This document shows positions 1 to 55,106 of a DNA stretch of 55,106 nucleotides, piece after piece. Both the position numbers and the translations under genes were made by a program. This DNA comes from a virus (taxonomy: Duplodnaviria > Caudoviricetes): positions 1 to 55,106 of the IMG/VR virus record IMGVR_UViG_3300036715_000866. The stretch is one strand, 5' to 3'. The number at the start of each line of letters is the position of its first letter. Positions within the stretch are counted from its first letter, which is position 1. Under the pieces are notes generated by a model, which saw only the letters and a program-made list of their open reading frames with translations, had not been told where the DNA came from and did no database searches.

Positions 1-84
1 CACACTCGTAGTAGTTGAGCGCGCCAAGCGCGTCAGGCTACGTTCTTCCTCTGGGCTCAGCTGGATCGCGGGGGCTACTCGCAT
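1..84 (-). CDS. IS630-family transposase, N-terminal fragment
   Basis: Own translation MRVAPAIQLSPEEERSLTRLARSTTTSV resembles IS630 transposase N-termini; not in the ORF track because it is truncated. Confidence 0.7.
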   Translation of the reverse strand, partial: MRVAPAIQLSPEEERSLTRLARSTTTSV

Positions 85-164
85 CTCTGGTCTCCTGTCT
101 CCGTCAGTGAATCATCGGCAGATACAGTATTATATAGTTCCGTTAATTACGAAGCACTACACTA
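1..164 (-). mobile_element. IS630-family insertion sequence, left end (cut by window edge)
   Basis: Minus strand reads CTAG-TGTAGTGCTTCGTAATTAACGGAAC..., then RBS AGGAG and an IS630-like transposase start. TA within CTAG at 162-165 fits the IS630 target; AT-rich break from the phage sequence. Confidence 0.7.
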
Positions 165-170
165 GATCCT

Positions 171-1241
171 TCAATCCAATGTCTCTGTCGAGATGGTGCG
201 TCTGCCGAAGTCGGCGGTGCCGTCGAAGCGGACGCTGCCGTTGTAATACCAAATCTGCTGAATGGTGATTTCGGCGTAGTCGCTCATCGGGTAGTCGTAG
301 TCGTCGGTGATCGTGCTGTCGCCGCTGATGCCGATCTGGCGAAGGTGCGTGCCGGCGTCGCGGAGTCGATCGACTTGCTCTGCGACGGTCGCCAGGTATT
401 CGGTGACGTTGTTGTCGCCGAGCAGGTCGTATTCCAGCGTCACGTCGAACAGGCAGCGAAGGTTGTCCGCACTTCCGCTGTTGTAATTCCGGCTGCCGTC
501 GTAGTTCCAGGTGCCGTCGAACCGATTGGTCGACAGCACATAGGTGGCGGCATCGATCACGTTGGAGCGCATGCCTGTGGCTTCGTAGATCGCCGCCTCG
601 ATGGCCTTGTTGTTGCCCTTCGGGCGCAGTGTCTCGGCAATGATCCTTGGCCCATAGGCCGGGTCTGATTCGCCCAGGATGCGCGGCACCTTGTAGTAGC
701 CGCCGTGCTCATCCAGCCACTCGCCGGATGCAAGCCGGATGCTCATCTGTTTGAGCATTTCGGTGATGGCAATCAGCGCTTCGTTCAGTTCGCTGGACAG
801 CGACGAGACGTAGGACCACAACAGCGATGTGTAGCCGTACAGGTGGTCGCCGTTGCTGGCGTCCTGGTCGCCTTCACCATCTAGCAGCACCAGCGCCGAC
901 AAGTGCAGCATGCCGGTGGCCTGGTAGGCGATGGCGTACCCAGGCTGGGCGCCGATGAAGTCGATCAGCGAGCCGATGGTGTGGTCTGCCAGATCGACAT
1001 TCAGGCTCGACGTGGCGTAGCCGTCGTCTCCGTCAAGGGCTTGCGTGCCGTTCAGGATCCACGTCCCGCCCAGGAGCAGCGGCGTGGTTTGGCCGACCAG
1101 CGTTGTCAACACGCCGTCGATAATCTTCCAGGTCAGCGTGCCGGCCGGGTAGCGCAGGCGCAGCGCCAGTTCCCGGCCAGGGTCTTTGTCGAAAATCCGG
1201 TGCAGATGCCCGAGAAGTTTCGCGGTCAGCGCGGAATTCAT
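171..1241 (-). CDS. Baseplate wedge / tail protein (P2 gpI-like region)
   Basis: Follows baseplate J; ASGEWLDEHGGYYKVPRILGESD motif; aromatic xDGxW/YxDG repeats. Confidence 0.75.
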   Translation of the reverse strand: MNSALTAKLLGHLHRIFDKDPGRELALRLRYPAGTLTWKIIDGVLTTLVGQTTPLLLGGTWILNGTQALDGDDGYATSSLNVDLADHTIGSLIDFIGAQPGYAIAYQATGMLHLSALVLLDGEGDQDASNGDHLYGYTSLLWSYVSSLSSELNEALIAITEMLKQMSIRLASGEWLDEHGGYYKVPRILGESDPAYGPRIIAETLRPKGNNKAIEAAIYEATGMRSNVIDAATYVLSTNRFDGTWNYDGSRNYNSGSADNLRCLFDVTLEYDLLGDNNVTEYLATVAEQVDRLRDAGTHLRQIGISGDSTITDDYDYPMSDYAEITIQQIWYYNGSVRFDGTADFGRRTISTETLD

Positions 1242-2359
1242 GTGATCGCCACCACCCCGGCCATGACTTTCTCGTTAGCCGCGACTACCACATCTGCCAG
1301 CGGTAGCGTGACCGCGCAGTTGTAGATGCCTTCCACCGACATAATGATGGCGATGATTTCCGCCCGCACAGCGGTATCGCCGATGCCCAGGCCACTCAGG
1401 TAGGCGGATACGCCGGCCCGTGCATCGGCGATAGCGGCGGCCGCGTCGATACCCGCATCCGTCACCACCGTCGCGGTCACGTCAACGTTGACATCGGTGG
1501 CGGCGGATACCTTGGCAATGACGCCGGCTGCCTTCCACCCTGGCACAGGGGTGCCATCGGCCAACAGGTAGCCGTCAATGACGGCCTGCGCACGTGCGAC
1601 CAGTCCGGCGCTGGTGTTGCCGCTGTTGTTGTGGATGTAGACCCAGACCAGCCCGCCGCTCGGGTAGGTAATGGGATCGGCGACATGCGGCTCGACGACC
1701 GCAACGGCATTGACGCGCTCGAACTCGATACCGTCGGCGTCCACCAGCGCCGCCGTGGTGGCACCGTACTTGATCGCCGCAACCGTGCCGCGCGCGATGG
1801 TCGAGATGTACTCGCGGAAGCGGGTGTAGCGCTCGGCGTCGGTCTCCAGGTCACGGCCATTGCTGAAAGCGTTCAGGTTGGTGACCGTGACGCCGGGAAT
1901 ATGCGTTTGCATCTCGGTCAGCGTCGTGGCGGCGACGTTGGTCGCAAACCCGGTGCTGGAACAATAAGCGATGATGTCGACCGTCGAGGTGCCGGCCGGA
2001 ATGACGGCATCGACCCCGGTCAGGTAGCGGTAGGTGCCGCCCACCGCCGATACCGCCGTGCCGGCCGGTATGGCGGTATCGGTGGCGGATACGGGCGACA
2101 AGGTGAAGCGCAACGATCCGCTGGCGCCTATGGCTGCCAAGCGCTCGAACGCGAACGAGTTGTAGATGCTGACCGGGATCGCCTCTTTCAGCCCCCGGAA
2201 CATCATCTGGTAAAGCTCATCGATTTCGATTGCCGGCGCCTCGACCAGCGTGCGGGCCACGCCGCCGACGTTGAAGTCGGTGATTTGGTCTTGCGTCGCG
2301 CGCATGAAGTTGACGATGCTGGCGACGATAGACAAATAGTCTTTGACCTGAAAGCTCAT
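1238..2359 (-). CDS. Baseplate J/gp47-like wedge protein
   Basis: ITDFNVGGVARTLVEA N-terminus, NGRDLETDAERYTR, ARGT motifs; 373 aa. Confidence 0.9.
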   Translation of the reverse strand: MSFQVKDYLSIVASIVNFMRATQDQITDFNVGGVARTLVEAPAIEIDELYQMMFRGLKEAIPVSIYNSFAFERLAAIGASGSLRFTLSPVSATDTAIPAGTAVSAVGGTYRYLTGVDAVIPAGTSTVDIIAYCSSTGFATNVAATTLTEMQTHIPGVTVTNLNAFSNGRDLETDAERYTRFREYISTIARGTVAAIKYGATTAALVDADGIEFERVNAVAVVEPHVADPITYPSGGLVWVYIHNNSGNTSAGLVARAQAVIDGYLLADGTPVPGWKAAGVIAKVSAATDVNVDVTATVVTDAGIDAAAAIADARAGVSAYLSGLGIGDTAVRAEIIAIIMSVEGIYNCAVTLPLADVVVAANEKVMAGVVAIT

Positions 2360-2964
2360 GCTACCGCCTCGACAGTAATCGGCACGGCGTTGATCGCTTC
2401 GGCCTTGATGGTGATTTTCAGTGCGTCGCCAGACGCTTCTACCAGCGCGCTCTGCACGCGGGCGATGCGCTTGTCCGCCTGCACGGCGCGCTTGACCAGC
2501 GACCCGGCGACCAGCCCATTCGCCCGGCTATTGCTGGCGCCGATGAATGGGCGGGCGCCGCAACCGTAGCGCGGGTGATAGAGCAATTCACCGGGCTCGG
2601 TGACAACCAGATGCCGCAGCGCTTGATTGAGGTTGTCGATGTCGCCAACCCGGCTGAGATTGCCGTTTTCAACCACGAACTTGCCGCGCCGGAGCATCAC
2701 GTCGATACCGAACAAGTCGTCAGTCGCCTCGTCCTGGACGATGGCTGTGCTGTTGGTCGGAATGCGCAGGCTGTCGCCCGCCAGCAGCACGCGCGGGCCT
2801 GCGTCTGCTGCGTCGTCGACGATGTACGGCGGCAGCAGGTCGTTGAAGTCGATCAGGTCGTACCAGCGCCCGGCGTCCCCAAGTTCGCGGGCGGCGACAC
2901 TCTGTAGCGTGTCGCCGCGATAGGTGCGCGCCATGCGGTAGCCAGGAATGATCTTGGTCGTCAT
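2356..2964 (-). CDS. LysM + gp25/W-like baseplate protein
   Basis: GDTLQSVAARELGD LysM start; C-terminal TEPGELLYHPRYG...DKRI gp25-like motif. Confidence 0.8.
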   Translation of the reverse strand: MTTKIIPGYRMARTYRGDTLQSVAARELGDAGRWYDLIDFNDLLPPYIVDDAADAGPRVLLAGDSLRIPTNSTAIVQDEATDDLFGIDVMLRRGKFVVENGNLSRVGDIDNLNQALRHLVVTEPGELLYHPRYGCGARPFIGASNSRANGLVAGSLVKRAVQADKRIARVQSALVEASGDALKITIKAEAINAVPITVEAVA

Positions 2965-4106
2965 GGCGATACCGTCACTCCGGAACCGAAGCCGCTGATG
3001 TAGGTCATCGCCGCGCCGCTTTTTTGTAGCAGCGGATCGCCGCGCAACAGGCTGGTCTGCGTCTGCATCTTGGAGGTGACATTGACCGCCGCGCCGGATG
3101 GCGTTGCGGGTGAGACCCGGTAGAACGGATTCTTAGCCGCCAATGGGCTTGCAGGGTGGCCGCCGCCAGTGCTGGAACAGGTAGACGCGCCGAATAGGTC
3201 GTCCCAGTCCGGCATGGTGAACAGGCGACGGAATCCGTTCTTGAGGTTGCAGAGAGCATCACCGAAGTTCGCCGCGATGCGCTGCAGGACGTTCTTGGCG
3301 TATTCAGTGATGTTGCTAGACATCGCCATGATTTGAAATGCGTTGCGGCTGGCCTCGAACAGCATCGCCGACGTCTTGAACAGCGGCTCCAGCGTGCTAT
3401 CGATGACGCCCTTGGCGCGCTTGCCGTATTCCCGGACCCTTGTCAGCAGCGCATCGGATTTATCGAGCAGCGCCTGCGCAGACCCAACCATGGTGGCAGA
3501 CAGCCCTGATAGCCCAAGTTCAGCGCCGGCTTCGGCATTCTTCCGCTGCACCTCGGCCAGCGCCTCCAACGCCTGTTCGTGGCGCGTCGGGTTGTGGATG
3601 GCGTCGACGATGTAATCCTGCGCCGTGGCCACGTCGCTGATATCGAGACTGCCCATCACCGCCAGGCTGATGTTGTACTGGCTGAGCAGAGGGCGCGACT
3701 TGTGCCGGCGAAGCTGGAACGTGGTCGGCTGCACGTACAGCGCCTGGTTATTCAGTTGGTCGGCGAAGATCAGCCGGATGTCGTCAGGGTCGCCGGTCTT
3801 GGCGCGTTCGTCGCGCAGTTCCTGACGGCGTTCGACGATCAGCTTCCGGAGTTGCGCGAACTGCTCGGCACCATCCTGGTTTACGCTGCCGCGCCAGCCG
3901 GTATGCCCGGCCAACGTAATCGTGGGCAACCCGGAGCCGAAGTCGTCGGCCCAGAACCCACCCAGCGTTTGCGTGATGCTGGCGCGGACCGGATCGGAGC
4001 GCGACAGCTCTTCCGGTCGAATAATCAGGTCTCGACCTTCGATGAAGGTATCGACATCGAACAGCATGAAGCTGATCGGCCGATCTTTTTGAGAGGTTGG
4101 CACCAT
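2961..4106 (-). CDS. Baseplate / tail-tube initiator-like protein
   Basis: IRPEELS...TQTLGG...DDFGSG...ITLAGHTG pattern and position in the baseplate cluster. Confidence 0.6.
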   Translation of the reverse strand: MVPTSQKDRPISFMLFDVDTFIEGRDLIIRPEELSRSDPVRASITQTLGGFWADDFGSGLPTITLAGHTGWRGSVNQDGAEQFAQLRKLIVERRQELRDERAKTGDPDDIRLIFADQLNNQALYVQPTTFQLRRHKSRPLLSQYNISLAVMGSLDISDVATAQDYIVDAIHNPTRHEQALEALAEVQRKNAEAGAELGLSGLSATMVGSAQALLDKSDALLTRVREYGKRAKGVIDSTLEPLFKTSAMLFEASRNAFQIMAMSSNITEYAKNVLQRIAANFGDALCNLKNGFRRLFTMPDWDDLFGASTCSSTGGGHPASPLAAKNPFYRVSPATPSGAAVNVTSKMQTQTSLLRGDPLLQKSGAAMTYISGFGSGVTVSP

Positions 4107-4112
4107 GCGGAT

Positions 4113-4127
4113 AGCATATCGTCACGA
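4113..4127 (-). promoter_or_regulatory. Putative late promoter TCGTGAC-GA-TATGCT
   Basis: Motif copy; ATG of 2961..4106 lies 6 nt after the hexamer. Confidence 0.7.
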
Positions 4128-4129
4128 CG

Positions 4130-4396
4130 CTACGTTGATATCCTCATGGCAGAACTACCTGTCGCCACGTGCCCGCAACTCGCCGCGTGCCCCGCGCGGC
4201 ATACTGGGATCGTGTTTATCCTGACGAACGGGCTTCCTTGCGCCATGACAGGGCCCCCATGGACGCCTTCTCCATGACCCGCGACGGAATCTCCCAGCAG
4301 CGCCCACAACGCGCCTTCCACGCGCACGAACGACTGCCCGCCACCCAGGATGGTGCCACCGGCACTATCGACGCCCACGCGAGCGATTCCTGGCAT
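4130..4396 (-). CDS. PAAR-like spike tip protein
   Basis: IARVGVD...GDSVAGHG...H...MAQGS...VCRAGHAASCGH; 88 aa. Confidence 0.88.
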   Translation of the reverse strand: MPGIARVGVDSAGGTILGGGQSFVRVEGALWALLGDSVAGHGEGVHGGPVMAQGSPFVRINTIPVCRAGHAASCGHVATGSSAMRIST

Positions 4397-4398
4397 GA

Positions 4399-4980
4399 TC
4401 AGGGCTCGTTGATGTCCAGGCTTGGCGTGGTGATGACAATCCCGCCAGCCGTCATAGCCAGTGAAGTACCGCCCACACTCAGGACGATGCTGGTACCGTT
4501 CATTACCAACTTTGCCGCCCCGACTTCAAGCGCGATCTTGACCGCCTTCCCAGTGTTGTGTGTCGTCGCCCAGGACTTGTCGCAGTCGTCTCCGGTCAGG
4601 TCTTCGTGCGCGGCGCTCTCGCCGATGCGGAACATCGCGCCGCTCGGGTGGTGCAATTCCGTCTCGCCGTCGCGGCCGATGCTGAGATACACGTCGGAGT
4701 CGTGGCGCAGGATGGCGCGGCCGTCGGCGAAGCGCATCTGGGAGACGCGGCTGTGCAGGAAGCCGACCACAATCGGCACGCCGCCGTCCATAATATCTAC
4801 CAAGCCATAACCCGGCGCCGCTTCGGTGAACACCGGAAGATCGGCGACCCCAGTGCGCGCCGTCGCCGGCCCGGTCAGCACAGCAACACCCTTCATTTTC
4901 CAGCCGGTACGCCAGTCTTCCACGTCGACGGTGTAGGTATCCGGATGCGTGCCGGTGATCAGCATGATCTGGCTAGGCAT
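4399..4980 (-). CDS. Baseplate central spike (gpV-like)
   Basis: Start reassigned to ATG 4980 (MPSQIML); OB-fold-like N-terminus, HHPSG, beta-strand repeats; adjacent to PAAR. Confidence 0.75.
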   Translation of the reverse strand: MPSQIMLITGTHPDTYTVDVEDWRTGWKMKGVAVLTGPATARTGVADLPVFTEAAPGYGLVDIMDGGVPIVVGFLHSRVSQMRFADGRAILRHDSDVYLSIGRDGETELHHPSGAMFRIGESAAHEDLTGDDCDKSWATTHNTGKAVKIALEVGAAKLVMNGTSIVLSVGGTSLAMTAGGIVITTPSLDINEP

Positions 4981-6388
4981 TGCGTTCCGCCTGGTAGGGG
5001 CTGCCCTGGGCGCCAAGGCGACCGACGTAGCTCTCGCCTCGGGTGACTTGCAGCGTCGTCTTGAACGCATGGAACGGCGTGAAGCTGTGCGAGACACTGG
5101 TGACGTAGTGGCGCGTGGTGCGCGAACCGCGCTTGAGCATGACGTACATGCCGGCCTTGATCTTCTCGTTTCCGCGCATGCTGATCTGACCGTCTTCGTA
5201 GACCACGTTGTCCTGGTGGATACGCTTCATCTGGTCGCGCCGCTTTCCGTACCAGCGGCCCATTACAACGGCCTGCACCGGCTTTTCTTTGGTTTCCGCC
5301 TGCAACGCTGTCAGCGTCGAGCTTTCCGCGCTTTGCATGGTGCGCGCGAGCATCTTCTTCAGGCCGTAAATCTCTGGCAGGCAGTTGCGATTGTCGCGTA
5401 TCAGCGTCAAGCCGTTCTGAGTCGCCTGGACCTTGATCCAGTCCATATTCAGAATCTCGGCCATCGGCGCTTCGATCTGGAAGAAGTTGGCCAGATTGCC
5501 GTCGCTGCGCGACAAGCTCAGGCTTTCGACCTCATCAATACCGACTTCGATTTCAACCGGAGGCACCGCGCCTTCGGATGCCATGATCAGGTCACCGGCC
5601 AGGTCGTAGTACGGCACAGGGCGATAGACGACATAGGCTGCGTCCGGCCGATCTTCGATGAACAACTCGTTCCAGCCTATATCGCACCAGTTGGTCAGCA
5701 GCGTCCAGATGTCTCCCTCATAGTTAGGGATGCCGAACGGGCCGACGCGGGAACCGGTCACTCTGGCGTCGACCTTCAGCGCCGGCTCTTCCTTCAGCGC
5801 GCCCCACAACCAGACTTCGCCGATGAAGTTCTGCACAAGGCTGTTGACGATTTCCTCGACAAACTGCGACGCCGTGTGATCGCCGAACCACTTGCCGTAG
5901 ACCTCGAACATCGGGAAAGCCGTCAGCGGGAAGTTGCCGTAAACGTACTCTTTCAGATACGAAACCTGCATGATTTGCAGGAACTTTCCGAAGTCATGCC
6001 CGGTAATGGTGATGGTGCGGCGCGGCTTGCCGTCCTGGCCCATCGACTCGTCGCGGCTGACGTACGATACAAGGCCGCGCATGACGATAGGCAACTCGCC
6101 CTGTTGCAGCCGGGCGAAGCGAATGTCGAGCATGTCCATCGGCTCGATGGAGGCGTACATCGTGTCCAGGCTGCGCGCATTCATCTTGTCGGCGAGCACC
6201 ACTTGAAACGTCCCGGCCGGCTGATTCAGCCCGCGATAAGTTGTCACACCACCCATTTCGCCCAGATACGGCGTCAGGTCAATGGATTCGATCATCGATC
6301 CGGCGAGATAGGCGATGCGGTCGGCGCCAGAGCGACGCTGGACCTTCTTCAAGGTTACGCTGATCTTTGGTGCGAAGGTTTTGATCAT
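4973..6388 (-). CDS. Baseplate hub protein
   Basis: 471 aa; PAGTF, ITGHDFGK, WNELFIED, YVTSVSHSF...TTLQVTRG; upstream of the spike. Confidence 0.72.
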   Translation of the reverse strand: MIKTFAPKISVTLKKVQRRSGADRIAYLAGSMIESIDLTPYLGEMGGVTTYRGLNQPAGTFQVVLADKMNARSLDTMYASIEPMDMLDIRFARLQQGELPIVMRGLVSYVSRDESMGQDGKPRRTITITGHDFGKFLQIMQVSYLKEYVYGNFPLTAFPMFEVYGKWFGDHTASQFVEEIVNSLVQNFIGEVWLWGALKEEPALKVDARVTGSRVGPFGIPNYEGDIWTLLTNWCDIGWNELFIEDRPDAAYVVYRPVPYYDLAGDLIMASEGAVPPVEIEVGIDEVESLSLSRSDGNLANFFQIEAPMAEILNMDWIKVQATQNGLTLIRDNRNCLPEIYGLKKMLARTMQSAESSTLTALQAETKEKPVQAVVMGRWYGKRRDQMKRIHQDNVVYEDGQISMRGNEKIKAGMYVMLKRGSRTTRHYVTSVSHSFTPFHAFKTTLQVTRGESYVGRLGAQGSPYQAERNA

Positions 6389-6394
6389 ACGTCC

Positions 6395-6409
6395 ATAATG
6401 CTGTCACGA
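6395..6409 (-). promoter_or_regulatory. Putative late promoter TCGTGAC-AG-CATTAT
   Basis: Motif copy; hub ATG (6388) 6 nt downstream. Confidence 0.7.
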
Positions 6410-6411
6410 TT

Positions 6412-6445
6412 CGCCCCATTCCCCCGATACCGGGGAAATGGGGCG
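6412..6445. terminator. GC-rich hairpin after the antirepressor operon
   Basis: cgccccatt-c-ccccg-atac-cgggg-a-aatggggcg inverted repeat; no clear U tract. Confidence 0.45.
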
Positions 6446-6451
6446 CCGTGG

Positions 6452-6706
6452 TTACGCCGGGTTCCCGGCCCGAGGCTCAAACTCGATTGGCACCTTGATG
6501 ACCGCGTACAGATGGAACCTATTTCCCAGTGGGCACTGCTGGTCTTTGCTGTTGGCGATAGAGATCAGTTCGCCTAGTTCGCCAATCACGTTGGCGCAAG
6601 ACGCTAACGTGTCGTCGGCTGAAAAACGGCTGAGCAGCGGGTTGATAGAATTTGCAGCAAGGCGTTCTTTCGACGGCACCAGGTCGTTGATTACGCGCGG
6701 GATCAT
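6452..6706 (-). CDS. Hypothetical protein coupled to the antirepressor
   Basis: ATGA overlap at 6703-6706 (MIPRVIND...). Confidence 0.55.
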   Translation of the reverse strand: MIPRVINDLVPSKERLAANSINPLLSRFSADDTLASCANVIGELGELISIANSKDQQCPLGNRFHLYAVIKVPIEFEPRAGNPA

Positions 6707-7476
6707 TGCAGACCTCCCGGCAAGTCGGGCTGGACGCCGAACGCCTGCGCCAGGCGCGTCAAACCCTTTGGGGTGATCATCACCTGTTCGCACACACGCT
6801 CACCGCCATCAGGAAGTTCGATTGTCTTGACCTTGTGGGTCAGGTAGCCGGCGTTCACCTTGTCGGCGCGGCCGAGGTTCACGTTCGACCCGTGGCGCCG
6901 GTATATCCATCCGTTCTGCCGCATCCAGTCAACGAACTTGTTTGGCTTCTGCTGCAACGCCTTGCCGGCCGCCTGGAGGCCGAGCAGTCCGTCGGCCGTC
7001 GAGATGCGGTCCAGGGCTTCCGCCTTTGGTGCGGCGATGGCGAGTTGCGCGTCGACTTCTGCTTTCTGCTCTACCAGGGCCAGGCGCTCTTTCTCGGATT
7101 GCATCGCCAGTTCGAGCAACTGCATGCGGGTCAGTTCGACCGGCGCCGCCGTCACCAGCGCGTCATAGGCGCGGATGACCTGAAGGTGGAACCTAGCGCT
7201 GATCCACATCGCGTAGGCGTAGACCAACTCCTTGCAGGCGAATGTCCCAAGCCCTTGTTTTGACTGGATACCGGGAATTCCCGGTATCTCGACCTCGGCA
7301 ATCAAATCAATAACTTGTTGGCTTCTCAGCCAATCGGAAGGCTGGTGGCGTTTTTCGCCTCCCGCTGCCCGGTGCAGGTCGTTCAGGCAGTAGCGTCCAT
7401 GTCCATCCTGGCGGATGACGGACCCGGCGATGGTAAGAAGACTTTGGGATACGAGTTGATGGTTGTTGTCAGCCAT
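6703..7476 (-). CDS. ant: Phage antirepressor, KilA-N + ANT/KilAC domains
   Basis: IRQDGHGRYCLNDLHRAAGGEKRHQPSDWLR...ELVYAYAMWISARFHLQVIRAYD; APKAEALDRI...QVMITPKGL; RBS GGAGG. Confidence 0.93.
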   Translation of the reverse strand: MADNNHQLVSQSLLTIAGSVIRQDGHGRYCLNDLHRAAGGEKRHQPSDWLRSQQVIDLIAEVEIPGIPGIQSKQGLGTFACKELVYAYAMWISARFHLQVIRAYDALVTAAPVELTRMQLLELAMQSEKERLALVEQKAEVDAQLAIAAPKAEALDRISTADGLLGLQAAGKALQQKPNKFVDWMRQNGWIYRRHGSNVNLGRADKVNAGYLTHKVKTIELPDGGERVCEQVMITPKGLTRLAQAFGVQPDLPGGLQ

Positions 7477-7526
7477 GATGGCCTCCTACTTTGCGGTTTG
7501 CATTTCCGCGCCCATCTGCTAAATGG

Positions 7527-7602
7527 GGTGGCGATCCGAACGGGGTAGCAGACCGGAAGTAGGCACCGGCAAGGCTTTCGCCTTCCCCGCCCGGCCCGCC
7601 AA
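7527..7602 (-). ncRNA. C4-type antisense RNA
   Basis: TGGCGGGCCGGGCGGGGAAGGCGAAAGCCTTGCCGGTGCCTACTTCCGGTCTGCTACCCCGTTCGGATCGCCACC cloverleaf; loops TGCCTACTT and TCTGCTA are complementary to flanking targets. Confidence 0.8.
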
Positions 7603-7626
7603 AACTCGGAGCCAAGCGATACGCAC

Positions 7627-7673
7627 AAAAAAAGCCGCATGGTGGCTGTGCGCCTACATAATCCTGTCTGCCA
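7627..7673 (-). promoter_or_regulatory. C4 upstream target (a1/b1) and conditional terminator
   Basis: TGGCAGA (7667-7673), ATGTAGGCG (7651-7659), then AGCCACCATGCGGC-T7 hairpin. Confidence 0.7.
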
Positions 7674-7705
7674 TTCCCGGTCGCTGGATAGACAGCGATG
7701 GCGGG

Positions 7706-7734
7706 ATGCTAAACATGGGTTGGGAAACCTGCAA
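7706..7734 (-). promoter_or_regulatory. Sigma70-like promoter of the c4-ant operon
   Basis: TTGCAG-17 nt-TAGCAT. Confidence 0.55.
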
Positions 7735-7891
7735 GCTAGCCACGTGCAACTTTTTTGTGTGCCATCACAGGTATCGCATAGGCACCAGCAACGGAACGGC
7801 CAGGCTAAAATTTTTTTGTGTGACACATCGCACTTCCAATGCGTCCCGGAAGAGGCTACGGTGTGAGTATCAGTGCAGGAAGGAGAACAAC

Positions 7892-8056
7892 ATGGCCAGC
7901 AAGATTTCATGCCCGAAGTGCGGAACTGGTAACGAGAAGAGCGGATGGTATTTATGGCAGTACGCTACGTTCTTGCTGCTTTTCCCTATTGGGATTGTTG
8001 CCTTCATGATGGACAGAAAACCCACCGTGTGTAGGAAGTGCGGGCACGCCTGGTAG
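7892..8056 (+). CDS. Small LITAF-like Zn-ribbon membrane protein (moron)
   Basis: RBS AGGAG; MASKISCPKCG-hydrophobic segment-CRKCGHAW, 54 aa, antisense to late genes. Confidence 0.75.
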   Translation: MASKISCPKCGTGNEKSGWYLWQYATFLLLFPIGIVAFMMDRKPTVCRKCGHAW

Positions 8057-8059
8057 GCA

Positions 8060-10048
8060 TCACCAACGCGCTGAACCACCATGCGACGGCTTCGGGATGC
8101 CGCCCTTGCCGACGCTCTTCGAGACGACGCGGCCTTGGCTGTCCAGTTGGACATTCACCTCGATATTCGATTGCTGACCGATCTTGTCGATCAGCTTGTC
8201 CACGGCGGCGACGAAATTGATGGCATTGATTCCTTCGCCACCGGTGACCGTATAGTGAGATTTCTTGTCGGCGCCCATCCCCGCTGAATACTTGATGCCG
8301 TAGCGCGCGGCGAGACTGGAAACCTGCGAGTCGAATACAGGGTCTGCTCCCGCTCCTCTCCCTGAAGCGCCGCCCCATGAACCGGATGACCCGGCACCCC
8401 ATGAATCGGATGCGCCACCAGTGTTCGGCTTCCAGTCGTGGCCGCCAGGGAAGTGCTTGTTCAGGAAGCCAGCCAGGTCGCCAAGAACCGAACGTAGCCC
8501 CTCCATGACGCCCAGCATGCGGTCGCCCATCAGTTCCTGCGCGGCGTTGTTCAGGTCGGCAGAAGCCTTGCGCAGTGCGTCTGCTTCGGTCCCGCCGCCA
8601 AAGTCCTTCATCATGGATTCGTACTTTTCCTGAAGCCCAAGATCGGATCGGTTAGGGTCTTTTTGCCACTTGTCATATTCGGTCAAGAACTGGCCGGCGA
8701 CGTGCTGGCTGCCGCCGAATAACCCCTTCAATCGCGATGTAACCATGCGGTTGCTGCCGCCCATTCCACGGATGGCGTCGATCAAGGCCGGGCCGATCAT
8801 CTTTCCGCCGACCTTGCCGGTAAAGCCTTCTTCCAGTGCGTAGTCCATCTCCAGGGGATCATTCACCCCATTCCTGGACAGCACGTTCCACATGAAATTC
8901 TTTCCGGCATCGCCGGCCCTACCGCCGGACCTGATGGCATCATCAAAGCCGCCGATGATGCCTGCCGCGTTGGTGCGGACGCCCGGAGCGGAAGAATTCA
9001 CCAGCGACAGGAACAGCCCTTTGAAGGCTTCGATATCGCCGTTGGTGCCAATAGCCTGGTTGTTCTTCTCGACGAACTTCAGCATGGCCTCTGCCGCCTC
9101 GCCCTGCTTCGCCCCAAGGTTCGAGCCAACCATCATCTCGACCAGAGTGCGCGACTGCTCCGTGACGTTGCCGCCGTTCATCCCCAACCAGGATGCGCGG
9201 CCCATCAGGTTTGTGGTGGCGCCGGGGTTCATGCCCAGCACGCGGGACATGCGCAGGCTCTCGGCCGTGCCCATGCTGACATCCCGGCCGCCCATCGCCC
9301 CGGACACCGCCGCATAGGACTGCGCGTAGGCCAGCACTTCGTTGTGCATAAAGCCGAGTCCTGCTCCTGCGGAGCGAATATGCGCGCGGAAATCGCGGAA
9401 TTCCTCGTTCACCGCGTAGACGTTGCGGCGAAGGTCGGTCAGGCCATATGCTTCCTGCATCGACTGGTCGGCGTACTTGCCGACGGCGCCCTGGATTTTT
9501 CCACCAACCATCCCGCCAAGCATCCCACCGATGGCCGATCCTGCTGGACCGAAAGCCATGCCGGCAGCACCACCAGCAATACCGCCTAGTACGCCACCGA
9601 CGTTTCCCTGCATGATGCCGCCCAGCGCGGCGCCCATGCCAGGGCCGGCATACCCGCCCCATCCGCCACCGCCAGCGCCGGGCTCCCCATAGGACGCCAC
9701 ACGAGCAGATTGCGCCAGGACCGATTCGATATGCCGATTCAGCGCGGCCGGGTCCGGGAATTGCCGTTGCGCGCCATGCATCCAGGAAACGATATCCTGC
9801 CCGTACATGCCGGCGCGGGCACCGGAGCGCAGCGCCTCGGCTGCCCCGCTGCGAACGGCCGGCGCGAACAACTGCTGGAAACCGCGCTGAAGGAATTCCA
9901 GTTCTGCCTTCGCGCTCTCCAGGCCTGGGAAATTCACATCCCCCAGGCTCTTCAACTCGCGGCCGGTCTTGCGCGCTTCCTCCTGAATTCTCCGGAACGC
10001 ATCCAGTACCTGTTCAGGCTGTGCGGAGAAGGGAACACTTACGGTCAT
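8060..10048 (-). CDS. Tape measure protein
   Basis: 662 aa Ala/Gly-rich helical protein after the chaperone pair. Confidence 0.75.
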   Translation of the reverse strand: MTVSVPFSAQPEQVLDAFRRIQEEARKTGRELKSLGDVNFPGLESAKAELEFLQRGFQQLFAPAVRSGAAEALRSGARAGMYGQDIVSWMHGAQRQFPDPAALNRHIESVLAQSARVASYGEPGAGGGGWGGYAGPGMGAALGGIMQGNVGGVLGGIAGGAAGMAFGPAGSAIGGMLGGMVGGKIQGAVGKYADQSMQEAYGLTDLRRNVYAVNEEFRDFRAHIRSAGAGLGFMHNEVLAYAQSYAAVSGAMGGRDVSMGTAESLRMSRVLGMNPGATTNLMGRASWLGMNGGNVTEQSRTLVEMMVGSNLGAKQGEAAEAMLKFVEKNNQAIGTNGDIEAFKGLFLSLVNSSAPGVRTNAAGIIGGFDDAIRSGGRAGDAGKNFMWNVLSRNGVNDPLEMDYALEEGFTGKVGGKMIGPALIDAIRGMGGSNRMVTSRLKGLFGGSQHVAGQFLTEYDKWQKDPNRSDLGLQEKYESMMKDFGGGTEADALRKASADLNNAAQELMGDRMLGVMEGLRSVLGDLAGFLNKHFPGGHDWKPNTGGASDSWGAGSSGSWGGASGRGAGADPVFDSQVSSLAARYGIKYSAGMGADKKSHYTVTGGEGINAINFVAAVDKLIDKIGQQSNIEVNVQLDSQGRVVSKSVGKGGIPKPSHGGSARW

Positions 10049-10332
10049 GGCACTTCTTCCCAGGCGTCATCGTCATCGTTCAGGAACCGCTCGACCTCTG
10101 CGTCGAAATCCGGGTCTTGGTCTTCGGCGGCGATGGCATCCGCCAGTTTCTCCGGACTCTCGGCGTAGAGGTCGTCGTAATAGTGGGCGAGATATTCGGT
10201 CAGTATCTCGCCGTAGGTCAGGTCGAGGTAGCGCGGGTCATTGGGCGGGAGGATGTAGCGCCGCCGGTACCACAGCGTCACCGTGCCCGCCATTGCCAGC
10301 GCCGCTTCCTTTGCTTTCCGTTCCATGTCCAA
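10045..10332 (-). CDS. Tail assembly chaperone, downstream (T-like) frame
   Basis: LWYRRRYILPPNDPRYLDLT motif; overlaps the upstream chaperone in the +1 frame. Confidence 0.72.
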   Translation of the reverse strand: MDMERKAKEAALAMAGTVTLWYRRRYILPPNDPRYLDLTYGEILTEYLAHYYDDLYAESPEKLADAIAAEDQDPDFDAEVERFLNDDDDAWEEVP

Positions 10333-10630
10333 GTCGAAATCGCGCCTCCGCGGCGCGCAGCGCCCCGAAGACCCCCATGATCTGCTTGTAGCTCTCGTCG
10401 TCTTCAGGGTCCATCGCGGCCATGTCCCAGCCAGCAGGAACCTCGGCGGCCAGCACCTTGATCGTGGCGTAGGCGGTAGCGAATAGGTCCAGCCAGGTGG
10501 ACGGGTTTGGAACGCCTTCGGTCAGGCGCGAGTATTCCGCACTGACCTTGAAGGTGTCGGCCATGACGCGGCGCCGAAAGACGAATGCCCCGACGCCGGG
10601 GACTTCGAGGGTGTGCTGTTTTTCGTTCAT
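10238..10630 (-). CDS. Tail assembly chaperone (G-like)
   Basis: Start reassigned to 10630 (MNEKQH; RBS GAGG); position before the tape measure; AEARFR motif. Confidence 0.72.
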   Translation of the reverse strand: MNEKQHTLEVPGVGAFVFRRRVMADTFKVSAEYSRLTEGVPNPSTWLDLFATAYATIKVLAAEVPAGWDMAAMDPEDDESYKQIMGVFGALRAAEARFRLGHGTESKGSGAGNGGHGDAVVPAALHPPAQ

Positions 10631-10644
10631 GGTGTCCTCGTTGG

Positions 10645-11193
10645 TTACCAGCGATACCCGGCGCGCACCCCGGCGAACCACTGTCCATCTGTGTCCAGGG
10701 TTGCCATGGCGCCGACATGTACCGCCTTGATTTGTGCGATGTCCTGCTGCGCATAGACGCGACCAATCGTCTTGCCGTTGCGCAGCCCGTAGGCGAGGCC
10801 GACTTCGCCGCGCAGCGACGTGGCGAACCAGGGGAGCGGGTCGGATCGGTCGAACGTGGTGAACTTGCCGGTATCCAGGTCGACCGTGGTGGTGACGGTG
10901 TGCGGGCGCTCATCCTCTTTCACCTTGCTGCTGGCGACAACCTGCTGCCGGGCGTCATCCAGCACCGTCTCCGGCAGCTTCAGCTTCGCCTTGACGGCAT
11001 CCCGGTAGACATAGATCACCTTCGGTGCCGGGGCGGCGGTGGGTATTTCCGACTTCACTTCCTTCGCGGGCGCAGCGATCACCGTCGCGCCGGCCGGGAT
11101 GCTCGGCGCCGGCCAGGTCCACCAGATGGCAAACACGCCACAAACAGCAAGGACAGCCGCGAGCAGGGTCGTGCGGGCAGTCCATGGAATCAT
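10645..11193 (-). CDS. Lysis-associated membrane protein, candidate spanin
   Basis: N-terminal TMD, Pro-rich linker, C-terminal amphipathic strands ending GVRAGYRW; follows the endolysin. Confidence 0.55.
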   Translation of the reverse strand: MIPWTARTTLLAAVLAVCGVFAIWWTWPAPSIPAGATVIAAPAKEVKSEIPTAAPAPKVIYVYRDAVKAKLKLPETVLDDARQQVVASSKVKEDERPHTVTTTVDLDTGKFTTFDRSDPLPWFATSLRGEVGLAYGLRNGKTIGRVYAQQDIAQIKAVHVGAMATLDTDGQWFAGVRAGYRW

Positions 11194-12125
11194 GCCGGCT
11201 CACCGAACCAGGCCGCGTACTTCGGCCGGCGCTTGACCATGACATTGACGACATGGGTTCGATTGATGTCGCGCGCCGACATGCCGTAGCCGTGCCACTT
11301 CGCCGTGCTCTTGGTGCTGGTGCGTTCGACATTGCCGAACCAGCGAGCTGGGTCACACCCGGCAGTCTGGCCGCATAGCCGTCGCTCCGCCATCAATCCG
11401 CCCTCGCCGCCGTTGTAAGCGGAGTCGCACATGGCGAGCGTGTTGTAATCGTCGGCTGCCAGCTTGGCGACGCGCCAGTAGCATCCGCGATTCTTCACCA
11501 CCACGGCGCGTAGCTGCATGCGCGGGTTGTATCGGTCGGCCCAGGTCCAGTGCTTCAGGCTTGGGTCCATGCTCGCCACTTCCGCCAGCGCATCGAACCG
11601 GAGGGAGCCATCCGCTCTATATGATCGGGTGAACTGCCCATAGCCGGCTCCTTCTTCGCGTTCTGTCTTGAGCCTGGCAGATGGCTTCCAACCTGACTCC
11701 TGTTCGACCTGGGCCGCGAGTACGGATGCCATTGTGAGGTCGGGCCAGAGTAGGCCGATTTCATCGGCCAGCACGGGGAGGTCTTTAGCAGCATTGCCCG
11801 GCAACACGGGCCGGTAGTCCGATGCAATCGCCCTCGGCGCAATGGCCAGAAACAGGATGGCCGTCAGCAGAGCCATCGCCGCCCAGGCTATAGCGGCCCC
11901 CACGTTGCCAAGCATGGCGCGATCCCATGCTTCCCGGCTGTCGCCCGGCATGAGTGCCTTGCGGATGAGGTAGGTCGCCACGGCGGCCGAGAATATCCCG
12001 GCGAGCGTCTGCAGCTGCATTTCGAGTTGCCGGCCGCCGTCTGGGTCTGTGACAAAGTACCAAGCCACAACTAGAAGCGGGATCAACGCGAACGTCAAGA
12101 TTCTGTACGACTTCGCTGTTTTCAT
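11190..12125 (-). CDS. Membrane-anchored lytic transglycosylase endolysin with holin-like N-terminus
   Basis: Three hydrophobic segments, then QVEQESGW, GYGQFT and SAYNGG SLT motifs. Confidence 0.85.
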   Translation of the reverse strand: MKTAKSYRILTFALIPLLVVAWYFVTDPDGGRQLEMQLQTLAGIFSAAVATYLIRKALMPGDSREAWDRAMLGNVGAAIAWAAMALLTAILFLAIAPRAIASDYRPVLPGNAAKDLPVLADEIGLLWPDLTMASVLAAQVEQESGWKPSARLKTEREEGAGYGQFTRSYRADGSLRFDALAEVASMDPSLKHWTWADRYNPRMQLRAVVVKNRGCYWRVAKLAADDYNTLAMCDSAYNGGEGGLMAERRLCGQTAGCDPARWFGNVERTSTKSTAKWHGYGMSARDINRTHVVNVMVKRRPKYAAWFGEPA

Positions 12126-12379
12126 GTGTTTCTCCTGTATTCGGGAGGCATATCGCGCCGCGCCTTTTCATTCTCGAACGCGAGGCGGCAGTGGTTGTCC
12201 TGCCAAAAGAACGCCATGTTGAGCAGGCGCCTGGCTGCGTCCATGACCACGCTGTTTCCACGCCGACGGTGACAGCGCGCCGAGAAGGTTTCGTCGGCGT
12301 AGCCGCCCGTGAGCACGCTGAACCCCTGGTCTATCCAGATCACAATCTCCCAGGCGTAGCCCTTTGCGCCGGCCGGCAT
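12122..12379 (-). CDS. Conserved small phage protein (DQ...GG-x2-DET-x-SAR...HC family)
   Basis: IDQGFSVLTGGYADETFSAR...FFWQDNHC; start at ATG 12379. Confidence 0.7.
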   Translation of the reverse strand: MPAGAKGYAWEIVIWIDQGFSVLTGGYADETFSARCHRRRGNSVVMDAARRLLNMAFFWQDNHCRLAFENEKARRDMPPEYRRNT

Positions 12380-12381
12380 GG

Positions 12382-12807
12382 TTACAGCCCCACGCCTTGA
12401 ACGTCTCGGCACATGAACTGCGCCGTGCCGCGTACAACCTGGTTGGCGTCGAGCGAGTGGTCGCCGCTGGTATAGACGCAGCCGATGTACTTGCGCAGCA
12501 CATCGCCTGTGTCCTTATCCTGCTCCAAAATGTCGAACTCACGACCTTGCAGAACGTCGTCGCCGTTCTCGGCGAAGATGCCCAGGCTGCGCAGCGCCTG
12601 GGTCTTGACCGCTGTCTGGGTGAGCGAGATGGTATGGCGCGCGGCGGTAGGGACGATTTCCTGGGCATGGATATCGCCGACGCCGTATTCCGGGCTATGG
12701 CCGTAATCGTCGCTGGCGCGCAGCGACTTGGCCAGCGCGACCCTGACGCCATCAAGAAGGATGATCGCCCTATTGGCGCTGCGTACATTGACTCTGGTGG
12801 TGGACAT
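12382..12807 (-). CDS. Tail tube protein
   Basis: 141 aa directly after the sheath; PEYGVGD, YIGC. Confidence 0.85.
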   Translation of the reverse strand: MSTTRVNVRSANRAIILLDGVRVALAKSLRASDDYGHSPEYGVGDIHAQEIVPTAARHTISLTQTAVKTQALRSLGIFAENGDDVLQGREFDILEQDKDTGDVLRKYIGCVYTSGDHSLDANQVVRGTAQFMCRDVQGVGL

Positions 12808-12843
12808 TGGCTTTTCCTCAGTTGGTTTCTATGGGATACCGTA

Positions 12844-14556
12844 TCATACCGAAACAGAACCGGAGTACAGTACGGCGTGCAAAACCATCAAAATGTTGTT
12901 GATCGGGATAACAGGGCTACATTCGAATTCGATCCGCATCACATCGCCATACAGACTGACCTGGATATTGCGATAGGCTGGGTTCTCGGCATCCCCGGCC
13001 AGCACGCCCGGCCCCATCGGTTCCGGCCGCGCCAGTTCGCGCAGCGCGGTTTCGGTTCGGCTGGCGGCCTCGGCCAGGGTCAGTGGCGCGCCCTTGGCGC
13101 CGCGCAGATCGTCGACGGCGTTGCGCACGGTGCGGGCGGTGTAATCGACAGCGAAGCCGGCGGAGACCTCGACGCGGTTGTAGTTGTCATTCACCAGCCA
13201 GGTGCTGATCGATTTGACTACCTTGTAGCCGCGCGCGGTTTCTTCGACGCACAGCACGCCACCTTCGATCAGCACATCGGTATCGGTCGGGTTGCGTAGC
13301 TTTCTTTCCAGGCCGCGCACTTTCAGCGCCTTGTTGGTCAGCGCGGTACCGGGGTTGGACCCTGCGAAGGCAGCCGCGACCAGGGCTGCCGTCATGTAGC
13401 TCGGATACAGCGTCAGCACGCCGGCATGGTTGTAATCCCAGAAACCGGGGAAGCATTGACTGGCGCGGTCGCTGTTCAGCGCCTTGGCGGCATCCACCGC
13501 TTCGGCGATGGTCTGACCCTCCGCGCCGCCAACCAGGCAGCGCCGCTCCATGCGCGCGACATTACTCATGAAGCTGCAATGGGTAACTGCCTGGGCATGA
13601 ATGCTGGGGTCGGAGGTCAGCGGCACCAGCCACTGCACATCCTCGCTTTGCAGCGTGGTGAATGCAGCGGCCCATTCGACCGAGGTCGTGGTGCCATTGC
13701 TGCCAGAGGACAGGTAGGTCCAAGCGACGTTATCCGGCACGACGCCGACAGCGTCCTGGCGGGTGGCGGTCACGTAGCCCTCGCCGTAGCCGTTGAACCA
13801 GTCGACAATGGCTTGCAGGTTGGCGGTCGCCGTGATGGTGGCGGTCTTCACGTCAACGTTGGTCACGTAATCGAGCGCGTTCAGTGTCGCCTTCTCGTCG
13901 TTGCCATCCAGCACGACGCCGGTGAAGCCTGGCACGGCATTGATGCGGTCGACCAGTTTGGTCACCGTGTTGTAGGTGGCCAGGTCAATCGTGGCGACGG
14001 CGGTCGCGTTGGGCGCTTCCAGCGTCAGCGTGGTGCCTGTGATCGACATGCGCGCGGTGGCTTCGGCGCCGCCATAGACGATGCTGAAGGCGTCGCGGTA
14101 TACATCGTCCTGGCTGTAGTAGTCATTGCCGACTTGTGTGCTCAGGCGTTTGCCCTTGTTGGTCGCGGTCTCGACCTTGACCTTGATCTGATTGGTCCAG
14201 AGGCCGTAATCGGTGGATTTCAGATTGATGATGTTGGTGACGCCGGCCTTCAGCATCAGCGCGGCCTGCACCGCAGGGTTGACCCGCACGGCCATGACGG
14301 TCGATGGCGCATAGGTCTGGGGCGACGGGTCGAACGCGCGCTCAACGGCATCCAGCAGCGGGCCGCTGCGCAACATGGCGCGGGCCTCGCTCGGGGAGCC
14401 GAAGCGCAGCGCGGTATTCGGAGCGCCGCCTTCCGACGTGCCGACCAGTGCGAGCACATTGGCCACGGTCAGGTTTTTGTTGCGCATGGCGGAATCGTCC
14501 ACCAGCGAAGCGGTTGCCGGCGAAACCAACAGACGGCCGTTGAAGAAAACGCTCAT
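12844..14556 (-). CDS. Tail sheath protein
   Basis: 570 aa; LALVGTSEGG, LRSGPLLDA, STDYG, ALTNKAL, PVIPINNI; Twort/SPO1-like. Confidence 0.93.
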   Translation of the reverse strand: MSVFFNGRLLVSPATASLVDDSAMRNKNLTVANVLALVGTSEGGAPNTALRFGSPSEARAMLRSGPLLDAVERAFDPSPQTYAPSTVMAVRVNPAVQAALMLKAGVTNIINLKSTDYGLWTNQIKVKVETATNKGKRLSTQVGNDYYSQDDVYRDAFSIVYGGAEATARMSITGTTLTLEAPNATAVATIDLATYNTVTKLVDRINAVPGFTGVVLDGNDEKATLNALDYVTNVDVKTATITATANLQAIVDWFNGYGEGYVTATRQDAVGVVPDNVAWTYLSSGSNGTTTSVEWAAAFTTLQSEDVQWLVPLTSDPSIHAQAVTHCSFMSNVARMERRCLVGGAEGQTIAEAVDAAKALNSDRASQCFPGFWDYNHAGVLTLYPSYMTAALVAAAFAGSNPGTALTNKALKVRGLERKLRNPTDTDVLIEGGVLCVEETARGYKVVKSISTWLVNDNYNRVEVSAGFAVDYTARTVRNAVDDLRGAKGAPLTLAEAASRTETALRELARPEPMGPGVLAGDAENPAYRNIQVSLYGDVMRIEFECSPVIPINNILMVLHAVLYSGSVSV

Positions 14557-14569
14557 GTCATGCTCCCGA

Positions 14570-14770
14570 TCAGGTCACAGGGCGGCTAGCATAGGACTCG
14601 AACGCGCGGAGAAAACCCACGTCGAAATCCTTGTTCTGTCCGCGTTTCTTGGCGTCGGCATGGAAGCCGCCGATCAGTTCGACGCGCTTGTCCGACTTCG
14701 ACAGGCGCGCACAGAATTCATCCAGGGTAAGGGGTTCGCTGGCATCCATCGGCGCCTCTGTTTCATTCAT
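14570..14770 (-). CDS. Small protein upstream of the sheath
   Basis: 66 aa, RBS GGAG, conserved myovirus position. Confidence 0.7.
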   Translation of the reverse strand: MNETEAPMDASEPLTLDEFCARLSKSDKRVELIGGFHADAKKRGQNKDFDVGFLRAFESYASRPVT

Positions 14771-14782
14771 GCTGCTCTCCTA

Positions 14783-15598
14783 TTACGGATTGATCGAAAT
14801 AGCCACCACCGGGATATCGGCAATGACCGCATAATCGCCACCTGTCACGTAACTCGGCGCCAGGCAGGTGAAATCACCCATCGTCTGATACATCGGCGCG
14901 GCGTAGGTGCTGAAGTCCTCGGTGTCGTTCTGGCTGAAATTGACCTGAACCACACCCGCTGCATCGAATACCGCCAGGTTGGCCAGCACGATCCGCTTCA
15001 GCGCGCGGCGCAACTCGTTCCGTTCATCCGGGTTGAGCGACCAGCCCATCAACTCAATGCGGACGGCAGATAACCAGCCTTCCGTTTCGCCGTCTTCGTA
15101 GCCCATCAAATCTTCCCCGACAGCCCGATCAGCCTGCGAATCTGACGACAACTGTAACGTCACGATAGGTAGCGTCTCGTCCTTGTCCTGGGGCGGAGCG
15201 GTGCGCACCGGAATAACCCCTTTGCTGTGCGCCAGGCGGCCGGCGGCCACCTCGACGGCTAGCCCGGCGATCAGGCGGTCGCGTAGCAGGACCAGCACAT
15301 CGGTGGCGCCGTCGTCATAGGACGCCACCGGCTCCCCGGATACCACGCCGCCATCGGACCAGGCCGCGCCATCCCAGTGGTAGACACGGTAGAAGTAGGT
15401 GGCCCCGTTGACCAGGCCGGACACATCGAGAACAGCATGCTCCAGGCCAGAATGCACCAGGAGCGCGCCGGCATCGTCGTGCCCAGTGAAGGCGTCGGTA
15501 TCACGGCGCAGAATGCGTGAAATAAGCGTTCCGGTAGGGCGGGTGACGAACACACGCAGCGCGTTGCCGGCCATGAGAGGTTGCAGGGTGATGCTCAT
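14783..15598 (-). CDS. Tail completion/terminator protein with N-terminal Fn3-like domain
   Basis: GLVNGATYFYRVY Fn3 motif; WSLNPDERNEL; between neck and sheath. Confidence 0.65.
   Translation of the reverse strand: MSITLQPLMAGNALRVFVTRPTGTLISRILRRDTDAFTGHDDAGALLVHSGLEHAVLDVSGLVNGATYFYRVYHWDGAAWSDGGVVSGEPVASYDDGATDVLVLLRDRLIAGLAVEVAAGRLAHSKGVIPVRTAPPQDKDETLPIVTLQLSSDSQADRAVGEDLMGYEDGETEGWLSAVRIELMGWSLNPDERNELRRALKRIVLANLAVFDAAGVVQVNFSQNDTEDFSTYAAPMYQTMGDFTCLAPSYVTGGDYAVIADIPVVAISINP
15151..15165 (-). promoter_or_regulatory. Intragenic copy of late promoter motif TCGTGAC-GT-TACAGT
   Basis: Exact consensus match about 380 nt upstream of the sheath operon; includes a rare TTA codon. Confidence 0.45.
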
Positions 15599-16431
15599 GT
15601 CTGCCCCATTGCCGCTCGCACATCGGCAGCGAGGGCTTCGGAAAATATTTTTTCCGCGACCGGGCGCATCTTGTCGGCCACGGTCCGCGCGGGATGTTTC
15701 CCGGCGATGGCCGAAGCGATCCAGCCGCGGCCGCCCTCTACCATGACCCGGAAGGTCAGGTACTGAGTATGCCTAGATCCTTCGCCCGGGTTCTGGAACT
15801 TGACCATGCCGGCCATGCGTTTCGCCGCAGTTCCGAACACGCCGGCCTGGTTGACCTGCGCTTCCTTGAGCCGCCCACCCCACATGTAAACGCGCTGCGC
15901 GACCCGCATCGGCGCGCGGGTATTTACGTCCCATGATCCGTTTCCCGACTCGCGCGTTCCGATGCCTATTACCCGAGACGGGTCCATCGCCTTGGCGAAT
16001 TCATGAACCGCCTCCGGCATCACGTTTCTGCCGAAGGTCTTGGTTCCCGGTATTCCCCAGCGGAACGGCACGATCAGGTAGCGTTTACCCTGCTTGCTCA
16101 TCCGCACCTTCATTGAGGTGTCGAGCATCTTCTTCAGGTCGCGCGCCGGTGCGCCTTCTTCGATGATCCTGGCGTAGGGCAAATCGCTGTATGTTTCCGC
16201 CGAGAACGGACCGGTCCTGAGAATCTGGATGGAATCCAGGTATCGCCCGCTGCGCGCCTGGATGGTAGATCCGTCCGGAAGCGGCGAACCACCCGCATAC
16301 CCTCGCCACATGCCTTGCGCGTGCGCAGCAACGCCCTCGACCGCACTGGACAGATTGGGGAGGTCTTCCGCTCGCAGCGGAAGTAGCGACATCGGGATGT
16401 TGAGGGTGATTGAAACAGGGAATCGTGGCAT
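15595..16431 (-). CDS. Neck / virion morphogenesis protein
   Basis: RSGRYLDSI...PYARIIEEG...YLTFR; position in the neck cluster. Confidence 0.7.
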   Translation of the reverse strand: MPRFPVSITLNIPMSLLPLRAEDLPNLSSAVEGVAAHAQGMWRGYAGGSPLPDGSTIQARSGRYLDSIQILRTGPFSAETYSDLPYARIIEEGAPARDLKKMLDTSMKVRMSKQGKRYLIVPFRWGIPGTKTFGRNVMPEAVHEFAKAMDPSRVIGIGTRESGNGSWDVNTRAPMRVAQRVYMWGGRLKEAQVNQAGVFGTAAKRMAGMVKFQNPGEGSRHTQYLTFRVMVEGGRGWIASAIAGKHPARTVADKMRPVAEKIFSEALAADVRAAMGQT

Positions 16432-16433
16432 CG

Positions 16434-17063
16434 TCAGCGGCCGAACAGGTCCATCAGGCGAACCACAACCCGGCGCGGGAAGACCGATCCGCCGAAGTGG
16501 GCGCGATCCTGCGGGAAGTCCTGGAACACGAAGTATTCCGGCATGCGGCGGCCGGTGATGCTGTATTGGGTGCCGATGGGCGGCTCGCCGCTGGCCCAGG
16601 TCAGCGCGCCATCGCCGGCAGCCACTTCCGGAATTCCCCCCTCGACAATCGCGCCATCCGCATCCAGCCAGAACACACGTTCTATCAATTCAACCAGGAT
16701 TGATAGTCGGTCGATAGGTTCGTGTACCAGCGTGCGCGAGAAAGGCGTCGACGACTGCGCCATGATCAGACGGTCGAAGCCGCCAGCCCAGTAAACAGGG
16801 GAATCCGACGGCAGCGACAGCACCTGGTCGCCGCTTTCGTACATGCCCAGCTTGGCCCATTGCTGCTGCACCTTCTGGCCGGCAACAGCGACGGTACCGA
16901 TAATTTCCTCGCCCCAGGTAATGCCGGTGCCGTGGCATGACGGGCAATTTTGCTTGGCGGCGCCGGAGTGAGTATCGCGGCAGGGGCAGTCATAGGCGCG
17001 GCGCCATGACACTTGCTGCCCCATCTCGTTCAGCATCGCATCAAAGCGGGCGCCGGACAGCAT
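16434..17063 (-). CDS. Head closure (stopper) protein with Zn ribbon
   Basis: WRRAYDCPC...CPSCHGTG, typical of SPO1/Twort-like neck proteins. Confidence 0.75.
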   Translation of the reverse strand: MLSGARFDAMLNEMGQQVSWRRAYDCPCRDTHSGAAKQNCPSCHGTGITWGEEIIGTVAVAGQKVQQQWAKLGMYESGDQVLSLPSDSPVYWAGGFDRLIMAQSSTPFSRTLVHEPIDRLSILVELIERVFWLDADGAIVEGGIPEVAAGDGALTWASGEPPIGTQYSITGRRMPEYFVFQDFPQDRAHFGGSVFPRRVVVRLMDLFGR

Positions 17064-17827
17064 CAGCAGACCCCAGCACGAATGCCATGCAGCGATTGCC
17101 GGATGGCGTCGACCTTGGCGTCGATGGAAGCACCCAGCTTTTCCACGTCAACCGAATTCGTCTGGCTCATGCCATCAATGGACTGGCTCATCGACTGCGC
17201 CGGGAAGGAATCCTCGATCATGGACAGCACAGCCATCTTCTGTAGCACGTCCCAGACATCCGGGTAATCGGTTTTCAGATTACTCAGGCCGGCGCGGTAA
17301 CGCACCTGGACCATGAGCGGCACTGAGCGCCCGTTCATGAAGTTCATCATGATGGCCGACAGCGGGGCGACTGCGTGCGCATTGGTTGGGACCAGGTTGA
17401 CATGCCCATGCTTTCGGTCAATCCTGAACCAGTCGACCGGCACCTCGAACACGCTCTGCATCACCGGGTAGACGAACTGCATGGAATGCACGGCAATCAA
17501 CGGCTTTTGCCGCAATGCGATGAACCCCCAGTGGTTGTTGTCGAAATGCTCCGGCGTCATGTCATAACCTGGGTCCTCGGACCAGCGCGTGCCGCCCAGG
17601 TCGAACGCATCCATTTCCGCTTGCGAGGCGCCTGTCGGCAACATCTCCACCGGCTCCAGGAATACACGCAATTTGCGTTCGAGCAGCGCGGCGGCGGTTT
17701 TCAGCTTGCTGAACAGGTAATCATCGTCCAGCAAATCCAGTCCAGCCAGATAGCTGCGCGAGACCAGAACCAGTCGATTTGCACGCAGGGCTTCGGCTTC
17801 AACGGCAGGCGTATCGAATATGCTCAT
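17063..17827 (-). CDS. Head-tail adaptor
   Basis: LRQKPLIAV, VRYRAGL, SQSIDGMSQT. Confidence 0.75.
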   Translation of the reverse strand: MSIFDTPAVEAEALRANRLVLVSRSYLAGLDLLDDDYLFSKLKTAAALLERKLRVFLEPVEMLPTGASQAEMDAFDLGGTRWSEDPGYDMTPEHFDNNHWGFIALRQKPLIAVHSMQFVYPVMQSVFEVPVDWFRIDRKHGHVNLVPTNAHAVAPLSAIMMNFMNGRSVPLMVQVRYRAGLSNLKTDYPDVWDVLQKMAVLSMIEDSFPAQSMSQSIDGMSQTNSVDVEKLGASIDAKVDAIRQSLHGIRAGVC

Positions 17828-17903
17828 AGGCCACTCGTGCGGAATTGGGAGGGTGGCGTGAGGATCGCCCGCGCCACCGTTACAACAACTTCAGATCAAG
17901 CAT

Positions 17904-18473
17904 TCAGCGTTCGGACAGGTTGGCAATCGGCATGGCCGTGGTGAACGTGTTGTCATACAACGGGCTGACCGGTGTATTGACGTAGGTGACAACCAGCAAG
18001 GCGGCATCCAGCGCGGTCGTACCGCCAACGAAATCGGCAGCCGTGCCGTTGTAGACCACGATATAGCCGACTTGCAGTTTGCCGGCCGGTACCGCCGGCA
18101 GCAGCGCAATGGCGGCGGCGGAGCTGGTCGAATCAGCCGTCTTGGCGCTGGTCGTCATGGTTCCTGCGCTATCGACGTAGAACGCCCAGGCAGCGTACTT
18201 CAGTGTCGCCAGCGTACCAACCAATGCAGCCATGTCGGTGTCTGCCGTCTTGGTCACCGTAAGGCCGTTTACGCGGCAAATAATGGCCGTACTGGACTTG
18301 ACCACGGCGGAACCGCCCGCCTTGATGCACAGCGTGGCGGCGGTGATGACGCCGAAACACAGCGAGTTTACGGCGGTGATCAGATCATTGATTACATCGC
18401 CGAGCTTGGTTAATTTTGCAGCAGGGGCCATCTTGTTCAGCATGGCCTTCAGGGTGTTAATAGAACGGCTCAT
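17904..18473 (-). CDS. Virion structural protein (capsid decoration candidate)
   Basis: Ala/Thr-rich beta protein two genes after the capsid. Confidence 0.55.
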   Translation of the reverse strand: MSRSINTLKAMLNKMAPAAKLTKLGDVINDLITAVNSLCFGVITAATLCIKAGGSAVVKSSTAIICRVNGLTVTKTADTDMAALVGTLATLKYAAWAFYVDSAGTMTTSAKTADSTSSAAAIALLPAVPAGKLQVGYIVVYNGTAADFVGGTTALDAALLVVTYVNTPVSPLYDNTFTTAMPIANLSER

Positions 18474-18784
18474 TTTTCGACCTCTTCAGTGGTGGCGCCG
18501 GCTTTTGCAGCGCGCTTGCCTTGGGTTTTTGTGGCGACAGGATCATCTGCGGGCGATCCGACATCTTCTTGCGTCGGGCCATGGTCCGGGGTGGCAACCT
18601 GTTCCGATACAACCTGCGGTTCGGTTGCTTCATCGATCAGCACATAACCCGGAATGCTCGCAAACCGGGCGGCCGCCTCATCGGGAAGGTCTTCGGAAAC
18701 CATCCCGCCGCCGATGCCCGGAGAGAATTGGTAGCCACTGATTTTTTCAGAGGCATTTTGTAGATCGCACCTGACTTTCGCCAT
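18470..18784 (-). CDS. Small post-capsid protein
   Basis: 104 aa, FASIPGY then low-complexity tail. Confidence 0.65.
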   Translation of the reverse strand: MAKVRCDLQNASEKISGYQFSPGIGGGMVSEDLPDEAAARFASIPGYVLIDEATEPQVVSEQVATPDHGPTQEDVGSPADDPVATKTQGKRAAKAGATTEEVEK

Positions 18785-18811
18785 TTTCGTGCCCTCAAAA
18801 CATTCGATAAG

Positions 18812-18835
18812 CCGTGGGCAGTCGCCTGCCCACGG
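18812..18835 (-). terminator. Hairpin after the capsid gene
   Basis: Perfect 10-bp stem ccgtgggcag-tcgc-ctgcccacgg; weak U tract. Confidence 0.55.
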
Positions 18836-18853
18836 GCTCTATTCGATACCGGA

Positions 18854-20353
18854 TCAGCCGAACGGCTGCCAGGACGCGGTCGACGGCAGGATGTTCTTGA
18901 TGTAGCCGTGGTGCTTGGGCTTCGTCATCCGCAGGTAGCCGGACAGGAACTGGAACCAGGAGTACACCGGCATGCCGCCGATACCGAACGGCAGCGGGAT
19001 CTTGGTCATCGGCATGAACTGGCGCCAGCCAATCGCGTCCGCGCTGGGCTTCATATTCAGCAGCGGAACCGCGCAGGTTCCGGGGATGTCCAGGTTCAGG
19101 TCGACATGGGTTGTAGTGGCGCCACTCTTGGCGATCACTTTCACCAGGCGCATGTCGGACGGGGTGTTTGTGCCACCCTTGCGGCTGCGATAGATGGCGT
19201 AGCCGGTTTCGGTGCCGCCAACCGACTTGGTGATAGTCAGCGTCGCCTTCTCGCCGGAGGCCACGGCCGTCTGCGAAGTCAGGGCGATTTCAGACTGGCC
19301 TTCACCGGTCGGGCCGATTCCGGCCACGCCCCAGTAGTAGTTTCCGGCGCGGGGCGCGGTGAACTTGGAGGCGGGATCGGACGCGGTTGCCACGGTCACG
19401 CTGGCCGGCTTGAAAGCGGCATTGGCGACAGCAGTGGCGGGGAAGGTGACCTGGTATGGCTTGGCCATCAGGAAATCGCCGTGGTGCATGAAGGTGTCGA
19501 TGTGCGTATTCAGCACGCCGTTGGTCAGGCGAATCTTGTCGACATGAGCGCCAACCATCGGGGTATTGCCACCCTGCGGGGACCAGCGGAAGGCAGGGTC
19601 CAGACCGAGGTTGATGTCGGTCTGCACGGCGGTCGGCAGGTAGATGTCGGTCACGTTGCCCCAGGAGCCGTAGTCGAACACGGCGGCGTTGATGGCGCTG
19701 ATCGCCGCCACGTCGGTCAGCGGGACGCCATCCATGTTGTAGACGTGCTCGGGGCTGGATTCGCCGGCCGCGATACTGTCGTCGATCTGCTTGAAGATGC
19801 CGTCAAACTCGACCGGGCAGGCCGCCGAGTTGCCGTAGAACAACGCGTATTCAGCATCGGTCATGAGCTGCTTGGCGCCGTTCATTTCTTCCAGGGTCAT
19901 GGGGTTTGCAGCGTTGTTGCTGATGTCCAGCACCATGCCGACCTGGCGCATGGTCATCAGGAACTTTACCATGCCAACTTCGCGGCTGTACTCGCCCTGC
20001 GCTGCCCGAACCACGCCCATCTGGGAGTTGAAGGAGCCACCGGGGGCGCCGCCGACGTTGGTTTGACGCATGTACTCGTCGACGATATTGGTCGCGTTGG
20101 TCGTGCCCAGTTGCTTGAACAGAACGAAGTGCTCTTCCTCCTGCACCGTGGCTTTCATCACGGTATCAAGGGACTGCACGCCGAGCGCGCCGCCACCGGT
20201 CAGGGTCGCCACGTCGGTCTGGTAGTTGCTCGCGGTCAACGCCTTTTGCAGGTCGGCCAGTTGATCAAGGGCGCCGCCAGTTGATCCGCCCAGGGCGGGT
20301 GCGCCGCCGGCAGTCATGCCAGAGAATTGTTGCATCAGTCGTTGCAGGTTCAT
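18854..20353 (-). CDS. Major capsid protein, SPO1/Twort-like
   Basis: 499 aa; QKAL...GALGVQSLD, EYALFYGN...EFDG, C-terminal YAIYRS insertion domain. Confidence 0.9.
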   Translation of the reverse strand: MNLQRLMQQFSGMTAGGAPALGGSTGGALDQLADLQKALTASNYQTDVATLTGGGALGVQSLDTVMKATVQEEEHFVLFKQLGTTNATNIVDEYMRQTNVGGAPGGSFNSQMGVVRAAQGEYSREVGMVKFLMTMRQVGMVLDISNNAANPMTLEEMNGAKQLMTDAEYALFYGNSAACPVEFDGIFKQIDDSIAAGESSPEHVYNMDGVPLTDVAAISAINAAVFDYGSWGNVTDIYLPTAVQTDINLGLDPAFRWSPQGGNTPMVGAHVDKIRLTNGVLNTHIDTFMHHGDFLMAKPYQVTFPATAVANAAFKPASVTVATASDPASKFTAPRAGNYYWGVAGIGPTGEGQSEIALTSQTAVASGEKATLTITKSVGGTETGYAIYRSRKGGTNTPSDMRLVKVIAKSGATTTHVDLNLDIPGTCAVPLLNMKPSADAIGWRQFMPMTKIPLPFGIGGMPVYSWFQFLSGYLRMTKPKHHGYIKNILPSTASWQPFG

Positions 20354-20383
20354 CTTGGTTTCCTCTCTCTCGGATTTGCTGGG

Positions 20384-21043
20384 TTACTGCATGATTTTGG
20401 ACAGCAGACCGCTATCCGGGACTTGCTGGGCACGCAGGGCACCATCCACCAGCGCGGCTTCGCGCCAGGTGATCCTGCCCTTGTCTGCGGCGGCATACGC
20501 CTTCGCCATGATGGCTTCGGCGGTCAGGGAGGGAGCCTTGTCGGCCACGCCGGCAACAGCCTTGTCGGAGATCGACAACGTGGTCTTGCGCCCGGCGCCC
20601 TGACTGCCGATGGCGGCAACCTGAGACTTGAGCAGCGAGATTTCCTTGGCTTGCTTGGTCACGGTGGCCGAGGTGGACTTAAGCATGCTGACGGCCGCGC
20701 CCAGGGCTTTCGCCAGGTCGGATTCGGATTCGTCGATCCGGCCCATGAGCGCCTTCACCAGGGCGGTGCCGTCGATTGCTTCGACTTCCTCGCCGTTGAT
20801 GGTGGCGGTGAAGGACTTGCCCATCGGGTCGCCTTCGTCTTTACCTTCTTCGTCCTCGCGGGCTTCACGCTCCTCGCGCTCCTCGCGCTCTTCGTCGGTT
20901 TCCTCGTCGCCATCGGCCTCGCCAGCCTCACCGGCAGCGGCAGCGGCCTTGATCTTGGCGTCGTCGGCCCCCTCGTTCGGCATGGCTTTCGCCAGCGTTT
21001 CCATGTCTTGCAGTTCTTTCAGCAATTCGGCGTATGCGCTCAT
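20384..21043 (-). CDS. Scaffolding protein
   Basis: Start 21043 (MSAYAELLK); acidic tract, coiled coil, many xKA/KS sites; between protease and capsid. Confidence 0.75.
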   Translation of the reverse strand: MSAYAELLKELQDMETLAKAMPNEGADDAKIKAAAAAGEAGEADGDEETDEEREEREEREAREDEEGKDEGDPMGKSFTATINGEEVEAIDGTALVKALMGRIDESESDLAKALGAAVSMLKSTSATVTKQAKEISLLKSQVAAIGSQGAGRKTTLSISDKAVAGVADKAPSLTAEAIMAKAYAAADKGRITWREAALVDGALRAQQVPDSGLLSKIMQ

Positions 21044-21975
21044 TGCGGTTTCCTCTTCAGGTTGGTTTGCAGGCCGCGCAGGAACGCTTCGACCCATTCG
21101 GCGGCGGTGGACTCGTCCACGCCGTATTCTCCGACCACGTGCGAGACCAGCCCGCGCGCGTTCATGGATTTGACGCGGCCGGTCTTGATGTCTCCGGCCA
21201 GGCGCTCCCGGAAATCCCAGTAGCCGCCAGGGATGGTTTGCTTGATTTTTCGGTCCAGGGACTGCACGCCCAGCGCGGCGCCGCCGGTCAATGTGCCCAT
21301 GTCAGTGCCGTAGCCGGCCTGAAGCGCCTTGACCACGAAACCGTTCAGGCTCTTGGCGAACACGCCTTCCGCCCTGGTGGAAACCTCCGGCACGGTCTTG
21401 TTGACCGGGCAGCGGTCCAGCGCGACGTTGTTCCAGCGCACCTTGTCAATCACCGCCACCTTGGCGCCGGTATCTGGGTCCAGCTTGATCGACTTGCCCA
21501 GCACCGAACCGCCGACACTGGGATACCAGCGCGACGGCGGCGACTGCGCGGTGAGCGATTTCCACACCATGTCGGCGTTCTTCGCCATCGGCGAATCGCC
21601 GCGATAGAGCAACGCCTTGACGAACGTGCGCGGCCCCTCCATGCGCACATCGACCGGCTTCCCGATTTCGTACTCCATGAAATTCTCGATGCCTGATTTC
21701 GGCCCGAGGATGGAGTAGTGCGACAGGTCGATGTTGCCGTGGCGCAGGTAGTAGCCGGCGCTCTCCGCCAGCGCCCTTTGCAGGATGACTTCGTTCTGGT
21801 GGTCCAGGTCTTCGTTGCTGGCCTCAAAGTACAGTACCCGATCCTCGCCCTCGCTGGCCGGCGTCGCCTTGAGCAGACCACCCAGGCTAATGAACTCGGG
21901 AACGGCGCACAGCAGTTCGTCGTCGCATTGCTGCGCGACGTATCCGCTCACTCCACTTCCCGCATAACCGTACAT
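21040..21975 (-). CDS. Prohead protease
   Basis: EASNEDLDHQNE, NIDLSH, IGKP, YPSVGG, NVALDRCPVN; start uncertain (21975 or 22002). Confidence 0.85.
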   Translation of the reverse strand: MYGYAGSGVSGYVAQQCDDELLCAVPEFISLGGLLKATPASEGEDRVLYFEASNEDLDHQNEVILQRALAESAGYYLRHGNIDLSHYSILGPKSGIENFMEYEIGKPVDVRMEGPRTFVKALLYRGDSPMAKNADMVWKSLTAQSPPSRWYPSVGGSVLGKSIKLDPDTGAKVAVIDKVRWNNVALDRCPVNKTVPEVSTRAEGVFAKSLNGFVVKALQAGYGTDMGTLTGGAALGVQSLDRKIKQTIPGGYWDFRERLAGDIKTGRVKSMNARGLVSHVVGEYGVDESTAAEWVEAFLRGLQTNLKRKPQ

Positions 21976-22061
21976 TCGACACCCAAAAAAATTGGCCGTC
22001 ATCGCGTAGCATTGCGCTACGTCTTGGCGGCCCTAAATGGCCCTCTCTACGAGGTGACGCT

Positions 22062-22076
22062 AATCTAGCGTCACGA
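22062..22076 (-). promoter_or_regulatory. Putative late promoter TCGTGAC-GC-TAGATT within a 9-bp inverted repeat
   Basis: Upstream of protease-scaffold-capsid; palindrome gtgacgcta-atc-tagcgtcac at 22054-22074. Confidence 0.7.
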
Positions 22077-22268
22077 CTTCAGGAAGAACAGAACCGTCTT
22101 GTCCTGCACCGCCTTCGCCATGGTCTGGCTGAATGGCACGTCGCCCTTGCAATGCGGGCAGATGGCGACCAGCGACGCGGCCTTTAGCACTAGTCCGGAC
22201 GTGCGAATCATGGTTTCTCCGCCTCGCGACTCGCGCAATAGGTTGGTTCCGCACTTGGGACAGTTCAT
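22071..22268 (-). CDS. Zn-ribbon protein
   Basis: CPKC...CPHC, ends VLFFLKS; ATGA-coupled to the upstream gene. Confidence 0.75.
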   Translation of the reverse strand: MNCPKCGTNLLRESRGGETMIRTSGLVLKAASLVAICPHCKGDVPFSQTMAKAVQDKTVLFFLKS

Positions 22269-22989
22269 GCCGCCTTCCTGGCGTCTTCGGCTTCCTTCTC
22301 CTTGGCGCGCAAGGCATCGGCTGCGATTTGCTCGACCTCCATCCTTTCGTAATCCGTGCGCAGTTGTTCCTGTTGCTGCTTTCTGTACGAAACCACATCT
22401 TCAGATGGCGCGCTCCCGTTTCCGACTATCACCAGAGTGTTTTCCTGGTATCGCGGTCCGGGCTGTGTGTAATACTCCCCAGGCAATCCCTTCGCCGCCT
22501 CGAACAGCATCTCCGCTGCGCCTGGGAAGAAGCGGTATTTGTCGGCATACTTCATGTCGGATATGACCGCACCGATCTTCTTCCACCACACGTCGCGTCC
22601 ATTGCGGATGAACAACCTTTCGTCGTTTGGTCCTGACATGAACGGGCTCTCGTTCTGACGACATCGCTCGGAACATACGGCCACGATGCGTATAGCTTTC
22701 CTGTTTTTCGAGTTCCTTCTCGAAACGGGACACCATCACCAGGAACTGTTCGAATACGGCGGCGGTTGGAGTGGGTTTTTTTCGTCTCGCGCACTGCGGA
22801 TGGTTTATGCGGCTCAGTTGCAGCATGCTCAATATTCGCCGTGTGCGCCGGCACATCGCGGCCGTTCTTGTCAGTGTAGCCTTTCACTGGAGTGGGCTAG
22901 GTGAACAGAATCCGCTGCTGCCCGTCACCAAACAGCTCCCCCGGCAGGTTGTCGTGACGGTCGCGTGCTTTGAGGAACGGGTAAATCAT
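22265..22989 (-). pseudogene. Disrupted internal head protein
   Basis: MIYPFLKARDRHDNLPGELFGDGQQRILFT*PTPVKGYTDKNG (TAG 22897-22899); probable indels near the A7 run (22776-22782) and near 22650. Confidence 0.65.
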
Positions 22990-23237
22990 GCCTTATCTCC
23001 CATCAATATCCGTTGCAGTCGCCCGCGCTCCAGCGTCAGGCCATCGTACTGCCTGGCTGCGCCATCGTCCAGGAATACTCGCGGTCGCAGCGCCTTGATG
23101 TCGGCTTCCACGGCTTCTAGGCGCTTGCCGGCGGCGGTCTGGATGTTCTTCTCGGCCTGTTCCGATCGGGCGCGCATGCCTGCCAGTTTTACAAGCTGGA
23201 CGCGCAGGGCGGATGTATGCTGGGTGGTATCGTTCAT
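22986..23237 (-). CDS. Hypothetical helical protein
   Basis: 83 aa with overlapping start/stop on both sides. Confidence 0.75.
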   Translation of the reverse strand: MNDTTQHTSALRVQLVKLAGMRARSEQAEKNIQTAAGKRLEAVEADIKALRPRVFLDDGAARQYDGLTLERGRLQRILMGDKA

Positions 23238-23590
23238 GCTGCCCTCAGAAACGGTATCCGAAAGGATTTGGTCAGTGGTTGCGCCTCGGCTTTGTTGGTG
23301 ATCTTGTACGCATTCTTGTTCAGCGTATCGACTTTTTCTTGCAGACGGGCGAACTTTCCTTCCGACATCCAGGCTTCGATCACAGCAGGCGCCTGGATGT
23401 CGACCGCATCCAGCGCGATGGCAGCAGGCGTCGCAGACACTTCGTCTTGCGCAACAAGATGCCGCTGCACATGCGACCGGCGGGAGCCCCCGTTCTCGTC
23501 GACATAGCCGACGTGGCTGATCATCTGCTGGAACAAGTCACCGGTGGCCTGGTCGTGGCGGTCTACCGCCTTGAGGAACAACACACGCAT
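23234..23590 (-). CDS. Putative internal head protein
   Basis: MRVLFLKA...TGDLF...VGYVDENG. Confidence 0.75.
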   Translation of the reverse strand: MRVLFLKAVDRHDQATGDLFQQMISHVGYVDENGGSRRSHVQRHLVAQDEVSATPAAIALDAVDIQAPAVIEAWMSEGKFARLQEKVDTLNKNAYKITNKAEAQPLTKSFRIPFLRAA

Positions 23591-26500
23591 CAGAACAGCC
23601 CCTTTTCTTCCCGTTCCATCCTGGCGCGCGCGATATGCGCCGCCAGCCCGGTATCGTCCAACCCCTCCAGCGGCGTCGTCAGGATGCCGCGCAGTTCATC
23701 CTTCTTCAGCAAGCGGTCGCGGGCTCGGCGCTCGCTCGGGTGATCGGCCACCAGGTCGATCAACTCCACGTCGTTCTTCTGCCCCAGGCGGTTGATGCGG
23801 CCATTTCTTTGGTGGAACGTCTTCGCGGTGACAGGGCAATCGTACTGCACCAGCCATTGCCCGCGCTGCGCGTTGAGGCCGACGGCGCCGGCATCAGAGG
23901 CCACCAGAATATCGGCTTCCGCCTCCCCATTCTCCGGGTTGAACATGCGCTTCTTGTGGAATTTTTCCTTCGCCGAGTCGGAACCGGTAATCACCACCAC
24001 GCGATGCCCTTCCTTGCGCAGACGATCGGCAATCGTGGCCACTTCATTGAGGCCGTGCGCGAACACCACACCCGGCTTGCCGCGCCGCTCGTTAGCCAGG
24101 CGCGAGACGGCTTCCTGCTTTGCGCCGTTGGCGTGCCCGTTGATGGCGCGGCGATACGCGGTTTCCTTGAGAATATCCAGATTTGTTTGCAGCTTCTTCG
24201 CCACTTCCGCATGCCGCGCCGGGTCGACACCCACGAACGAGGACGGGGACAAGGCTTTCACGGCATCGACATCTACCTGGCCGCGCATGCGCGCCAGCCG
24301 AGCGCGCGCCAGGTTCGACTCAACCGCCTTGCTCGCCGTCTCTTGGTCGGCGTTGAGCTTTACGTTCTCGACCCGTCGCGTGACCTTGACGCCGGACTCG
24401 ATTTTGCCGGGGTAGAAGTAGCGGGCCAGTTCGCGGCGCAATTCATCCTTCGCGGCCGGCATATCCACCCCGTACTTGCGCATGAAGGCTTTCGGGTCGT
24501 GGTAGCGCACCGGGTCGATCTTTTGCAGAAGGCTAAACAGTTCTGACGGGTCGTTCTTCACAGGGTCGGCCGACGCATTGACGTAATATGGCGTGTTGTG
24601 CGCGACCGAATCGACCACGTTGGCCAGCAGCGAGTTTTCCTTGCCGGCCCTGTTCAACAGGTCATGGCCTTCGTCTACCGCCAGGAAGTCATGATTCATG
24701 CCAGCCTTGTCCATCACCCCGCGCATCCATTCCTTGCGCGCGCCCGAATCCATGCCGTTGATCTTCTCGGCCATCGCCGCTTCATCGATTCCGGCCTGCT
24801 TGGCGCCCAGGTGAACCATGTCGTCGCGGAAGCCTTGATGCGTGACGACGCTGAAGTGCGTGTCGGGATCTTGGTACGCCTTGATGCGTTCCTCGCGGCT
24901 GGCGCCGGGCTCGATGTGCCACTTGAAGCCCTTGCCGCCGTTGGCGTTCGGGTCCAGATAGCGCAGGGCCTCGCCGGAGAACTGGCCCTGCACGATGGAC
25001 GGGACCACGAACAGGCCGCGCTTCGCCTTGCCAGTTTCATGCAGGTGCGCGAATCCACCCAGCATGATCAAAGTTTTGCCGCTTCCCACACCTTGCGGTA
25101 GCACCATGCGCTTGTTCTTCTCCAGCAGCTTCACGGCGCGCTGCTGGTTGACGTACCTCCCTGACATCGACGGCTGCCAGAGCCGAGTCGGCTCGCCGGG
25201 CTTGAAGTTCTTCCCGACCGCCGACATCATGGCCGCCAAGTGTTGCTCCGCCGCCTGCCCAAGCGTGTGCCGCTGATCGGCCTGGAGCGGGGTTTCCTTC
25301 TCCGGCTCCGGCTCGGTCGAGAAGAATCCCATCTGCGACTGCGCCGCCGCCTCTTTCTGGTCGCGCGCCGCCATCAGCTTGTCTGACACCGCGCCGCTGG
25401 CGTACTTTCCAGCCACGCGCTCGCGCAGAGAATCGACCAGTTTCCGCTGTTCCTGGATGCGCGCCTCGCGCGCCGCCGGGTCGACCGCATCCAAGTGGTT
25501 GAGGTTCCCGGCGATCACCGTGCGGCCCAGCTTCAACGGGGCGCCGGGATTGAGCGTGTTGTAGGCATTGTGGAACTGCTGCGCCACCCGGCCGCGCACC
25601 ATGTCCTGCACCGCCTGGTAAGCCTTGGCCGGGCCACCCATGATGGTGGAGTACTTGTTCCAGTCCAGGCCGGCGGCATTCAGCGCCTCGGCTTTCTGGT
25701 CGCGCTCCTGTTTCCAGGATTGCCATGCCGGGTTGATGGAGGTCTCGCCGAACATATCGACGCTCTCCTTCTCCGGCTCGTTGCGTTCGTGCTCGACGAG
25801 TTCCTGCCGCAGTCCGGCCGCCTTCGCATCCTTCTTGCCGACGTTGGCCCACCAGTAGTCGCGTAGGGCTTTCTGCCCTACGGCGCCCAGGTCGCCCACC
25901 GGCTGATAGGCCAGCACGCCGGCCGGCTCTTCCGACAGGGCGCGGTGCAGCGCGTCGACAGATTTCTGGTCGGTCGTGAAATTCTGGCGATGCAGCGGTG
26001 ACACCTTGCCGCCATAACGCGAATCAACAAAATCGTCAGCCATCTTCTCAAAGGCGGCCTGGTGCGTCTCGGCGCGCAGCAACTTGCCATCGCCATCCTT
26101 GAGCGGGACGAGTTCTTCCAGGGCTGCCATGTAGCCTTCGCGGTCGCCAGACTTCTCGATCATGTCCTGCGAGAGCAGGTCGGCTACGATGTCGGCCGGC
26201 GCGTCGCCGTCCGCCGTGCGCCCGCCGATGTAATCGCGTAGCCCACGGGCCAATCCTACATAGGAGGGATCGAACGATTGCGCCAGACGCGGCGAGATGC
26301 CGGGCTGGATGTTGGTCGCCAGGTCTGGCCTGTTGGCGACCCCCTTCGGGAGCCAGCCGTCTTCGTCCTCTCTGCCTTCCATGATGTCCAGGTTACTCCT
26401 GATCCGCGCCTGGTCTTCCCGCGCAATCGGCTTGGCCAGCCGATCCATGCCAGTTCCAGCAACGGTTAGGAATCTTTCGCTGCCGACGGAGTTGATGGTG

Positions 26501-28326
26501 TAGTCGCCACGGTCCAACCCGATAGCGCGAGCACGGGTAATTGCGTCTTCCAGGGATACGTTACCAAGTGACACCTCGATCTTGTCTTTCTTGCCCTGTT
26601 TCATGGCCATGACCAGTGCGGCGTTGGCTTCCATTTCGCCCAAGGTCTGCCCGAGGATTCGGGTGGCCGCGTCGACCGCTTCCATGCGCTTCTGGTTCAA
26701 TTCGCGCATGCGCGTCAGGTCGGCGCCGTTGCCGGCGGCTTCCAGTTCGATTCCCTGCGCCACGGCCTTCCACTGCATCGCCTCTTTCACTGCCGCGTCG
26801 GTCGCTTTCATATAGTGCTCGACGTGGTAGGTCTGGAGGCCATCTCGGAGGTCGGCAAACTCATCGGCAGTCAGGTCGGATTGCAGCCGGCGCGCGAGCA
26901 CCTGCGCCGCCCCGGCCACGCCCAGCACATCCACAGTCATACGGTCGATCAGCCCGGCCCCGGACGCCGTCAGCGCCACCGCGTTGAAGGCGTTGTTGGC
27001 GCCAATGCCTAGATGCCGGCCGATGGCCTTCTTCGGGTCGCCCCCTGCCTGCTTTCCGACTTCATCCAGGAAGCCGCGCGTCGCCACCGTCTTCAGGTCG
27101 GCCTCCAGTTCCGACTTGACCTTTTCGTCGAGGTCCGCCGCATCGGCCTCCAGGATATAGACGCCCTTGGGCTCGACCGCCTTGCCGATGTGCTTGTTGG
27201 CCTCGCGCGCCTTGGCGTGAACCGCCTTCAGCTTCTTCTCGGCCTTGAGCAGTTCCATCGCCTTCTTTGCGTCGATCAACTTGGCCTCGGCATCTTTCGG
27301 CGCAGGGTCGCGCATGGTCTTCAGTTCTTCGGCGATCCGCGCCGCCGCGGCCCGGCGCTTCTCATTCGAGCGCGGCTTGAAATCCTCGCCCTGGATTTCC
27401 TTCTTCTCTTCCTTGACCGCTTCCGGCGTGGCGCCATGCTTGGCGGCCTCGCCCTTGAAGTAGACCGCAAAGCCGGGGCCTGTATCGGGGCGCACCGGGT
27501 CCATGTCCTGCGTCGATATGACCTCGGTATCCGGCGTCTCCAACGGCACCTCTCCGCTGAAGGCTTCCTCGCGGGCATCGGCATCGGCAAGCAGGCGCTG
27601 TCTCTGCAGGTCGACCGCCTCGGTGGCCTTCTTCAGCCACGCGCGATGATGGTTCTCGTAGGCTTTCTTCTGTGCCGCGTCGGACAGGTTCGACGCGGTA
27701 TCCGGGTCGTACTGCGCCCCTTCCCAGCCCATCGCCTCTGCCACGGTCTTGATGTACTCGCGCTCCGCCGCCGTGACCTGGGCCTTCACCTGGTCATGGA
27801 CGGCCTTTTTCTGCTCGTAGATGCCAAGTTCCTTGTCGCGCTTAGTCTGTTCCTTCTTGGCATTGCGCCCTTCCGCCGCCTCCTGGCGGTACTGGTCTGC
27901 GCTCTTGACGTTCTTCAGCTTGAGGTAGTTGAGCTTCCCGCCGGCCCCGCCGATGACGTGGTATACGCCGCTGCCGCTGTGCGTTTCTCGGACCAGTACC
28001 GGAGTTCCCTTGGATTCCTTGTCGCCTCCCGCATGTACAGTTATCCACCTCTCGCCGGCTCCAAGCGCCTTATTGAGAGTGGCCGCCAGACCTTCCCTGT
28101 GCATATCCTTGAAATCTGGTACCTTGCTTTCGCCGTTTCCAGAATAGGGAAGCATTCCTTGCCGTTCAGGGTAATCATGGCATGGCTCCAATGACTTGAT
28201 CAGCGCATCTACGCCAAATGTGAACTGCCCGGCCTCCAGGTCGTAGGCGTTGCCGGACGGCATGATCAGGGTGATGGACTTGGCCATACCCTTCCCGCAA
28301 AACAGGATTCTGGATGAGGTACTCAT
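23590..28326 (-). CDS. Large SNF2-like helicase-domain (polyvalent) protein, probably virion-packaged
   Basis: 1578 aa; GVGSGKT, VDEGH, GAVGLNAQ, QRNGRINRLGQ; N-terminal xKS/KA sites and RWITVH. Confidence 0.85.
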   Translation of the reverse strand: MSTSSRILFCGKGMAKSITLIMPSGNAYDLEAGQFTFGVDALIKSLEPCHDYPERQGMLPYSGNGESKVPDFKDMHREGLAATLNKALGAGERWITVHAGGDKESKGTPVLVRETHSGSGVYHVIGGAGGKLNYLKLKNVKSADQYRQEAAEGRNAKKEQTKRDKELGIYEQKKAVHDQVKAQVTAAEREYIKTVAEAMGWEGAQYDPDTASNLSDAAQKKAYENHHRAWLKKATEAVDLQRQRLLADADAREEAFSGEVPLETPDTEVISTQDMDPVRPDTGPGFAVYFKGEAAKHGATPEAVKEEKKEIQGEDFKPRSNEKRRAAAARIAEELKTMRDPAPKDAEAKLIDAKKAMELLKAEKKLKAVHAKAREANKHIGKAVEPKGVYILEADAADLDEKVKSELEADLKTVATRGFLDEVGKQAGGDPKKAIGRHLGIGANNAFNAVALTASGAGLIDRMTVDVLGVAGAAQVLARRLQSDLTADEFADLRDGLQTYHVEHYMKATDAAVKEAMQWKAVAQGIELEAAGNGADLTRMRELNQKRMEAVDAATRILGQTLGEMEANAALVMAMKQGKKDKIEVSLGNVSLEDAITRARAIGLDRGDYTINSVGSERFLTVAGTGMDRLAKPIAREDQARIRSNLDIMEGREDEDGWLPKGVANRPDLATNIQPGISPRLAQSFDPSYVGLARGLRDYIGGRTADGDAPADIVADLLSQDMIEKSGDREGYMAALEELVPLKDGDGKLLRAETHQAAFEKMADDFVDSRYGGKVSPLHRQNFTTDQKSVDALHRALSEEPAGVLAYQPVGDLGAVGQKALRDYWWANVGKKDAKAAGLRQELVEHERNEPEKESVDMFGETSINPAWQSWKQERDQKAEALNAAGLDWNKYSTIMGGPAKAYQAVQDMVRGRVAQQFHNAYNTLNPGAPLKLGRTVIAGNLNHLDAVDPAAREARIQEQRKLVDSLRERVAGKYASGAVSDKLMAARDQKEAAAQSQMGFFSTEPEPEKETPLQADQRHTLGQAAEQHLAAMMSAVGKNFKPGEPTRLWQPSMSGRYVNQQRAVKLLEKNKRMVLPQGVGSGKTLIMLGGFAHLHETGKAKRGLFVVPSIVQGQFSGEALRYLDPNANGGKGFKWHIEPGASREERIKAYQDPDTHFSVVTHQGFRDDMVHLGAKQAGIDEAAMAEKINGMDSGARKEWMRGVMDKAGMNHDFLAVDEGHDLLNRAGKENSLLANVVDSVAHNTPYYVNASADPVKNDPSELFSLLQKIDPVRYHDPKAFMRKYGVDMPAAKDELRRELARYFYPGKIESGVKVTRRVENVKLNADQETASKAVESNLARARLARMRGQVDVDAVKALSPSSFVGVDPARHAEVAKKLQTNLDILKETAYRRAINGHANGAKQEAVSRLANERRGKPGVVFAHGLNEVATIADRLRKEGHRVVVITGSDSAKEKFHKKRMFNPENGEAEADILVASDAGAVGLNAQRGQWLVQYDCPVTAKTFHQRNGRINRLGQKNDVELIDLVADHPSERRARDRLLKKDELRGILTTPLEGLDDTGLAAHIARARMEREEKGLF

Positions 28327-28332
28327 GGTGCT

Positions 28333-28347
28333 ATGATGGCGTCACGA
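28333..28347 (-). promoter_or_regulatory. Putative late promoter TCGTGAC-GC-CATCAT
   Basis: ATG 28326 lies 6 nt downstream. Confidence 0.72.
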
Positions 28348-28350
28348 TGC

Positions 28351-28376
28351 AAAAAGCCCAGCGCGGGGCCGGGCTT
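28351..28376 (-). terminator. Rho-independent terminator
   Basis: AAGCCCGGC-CCCGC-GCTGGGCTT-TTT. Confidence 0.8.
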
Positions 28377-28483
28377 CTTCAACTTGTAAGGATTGCTTAC
28401 AGGTTCAGGCGAATGCGTTTTTCATGTCCGGCTCCAGTAATTGAGGGATGGAGCTATCTTTGGCGAGACGCAACGCAGCCATC

Positions 28484-28498
28484 ATGATGCCGTCACGA
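28484..28498 (-). promoter_or_regulatory. Putative late promoter TCGTGAC-GG-CATCAT
   Basis: Motif copy right after the ulx-like stop, about 110 nt before a terminator. Confidence 0.65.
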
Positions 28499-28500
28499 CG

Positions 28501-28824
28501 CTATCCGGCATCCTCGTCATGCAGCAGGAACACCCCGCCGCCCACCGGGTCTTCAACCTCGGCGCGGGTCAGGTTGTAGGCGGCGTTCTGGCCGTACTCG
28601 GCGACGGCTGCCTCGATGGCGGAATCGAGCGTGGCATGTTCCGGCATCCTGGCCATGCAGTCGGGGTCCATGTACTCGCCCAGCAGGTGCAGGCTGTAGC
28701 GGGTATAGTAGCGTTTCAGGAGCGCCTTGACGAAGAACCAGTACACGCCGAAGTTGCGGTAGCGGCGGGGGTCCTGCTGCAACAGTTGCAGGGTTGAGGC
28801 GGCGAACTTGTTGGGGGAGATCAT
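28501..28824 (-). CDS. ulx: P1 Ulx-like protein
   Basis: LLQQDPRRYRNFGVYWFFVKALL resembles my recollection of the P1 Ulx core (LLKNPRLYRSYGPYWPEIKKLL); ATGA-coupled to the darB-like gene. Confidence 0.65.
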   Translation of the reverse strand: MISPNKFAASTLQLLQQDPRRYRNFGVYWFFVKALLKRYYTRYSLHLLGEYMDPDCMARMPEHATLDSAIEAAVAEYGQNAAYNLTRAEVEDPVGGGVFLLHDEDAG

Positions 28825-31800
28825 GCGGCCTCCTTGCTTTTGGAGGCGCCTTCGGCCTCGCGCTTCTCGGCGATATTCAGGCTTTCCTCGATCACGTCTC
28901 GAACCGTGCGGTTTGAATTTCCAGAATACCGGTAATCTTGCAGCAGGCCATTGTGGGTTAATCCAAGCGCGGCCATGGTCATGTCGGCATCTCCTGACTT
29001 CTCCGCCACCTTGAGCATGGCCCGCAGTTCCGCAGCCGTATGGCCCCATCCCCGCGACATCGCCGCCAGCGCCTCACGCGCATTGCCTTCCGGGTGATGC
29101 TTCTCAGCCGCCTTCGCCATGGCCACCGCCAGATCACGCTGGCCGGATTCCACGGCCATGCGGTAGAGGGCGTTGTGGACGCTCATGTCCTGGGTGTGGT
29201 GATAGGCATAGGCATCGTGCAGGCCGGAATCGTATCTCGACTCGGGCGCCTTCGGGACCAGCGACTTCATCTCACGCCCCAGAACCCCGTCATGCCTCGC
29301 CTTCGCCCACAGGATCGCCAGCGCGCGGCGATTCCAGCGCACTCCGGCACCATGCCCTTTCTCCGGGTTGATCACGTTGCCCAGCGGCGCGGCCTCGCGG
29401 ATAGCCTCGGTGAAGGTCTTGGCGCGGCGCACCCGTTCCAGTTGCTGCTTCTCGAACCGCTTCTTGAGCGCGCGGATGGTCGGCGTGGTGGCACCGTAAC
29501 TCTGTTTCTCCTGGTTCTGGTCGTTGACCAGTTGCGAATAGGGATTGACGCCTCTCTGGTCATAACCGGTATCCCGGTATTTCGACATCGCACGGGTTTC
29601 CGTCTTCCCGGGCTTCCTGGTCACATAGTCGATGCCGAAGGTCCGCGTGCGCCGCGCATCCATCCAAGCATCCTCGACCTTCTTCTTGTTCTCGTCGGTC
29701 GGCAGCAGGAAGTCATGGGTACCTTCCTTCCCCTTGATTTCGTAGCTCTTCATCATCTCGACCTTGCCCGTGGCCTTGTTGACCATGGGGGTCTGGTAAG
29801 GGAACGCCACCTTGTAACCAAGGGCACCCTCGAACAGTTGCCGCTGGATGGCGTCTTTGTTGGCCGTCAGCACGTTCGACGGCATGGCGTAGACATCCTC
29901 GTACTTCTTTAGGCTGTTGACCTTTTCAGCTGCGGCCTTCTCCATCTTCGCGGCCACCTCTTTGGCCTCCGCTTCCGGATCGTACTTGAAGTGCGTGATG
30001 CCGTGGCGCAGGGTTTCCAGGTCGACGCTGTGCTTTTCGGTTCCGGCATAGTCGCGCACCGTCACGGTGCCGGCGCGCACGTTGACGCCGGTGACCACGA
30101 ACTTACCCTCGTCAACCCCGGCATCGTTGACCGCCTGGAAGGCCACGCCGGCATGGTAGGCTTCGCCGGTCTGAGGCTGGATCACCGTAGGCACGTCGGA
30201 ATCGAGCGCCGCCTTGGCGGTGAAGAAGCGGTTCGACTTGAGCGCGGTATGCGCCGCGTCGAGTTTCTGTTTTAGGCGCGCGGCCGTCGCCGTGCCCTTG
30301 TTCTTGAGCGCCTTGAACCCGGCCTTCAGTTCCTGGAAGCGGACGAATTCGCTCGCCGCCTTCACCCGCTCTCCGGCCTCGTGCTGCGCCGTGGCCAGGG
30401 CCTTGTCGGCCGCGAACTTGGCGCGCGCCGCATCCGGGTCGGCGGCCATCATGATCTGGATGTCCTCGCGGCTGAATTTCCCCTCGCGCGACAGGTTTTC
30501 AACCCGGTCGCCGCCACCCCAGATCAGGTCTTGCCAGTCCTTCTTGGCGGCAATCGCCTGGTGCCGGTAGCCATCGAACGAGCCTTTCGACAGGTAGGTG
30601 TGAATCCGCACCGCCTCGCTGATGTTGCCCTGGCGCAGGCCGCGCCCGTTGCGCTGCTGCATGCTGGCCGGCTCCCACGGCAGGTCGGCGTGGTGAATGT
30701 CAGTGGTGCCTTTCTGGAGGTTCAGGCCCTCGCCCATCGTCGCCGTGTTTCCGATCACTACCAGGAGTTTCCCGGAATTGTAGGCGTCGGCGATGTTCTG
30801 GCGCTTGACCGAAGACGATGCCACCTGCGCATTGATGACGCCGATCTTGTCGCGCGGAATTCCTGCCGCAACCAGGGCGGCAACGATCTTGTCGTGCGAG
30901 TCGATGTAGTCGGAAAACACTACCTGGCCGCCGTCGGCCAATCCTTCCGCGACATGCTTGGCCAGGGCCGCATACTTCGGGCTCTTCTCGCCCGCGTGCG
31001 CCACCGGATCGAGGATTTCCAGGTCGAGGGCGGCCTTGTTCATCTTGTCCATGATGGAGAAGATGTGGCTGTCGCCGGTAGCATCCTTGTCCCTGGCGGA
31101 TTCCTCAAGCTGGATGCGCAAGTCGGCATAGACCGCTTCCTGTGCAGGCGACATGGTGACAAAGTGGAGATGGTCGTCGCGCGCCGGCAGCATGAGTCCA
31201 ACCTGTTCGGCCGTGGTGCGGTCGATGTACCGCTTCATGATTTCGCGCAACTCGCCCATGTTCTTGAAACCAGAGGTAACCAGCGCCTCTTCGATTTCGC
31301 CGCGCGTGTTCAGGATGTTGTCCTTGGTGAACTCGCAGAACCGGTCAAGGAAGTCCTCGCTGTTGCGGATGCCGATGTTCTCGAAGGCTTCCGGGGCGAT
31401 GTGCGACAACATGCTGAAGATTTCCAGCGGGCTGTTCTTCGTCGGCGTCGCGGTCAAGCCGTAGATGCCCTTGCCGCCATGGTTTTCGAGCAGCCAGCGC
31501 GCCTTCAGGTTGAAGTCCATCGAGCGGTCGGAAAGGCCCTGGCCGCCAAGAAACTTGGGCGCCTCGCCGAAGCGCGTCTTGGCGGCGTAGAGGTTTTTCT
31601 GATGGTGCATTTCATCGGCGATCAGCATGTCGATGCCGATGTCGTTGAAATAGATGGCGTCGGTTCGCTTGCCGATTTCCCGCTGCGCGATGGCCTGCTC
31701 GTAGGCTTCCTTGATCCGCTTGCGGCGCTTGTCTCCGGCCTGCTCAAGGCTGTCGCCGCGCTGCACCCAGAAGTCCTTGCTGTAGTAGTTCTCCTTGGTG

Positions 31801-34800
31801 ATCGGGTCGAGGTCGAGTTCCTGGAACGCCGGCTCGCTGATGATCACGAAGTCGTAATCGTTCTGCGACAGATCGTGGTACTTGCGCTTGCGCTCATTGG
31901 CGTTGTCGTCGCGGCCGGTCAACTTGCCGTCCTTCATGGTGAATTCGGCGCCGATGGTCAGCACCTTGGCGCTGGGGAACCACTTCTGGCATTCCGCATA
32001 CCAGTTAGCCAGCACCGACTTTGGAACCACGATGCCCGGCTTCTTGGCGCTGCCGTTGATCTTCGACATGCGGGCCAGCAGCAGGCCGCGCAGGGTGTTG
32101 TGTGTGACGATGAAGTTGTCAGTCACATAGAGGCGAGAGGGATGCGCCACAGAGATGCACTGCGCCGGCTTCACGCCAACAGGCTCTATCGTATCGAAGT
32201 ACCTGATAGGCAGGTATTTTGTGCTCTCTCGGAATCGCTCGACCTTACGGCTATGCAGGAACGGGACCACTCCTGACGGCATGCGAACGCCTACTGTGTA
32301 GGCAAGTCGCCCGGTACGCTTCTCGCCTTTGTGGGTGAACGTCGGCGTCTTCGTCGATATCCACGCATTGCCGCCAAGCGACTGAACCAGGAACACCACA
32401 TCATCCGCAAGGCGCTGGCTGGTGCTTGTGTATTGCACGGCGCAGCCGTTCTTGCTGACATAGCCGTCTGTGTCCATCAGGCCGTGCAGCACGGCGAGAC
32501 GAACTTCAGACGAATTGAACTTGTAGGCGTCCGGAATGAACTTCTCGGGTGAATGCACCTTCATGCCAAGCACGTCCAGGACTGCACCAACCGCATTGCG
32601 GGTGGTGCAGTCGATCACGTCGCGGCGCAGCCTAAGGGATGGACGATTCCCTTCCGGCGCGAACTGCTTGCCGATCATGCCTGATGGCAGCATTCCGGCA
32701 ATCGCATCGAGAATGGCTTGTTCAGGTTTGGTGATGGCCGGAGAAAACCCAACCAGGCTTCCGTCGCCGATCAGCGCACCCAGCAGGTAGGGATGCAACG
32801 GCACTTCAGGCCCAGCGAATTCAACATTTTTTATCATTGGGATCGCGTGGTTCCTGCTACCACGATAGCGCAACGTCTGCATGATTTCGGCCAGCGCCCG
32901 CACCTTCGGAATTCCGCCATCGCCGCATCCGCGCCGTGCGTTGTTCTTCTCGATTTGCGTCTGCGTCAGCCAAAGATGCTCTGCGCAGCACTCTGTTGCG
33001 GCACCATCCGAGAAGGTGACGCGGAAAATCTCCTTCGCGCCCTGGGGGAACACGCCTGTTACCTCAGTGGGAGTCCCGTCACCAGCAATCACCAGATCGC
33101 CAACCTGAATATCGCCCATCAACTTCCAGCCGGCAGGCGTCAGAATCTTGGCGTCGAGCGGCTGGGCTTTCCCGAGCCCAACGTCTGCCGCGATGATGCC
33201 CTTCCCGGACGCCAGCGCCCACCGCAGGCCGGGCCACTGGTAATCCTTAATCTTGTCATGGTTGGCAAGGCCGGGAACATCTATCGGCTCGCCGGAGAAC
33301 TCCTTGGGCACGAATCCCTTGAACTTCCTGTTGTAGAGGTCTTCCACCTCTTCCCGGTATTTCGATGCGGCCAGCCAGGTCTTGAACTCGTCGTTCATCT
33401 TCTCGACCAGCGGCAGGTCGTCTTTCTTGACGCCGGAGCGGTTCAGGTACTTGGTCAGCAACGGATCACTGACCCCCCCCGAGACATAATAGACGCCCTT
33501 GTCGAACGTCACGCTGGATGGTTCGAGCCCCTGGTAATACGTCGAGGTCGGGTAATCGGCCTGCGCCTGCGCCACCTGGGCATCGCGCCAGGCGTCGAGA
33601 ATGCGCAGCGGGATGAAGGCGGAATTGACCTTGATTTCCACGTCTTCCAGTGACTTGGCGTCGATCACGTCTTCCAGGCGCTTCACCTGGGCTTCCACTT
33701 TCTCGCGCATGCCTGGCGGAAGCGCCGCATTCGCCAGCAGCGCCTGCGCGGCGTCGAGTTTCGGCCAGAGTTCGCCCGTCAGGTAGAAATTCATCGGCGC
33801 CCACCGGTCTAGGCCGCCCCAGGCGTAGCTGGCATCGGCAGTAAGATGGTCCAGCGTCTCATCGCGGTCCTTGCCCATGGCTTCGGCCAGTTCATCCAGG
33901 GTGAATTCTCCGCTTTCGTGCTTCAGCGCCAGGGAATGCGCCACCGTGTCGAAGGTTCCTTCGATGCGATCCGCCATGCGCCCGGTCACCACGTCGGATA
34001 GGGCGCCATCCTTGCCGACGGCGCCGATCAGGCGATACAGCGTCTTGTCGGTAGCGGCGGCCACCAGGAGGTTGGGGTTATTGGCCGGTACTCCATGCCG
34101 CGCCACCCAAGCGCGAATGTCGGCTTCCAACTTCGGGCGGTCGGCAGCCTGCCCAGTCATGAGCCGGTCCAGTTCGCCGGCCAGCGCCTGAGCTTCGGTC
34201 ACGGCTTCCGTCTGCATTGCCTCGTCTACGCGGCGCCAGCGCGGCGGGTTGCCCTGGAGCACGTAGTCCACGCCGTCGATGGTGCGGATGTCGCCCACCT
34301 TCGCTGTGTCCTGGTAGGGGATGCTCTTGGCGCCAGTCATGGCGCGGTTGCGCGCGGCGTCGTCGCCCAGCGCCTCCAGTATGGCTGGCATGTCCGGAGT
34401 GCTGCCGACAGGGTGCGGCACGAATTTGGCGATTTCTTCCGGTACGCCGTTCATCGAGCCGTTGACGGTGTAAATCTCCCCGAACGCGCGCTTGGCGGTA
34501 CCGGCGGAACCGAACAGGTTGCCGGCGCCGCGCTTCTCGAAGTAACCGCCGCCCAGGAACTCGTCGTCCCACACGCCCAGCTTGCGCAAGACATCCTGGC
34601 CCACAGTGCCTAGCGCGCCGGCCACCTCGTCGGGGCGCTTACGCAGGTAGATGATGTCGGCGGTCACGTCGGTGTGACTGGCCTCGAAGGCGCTGTTGGG
34701 CATACGCTGCGCGCCCAGGAACTCGGCCTTGCGCAGCATCCGTTCCCGGAATGCGCGGCCGTTCTTGCTGTCCATGATGCCGGCCGGCACGACCATCACG

Positions 34801-35969
34801 CACAGGCCGTCCGGCAGGGTCTTGTCGAGCGAGGTGTCGATGAAGTATTCCTCGGCCTTGCCCAGGTCTTTCTTGTCGTCCTTCAGCAGCGATCCGCGCG
34901 GGCCGTAGGGGGGATTGCCGATTGCGATGCCGACACGGCGCATATCCTGGGTGGCGAACCGCTCCAGGCTGGCGTTGACGATTTCATGGCCAGGATGCAG
35001 CGCCACGGCAATCTTGGAAGAAACAGGGTCCAATTCAACCCCGATCACCTTGACGCCTTGCGGCGCGGTATGCAGGAACACGCCTGTCGCGCAACTCGGC
35101 TCCAAGGCGGTTCCCTCCGGGAAACCAAGGCGCGCTGCGACAGCCCACATGGCGCCTGCCACGGCCGGGTCAGTATAGAACTCGTTGAGGCTGTCGCCGC
35201 AGCCGCCATTGCCGGAATATTGGCGCAGCACGGCAAGGTCGGCTTCGCTCATGTCGACAGGAGCCTTCTCGGCTACCAGGCGCGCGGCCTCGGCGTTGAG
35301 CGCGCGCCGTGCTGCCTTTCCGATACCGGCCGGGACGCCGAAGGTCGGCATCCTGGCTGGGTCGTAGGCTTCAGTGGTGGATGCCGGCGGCGTAGGGGTG
35401 ATGGTTGTTTCCACCTTTGGCGACTCGGCCGCCTTCGCATCCCATTCCGCCTTCAGTTCCGCATGCGCCGCCGTACCAACCGAAGGAATTCCGCCGATGC
35501 GGTCCTTGGCGAAGTCGGAGAAATACTTGAAGTCGGACGCCGACCGCTTTGCCTTGACTGGCTTCGGTGCGTTCGCTGGCGAAAACAGATCATCCACTGC
35601 CGGCGCCGGAGGGGTCATAGCCAACCGCGCTTCAACCGCATCCGCCGTGGTCTTCCCGACCCTGGCCATCTCCGCCACGAGGTGTGCGCGCTGCTCGCCG
35701 GTGAGCCCGTCCAGCATCGAGGCAATGCGGCGCTCGCCGCCCTTCTTGGCGATGAATTCACCAAGGATGTCGCGGGTTCCCTTCGGGGCCGGCGCTTCGC
35801 CGAATAAGTCGTTCTGCTCTGGAGCCTTCGGTTTGTCGGCGCGCTTCTTGCGATGGGTGGCGGCAGGGGGAACGAAGGTACCCTTCTTGTTGACGTATCC
35901 CGCCTGCATAACAGGCATGTCGAATAGTGCGGCCTGGTCTGCCTTGAGCAGAAAAAGAATGTGCTTCAT
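28821..35969 (-). CDS. darB: DarB-like N6-adenine methyltransferase + SNF2 helicase, intein-containing
   Basis: Start 35969 (MKHILFLLKA). EFYT, LEPSCATG, GNPPY; DVGLGK/T, DEMH, TATPTKN, GEGLNLQ, QRNGRGLRQGN. Confidence 0.85.
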   Translation of the reverse strand: MKHILFLLKADQAALFDMPVMQAGYVNKKGTFVPPAATHRKKRADKPKAPEQNDLFGEAPAPKGTRDILGEFIAKKGGERRIASMLDGLTGEQRAHLVAEMARVGKTTADAVEARLAMTPPAPAVDDLFSPANAPKPVKAKRSASDFKYFSDFAKDRIGGIPSVGTAAHAELKAEWDAKAAESPKVETTITPTPPASTTEAYDPARMPTFGVPAGIGKAARRALNAEAARLVAEKAPVDMSEADLAVLRQYSGNGGCGDSLNEFYTDPAVAGAMWAVAARLGFPEGTALEPSCATGVFLHTAPQGVKVIGVELDPVSSKIAVALHPGHEIVNASLERFATQDMRRVGIAIGNPPYGPRGSLLKDDKKDLGKAEEYFIDTSLDKTLPDGLCVMVVPAGIMDSKNGRAFRERMLRKAEFLGAQRMPNSAFEASHTDVTADIIYLRKRPDEVAGALGTVGQDVLRKLGVWDDEFLGGGYFEKRGAGNLFGSAGTAKRAFGEIYTVNGSMNGVPEEIAKFVPHPVGSTPDMPAILEALGDDAARNRAMTGAKSIPYQDTAKVGDIRTIDGVDYVLQGNPPRWRRVDEAMQTEAVTEAQALAGELDRLMTGQAADRPKLEADIRAWVARHGVPANNPNLLVAAATDKTLYRLIGAVGKDGALSDVVTGRMADRIEGTFDTVAHSLALKHESGEFTLDELAEAMGKDRDETLDHLTADASYAWGGLDRWAPMNFYLTGELWPKLDAAQALLANAALPPGMREKVEAQVKRLEDVIDAKSLEDVEIKVNSAFIPLRILDAWRDAQVAQAQADYPTSTYYQGLEPSSVTFDKGVYYVSGGVSDPLLTKYLNRSGVKKDDLPLVEKMNDEFKTWLAASKYREEVEDLYNRKFKGFVPKEFSGEPIDVPGLANHDKIKDYQWPGLRWALASGKGIIAADVGLGKAQPLDAKILTPAGWKLMGDIQVGDLVIAGDGTPTEVTGVFPQGAKEIFRVTFSDGAATECCAEHLWLTQTQIEKNNARRGCGDGGIPKVRALAEIMQTLRYRGSRNHAIPMIKNVEFAGPEVPLHPYLLGALIGDGSLVGFSPAITKPEQAILDAIAGMLPSGMIGKQFAPEGNRPSLRLRRDVIDCTTRNAVGAVLDVLGMKVHSPEKFIPDAYKFNSSEVRLAVLHGLMDTDGYVSKNGCAVQYTSTSQRLADDVVFLVQSLGGNAWISTKTPTFTHKGEKRTGRLAYTVGVRMPSGVVPFLHSRKVERFRESTKYLPIRYFDTIEPVGVKPAQCISVAHPSRLYVTDNFIVTHNTLRGLLLARMSKINGSAKKPGIVVPKSVLANWYAECQKWFPSAKVLTIGAEFTMKDGKLTGRDDNANERKRKYHDLSQNDYDFVIISEPAFQELDLDPITKENYYSKDFWVQRGDSLEQAGDKRRKRIKEAYEQAIAQREIGKRTDAIYFNDIGIDMLIADEMHHQKNLYAAKTRFGEAPKFLGGQGLSDRSMDFNLKARWLLENHGGKGIYGLTATPTKNSPLEIFSMLSHIAPEAFENIGIRNSEDFLDRFCEFTKDNILNTRGEIEEALVTSGFKNMGELREIMKRYIDRTTAEQVGLMLPARDDHLHFVTMSPAQEAVYADLRIQLEESARDKDATGDSHIFSIMDKMNKAALDLEILDPVAHAGEKSPKYAALAKHVAEGLADGGQVVFSDYIDSHDKIVAALVAAGIPRDKIGVINAQVASSSVKRQNIADAYNSGKLLVVIGNTATMGEGLNLQKGTTDIHHADLPWEPASMQQRNGRGLRQGNISEAVRIHTYLSKGSFDGYRHQAIAAKKDWQDLIWGGGDRVENLSREGKFSREDIQIMMAADPDAARAKFAADKALATAQHEAGERVKAASEFVRFQELKAGFKALKNKGTATAARLKQKLDAAHTALKSNRFFTAKAALDSDVPTVIQPQTGEAYHAGVAFQAVNDAGVDEGKFVVTGVNVRAGTVTVRDYAGTEKHSVDLETLRHGITHFKYDPEAEAKEVAAKMEKAAAEKVNSLKKYEDVYAMPSNVLTANKDAIQRQLFEGALGYKVAFPYQTPMVNKATGKVEMMKSYEIKGKEGTHDFLLPTDENKKKVEDAWMDARRTRTFGIDYVTRKPGKTETRAMSKYRDTGYDQRGVNPYSQLVNDQNQEKQSYGATTPTIRALKKRFEKQQLERVRRAKTFTEAIREAAPLGNVINPEKGHGAGVRWNRRALAILWAKARHDGVLGREMKSLVPKAPESRYDSGLHDAYAYHHTQDMSVHNALYRMAVESGQRDLAVAMAKAAEKHHPEGNAREALAAMSRGWGHTAAELRAMLKVAEKSGDADMTMAALGLTHNGLLQDYRYSGNSNRTVRDVIEESLNIAEKREAEGASKSKEAA
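32097..33167 (-). mobile_element. Class 3 intein with LAGLIDADG homing endonuclease (357 aa)
   Basis: GLGK|AQPLDAKILTPAGW...IVTHN|T; EHLW, AQCISV, THN (W-C-T signature); LGALIGDG and HGLMDTDG. Confidence 0.92.
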
Positions 35970-35995
35970 CGCCTGGTCCTGTGAGATTCCTGGCG

Positions 35996-36010
35996 ATGAT
36001 GGCGTCACGA
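35996..36010 (-). promoter_or_regulatory. Putative late promoter TCGTGAC-GC-CATCAT
   Basis: 26 nt upstream of the darB-like ATG, with AGGA RBS. Confidence 0.7.
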
Positions 36011-36015
36011 TTGTT

Positions 36016-36189
36016 TCAGTCGGCCGGGAAGCCAGACAGCGGGTGATACGGATTTCCCCGCCCCCACAGGCGTTCGGTGGTGGCGGTGAAGGCAATCGAT
36101 GGTGACGGCAGTTCGTGGCAGGCCTTGAAATAGGCTTCCACGCTGTCGAGCACTTGCTGTTGATAGATTTTCGGTGCGAATCCGGACAT
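36016..36189 (-). pseudogene. res: Type III restriction subunit (Res), 57-aa N-terminal stub
   Basis: MSGFAPKIYQQQVLDSVEAYFKACHELPSPSIAFTATTERLWGRGNPYHPLSGFPAD*, 3 nt after the mod stop; ends before the expected PTGGGKT. Confidence 0.7.
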
Positions 36190-36192
36190 GGC

Positions 36193-37905
36193 TTACACCT
36201 CCAGCGCGTAAGGGGTTTGCTTGAAGGTGATGCCCTCGCGCGCGGCGCGGGCCCCCATGCGATTGGCGGCGGCGTAGATCACTTTGGGGCCGTCGAACTC
36301 CGGCAGCACTTCGAACACCGGGCCGGTGAGCACGTTGCCGCCACCAACGGACTTATCCTTGAGGATACCGTTGTAGAGCAGGTAGATCGCGCGCCCCTCG
36401 TGCACGCCGAGCAGCGGCGAGTCAGCCTGGCCCGTAAAGCCGGTGCCGGTCTCGGCGAACCAGACGAACTCGGCCAGTTGCGCGAATTTCACGTCGCTGC
36501 GGATCTGACCATCTGCGTCGAACAGCGGCTCGGCGGACAGGCGGCAGAACTGGAAGCCGCCGCCGAGGCCTTCGATTGGGACTCGCTTCTTGCCGGCAAG
36601 CGGCGTGTAGCCCTCGATGGCCTTTCGGACGCGCTCGCGCGTCTTGTTCCGTGCCACGTCGTCGTTGAGTTCAATGAGGATGAAGCGAACGGGCGCTTTC
36701 AAGTGCTGATTCAGCCTGAGCACAGCGTGCGCCGTGGTGCCGGAGCCGCCAAAGCTATCGAGTACGAGGTCACCGGGCTCGACCACCATGCCCACCAGGT
36801 CGGAAATGACCTCGGAATCCTTCGGAAACGGAAACGCCCCGGCTCCGAGGATCGCTTCGACTTCCAGCGTGGCGGCCCGCCCGTCCTTGTAGAACACGCT
36901 CAGCATCGGCTCTTCGTCGATCTCGAACAGGTAGCTCTTGCAGTTCGGGATCGTCGTGTGGTCCTTGCCGAAGTGGATGCGAGGCGGGTCCTCGGCCAAA
37001 GCCGCCTTGGTGGTGTCCTCTTCCCATCGCCACCCGGTCGAGGGCATGGCGCAAGGCTGCTGGGTGACGGGGTGCAGGATGGGATAGCGCGGACGGTTCT
37101 CGCGACCATCATCGGGGCCCGCTAAGTTCGCCGCGAAGTACAGCCCGCGCTTATCAGACCAGTTGTAGTGCTTGTGCCCCTTGCGCGGATCACCCTTGGA
37201 CAGGGCGCGGTACCAAGCCATCATCTCCTTGCGGATCGCGGCGTGGTCATCACCGTGCTTCTTGCGCAAGCTCTCGTAGTGCTCCAGCACTGCGTCGATG
37301 CCCGGCTTCTTGCGTCGCCATCGGACATTTCGTTCTTTGAGCAGTGCTTTGTTGCGAGCGAAGGCAACGATGTATTCGTGCGTGACGGATACGAGCTTGG
37401 AATCGCCCTTCTTGCCCTTCTCCCAGACGATGGTGGCGACCTCATTGGAGGCGCCAAACACCTCGCGCATGAGGGCTTGAAGATTGCCGACCTCGTTGTC
37501 GTCGATGGAAACGAAGATCGCCCCATCCTCGCGCAAAAACTGCTTCAGCAGCACCAAGCGCGGGTACATCATCGACAACCAGCGGTCATGCCGGTCGAGC
37601 GTTTCGCCTGCCTTGCCCACCACCTCGCCCAGCCACTTGCGGATCTCCGGGCTGTTGACGTTGTCGTTGTAGACCCAGCCCTCGTTGCCGGTGTTGTACG
37701 GCGGGTCGATGTAGATGCACTTCACCTGCCCCGCGTAGCGCGGCAGCAGGGCTTTGAGCGCGTGCAGGTTGTCGCCCTGCACGATCAGATTGCCGCTCCC
37801 GCTGTTGCCGCAAGACAGTTCCGGCACCGGCTCCAGCTGGCGGACCGGCACCACCTTGTGGTGGTTGACAACGGCTTCTTTGCCGATCCAGTTGAGCGTG
37901 GGCAT
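36193..37905 (-). CDS. mod: Type III R-M-like DNA methyltransferase (beta class)
   Basis: MPTLNWIGK, GDNLHALKAL, YIDPPYNTG, FPFPK, LDSFGGSGTT, ITFKQTPY. Confidence 0.92.
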   Translation of the reverse strand: MPTLNWIGKEAVVNHHKVVPVRQLEPVPELSCGNSGSGNLIVQGDNLHALKALLPRYAGQVKCIYIDPPYNTGNEGWVYNDNVNSPEIRKWLGEVVGKAGETLDRHDRWLSMMYPRLVLLKQFLREDGAIFVSIDDNEVGNLQALMREVFGASNEVATIVWEKGKKGDSKLVSVTHEYIVAFARNKALLKERNVRWRRKKPGIDAVLEHYESLRKKHGDDHAAIRKEMMAWYRALSKGDPRKGHKHYNWSDKRGLYFAANLAGPDDGRENRPRYPILHPVTQQPCAMPSTGWRWEEDTTKAALAEDPPRIHFGKDHTTIPNCKSYLFEIDEEPMLSVFYKDGRAATLEVEAILGAGAFPFPKDSEVISDLVGMVVEPGDLVLDSFGGSGTTAHAVLRLNQHLKAPVRFILIELNDDVARNKTRERVRKAIEGYTPLAGKKRVPIEGLGGGFQFCRLSAEPLFDADGQIRSDVKFAQLAEFVWFAETGTGFTGQADSPLLGVHEGRAIYLLYNGILKDKSVGGGNVLTGPVFEVLPEFDGPKVIYAAANRMGARAAREGITFKQTPYALEV

Positions 37906-37975
37906 TCAGGCCATCCTTCTATTTTTTGCGCAGAGATGCCGGGGCAGCGCCACCGTGTTTTTCTTCATCCGCGCC

Positions 37976-38152
37976 CTAGCCGCGTACCCACTATCCAAGC
38001 AGCATTCCTCCCATGGGGCCGACGGCGGCGGAAAAGTCGTTGAAGCTGACGCCCTTTGTCGCCATGACATAGGGCGCCGCCATGGTGTAGCCCATCACCA
38101 CCAGCAGGGCTAGGACGGCGAGGAAGTTGGTCTTGCGGGTTCCTTCGGTCAT
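37976..38152 (-). pseudogene. Small two-TM membrane protein, possibly truncated by an in-frame stop
   Basis: MTEGTRKTNFLAVLALLVVMG...GPMGGMLLG*WVRG*; TAG at 37991-37993 where Tyr would fit. Confidence 0.5.
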
Positions 38153-39929
38153 GATTGCTTCAGGAACAGGATGGCTTTTGCCATCGGCTTGGCACTGTCT
38201 TCCGCCATCACCTCGTCGACCTCTCCGGCCAGGTCAGGCCGCTTCTCGCGGATGTACCTCGCAATGGCCTGGCGATACTCGGCACGATTGCTCTCGAACA
38301 GGACACGGTACACATCATCCTTGCGCAGGCTGGCGATGGAATCAGCAGCCACCTTGATGTATTTCTCAATGTCGCCAGACGGCACTTGCGGCGTCACCTT
38401 TGCGCCCAGGTCCGCCGGCGCCTTCATCTCCGCCAGTTCCGCCCCCTGCTTCTTCTCCTCTTCCTTGTCGTCGGCATGACTGGGCGAGTTGAGTACGTCA
38501 ACCAGGTGCTCGTGCTCTTCGATGGCTTCATGCTTAGGCATGGAGTAGACAGCCTCCGCAAACAAATCCCCGGTATTCGGGTCCCGCTTGTGCCGGGTCT
38601 CCTTCGGCCTGGCAATGACGCCGGTGTGGTAGCTCTGCACCTTCACCGTCTTGCCGTTCACCACTCGGGTATGCGCTCGCACGTAGGACTTCATGAACAG
38701 CACCACCGGCGAACTACCGCCGAAGTCTCCCAGCATTTGCTTCATGTCAATCTCCATCCTCTTCGTGAGTTTCTTGCCGCGCACCATCTCGTCCGCCCGC
38801 GTGAGCAGGGTTCCGACATCGGCGTCGGTCCATCCCCCGACCCGCCATTGCAGGTAGTCGGCGGCCGTGTGCATGCCGGCCTGGCGCAGCGAAATCGCCA
38901 CGTCGCGCAGGGCTAGGCGGATGAATTGCGCCAGGTCATGCCAGCCATGCACGCGCACCAGGCTCTCCCGCTTCATCCCGGACAACACTTCGAGCGTGGC
39001 GGCGGCGACACCTTCGGCCGGCTGCCCGCGCGCCTTCACCAGGTCGCGCACGCGGCGGTTGCTGGCATGAATGCTGACCAGCAGGGAGTCAAGCACCGGC
39101 CCCTTCATGGCCTCCAGGGCGCAGCGCCGGCCGTCGCGCAGGAGCACATCGACTAGCTGCGTCTTGTTGCGGATATTCTTCGGGAACAGGTAGACGGTGC
39201 CGGCGTGGTAGAGACTTTCGACATCATCCTCGGCGCCGGCTTCCTTTATCCTCAAATACGCCTGCCATCCCAACTTCCCGCGCGCCTTCAGCGCATCCAT
39301 GCTTTCGACCACGGCTATGCCGATCTTGCCGCCAGCCGCGAACGCCTCGACGATGCGCCGCGCATCCTCTGCGGCCAGGTGCTGAGAGAGTTTGCCAACG
39401 CGGCGCGCCGGCCGCTTGTCTTCGTGCGGGGCGACATAGGTTCCGTCGCCGCGCCGGTACCCGGAAATGTGCGCCTTGATCATCTTCGGTTTGTCATTCG
39501 TGGCAAGCACTTTGACCTTGAACTCTTCCATCGGCATGGCGATGATTCCACCGAACACCCGTGGATCGTCGTAGTGGGCGAGAAACGCGCGCTTGGCTTC
39601 CTCCTCGCTGTCGTACCCCAGCATGACCTTTTGCTCGTCGCGCTTGGTGAAATCTGGGAAAGCCATCGTGGTGACGACTTAGGCCATGCCAGCATCCTCG
39701 CTATAGGGCCGGCGAGAAACACGTCCACCTGGTCGCCGTCGACGCCCATGCTTCCGTTGATGTAGCCGTAGTCAGCCCGCATCTTGGTCGCCCACTTTTT
39801 TTCTGTTCGTTCCACACCACGGCGCACGCTGCCCTTCGGGTTTTCGATGGCGATTTCGAGCCCCATGAAACGGACGTGGCGCTTCTTGTAATTGCCTGCC
39901 TTGATCTGTGCTGGCGTTGGAATGCTCAT
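38149..39929 (-). pseudogene. Split polyvalent head protein: inorganic pyrophosphatase domain (DdrB-like) + degenerate MPTase-like region
   Basis: IENPKGSVR...DYGYI...DGDQVDVF continues into DEQKVMLGYDSEEEA only after a frameshift (about 39710) and TAA (39679-39681). Confidence 0.8.
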
Positions 39930-40120
39930 GTCGCGCTCGCTTCGCCCGGCATTGTGCGCAGCGGCCCGCCGCCGCCAAACACCTTGGCCAGGCGCTCTAC
40001 CGGGTCAACAGGGCCGCAACGCGGGCAGACGTAGCATTGCGCGACGCCACCGGACACAGCCACCTCGGCACCGCAGTGCGGGCAGGATTTACCGTGATTC
40101 GCTCTAATTCCGGCCGGCAT
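39926..40120 (-). CDS. Small Zn-finger protein
   Basis: CPHC...CPRC; overlaps both neighbours. Confidence 0.6.
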   Translation of the reverse strand: MPAGIRANHGKSCPHCGAEVAVSGGVAQCYVCPRCGPVDPVERLAKVFGGGGPLRTMPGEASAT

Positions 40121-40509
40121 CACAGCGTCGCTCCCATGCGCCACAGGTCGTCCGCCTGGGCGGGTGAGACACCAAGGGCGGTGATCATCTGCATTACCAT
40201 CGGATGGTCGCGTTGCACCTCGGTGGAGAATTCCCACCAATCGCGCAGATCGCGCGTGCCGGCGGCGACGGCGGCTTCGACCACATCACGCAGGCCGGCG
40301 CTGTTGAGGGCGAGGCGAATCTGCCGGGCGGAAATCGCTGCTGGGGTGTTGGGCGGGGGGGGCGCCACCGGATCGCTCGCCGTCAGGTCCTCGCCAGTCC
40401 CGGCCACGACGCAAAGCATGCCGGGGTTGAGCGCCCGCGCCGTAGCGAGGTCGGCGACGATGGTGGAGAGGCGGGTCATTCCGTCTGGGGTGAGGATAGC
40501 GATTTTCAT
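40120..40509 (-). CDS. Fibre-associated chaperone-like protein
   Basis: Start 40509; ISARQIRLAL...WEFSTEVQRDHP...DDLW family usually found after fibre genes. Confidence 0.7.
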   Translation of the reverse strand: MKIAILTPDGMTRLSTIVADLATARALNPGMLCVVAGTGEDLTASDPVAPPPPNTPAAISARQIRLALNSAGLRDVVEAAVAAGTRDLRDWWEFSTEVQRDHPMVMQMITALGVSPAQADDLWRMGATL

Positions 40510-40514
40510 GGCGG

Positions 40515-41465
40515 TCACTCCTGGTATCGGATGATTACGGCGCCCTGGGTTCCGGCTGAGCCATCGCCGCCAGTCGTCCCGCCAGCGCCACCCGCACCAC
40601 CGGCCCCGAATCCCTGCACCGCGACCGTCGGGGCGACGGCGTTGCCGCCTACCCCACCGGCTACCGCCACACCACCCGGCGCGGCATAGCCAGGTGCACC
40701 GGACGGAAATCCGCTCATCGGTCCGCAACCGCCACCACCGTAACTGCCGGCCCCGTCGCCACCGTAATTCTGGTTGGCATTCCCTTGTCTGGTAGGCAGC
40801 CCCTGCATACGCACGGAGCCACCTTTGCCTCCGACATTCCCCGCCGTGACACCACCGCCAGGGCAGCCACCTACCTGGAACAGCGTTCCCGATCCTATTT
40901 GCGTGCGAGCTGGCACTGTGGAGCCGATATTGGTCCCCGCTGTTCCGGCGACCCCACTTACGCCCGGAATTTCTAGCGGAGTGACCCCTGTTGCGCTCGT
41001 GACTGCTGTACCGCTGGCCGCGCCAGCCTGCTGTACCGGAGGAGGAGTCACACACCCGACAATCACCTCGTTTAGTACTGTGGTTCCGTCAGCCGCCTTG
41101 AATTTTACGCTGGTTGAATTGCCAGCTTGAGCGGTCTGGCCACTCGCCAGCCCAGCCCGGCCGCCGGCACCGATAGTTATGTCCATCGTCACAGCGTTAG
41201 TTGGCACGGGCAGCAAAAAATCCTTGAGGTAGCTACCGGAACACCCACTGCCGCCGCCAGGGGCGTTGTTGGCGTGGCTGCCTCCAGGCGCCCCACCGCA
41301 TCCCCCCGCGACCATATCCACCAGCAGCACGCTGGCGCCAGCAGGGATAGGCACGCCTATAACCGACTCCGAGAAAATCCCCGGATACAGCGATTGCCCC
41401 ACGGCCTGGGTGAGCGTCTTCCAGCGGCCGGCGCCTCTCTTGCCGATTTGTCCATTCCCAGCCAT
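40515..41465 (-). CDS. Glycine-rich fibre-like protein
   Basis: AGGCGG, GGGSG, ITIGAGG, GTQGAVIIRY. Confidence 0.75.
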   Translation of the reverse strand: MAGNGQIGKRGAGRWKTLTQAVGQSLYPGIFSESVIGVPIPAGASVLLVDMVAGGCGGAPGGSHANNAPGGGSGCSGSYLKDFLLPVPTNAVTMDITIGAGGRAGLASGQTAQAGNSTSVKFKAADGTTVLNEVIVGCVTPPPVQQAGAASGTAVTSATGVTPLEIPGVSGVAGTAGTNIGSTVPARTQIGSGTLFQVGGCPGGGVTAGNVGGKGGSVRMQGLPTRQGNANQNYGGDGAGSYGGGGCGPMSGFPSGAPGYAAPGGVAVAGGVGGNAVAPTVAVQGFGAGGAGGAGGTTGGDGSAGTQGAVIIRYQE

Positions 41466-41466
41466 C

Positions 41467-42102
41467 TCACACCCCCATATACAGAGAGACCGACGCACCG
41501 GTGCCGCTGATGCTGGTCACGTTGCCGCGCACGTATGTCCACGGCGCGTCCATCTCGTAGCCGGCGCTCGCAGGCGTGGTAGAGAGGGTGAGGTTGATGG
41601 TCTCTTTCGTAAGCCAGTTGGAGCCATCGTTGCTGACCTCGATCACGATTGTGGCCGCGCCGATGCCGGAGGTGGTGGCGCCAGTGGCGTGATAGGTGGC
41701 ATATCCGCTGCGCTGGACAGAGGTGCCGGCGCCGGTGGCGGTGACCGCATTGAGCAGAATGGTCGCCACGCCCAGGCTGCGGAACACGCTGAGGGTGCCG
41801 GCGAGCAGGGACCTCAGCGACTTTAGGATGGCGACGATTCCCCCGCTGCCGCTACCGTTCCAGGCCGCGTCGGTGGGCGCCCCAGTGGCGGTGGCGACGG
41901 CGGCCACGCTTGTTTCTGTCGCGGGGGTGGCGGGTAACTTGGCGAGGATGGAATCCAGCCGAGCTATTTCCGTTGCCTGGTTGCTTGCTGATGCGTCTCC
42001 TCCGCCACCGCCAGATGAACCAGATGCAGGTATGGACCCGCCAGGACCACCAAGCGGTACCAATTTTCCTGTATCTGTATCGGTCACATACATTTTCGAC
42101 AT
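41467..42102 (-). CDS. Virion fibre/decoration-like protein
   Basis: GGGDASASNQ, IEVSNDGSNW, YVRGNVTSISGT. Confidence 0.65.
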   Translation of the reverse strand: MSKMYVTDTDTGKLVPLGGPGGSIPASGSSGGGGGDASASNQATEIARLDSILAKLPATPATETSVAAVATATGAPTDAAWNGSGSGGIVAILKSLRSLLAGTLSVFRSLGVATILLNAVTATGAGTSVQRSGYATYHATGATTSGIGAATIVIEVSNDGSNWLTKETINLTLSTTPASAGYEMDAPWTYVRGNVTSISGTGASVSLYMGV

Positions 42103-42114
42103 GCGTTGTCCCTC

Positions 42115-43260
42115 TTACGGTTTGATGGTTTCGAGTTGCGCCTGCATCCAGGCAATGAATTTCGGGTCGGCGCCTGGCATGACCTTCGGCATCAATGACC
42201 ATGTACCCCGGCAGTTTGGATGCTGGATGCCTGCCGCCGGCCAATAGCGTTCATCCGGCTCGCGCTCGACCAGGACGCCGCCGATGCGCTTCATCGGGCT
42301 GGCGCTGCGCCCGACGTTGGTTTTCCCTACCCAAACTTCGGCCCAGCCGTCCTTGTTTTCCTTTGACGGGTCCACCAGGTCGAACACCATTCCGGCGATT
42401 TTCTTGCAGAACGGGCAGGCGTTGTAGGCTTCGACGCGCTTGACGCGCGATCCGGCTGGCAGCGAAGACAGGAAGCCTTCGTTAGCGTCTCGGGCTACTT
42501 CTGAGATGGCGACGCGGCGCCAATCCCTGTTGAGGATGGCGAACTCGTCTTGCAGCCTGGATTGCAGGTTCCACATCGAGGCGTCCGGGCGGCCCATGAC
42601 GCGGCCTTCCTCATGCTCGATGATGACCTGGCGGATGCGGTGGCGAACGCGCTCGCCGATGTCGGCGATCAACTCCCCGGCGCGAAGCGTGGCGAAGTCC
42701 AGGACTGCCGACTGGTGCGCGGTGATGGTGGCCACCTCGTCGACAATGCGCCGAGTCACCGGCGCCTCCGCTACCAGCATTGACTTCGCCGCTTCAGTCG
42801 GGCCGTGCGGCTCGATATACGCCTGAATGCGGCCGGCGAACACCGCGCGCACCGCGAGGTATTCGGATTCGGTTTCGATCACGCCGGACGGCAGGTATCG
42901 CTGGAGCAGCCAGTCGATGACGTGGAGCCAGTCGGCCATTTCGTACTCGGAAGGCGCCTTGTCGCCCAGGGAGTGCATGGCGGCGTCCAGATCGGAAACA
43001 TCCCAGCGCCGCCACGGCTCAGCCTTCGCCAGTTCAAGGCCGAGCAGCGAGAGCAGCGTGGATAGAATACCGTCCAGGATAGCCAAGCCGCGCCGGGTTA
43101 CATCCTCGATATGATCGCGGACATAAGGGTCATGGTGCGGCTGCCAGATGGAATCGTCGGGCGGGTCTCCAAGCGCCTTGTGTAGGTCGTCCAGGACATG
43201 ATCGGTGCATCCGCATGATAGCGGACCGAGGTCAAAGAGAAGCGGCGCATGAGTGTCCAT
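42115..43260 (-). CDS. MuF/SPP1 gp7-like head morphogenesis protein
   Basis: NRDWRRVAISE, ACPFC, HPNCRG; start reassigned to 43260. Confidence 0.8.
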   Translation of the reverse strand: MDTHAPLLFDLGPLSCGCTDHVLDDLHKALGDPPDDSIWQPHHDPYVRDHIEDVTRRGLAILDGILSTLLSLLGLELAKAEPWRRWDVSDLDAAMHSLGDKAPSEYEMADWLHVIDWLLQRYLPSGVIETESEYLAVRAVFAGRIQAYIEPHGPTEAAKSMLVAEAPVTRRIVDEVATITAHQSAVLDFATLRAGELIADIGERVRHRIRQVIIEHEEGRVMGRPDASMWNLQSRLQDEFAILNRDWRRVAISEVARDANEGFLSSLPAGSRVKRVEAYNACPFCKKIAGMVFDLVDPSKENKDGWAEVWVGKTNVGRSASPMKRIGGVLVEREPDERYWPAAGIQHPNCRGTWSLMPKVMPGADPKFIAWMQAQLETIKP

Positions 43261-43267
43261 GCGCCGC

Positions 43268-43282
43268 ATGATGACGTCACGA
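43268..43282 (-). promoter_or_regulatory. Putative late promoter TCGTGAC-GT-CATCAT
   Basis: ATG 43260 lies 7 nt downstream. Confidence 0.7.
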
Positions 43283-43290
43283 CGACGACG

Positions 43291-44043
43291 TTATGCCTGG
43301 CTCACATACTCTGCCGCCGGGATGGGTTCCTTCTTTCCAAGCACAACGGGATTCTTCGCTGGCGACTGCGCGGCATCTGCATCCGGCTTGCGCCGTGCCT
43401 TGTGTCCGCGCACCTCACGCCAGTACACACGATGCTCGCCAACGTCGTTCTTGACGGTTGCGCCATCCTTCCCGACTGCCGTTATTTCGCCTTCGGCAGG
43501 CTGGCCGTCCTTGGTGAACTGCACGCGGTCTCCGGCTTCCAAGTTGTGCGCGCCAAAGCCGATCTTGCTGCCACGCACGTATTCCGGGTCTTTGGCCGGC
43601 CGGCGCGGCGCCTTCTCGGCCTCTTGCCCATAGACCCAGCGCTTGCCGTGCTTGCCTGTTCTGTCGGTACGGTCTTCCAGGTGCAGGCCGGGGCGATTCT
43701 TGATTGCTCCTGCCTTCGTGAACAAGATCATCGCTTTGCCCAGCATGTCGAACCCATGCTCTTGTTTCGGTTCCTGCTCCTCCGGCTCTTCCGGCTGGTA
43801 GCCGCGAATATAGACTGGCCGGCCGTGTTCATCCTCGACGATGGCGCCATCGACGCCCTGCTCTCGCACGGTCATGGCCGGGGTACTGCGCGTCTTGTGT
43901 CCCAGGATGTTCCCCCACTTGATCTTGTGATGTTGCCCGGTCGCATCCTTGGCGGTCACGCCATGTCGGCCGCGGCAAACGACTTTCCCGCTGGTCGGTT
44001 TGCCGCCAGCGTGGAAGTAGATTTCGTCGCCCACCCTGGCCAT
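43291..44043 (-). CDS. Putative head protein with tandem SH3/KOW-like repeats
   Basis: GD.(I/V).F...G.(V/I)...G..G.T...D..G..H...W occurs twice; LGKAMILFTKA. Confidence 0.7.
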   Translation of the reverse strand: MARVGDEIYFHAGGKPTSGKVVCRGRHGVTAKDATGQHHKIKWGNILGHKTRSTPAMTVREQGVDGAIVEDEHGRPVYIRGYQPEEPEEQEPKQEHGFDMLGKAMILFTKAGAIKNRPGLHLEDRTDRTGKHGKRWVYGQEAEKAPRRPAKDPEYVRGSKIGFGAHNLEAGDRVQFTKDGQPAEGEITAVGKDGATVKNDVGEHRVYWREVRGHKARRKPDADAAQSPAKNPVVLGKKEPIPAAEYVSQA

Positions 44044-44044
44044 G

Positions 44045-44452
44045 TCAGGGCAACAGTTTGGCGTTGTCTGCCAATTTGTAAACCATGTAAACCACGGCGC
44101 CAAGGATCACGGTAATGATCATGACATTGTCGCGCAGCCAGCGCATGATCGACCAGAACCCCTTGATCTTGTCCCAGGTGTCAGGCCATTCGGCCAGTTT
44201 ATGCATCGTGCTGGCTATGGCAGCCAGAGAATCCCGCATCGACCCGACGCTTTGCGTCATGTTGTGGACATCCTGGCGCAGGCCGTATACCTCGGAACTC
44301 AGGGCAGCCACGGCGGCATTCACTACACTAATCTGATCGTGCACTTCGCCATGCACCGCCTCCACCTTGGCCTCTAAAGCATGAATTCGCTTTGACTGTG
44401 AATCCGCGCGCCGCTCCCCACCATCCCATTCGATGGTTCCCTTGTCGTTCAT
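44045..44452 (-). CDS. Coiled-coil protein with C-terminal TM (holin/XhlA-like)
   Basis: WDGGERR, heptad repeats, one TM segment. Confidence 0.6.
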   Translation of the reverse strand: MNDKGTIEWDGGERRADSQSKRIHALEAKVEAVHGEVHDQISVVNAAVAALSSEVYGLRQDVHNMTQSVGSMRDSLAAIASTMHKLAEWPDTWDKIKGFWSIMRWLRDNVMIITVILGAVVYMVYKLADNAKLLP

Positions 44453-46215
44453 TACTCAATCCCCCAAATTCTCAAAGCCTTGCCAAAGTCTCCCTGGCGC
44501 TCGTCACCATCATCCTGCCCAAAGTCGCCCGCGCGATCCTCCCCGCCGGCATCGGTACCGGCTGGGGGAGCCCCTGCCTCGGGTGGTGGAGTATTCGTTT
44601 GCGGCTGGCCATCCTGCCCTGGCATGCCGCCTTCTTGTCCTGGCTGGCCATCCTGCCCTGGCATCTGGCCGAAGTCCTGCTGCGCGGCCTGCTGTGCCTG
44701 CTGCCAAACGCCTACCAAGGAGGGATTGAGCGGGGCATCGCCCCAGTCGCCGTCGGCCTTCTTGTGGCCCATCTCGGCGCGCATCTCGTTGACCGTCAGC
44801 ACCAGTTTCTTCTTCTCGTGCAGCTTCTCCGGGTCTTCCGGGTCCAGTCCGGTCCAGCGGAACGCGAACTTGTCGGAGAAGTCGGCAATCACGAAGTCGG
44901 ACAGAATGCCCTCGAAGTAGGACAGCAGAGGCCGCAATCCCTTGTCTTCCGAGTGCGCGATCTTCTCTGCGGTGTCGCTTCCCGACAGCGCGCTGGTATT
45001 TCCGCCGGTGAAGCTGTCGAAGTTGATCTCTTGCGGCGACATGCCGTAGATGGCGCAGGCAAGCGACGTTAGGAACGTCATCCACTTGGCGAAATACATC
45101 TCGTTGAACTCGATACCGAAGTTCTCGAACGATGCCTTGCTCTCCTGGTCTTTGCTCACCAGCACCGGGAGCGACCACGAGTTGTTAACGCCCTTCACCA
45201 TCGCGTTCCAGTAGCGCCGAAAGGCCGCCAGGTCATCGTTGCTGTAGTCGCCGGAGAGGTGAAGCAGCCCGCGCGGGATGCTGTTCTCGTCGAATCCCCG
45301 AATGTTGTGCGTCATCGCGTTTAGGAAGCCAGTGACCACGCGGATCAGCAATTCCGTTTCGCCAAGGCCATAGCCGGCGAGCCGCACGTCAGAGCGCGGG
45401 TTGCGCGGCTCATAAATCAGATCGTCATGAGTGTAGGCCGTGACGATACGGGAATTCAGCGTCTGCACCGCGAAAATCTCGTCGTCGCCCTGGTAGCCAT
45501 CCTCGCTGCACAGGCGGATTGTAGCGCCATCTACGGCATAGAGCCCGTCGATCCCCTGCTTCTTGTCCTTCTTGAACTCGGTCTCGATGGGGGCCGCATC
45601 CATCGTCAGGCTGTCGCGCGTGAGCTTGCCCATGAACTGGCTGAAGTTGTCGCGCTTGAGGCGTTTCCTGGCGCGCGGATTGAATTCCCATCCACAGTGG
45701 CTGACGAAACGCCGCAGCAGGTTGACGCTCTCCTGTTCGGAAGATGTCAGCGTGTGCTCGGGGTCCAGGTGGACGATGGAGAAGCCGGGGTTTCCGTCGT
45801 CCCTCTCTTGAGGGATGCAATACCGCTGCACCTGGCGCAGGCGGGTAAGGACGATGGCGCTCAGAATTGGGACCTGGTCGACCATGCTGCGCAGGGTGTC
45901 GAAACCAGCGGGCGCCGGCTTCTCGAAGTATTCGCCCGCCGTGAATATCTGCCACTTGTCCAGGTAAACCGACTGCATGCCGCCGGCATTGCGCCTCTTG
46001 GCGTCGGCGGGGAGGTCGATCACCATGGCCTTGTTCATCGCCTGAGAGACGGCGAACTGTTCGCGCAGGTCTTGCACAAAGGCGCCGGCCGCATGGCTCA
46101 AGCCGGTGCCGATGCTGCGCGGCGCGTGCGCCTTGGTCAGTTGTGCCAGCGCATCCTGCCGTTCGTCGGCTGGCGCGCGTGAATCGAATGCAACCAGGCG
46201 AACGTCGTCGCTCAT
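44452..46215 (-). CDS. Portal protein
   Basis: Start 46215; YAVDGATIR, GYGLGETE, PRGLL, CAIYGMSPQEI, KGLRPLL, LTVNEMR. Confidence 0.93.
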   Translation of the reverse strand: MSDDVRLVAFDSRAPADERQDALAQLTKAHAPRSIGTGLSHAAGAFVQDLREQFAVSQAMNKAMVIDLPADAKRRNAGGMQSVYLDKWQIFTAGEYFEKPAPAGFDTLRSMVDQVPILSAIVLTRLRQVQRYCIPQERDDGNPGFSIVHLDPEHTLTSSEQESVNLLRRFVSHCGWEFNPRARKRLKRDNFSQFMGKLTRDSLTMDAAPIETEFKKDKKQGIDGLYAVDGATIRLCSEDGYQGDDEIFAVQTLNSRIVTAYTHDDLIYEPRNPRSDVRLAGYGLGETELLIRVVTGFLNAMTHNIRGFDENSIPRGLLHLSGDYSNDDLAAFRRYWNAMVKGVNNSWSLPVLVSKDQESKASFENFGIEFNEMYFAKWMTFLTSLACAIYGMSPQEINFDSFTGGNTSALSGSDTAEKIAHSEDKGLRPLLSYFEGILSDFVIADFSDKFAFRWTGLDPEDPEKLHEKKKLVLTVNEMRAEMGHKKADGDWGDAPLNPSLVGVWQQAQQAAQQDFGQMPGQDGQPGQEGGMPGQDGQPQTNTPPPEAGAPPAGTDAGGEDRAGDFGQDDGDERQGDFGKALRIWGIE

Positions 46216-46517
46216 GCGAATACCTCGGGATGTGTTTCCAGCGCCCAGCGCATTGAATGGACAGAGGCCATCGCCCATTCGGCGTTTCGTTGCTCGCGGC
46301 TCAGGTAGACATTGTTCCTGCCGTCCACGGCGTCATGGCAGGCGTGGCACAGGAAGGCGGGGATGTCGGCCGACTTGTGCCTGGCGCCCTTGCCCATGCT
46401 TTGCATGTTGGCGTGCGCACCGACCACGGTTCCGTCGTTCGGCACTCCGCAGCAAAAGCAGCGCGGCGCGCTGCGTGCCAGCGCCAGCAGCTTCGAATTG
46501 CGATAATTGGTGCTCAT
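46212..46517 (-). CDS. DUF1364/YbcO-like Zn-dependent nuclease-fold protein
   Basis: CFCC...TVVGAHAN...KSAD...CHACHDAVD. Confidence 0.75.
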   Translation of the reverse strand: MSTNYRNSKLLALARSAPRCFCCGVPNDGTVVGAHANMQSMGKGARHKSADIPAFLCHACHDAVDGRNNVYLSREQRNAEWAMASVHSMRWALETHPEVFA

Positions 46518-46524
46518 GGCGCGC

Positions 46525-46539
46525 ATATTGGCGTCACGA
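46525..46539 (-). promoter_or_regulatory. Putative late promoter TCGTGAC-GC-CAATAT
   Basis: ATG 46517 lies 7 nt downstream; heads the portal operon. Confidence 0.7.
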
Positions 46540-46585
46540 CGATTTTTTAGGGCTATAATCCACTTCGCAAACTACGCGGGGCAAT

Positions 46586-48076
46586 ATGGCTGCAAGACTC
46601 ACTTCAGACGCATTCATTGCGCGCTCAATTGCCTCGCACGGCGGCCGTTACGACTACTCGCGCGTTCAGTACAAAACCACCATGCAGCCGGTCGAGATTG
46701 TCTGCCCGGTGCACGGGGCATTCTGGCAGCGACCAAATCACCACATGGACGGAAAAGGCTGCCCGGCCTGCAAAGCAGCCGGAACGTCAAGCCGGCTCCG
46801 AGACCATGCGGATACGTTCATCGCCAAGGCGCGCGCCGTGCATGGCGACCGCTTCGACTACTCTCACGTCGCCTACGTTAAGTCATCGCTCAAGGTGGAG
46901 ATCCACTGCACGATACATGGCGCGTTCTGGCAAACTCCGAACAGCCACCTTGGACGCGCGGCTGGCTGTCCGAAGTGCGCCGGCAAGGGTATGAGCACGG
47001 CCGACTTCGTGGACAAGGCGCGCGCGGTTCATGGCGATGCCTTCGGATACCAGGACGCAGACTATCGCGGCATCAAGTCTGCGGTCACCGTCACATGCGC
47101 CAAGCATGGCAACATCCACCAGACGGCGGAGATCCACTTGGCAGGGAACGGCTGCCATCTGTGCTGGGGCGAAGCGACTTCGAGCCAGGCAGAATCAGAA
47201 CTTGCCGATTGGTGCGCATCGCTCGGCGTGCGCGTGCTGCGCAATGATCGCGCCGCGCTTGGACGCATGGAAATCGACATCTACCTGCCCGACCAGCAGA
47301 TCGGCATCGAGTTCAACGGCTGCTACTGGCATAGCCACCGCGTTCAGAAGAACAGCCGCCAGCACGAGTTCAAACACGAGGCGGCCAGGCGATCCGGCAT
47401 CCGGCTGATCACGGTATGGGATTACGACTGGCTGCACCGGCAAGCCATCGTCAAGCAGCACCTGGCGCATGCGCTTGGCCTGAATACACAAGCGCGCCTC
47501 AACGCCCGCTCTTGCAGCGTGGTGGAGTTGGCGCCGGCCCAGGCGAACGCGCTTTATGCAGAACACCACTTGCAAGGCGCCTGCCGTGGTGCCGTCGCCA
47601 GCTATGGGCTGGTTCATGACAGAAAACTGGTCGCATCAATGTCGTTTACCCAGGGCGGCCATCGGCGCGGCTTGATCGCGGCGCACGAATACGAACTGGC
47701 CCGCTACGCCACGTCGGCATCGGTGCGCGGCGGTGCCAGTCGATTGTTATCCGCCTTCGTCGCCCAGCATGCGCCGCGCGTTATCTGGTCGTTCTCGGAC
47801 GATCAGCACTTTGACGGCGGCCTCTACCCGTTGCTCGGTTTCGCTCAAGACGGCCGCATTCCTGCCGACTACCGAGTCGTAGACCCGCGCACGCTGCGCA
47901 CCTGGCACAAGAGCTTGTGGCAGCGCAAGAGTATCCCGCTCCGGCTGCGCGAGATGGGCAGAGCCGAATTGTTCGACCCAGCCAGCGACCCGCGTACCGA
48001 GTACCAAATGCACGATGTTGCCAAGGTCTTGCGCGTCTACGATTCAGGGAAAACGCGCTGGGTGTGGCGCGGCTGA
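46586..48076 (+). CDS. Hef-like free-standing homing endonuclease
   Basis: Three HG..(Y/F).Y...C..HG...H..G.GC..C repeats (DUF723-like); EIDIYLP...IEFNGCYWH; GGASRL; YDSGK. Confidence 0.8.
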   Translation: MAARLTSDAFIARSIASHGGRYDYSRVQYKTTMQPVEIVCPVHGAFWQRPNHHMDGKGCPACKAAGTSSRLRDHADTFIAKARAVHGDRFDYSHVAYVKSSLKVEIHCTIHGAFWQTPNSHLGRAAGCPKCAGKGMSTADFVDKARAVHGDAFGYQDADYRGIKSAVTVTCAKHGNIHQTAEIHLAGNGCHLCWGEATSSQAESELADWCASLGVRVLRNDRAALGRMEIDIYLPDQQIGIEFNGCYWHSHRVQKNSRQHEFKHEAARRSGIRLITVWDYDWLHRQAIVKQHLAHALGLNTQARLNARSCSVVELAPAQANALYAEHHLQGACRGAVASYGLVHDRKLVASMSFTQGGHRRGLIAAHEYELARYATSASVRGGASRLLSAFVAQHAPRVIWSFSDDQHFDGGLYPLLGFAQDGRIPADYRVVDPRTLRTWHKSLWQRKSIPLRLREMGRAELFDPASDPRTEYQMHDVAKVLRVYDSGKTRWVWRG

Positions 48077-48295
48077 TACCACCTACAAGGAAGTGCACAC
48101 GGACCGCGACCACCGCTACATCGCCCGCACCGAGAAATGCGAATGCCGCTTCTGTTCCGCCGGCTGCCGCCGAGACTTCTTCAACTGAATCTGACAATGT
48201 CCATGAAAACCACCGCCACAACCCTTCGAGTAGAAATCATGCCGCACAATCTTAGGTGGCGCCAATTCGTAGATGACGTTCAACCAGGAGGGAAC

Positions 48296-48649
48296 ATGAA
48301 GAAAGAGCGCCGCGTCAATCCGGCCATGCGCGCTGTTGTATCCTTGGCCTCTCAGATTGGCCTAAAGTCCAAGTTTTTGGCTGCCGTATATTGCCAAGAG
48401 CACCGCGTACCCGTCGGCGTCGCCTTGCGCGTCATTGCCGGGAAAACCACTGCATCAGAAAAGAAGGGCAATCCCGCGATCAACGCCTACGATGACGCGA
48501 CCGCCAGGGTAATGAATTTGGTTCATGACCTTATCGACCACGTCAACCTGCACCGGCAGATTCCACGCGATCGAATCAACTTTGGCCACGTCGGCGACAT
48601 GAACCGCATCGCCAACGGCCTGCGCGATCTGCTCCCGGAGAAGCAATGA
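48296..48649 (+). CDS. Hypothetical protein
   Basis: RBS AGGAGG before MKKERR. Confidence 0.65.
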   Translation: MKKERRVNPAMRAVVSLASQIGLKSKFLAAVYCQEHRVPVGVALRVIAGKTTASEKKGNPAINAYDDATARVMNLVHDLIDHVNLHRQIPRDRINFGHVGDMNRIANGLRDLLPEKQ

Positions 48650-48836
48650 ACCACCCCGAAGCGATGACCCCGAATGAATTCGGCGCCGCCCTGAAGACGC
48701 TTGGACTTTCCCAGCGCGTTTCGCCGAAGACACTGAGATCCACTACAACACGGCGAATCGGTACGCCACCGGCAAGACGGCTGTTCCGAAAGTAGTGGCG
48801 GAATACCTGAAGTGCCGCATCGAGAAAATTCCGTGA
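48646..48836 (+). pseudogene. Frameshifted XRE-type HTH regulator
   Basis: MTPNEFGAALKTLGLSQR, 1-nt loss at about 48719, then FAEDTEIHYNTANRYATGKTAVPKVV. Confidence 0.7.
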
Positions 48837-49060
48837 TACGCAACCTCTCCATCATCGACACCACCCCAGGCGCCGGCTGGGCGGCCCCGGAAGCCCAGGT
48901 GGCAGACTACACAGCCTGGCTGCGCGATCGCTTTCGCGCCGACCCAGGCGTTCGGCAGTACATGTTCGTCGCCGCGCGCCTAAAGCCAGTCGCCGTCAGC
49001 GGCCCCTACGCTGAGCCGTTCCGCGCCGCGCTGGCCGCTATGAGCGCCTTTTTCTCCTGA
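48833..49060 (+). CDS. Hypothetical protein
   Basis: GTGA overlap with the HTH stop. Confidence 0.55.
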   Translation: MIRNLSIIDTTPGAGWAAPEAQVADYTAWLRDRFRADPGVRQYMFVAARLKPVAVSGPYAEPFRAALAAMSAFFS

Positions 49061-49112
49061 GAGTGCTCGCCCAGGTAGCGCGCGTATTCCTCGCGCGCGT
49101 CGTTCACGTCGA

Positions 49113-49649
49113 TCATCGGTTAGCAGCCAGGGCTTCCGCCTTGAGTGCGGCATAGGCGATGCAGTCCTCGGCACTGTCGGCGTGGTAGACGGTTCGTTGC
49201 CACTGGCGCACGTCCTTGAGCACCTGGAGAAGCAACCAGCCTTCCGACTCCTTTAGGTCGCGCCCTGTGATAGCGTTGAAAGCAGCAACTGCGCGGCCCA
49301 TGCTGCGCTCTCCCTCTGGGCTGTCGTACTGAGCGGCCCGTTCCTCCATGATGGCGGCAGCTTTCTTGAGCAGTCCGGGCGCGGTCTCTGCGCGAATATC
49401 GTCAACGATCTTGTCGTAATCGTCTGACGCGGCGGCGATGGCGCGCATCTCTGCAACAGTCTCGATCAAATCGTAATGCTCTCCTTCGTTTCCGTTGGAG
49501 CCGATCACGTCAATCCGTGAATCGCCCTCATCCGCGCTCACCCAGTTGGTGAATGCGGCAGACACCCGGCACTGGGCGCAGCGGTAAGACTCCGGTGGCG
49601 CTCCTTCAAAGGCGCAGGTAGCACAGGTTTTTTCGCTCATATTCAGCAT
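49113..49649 (-). CDS. DUF6378-like phage protein with N-terminal Cys motif
   Basis: ERAAQYDSPEGERSM...FNAITG...GW...LKDVR...DSAEDCIAYAAL. Confidence 0.75.
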   Translation of the reverse strand: MLNMSEKTCATCAFEGAPPESYRCAQCRVSAAFTNWVSADEGDSRIDVIGSNGNEGEHYDLIETVAEMRAIAAASDDYDKIVDDIRAETAPGLLKKAAAIMEERAAQYDSPEGERSMGRAVAAFNAITGRDLKESEGWLLLQVLKDVRQWQRTVYHADSAEDCIAYAALKAEALAANR

Positions 49650-49710
49650 CCGCCATTAAGTAAGTGATTGATTCTACTACGAGATGAAAATTCCCATATC
49701 GGCATACGGC

Positions 49711-51828
49711 TCAGTTTGTTCGTCGCACAAAGTAGTCGCAGCCCGGCGCTGCCTGTTTCACCCGGAAGCCGCGCTGGACACACATTCCTATCGCCCCGTC
49801 GAACCCGGTGCAGCGCCCGCATACCTCTCCTTCCACCGGGACATCCAGCATCTTCGCCGCCAGGGATGCCGGCATGCCGGGGATGTTCTTTACCAATTCC
49901 GACACGTCCTTCTCCATCGGTTTCGAGTCAGGGAAGAACACCATCCCGGCCCCGTGATTCCTCGCCCAGGCAACGTCGCACAGCATGTTGGCGTAGCTGT
50001 AGTGGGGGTCGATGCCGACTTTCGCAACTTTGGCGCGCGCCTTGCGGGCCACCTGCATGCCGCCGGCCTTGGCCTTGCTCTCGTCGCCTTCGTTCTCGAC
50101 GATCAGCGCCGTCTTCGTAAAGTGGTTGAACACCCAGTCGCGCAGCAGAGCAACTCGCTCCTTCTTGCCGTTGACCATTACGTCCTGCTCCAGGGCGTCT
50201 GGGTCCGGGAACAGGCAGAACGGTACCAGCTTTCCGTTAACCACGTCGCCGCGAATCCGGAACAGGCTAGTCTGCATGCACTTGTACTGGTTCAGGTTGA
50301 CGGTGTATCTGCTGCGATCGTCCTCGGCAGTCTTCTGGTCAGACCGGCTCAACTGGTCGCCCCACAGCATCATGTCATCACGTAGGTCGCCGTAGCCAGC
50401 CAGGAACACGCGGCCCCGATGGCTGATGCCGCGCTTCTGGTCTTCGAAGTTGGCGAATCGCCTAGCGTCGTTGACGTTGGGCAACTGTTCGACCACGCAC
50501 ATCGCCACGCCAAACAGTTCCATCAATTCCGTGCAGCGCGCAAACGGGTCCAGGTCGAACACGGCCTCGACGTGGACTACGGCCTGCCGGCCATCCGGCA
50601 GCCGCTTCTTGATGATGACTGCATTGAAGCCGCCCATCTGGTCGATGCCCATGTAACAGTCGCGGCCGTGCGTCTGCCAGGTCAGGCCGATACGCATACC
50701 CTCTTCGGCCGCAGCGAGGCAGTGTGCCATCGTTACCGGCAATTGCTCTGCGTCGATGTAGGGCCGGGCCAGGGTGCGGTTGTAGAAGCTCTTTTTCTGG
50801 TGCCCGGTCTTGGCGCGGTTGTACCCCTCGATCATTGCGCGCGGCGTCATGCGCGGGCTGATCGTGCGCGGCAACAGGAACGACCTGATAGTTCTGCTTG
50901 CGTTCGGCGCCGTCTCGACCACTTCGCCGATTTGAGGGTCTTGTATCCAGCCGCCGCAGACCGGGCAGGTCCAGACGTACTCATTCATCGGCGCCCCCGG
51001 AAACTGCCCGTTGTTGTAGCCGATCGATTTGTCCGGGAAGATGCCGGCCGGGTCGGATAGGTCGGACAGGGCATCGCAATGCGGGCAGCGGGTGTGCCAC
51101 ACCTCCTGGGTCCCCTTCATGTACCAGTAATTGATGTCGTATTCCGGCATGTTGGCAGTGGACAGCATCAAGGCGAAGCCGATTTCCGAGTCGCCCATCC
51201 GCGCCAGCACCTTGTCAATGTGGTCCAGCGCAATTTCCTGGACTTCGTCTAAGCTGACGATGTCCATCGGCCTGGATTCGGTCGTCACCTTGCCGGTCGT
51301 CCAGAGGAACAGGAACATCGACTCGCCCATGACGCGGGTGAGGATGTTGCCCTCTCCGACGCGCTTGGATTTGCCCTCTTCATCGGGCCGGAAGATCAGC
51401 CGGCGTAACAGGTCCGGCACTGAGCGCACGATGCGCATGAACCGGTGCTCGCTCTTGTGGCTGGCCGTGGCCTGGTCTGGCATGAACATGCCGACCGTGA
51501 TCGGGCCGAACTTCAGCGCCATGTAGATGTGCGCCAACACCTCCCAGACGGTCAGGCCCAACTGGGTGGACTTCTGCACCACCAGGATGCGCCCGGCCGC
51601 CTCTTCCGGCGTTGTCGGGATGGCATCGTAGATCGGGATCAGCGCCGGACGGTTGTCCAGGGTGAACGGCTTTCCGTCGATCTTCATGCCGCGCGCGGCG
51701 AGGTCGTTGCACCACTGGCGGAAGGTCATCTCGCGGGGTAAGGTCTTGCTACCATGCGGCAACTTGGCGGTTATTTTCGCCATTGCCGCTTCAAGCCCTC
51801 CTCTAAGGTCAAAGTTTCGCTTGCCCAT
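49711..51828 (-). CDS. terL: Terminase large subunit (GpA-like)
   Basis: QKSTQLGLT, LDEVQE, LSTAN, CPHC/CPVC, MGIDQ, DPHYSYAN. Confidence 0.92.
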   Translation of the reverse strand: MGKRNFDLRGGLEAAMAKITAKLPHGSKTLPREMTFRQWCNDLAARGMKIDGKPFTLDNRPALIPIYDAIPTTPEEAAGRILVVQKSTQLGLTVWEVLAHIYMALKFGPITVGMFMPDQATASHKSEHRFMRIVRSVPDLLRRLIFRPDEEGKSKRVGEGNILTRVMGESMFLFLWTTGKVTTESRPMDIVSLDEVQEIALDHIDKVLARMGDSEIGFALMLSTANMPEYDINYWYMKGTQEVWHTRCPHCDALSDLSDPAGIFPDKSIGYNNGQFPGAPMNEYVWTCPVCGGWIQDPQIGEVVETAPNASRTIRSFLLPRTISPRMTPRAMIEGYNRAKTGHQKKSFYNRTLARPYIDAEQLPVTMAHCLAAAEEGMRIGLTWQTHGRDCYMGIDQMGGFNAVIIKKRLPDGRQAVVHVEAVFDLDPFARCTELMELFGVAMCVVEQLPNVNDARRFANFEDQKRGISHRGRVFLAGYGDLRDDMMLWGDQLSRSDQKTAEDDRSRYTVNLNQYKCMQTSLFRIRGDVVNGKLVPFCLFPDPDALEQDVMVNGKKERVALLRDWVFNHFTKTALIVENEGDESKAKAGGMQVARKARAKVAKVGIDPHYSYANMLCDVAWARNHGAGMVFFPDSKPMEKDVSELVKNIPGMPASLAAKMLDVPVEGEVCGRCTGFDGAIGMCVQRGFRVKQAAPGCDYFVRRTN

Positions 51829-52445
51829 CAGAGGAAGGCAGCCGTGGTCATTCCGTAGGCGCGGTTCAACTCGGCCATGCGGTCAAGAATTTCCTGCTGG
51901 GCCTCGGGCGAGACCTGCCCAACCGCCTCGGTGACCGCCTTGAAGAAGGCCTCCAGCCTGTTTACGTCGGCGAGAAATTCCATGACAGAAGCCGACGCCT
52001 TGATGGCGTCGAGACGAATTCGCGCCGATTGCATCAAGGTTTTGGTGGATTTGATCTTAGCCTTTCCGTCTTCTCCCGTTACGAGCGCCGCGTCCCGCAA
52101 CAGGTCAGCCGCGCGCAATGCCTCGTTCAGATGCACCAGGTAGTCGATTGTCTGGCTGACGTTCTCGACGCCGTTCTGAATCACCGTCCCAGGCGCCAGA
52201 GGCATTGGCATCAAATCTTTCGCCCGATGGACCTCGCGGATGACTCTTTGCGTCGCCTTCTTTGATACGCGCCCGGTCGCGCCGGCCGCGCCGTTCTTGA
52301 AATTCTTGATGGCCCGCCAGAAGCTCGATTCCGACACCCCCGGGAATTCCGCCCGCACAAGCGCCCACTTCGCCATCCCGTGCTCGCTTACGTGAGCAAC
52401 GATGGCGCGTTCAAGACCTTGGAAATCGACCTTACTCTCGTCCAA
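51828..52445 (-). CDS. Probable terminase small subunit
   Basis: N-terminal HTH-like segment and helical body, directly upstream of terL; TTG start. Confidence 0.6.
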   Translation of the reverse strand: MDESKVDFQGLERAIVAHVSEHGMAKWALVRAEFPGVSESSFWRAIKNFKNGAAGATGRVSKKATQRVIREVHRAKDLMPMPLAPGTVIQNGVENVSQTIDYLVHLNEALRAADLLRDAALVTGEDGKAKIKSTKTLMQSARIRLDAIKASASVMEFLADVNRLEAFFKAVTEAVGQVSPEAQQEILDRMAELNRAYGMTTAAFL

Positions 52446-52504
52446 CTGTCAGCCCTAAGTGTTTGATTTGTCGCTTTACTTCCAGATACTTTCAATGAAC
52501 GTTC

Positions 52505-52519
52505 AGATTACTGTCACGA
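52505..52519 (-). promoter_or_regulatory. Putative late promoter TCGTGAC-AG-TAATCT
   Basis: Heads the terminase operon. Confidence 0.7.
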
Positions 52520-52604
52520 TGGTTGAAAGTTGGTTCAAATAAGCACGACTTGAGCCACTACCGCAGCAACTTCGGTATCTACCGGATACCGCCCCGCTTA
52601 TGAT

Positions 52605-52703
52605 CATCGGCCCCTTGCCGGGGCCTGTTATGCTCACCTGACTCATACTGCCCGATAGAACCGCCCCGTTTCTGTGCCGATCACGCCGTTGAAATCCGGC
52701 TCC
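52605..52703. repeat. Direct repeat A, copy 1
   Basis: Identical to 55008-55106; contains the ggcccc-ttgcc-ggggcc hairpin and the 3' end of gene 52643..52870. Confidence 0.95.
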
Positions 52704-52870
52704 CCGTCTTCGTCCACCGGCAAATCGGCTGGGTTGATCTCGATCGCTTCGAATGCCGTGAAAGCCTCGCGCGGTGTGTAGAGGACTTCGCCATCACAAT
52801 CGTACCCACGAGCCACTGCCTGGTCGATTTCAACGTAGCTATCGCAACCGTTCCAAACAATCTTCGTCAT
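52643..52870 (-). CDS. Small acidic early protein
   Basis: RBS AGGAGA and promoter supplied by repeat B. Confidence 0.8.
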   Translation of the reverse strand: MTKIVWNGCDSYVEIDQAVARGYDCDGEVLYTPREAFTAFEAIEINPADLPVDEDGEPDFNGVIGTETGRFYRAV

Positions 52871-52980
52871 GATCTTTTCTCCTAGGTTTGCGGTTTGGGC
52901 CTATCCCTAACCGTTGAATCTAGTCTAGTCCGCTATCGGAATAATGTCAAGCCTTTTTTCAAAATATTTTGCATCATCTC
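52867..52980 (-). repeat. Repeat B copy 1: UP element + sigma70 promoter + stem-loop + RBS/ATG
   Basis: TTGACA(52945-50)-17-TAGACT(52922-27); 114 bp, 4 mismatches to 53593-53706. Confidence 0.92.
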
Positions 52981-53082
52981 GCGGGTCATATATTCGTCGC
53001 CTCCAAATATCCTCCAGCATCGTTTACAAATAATCCACCCACGCATTGCTGGCCGTCCGCAGTGTTCGCATTTCATCGGCAT
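52933..53082 (-). CDS. Small Zn-finger ORF whose end is supplied by repeat B
   Basis: RBS AGGAG; MPMKCEHC...CKRC. Confidence 0.55.
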   Translation of the reverse strand: MPMKCEHCGRPAMRGWIICKRCWRIFGGDEYMTREMMQNILKKGLTLFR

Positions 53083-53091
53083 GTCTCCTAG

Positions 53092-53159
53092 GTATAACGA
53101 TTCGAGCAACCCGGAAGCTGACGATAAAGCCGCCTGCACCTGTTAGCCATCGGTTATAT
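53092..53159 (+). other. attC-like site (degenerate)
   Basis: GTATAAC-N5-GAGCAACC...GTTAGC-N5-GTTATAT. Confidence 0.45.
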
Positions 53160-53351
53160 CTCTTCCTCCGGCGGCTTCATCTTGTACAGCCGCCTGAGGG
53201 CTTTTTCGATCATCACCGGCCCGCTTTCCTCACGGGCCGGCGCCGTCAGCCAGTCCCGCAACCACTGCGGGAGCTTGGTGTTGTACGGCACCTTTTTCAG
53301 GTGCTTTGGGGCGGGTTTCCTGCCCGCACCTTCTCGTGCCCCTCCGCTCAT
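53154..53351 (-). CDS. Small DNA-binding protein (GGAREGAGRK + RHH-like)
   Basis: MSGGAREGAGRKP...TKLPQWLRDWL. Confidence 0.75.
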   Translation of the reverse strand: MSGGAREGAGRKPAPKHLKKVPYNTKLPQWLRDWLTAPAREESGPVMIEKALRRLYKMKPPEEEI

Positions 53352-53596
53352 TCCTCGCCCCACGCGTTCTCGGCTTTCTGCATGACATCGCCAAACCGCT
53401 CGAACTCATCGGACAGGTCGGCTAGTTCAGGGTTTTCTGCATCGGTCTTTGCATATTGCGCTAGGTCGCCCCACGAATCCTCACGATTGATAGCGTCGAG
53501 CGTTACGGAATCCCGCTGGGCTAACGTCGATACGAGCATGGTGCGGAATTCGTTGATTTTGGTATTGGTGGTTTCAAACAGTTCGTTTTGGCTCAT
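53348..53596 (-). CDS. Small acidic early protein
   Basis: Start supplied by repeat B copy 2. Confidence 0.8.
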   Translation of the reverse strand: MSQNELFETTNTKINEFRTMLVSTLAQRDSVTLDAINREDSWGDLAQYAKTDAENPELADLSDEFERFGDVMQKAENAWGEE

Positions 53597-53706
53597 GATC
53601 TTTTCTCCTAGGTTTGCGGTTTGGGCCTATCCCTAACCGTTGAATCTAGTCTAGCCCGCTATCGGAATGATGTCAAGTCCTTTTTCAAAATATTTTGCAT
53701 CATCTC
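53593..53706 (-). repeat. Repeat B copy 2 (early promoter cassette)
   Basis: TTGACA(53671-76)-17-TAGACT(53648-53). Confidence 0.92.
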
Positions 53707-53711
53707 CAGAG

Positions 53712-53800
53712 GCATAACACTGCGCTCAACACGGGCGCCAGTATTCCCTGTTCACTTCGTGGTTACGTCCTCGCCGCGCCCGCCTAAACTGGCGTTCGCT
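53712..53800 (+). other. attC-like site (degenerate or chimeric)
   Basis: GCATAAC-ACTGC-GCTCAAC...CGCCTAA-ACTGGC-GTT. Confidence 0.45.
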
Positions 53801-53988
53801 GACTCAAGCCAATCGATGCGCGGCTGTTCTTTCCTGAGCGCGTAATACTCCACCTGCACCTTTGCGCTGCCAATCATCTTCCCGGCCAAGTTCGCCAATT
53901 CCGCGGCTTCACTCGGCTTGATCGTGCCGGCCTTCAGTTGCTCGAAGGTCTGCGCCAGCTCTTCCCGTAATTCCTCGCAGTTTTTCAT
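53752..53988 (-). CDS. Conserved hypothetical phage protein
   Basis: ELANLAGKMIGSAKVQVEY; C-terminus runs into the attC-like site. Confidence 0.75.
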   Translation of the reverse strand: MKNCEELREELAQTFEQLKAGTIKPSEAAELANLAGKMIGSAKVQVEYYALRKEQPRIDWLESANASLGGRGEDVTTK

Positions 53989-54275
53989 TTCGTCATCTCC
54001 GTTTCTGCAAACAAGTCCATCGTTAGTGTGTCTACTTCTGGCACTTTGTCGCCTGCCAGAACAAATGCCGTACAGCGCGAGCCGGATTCATCCTCAACCC
54101 ACTCTTTCACTGGCCCGCGAAAAGCGGCAGCAATCAGTTCACACAGTTCGTTGTCATCGCATTCATCAAAGTCCGCGCCTTCACGCATCGCCTTGTCGCG
54201 CTGGCAGCGACGGCACCACGTATCGATAAATACGACGGCTTCGGTTCCGTTTGATGTTGTGTAAATCTCAGCCAT
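53985..54275 (-). CDS. Cys-rich phage protein (SNGTE...WCxxC family)
   Basis: SNGTE...WCRRC...C...EW...CTAF. Confidence 0.75.
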   Translation of the reverse strand: MAEIYTTSNGTEAVVFIDTWCRRCQRDKAMREGADFDECDDNELCELIAAAFRGPVKEWVEDESGSRCTAFVLAGDKVPEVDTLTMDLFAETEMTK

Positions 54276-54729
54276 TTCTGCATTCCCTTTCAATCATCAG
54301 TTGCAGGCGCTTGCACTCAATCAATACTTCCGGCACTTGCTTTACCGTCGAACGTTCCGGGTGGCAAAGCAGACGCCGCACGTAGTAGTCGCTCAACCGT
54401 TCGCGGCCTCTCTTCATCTTCTTGCGCCGCGCTTCGGCGGCTTTCTCCGGGTTCGCTGCGGCCCAAGCAATCAGCGCCGCCCGCCCTTGTTTGGCATATT
54501 TTTCCTTGCGCGCTGCCGCCATCTTGTCTTTCACCCCGTTTGCGTTCTCCGCATACCGCACCCGGTATTGCGCGTTCCGTTTTTCACGATTTGCTGCGTG
54601 TTGCGCTCTGCGCTTGGCAAGGTGGCAGTCGTTGCAGTAGCGCATTACAGTTTTTTTGTCGCTGTGCAGCCGGTATTCGCTTTCCTGTTTTTCTTTGCCG
54701 CAGCACGTACATGTTTTCATCGTCGTCAT
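54268..54729 (-). CDS. Basic Zn-finger protein (HNH-associated N-terminal type)
   Basis: KTCTCCGKEK...YCNDC; no clear HNH core. Confidence 0.7.
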   Translation of the reverse strand: MTTMKTCTCCGKEKQESEYRLHSDKKTVMRYCNDCHLAKRRAQHAANREKRNAQYRVRYAENANGVKDKMAAARKEKYAKQGRAALIAWAAANPEKAAEARRKKMKRGRERLSDYYVRRLLCHPERSTVKQVPEVLIECKRLQLMIERECRNG

Positions 54730-54799
54730 CTAACTCTCGCTTCAAGCGGGACGCGGCGCTATAAAGCCGGCGCATCGCCACTTAAACTATGCGTTGGTG
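54728..54799 (+). other. attC-like site (best of three)
   Basis: ATCTAAC-N5-CTTCAAGC...ACTTAAA-N6-GTTGGTG with canonical 5/6 spacing and an extra C in L''. Confidence 0.65.
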
Positions 54800-54807
54800 G
54801 TATTTGA

Positions 54808-55044
54808 TTGAATCTTATCGAAGCCATCGACAGGCTCATTACTGAAAGAGGTTCTTCTGCCGTTCTTGATAAGCACCTCTCGTTCATCAGAGATCAAGCA
54901 CAGGCTCTCGAAAAGCAAGTCGACGCACTTAAAAAAGAAAACTCCGGACTCATAACAGAGCTTGGCGAATGCCAATCCAATCTTGCTACCAAATCTAGTC
55001 AAAATTACATCGGCCCCTTGCCGGGGCCTGTTATGCTCACCTGA
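54808..55044 (+). pseudogene. Lower-GC cassette-like gene truncated by repeat A
   Basis: Starts 15 nt after the G of the attC GTT; coiled coil; last 12 codons come from repeat A at 55008. Confidence 0.55.
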
Positions 55045-55106
55045 CTCATACTGCCCGATAGAACCGCCCCGTTTCTGTGCCGATCACGCCGTTGAAATCC
55101 GGCTCC
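55008..55106. repeat. Direct repeat A, copy 2 (runs off the window)
   Basis: 99/99 identical to 52605-52703. Confidence 0.95.

Follow-up and report, generated by a model that had tools for sequence, protein, structure and literature searches.

Probable remnants of integron attC sites and inverted gene cassettes beside the packaging genes of a myovirus-like phage contig

Gram-negative bacteria capture genes mainly by means of integrons, and the carriage of integron recombination sites by phages has been shown only recently. Integrase-free attC clusters (CALINs), 17 in all, were published from phages by Qi, Rajabal, Ghaly, Tetu and Gillings (2023, Front Microbiol 14:1091391, PMC9892861), and five of the six phage attCs tested in that work recombined with attI1 under IntI1. 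The locus described here lies in a 55,106-nt contig of a tailed virus (the window, by which we mean this whole stretch of DNA), and it resembles those published arrays in that attC-like sites occur without intI in tailed phages, several to a genome and sometimes with several open reading frames (ORFs) between them. Additionally, DNA methylase cassettes were reported by Qi et al. (2023), and N6_N4_Mtase is found in the arrays of contigs related to ours. The window differs from the published phage arrays in that its sites are eroded, its genes are inverted relative to attC and one cassette is common to contigs with different structural genes; genes on the bottom strand find no mention in the available portions of Qi et al. 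(2023, PMC9892861). The inverted polarity and the sharing of a cassette among unlike phages seem to be new.

Among bacterial arrays, the CALINs and sedentary chromosomal integrons surveyed by Cury et al. (2016, NAR 44:4539, PMC4889954) are similar in having at least two attC sites with no nearby intI, and in being small arrays of genes mostly of no known function. Loss of intI and rearrangement have been discussed as origins of CALINs (Cury et al. 2016); a nearby intI pseudogene is rare among the bacterial CALINs (15 of 279) and is present in one related array here. What sets the window apart from bacterial CALINs is its position on a virus contig next to packaging genes, its bottom-strand ORFs and the passing of a model of real attCs by one site. 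For single sites, the comparison is with attC_aadA1 of plasmid R100 and attC_aadA7 (Nivina et al. 2016, PMC5027507), with which our elements share a length of 57-72 nt, AAC/GTT R boxes, a spacer of 5-6 nt and, clearly so in the relatives, an L box in which G16 is joined by another bulge at T23 or T24. Site 3 of the window and the top strand of attC_aadA1 have TCTAAC, a 6-nt spacer and TTCAAGC in common, whereas the pairing is lost in the window (fold z about 0 to -1.6, against -4.9) and the adjoining genes lie on the opposite strand. Finally, the promoter cassettes of Vibrio superintegrons (NAR 2024, PMC11014356) likewise place promoters of their own within arrays, and the repeated module D1 of the window begins exactly at the end of site 2; D1, however, is a duplicated, gene-attached promoter/5'UTR/RBS module and not a gene-less cassette.

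On the evidence presented below, we consider it likely that the three window sites (Table 1) are worn attC remnants, a decaying CALIN that delimits cassettes in a block of about 2.6 kb, which in this myovirus-like phage immediately precedes terS and terL.

Table 1. Features of the accessory block and its borders (positions in the window)
Feature	Position	Strand	Description
putative small terminase subunit	51828..52445	-	edge of the accessory block; tblastn relatives adjoin TerL in 32 loci
repeat D2 copy A	52605..52703	-	g75 3' end and terminator-like hairpin
module D1 copy 1	52867..52990	-	promoter / 5'UTR / RBS; before g75
g49zn	52933..53082	-	small zinc-ribbon ORF; weak Pfam zinc-ribbon matches, phrog_24410
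attC-like site 1	53092..53159	-	relic; g69 stop codon in R box; support from homology only
g69	53154..53363	-	stop codon in R box of site 1
g82	53348..53596	-	small gene behind promoter module D1; no family match
module D1 copy 2	53593..53716	-	promoter / 5'UTR / RBS; begins at end of site 2
attC-like site 2	53712..53768	-	marginal relic; overlaps g78 3' end
g78	53752..53988	-	second gene of shared cassette; blastn 77-84% to L086-L092
g96	53985..54275	-	phrog_6074; inserted between g153 and g78; missing from relatives
g153	54268..54729	-	endonuclease VII / HNH-like; phrog_1035, E 1.3e-8; first gene of shared cassette
attC-like site 3	54728..54799	-	plausible; bottom strand = minus strand
p78cc	54808..55044	+	low-GC coiled-coil gene; 3' end runs into repeat D2
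repeat D2 copy B	55008..55106	-	contig end

Homologues of g153 at 83-88% protein identity occur in six viral loci, with one further partial copy, and these six loci carry well-formed elements at their gene junctions. In an alignment of 16 elements, two of them from the window, in which the R and L helices were held fixed, 81.6% of cells were paired, as compared with 71.1% after shuffling and 25-48% with the partner slid; the L helix was 84% paired, with changes on both sides at 8 of its 11 pairs, and AAC and GTT were invariant. Three covariance models were used: R1, with site 1 among its seeds; R2, a leave-window-out model of 24 elements of relatives that contains no window site and no bacterial site; and R3, made from 14 real attCs of class 1 arrays, whose underlying alignment was fitted by R2. 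Site 2 was a seed of no model. The R2 and R3 scores serve as a stand-in for the IntegronFinder attC model, and the E-values are rough because the calibration was short. With R2, attC_aadA1 of R100 was the single match in 50 kb, at 59.9 bits and with the ends that had been read beforehand, and three further class 1 arrays were matched at each of their 14 cassette junctions (13 at E < 1e-3), which brings recovery to 15 of 15 attCs in four class 1 integron arrays. True attCs scored 11-60 bits, and every match was on the integron bottom strand, the top strand reaching at most 9.7 bits. Conversely, R3 identified 28 elements at E <= 0.03 in the related loci L086-L092, three to six attC sites in each, all on the gene strand and with scores of 19-57 bits.

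The related elements also carry the unpaired bases of attC sites. An unpaired 3'-arm G at position 16 from the 3' end was present in 23 of 24 phage elements and 12 of 14 real attCs, and an unpaired 3'-arm T at position 23 in 17 of 24 and 10 of 14, respectively; G16 and T23 are the named extrahelical positions of attC_aadA7 (Nivina et al. 2016, PMC5027507). The eight related elements that were folded as single strands did so at -11.8 to -21.9 kcal/mol with z of -1.7 to -4.4, next to -18.8 kcal/mol and z -4.9 for the attC_aadA1 control. A comparison of G:T with A:C mispairs yielded no strand signal (counts of 11 vs 12 in phage elements and 9 vs 7 in real attCs). Judged from sequence, the case for placing the relatives' elements in the attC class is strong.

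Variation in gene order at the junctions had been proposed in the preliminary description as a check, and gene content does vary at exactly these junctions, in the relatives as well as in contigs from metagenomes. The gene pair g153-g78 is found in six related viral contigs; the unit attC-g153-g78 has differing neighbours in L086-L091, and this cassette is common to contigs with different terminases, tails and structural genes. In the relatives, homology sets in within 0-3 nt of where the upstream attC begins, and the window and L086 have attC bodies of different types before g153 despite 87% DNA identity of the gene. Breakpoints at sites 1-3 were read from loose contig ends in metagenome runs X1-X4. 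At site 1, contigs of all four runs break exactly at 53152/53153, adjoining the canonical G/TT, and at site 3 a variant contig (X1, X2) breaks at 54791/54792, 2 nt from the canonical G/TT. A stretch made up of the 5' arm of site 2 and the g78 end (53751-53802) is found again in contigs of X1-X4 that differ before 53751, and the final 58 nt of g69 recur in much deeper contigs of four runs. Against breakage at AAC count the breaks that lie inside attCs, at 53750/53751 in site 2 and in the chimeric left arm of L088:250-311, and the L086/L087 homology, which stops 25 nt into the downstream attC. As read from these sequences, then, breaks appear to fall at the conserved R-box AAC as integrase-mediated exchange predicts, although some fall inside the sites.

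These internal breakpoints, seen in site 2, in the chimeric L088:250-311 and in L086/L087 and in each case located past the 5' L box, are what would be expected if the elements were conserved linkers and genes were shuffled by ordinary homologous or illegitimate recombination without an integron integrase. Repeated promoter and terminator modules described in T4-type phages would be comparable to such linkers, and the block itself holds true repeated modules, D1 (124 nt, 94% identity) and D2 (99 nt, with 100% identical copies), together with an X2 metagenome contig that joins 55007 to 52605, running through D2. Linkers, however, leave unexplained the AAC/GTT boxes, the unpaired spacer, the restriction of G16 and T23 to one arm and the compensatory changes, as they do the breakpoints 0-3 nt from the R box. 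We regard this explanation as unlikely, and think it more likely that ordinary recombination has acted on real attCs as an additional process.

Some remodelling of the block is not attC-based, namely the insertion of g96, the duplication of the promoter module and the duplication of a gene end with its terminator. No attC was found at the borders of g96, and in L086-L092 nothing separates the homologue of g153 from that of g78, which comes next. D1 carries a sigma-70-type TTGACA-17-TAGACT on the minus strand; a promoter scan found 2 sites where 2.1 were expected, and both lie within this repeated module. The terminator-like hairpin in copy B of D2 is at 55012-55028, and the X2 join implies that the sequence past the window end continues as the body of g75. 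The variant contig of X1 and X2 shares 54792-55005 with the window and then continues with other sequence, so that the window copy of p78cc is evidently truncated. In line with the initial proposal that a lower-GC plus-strand gene follows site 3 like a true cassette, p78cc looks real (GC 43%; first, second and third codon positions at 0.55, 0.35 and 0.41 GC, which is coding-like) and is the sole gene of the block with canonical cassette polarity; it is cut short by the repeat.

With regard to orientation, the three covariance-model matches to the sites are on the minus strand, in agreement with their description as co-oriented, while the R boxes alone give no orientation signal (the two strands score 22 vs 21 and 21 vs 21). 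The genes were also said to be antisense to the sites, and g153, g96, g78, g82, g69 and g49zn do lie on the attC bottom strand, as do the cassette genes of the relatives; they are thus antisense to the conventional attC top strand, and the genes are read in the sense of the recombinogenic bottom strand, opposite to what is found in bacterial cassettes. Pfam matches were obtained for four of the six cassette-filling ORFs tested on the bottom-strand side (RNA ligase, helicase C, N6_N4 DNA methylase, HNH_3) and for none of four on the other strand. Bacterial arrays have their genes on the strand opposite to this phage-array polarity. In a crude count, 64 segments of the viral loci were divided into 25 inverted, 15 canonical and 24 unclear, as against 1 inverted, 12 canonical and 3 unclear among 16 segments of the bacterial controls.

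The reported lack of intI in the window was borne out, with 0 TIGR02249 matches at E <= 0.01 in the 55-kb contig and 14 of 14 control genomes positive; past site 3 the search covers the 307 nt to the contig end. One related array has, at a distance of about 320 nt from its first attC, an N-terminal IntI fragment (TIGR02249 positions 3-131, E 1.7e-38) whose nearest IntI relatives are betaproteobacterial. Neither locus is a complete integron, as the window is without intI and the related contig has the N-terminal IntI fragment only. The term CALIN-like fits the window insofar as three co-oriented sites stand 0.6-1.0 kb apart with no intI; it fits less well in that the sites are eroded and one passes the real-attC model, and because only one site would pass that model the window possibly falls below the two-site CALIN rule, for which the relatives, with their three to six sites each, clearly qualify.

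Since the folding strand is the sense strand, the hairpins would be present in every transcript, and the elements might act mainly as RNA, whether as intercistronic processing sites, stabilisers or weak terminators, their likeness to attC being incidental or secondary. Such a role would suit a window without integrase and elements placed between ORFs, whose R box often contains the stop codon of the ORF upstream; it would also suit the confinement of matches in the window and L086-L092 to the gene strand, to which a single antisense match of 13.2 bits is the exception. Furthermore, attC sites are thought to hold weak terminators (Qi et al. 2023, PMC9892861). An RNA function does not predict, however, that a model made from class 1 DNA attCs recognises the relatives' elements at 19-57 bits, that the elements have the same G16 and T23 bulges as are used by integrases, that homology breaks at the AAC crossover or that an IntI remnant flanks one array. 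Moreover, no T run follows the stems in the elements examined, and a search of 51500-55106 with Rfam returned just one snoRNA-like match, far below threshold. We consider a primary role as RNA quite improbable.

The window sites themselves are less well preserved than the elements of the relatives. TAAC...GTT elements are present at 53092, 53712 and 54728, as first described, and all three are at junctions of minus-strand ORFs. On the plus strand they read GTATAAC ... GTTAGCC-ATCG-GTTATAT (site 1), GCATAAC ... GTTCACT-TCGTG-GTTACGT (site 2) and ATCTAAC ... CTTAAAC-TATGC-GTTGGTG (site 3), the last giving R' = CACCAAC and R'' = GTTAGAT on the bottom strand. Spacers are of 4-6 nt, each of the three sites has AAC and GTT, and the R-box consensus (RYYYAAC / GTTRRRY) is matched on the plus strand, left and right, at 6/7 and 6/7 in site 1, 6/7 and 6/7 in site 2, and 7/7 and 5/7 in site 3. 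Site 1 overlaps the g69 stop, with g49zn beginning 10 nt further (ATG at 53082, AGGAG before the ATG), and site 3 adjoins the g153 ATG at 54729. The claim that minus-strand ORFs start in or just after R'' holds for real genes at sites 1 and 3; at site 2, GTTATG begins an ORF of just 18 codons, and the next real gene is g82, behind the promoter module.

When R2 was run with filters off over both strands of the whole window, its two best matches were sites 3 and 2, with ends identical to those first described. Site 3 scored 21.9 bits with R2 (E 0.008), and with R3 it was again the best match in the window, at 16.0 bits, with E 0.15 for a search of the whole window and 0.007 for one of 2.7 kb. 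Site 2 reached 24.8 bits with R1 (E 0.005), 15.0 bits with R2 (E 0.29) and 7.7 bits with R3, which is noise level. Site 1 scored 50.8 bits with R1, of which it is a seed, gave no match at E <= 10 with R2 and scored 6 bits on either strand with R3; an unrelated R3 match nearby reached 8.8 bits, and sites 1 and 2, at 6-8 bits, score no better. By direct comparison, site 3 is identical at 46 of 72 positions to the strong element L088:1238-1307, and site 1 at 47 of 68 to L091:6532-6599 (blastn 85% over 41 nt). The L box of site 3 pairs with wobbles, that of site 1 has two non-pairing positions, counted by eye, and four pairs of site 2 are flagged as non-standard in the model alignment. G16 is aligned in all three sites, and the T bulge, which site 2 lacks, is displaced to position 24 in site 3 and ambiguous in site 1. 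Single-strand folds were no better than those of shuffled sequences (six folds; z 0.04 and -0.36 for site 1, -0.37 and -0.91 for site 2, -0.84 and -1.63 for site 3), and the ends paired in site 1 alone among the window sites. Of the checks originally suggested, attC covariance models make site 3 plausible (16 bits with R3) and site 2 marginal and give site 1 no support unless trained on it, and in bottom-strand folding none of the three beats shuffled sequence. Homology and covariance models together point, weakly for the window itself, to membership of its sites in the attC class.

Both halves of the motif are rare in the 55-kb window (TAAC, n = 37; GTTA, n = 47), and 20 of these 84 occurrences are in the final 5.1 kb. 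TAAC...GTT pairs 50-150 nt apart number 97 on both strands, and the seven that score at least 21/28 are all within 53092-55036. The score, with a maximum of 28, adds box matches and complementarity, and its threshold of 21 was picked after the sites were known; on the plus strand of 52446-55106, four pairs reach it, as compared with a mean of 0.34 in 1000 dinucleotide shuffles (fraction reaching four: 0.001). A fourth candidate, at 54950-55036, is an 8-bp inverted repeat around the terminator and was dropped, being matched by no model. That the sites are chance TAAC...GTT pairs in AT-richer intergenic DNA, as the loose motif, folds no better than shuffles, noise-level scores of sites 1 and 2 with the real-attC model and the enrichment threshold set afterwards would allow, is very improbable and is largely refuted for sites 3 and 2, in that the top two matches of the window-blind model R2 are two of the three sites with the same ends, full-length identity to strong elements in other contigs is 64-69% for sites 1 and 3, and the flanking cassette is also found in arrays of strong attCs.

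A blastn search with 51800-55106 gave no match in 50,697 phage records, the g153 protein matched nothing in cultured phage genomes, no terS-based relatives were confirmed among viral contigs, and an exact 32-nt piece of D1 had 0 matches in viral contigs. Against 80 TerL-related loci, the block gave three short DNA matches by blastn and matches to the TerS protein only by tblastn. In L005, whose TerL is the most similar (85%), the block is replaced by genes of methylase and deaminase type, and R3 found one match over the 80 loci (L025:7593-7654, 29 bits), which indicates that the array is not a trait of the TerL lineage. The label of "early region" given to the block in the preliminary description is unsupported; the block is directly upstream of terS and terL, on a myovirus-like contig.

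If the window sites are worn attC remnants, as we favour, the bottom strand with its two extrahelical bases would be the sense strand of the phage genes, and each attC would, by the canonical rule, travel before its own genes, site 3 belonging to the g153-g96-g78 cassette. The block may have been assembled and exchanged by attC x attC recombination, with integron integrases of the hosts acting in trans, and p78cc could be a cassette of the canonical bacterial type that became trapped in the block, where it lies antisense to the genes of the phage. The sites would since have decayed in the window phage, and ordinary recombination would later have reshaped the block by duplicating the promoter module, by duplicating a gene end and terminator that truncates p78cc, and by inserting g96. 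We infer that recombination by a host integrase may continue at the present day.

The same cassette and attC in phages with different terminases and tails is the expected look of integrase-mediated traffic between phages. Reversed cassettes bear on the coupling of strand choice to expression, and on the mixing of phage and bacterial cassette pools. Arrays can apparently also decay inside a phage, and site-finding tools geared to intact attCs will then overlook some of these past events. More tentatively, it is possible, though doubtful, that tailed phages keep a pool of inverted cassettes of their own and that host integrases swap accessory genes among unrelated phages. If this were true, the attC bottom strand would be the non-template strand during transcription and, where genes run with replication, the lagging-strand template; it would often be single-stranded and would fold readily. 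Nucleases, methylases, ligases and helicases would then be swapped between unrelated phages, and bacterial cassettes that land in such arrays would end up antisense, like p78cc.

The window is an entire IMG/VR virus record, linear, of 55,106 bases and with an estimated completeness of about 60%, and nearly all of its long open reading frames (ORFs) lie on the minus strand. Matches to PHROG families for a tail sheath, major head protein, portal and GpA-type large terminase (49711-51828) identify the window as a fragment of a myovirus-like phage; the PHROG matches also include two giant DarB-like/methylase-helicase proteins, whose ORFs lie between the portal and head genes. Immediately upstream of terS is an accessory block of small minus-strand genes (g75, g49zn, g69, g82, g78, g96 and g153) and one plus-strand ORF, p78cc, with a GC content of 52-55% vs about 62%. 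The sequence and ORF list confirm that three attC-like elements (sites 1-3) occur here, each at a gene junction, as the preliminary description had reported; its designation of the block as an early region is without support.

Coordinates of the attC-like sites, genes and repeats discussed in the text
Feature	Position	Strand	Remarks
DarB-like antirestriction / DNA methyltransferase / helicase ORF	28821-36095	-	2424 aa
DarB-like antirestriction / DNA methyltransferase / helicase ORF	23590-28326	-	1578 aa
terS	51828-52445		borders accessory block
D2, direct repeat	52605-52703 and 55008-55106		99 nt, exact; end of g75 + terminator hairpin
D1, promoter / 5'UTR / RBS / start codon module	52867-52990 and 53593-53716	-	124 nt, 94% identity
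g49zn	52933-53082	-	
Site 1	53092-53159		
g69	53154-53363	-	
g82	53348-53596	-	
Site 2	53712-53768		
g78	53752-53988	-	
g96	53985-54275	-	phrog_6074; Cys-rich motifs
g153	54268-54729	-	
Site 3	54728-54799		
p78cc	54808-55044	+	
IntI fragment	L090:2147-2536	-	about 130 of 315 model positions; beside attC array, phage-like contig

Scoring TAAC...GTT pairs on their match to the box consensus and on complementarity between the two R boxes and between the two L boxes puts sites 1-3 at the top of the 97 pairs of the window. The last 2.7 kb hold four high-scoring pairs vs a mean of 0.34 in dinucleotide shuffles, four being reached in a fraction of 0.001 of the 1000 shuffles, at a threshold chosen post hoc with the sites already seen. 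The tetramers TAAC and GTTA are scarce: the 55 kb contain 37 of the former and 47 of the latter, and the last 5.1 kb account for about a quarter of these copies. The expected bottom-strand folding was not borne out: as single-stranded DNA the three sites fold no better than shuffles (z 0.04 to -1.63 over six folds). The control, attC_aadA1 of plasmid R100, folds at -18.8 kcal/mol (z -4.9), and eight related elements gave z values from -1.7 to -4.4. Taken alone, the motif and folding tests would have led us to reject the finding.

The case for attC sites comes from related viral loci. None of the 80 loci fetched through TerL held a relative of the block; the only attC-model match among them (L025:7593-7654, 29 bits) is upstream of the terminase gene by about 2.3 kb. 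Homologues of g153 were found in six other viral loci (83-88% protein identity), together with one partial copy, and in all of them a g78 homologue follows directly, so that g96, which separates the two genes in the window and is absent from the seven related loci, is an insertion peculiar to the window; no attC was found at its borders. The elements at the junctions around the relatives' g153-g78 pair have a stop codon inside YTAAC, a 5-6-nt spacer, an L box and a GC-rich stem-loop; after these come the L box partner, which carries an additional G, a further spacer and GTTAG. Site 1 is identical to a strong element in one relative (L091:6532-6599) at 47/68 positions, and site 3 to another (L088:1238-1307) at 46/72. 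The relatives encode tape-measure and J-like tail proteins, and one contig has a different terminase and portal, in contrast to the tail sheath and GpA-type terminase of the window; by gene content they are phage-like, yet different phages.

Sixteen elements, including sites 1 and 3, were aligned with the R and L helices fixed. Pairing was found in 81.6% of cells, vs 71.1% in shuffles and 25-48% with the partner slid, and 8 of the 11 L-helix pairs change on both sides. A covariance model from this alignment (R1), searched against 208,683 bases, gave 32 matches at E <= 1; within the window it matched only the three sites, including site 2, which was not a seed (24.8 bits), and on 50 kb of R100 its sole match was attC_aadA1. 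A second model, R2, was built from 24 elements, all from relatives. It scored attC_aadA1 at 59.9 bits and, in another three class 1 integron arrays, matched all 14 cassette junctions (13 at E < 1e-3). Every match was on the bottom strand of the integron, with no top-strand score above 9.7 bits, so the phage elements model real attCs well. In an unfiltered search of the entire window, both strands included, R2 ranked sites 3 (21.9 bits, E 0.008) and 2 (15.0 bits, E 0.29) best, with ends identical to those first described. A third model, R3, built from 14 true attCs in an alignment fitted by R2, found 28 elements, scoring 19-57 bits, in the related loci L086-L092; each lies on the gene strand, and there was a single weak antisense match besides. 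The covariance-model check proposed at the outset favors site 3, which alone stands out in the window with R3 (16.0 bits), but not site 1, which has no R2 match in the window at E <= 10, and with R3 both sites 1 and 2 score at noise level (6-8 bits). On these comparisons the elements are an attC family, of which the window has a single plausible site and two relics.

Gene order does vary at the junctions, as had been anticipated: the attC-g153-g78 unit has different neighbors in each relative. Pairwise homology between relatives sets in 0-3 nt from the upstream attC's first base (4941 vs 4944 in L086/L087; 247-250, 2740-2743 and 4927 in L088, L089 and L090). Such positions fit a canonical crossover at the AAC of the R' box on the bottom strand, and they also fit the rule by which the DNA on the R'' side, here the downstream gene, retains the attC body. 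In Logan contigs from four public sequencing runs, which contain 41-94% of sampled words of the stretch, some pieces share the window only up to 53153, adjoining the G/TT of site 1, and others only from 54792, 2 nt from the G/TT of site 3, where the preceding letters read, by eye, as the end of a different attC. Some breaks fall inside attCs: at 53750/53751 in site 2, in the chimeric left arm of L088:250-311, and in L086/L087, whose homology extends 25 nt into the downstream site and stops there. Similar attCs probably also undergo ordinary recombination with one another. Two pieces, 53153-53211 and 53751-53802 (the end of g69 and of g78, respectively, each with the attC arm next to it), recur in run contigs, and in the bins covering them mean depth climbs well above that of the rest of the phage, to as much as about 75 for the former, for which one contig (run X3) has a depth of 91.4; this raised depth points to related cassette ends being carried by something abundant in those habitats, whether an organism or an element.

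The genes had been described as antisense to the sites, and this is right. On the 3' arm of the modeled strand, counting from the 3' end, an unpaired G is present at position 16 in 23/24 phage elements vs 12/14 real attCs, and an unpaired T at position 23 in 17/24 vs 10/14. G16 and T23 are given as extrahelical bases of attC_aadA7 by Nivina et al. 2016 (PMC5027507), who locate such bases on the arm facing the bottom-strand AAC, and the presence of G16 and T23 here identifies the modeled strand as the bottom strand. This is the sense strand of the genes, both in the window and in its relatives: Pfam matches were obtained for four of six cassette-filling ORFs on the bottom strand (RNA ligase, helicase C, N6_N4 DNA methylase and HNH_3) vs none of four on the other, and codon-position GC agrees. 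In class 1 arrays and betaproteobacterial integrons, by contrast, genes lie on the opposite strand. The plus-strand gene after site 3, proposed as a true cassette, does have normal polarity, the only one to do so, but the window copy is truncated by the repeat D2, since a variant contig in two sequencing runs departs from the window after 55005.

No integron integrase was found in the window, in agreement with the preliminary description, nor in four of five related contigs searched. The fifth, L090, has an N-terminal IntI fragment (TIGR02249 positions 3-131, E 1.7e-38; PRK15417 positions 14-150) with the catalytic half missing; it diverges from the array, with about 320 nt between it and the first attC. 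Its closest relatives among genomes share 45-63% identity and belong to Sulfuricella, Sulfurimicrobium, Burkholderiales and Hydrogenophilales MAGs, whose attCs have normal polarity relative to intI, unlike the reversed arrangement in L090.

The block has been remodeled in other ways. D1 holds a sigma-70-type promoter (TTGACA-17-TAGACT, minus strand), and its copies, identical over the first 62 nt, precede different genes, g75 and g82, with one copy beginning at the end of site 2; no exact copy of its 32-nt core was found in viral contigs. D2 closes the contig, and a contig from run X2 joins 55007 to 52605, through D2 into the body of g75, so at least 2.4 kb must exist as a direct duplication or in a tandem or circular form.

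A motif derived from the consensus retrieved at least 80 viral loci, in which R3 gave at least 98 matches (E <= 1e-3) in at least 31 loci, at least 22 with two or more and at least 10 with four or more. IMG/VR contigs with arrays of 2-12 attC-model matches number at least 22 loci, including L149, L139, L162 and L136. By a crude ORF-polarity call, 25 of the 64 inter-attC segments among the motif-retrieved loci listed are inverted, 15 canonical and 24 unclear, vs 1, 12 and 3 of 16 in bacterial controls; this excess of inverted segments is a lead, not a result. The same call suggests that some arrays are wholly inverted (such as L139 and L136) and others canonical (such as L165 and L144). Phage-borne attC clusters are a known kind: Qi et al. 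2023 (PMC9892861) report 17 CALINs in phages, with 5/6 phage attCs tested recombining with attI1 under IntI1. No statement on genes lying on the attC bottom strand was found in that text as consulted, nor anything on inverted cassette polarity in the portions seen of the full-text literature on phage attC/CALINs or cassette orientation. By the definition of Cury et al. 2016, a CALIN has two or more attC sites and no intI close by. The proposed CALIN-like array is partly supported, as a probable decayed phage CALIN of inverted gene polarity, with one plausible site and two relics. Activity in this phage is doubtful. The array belongs to a wider set of phage arrays sharing cassettes.
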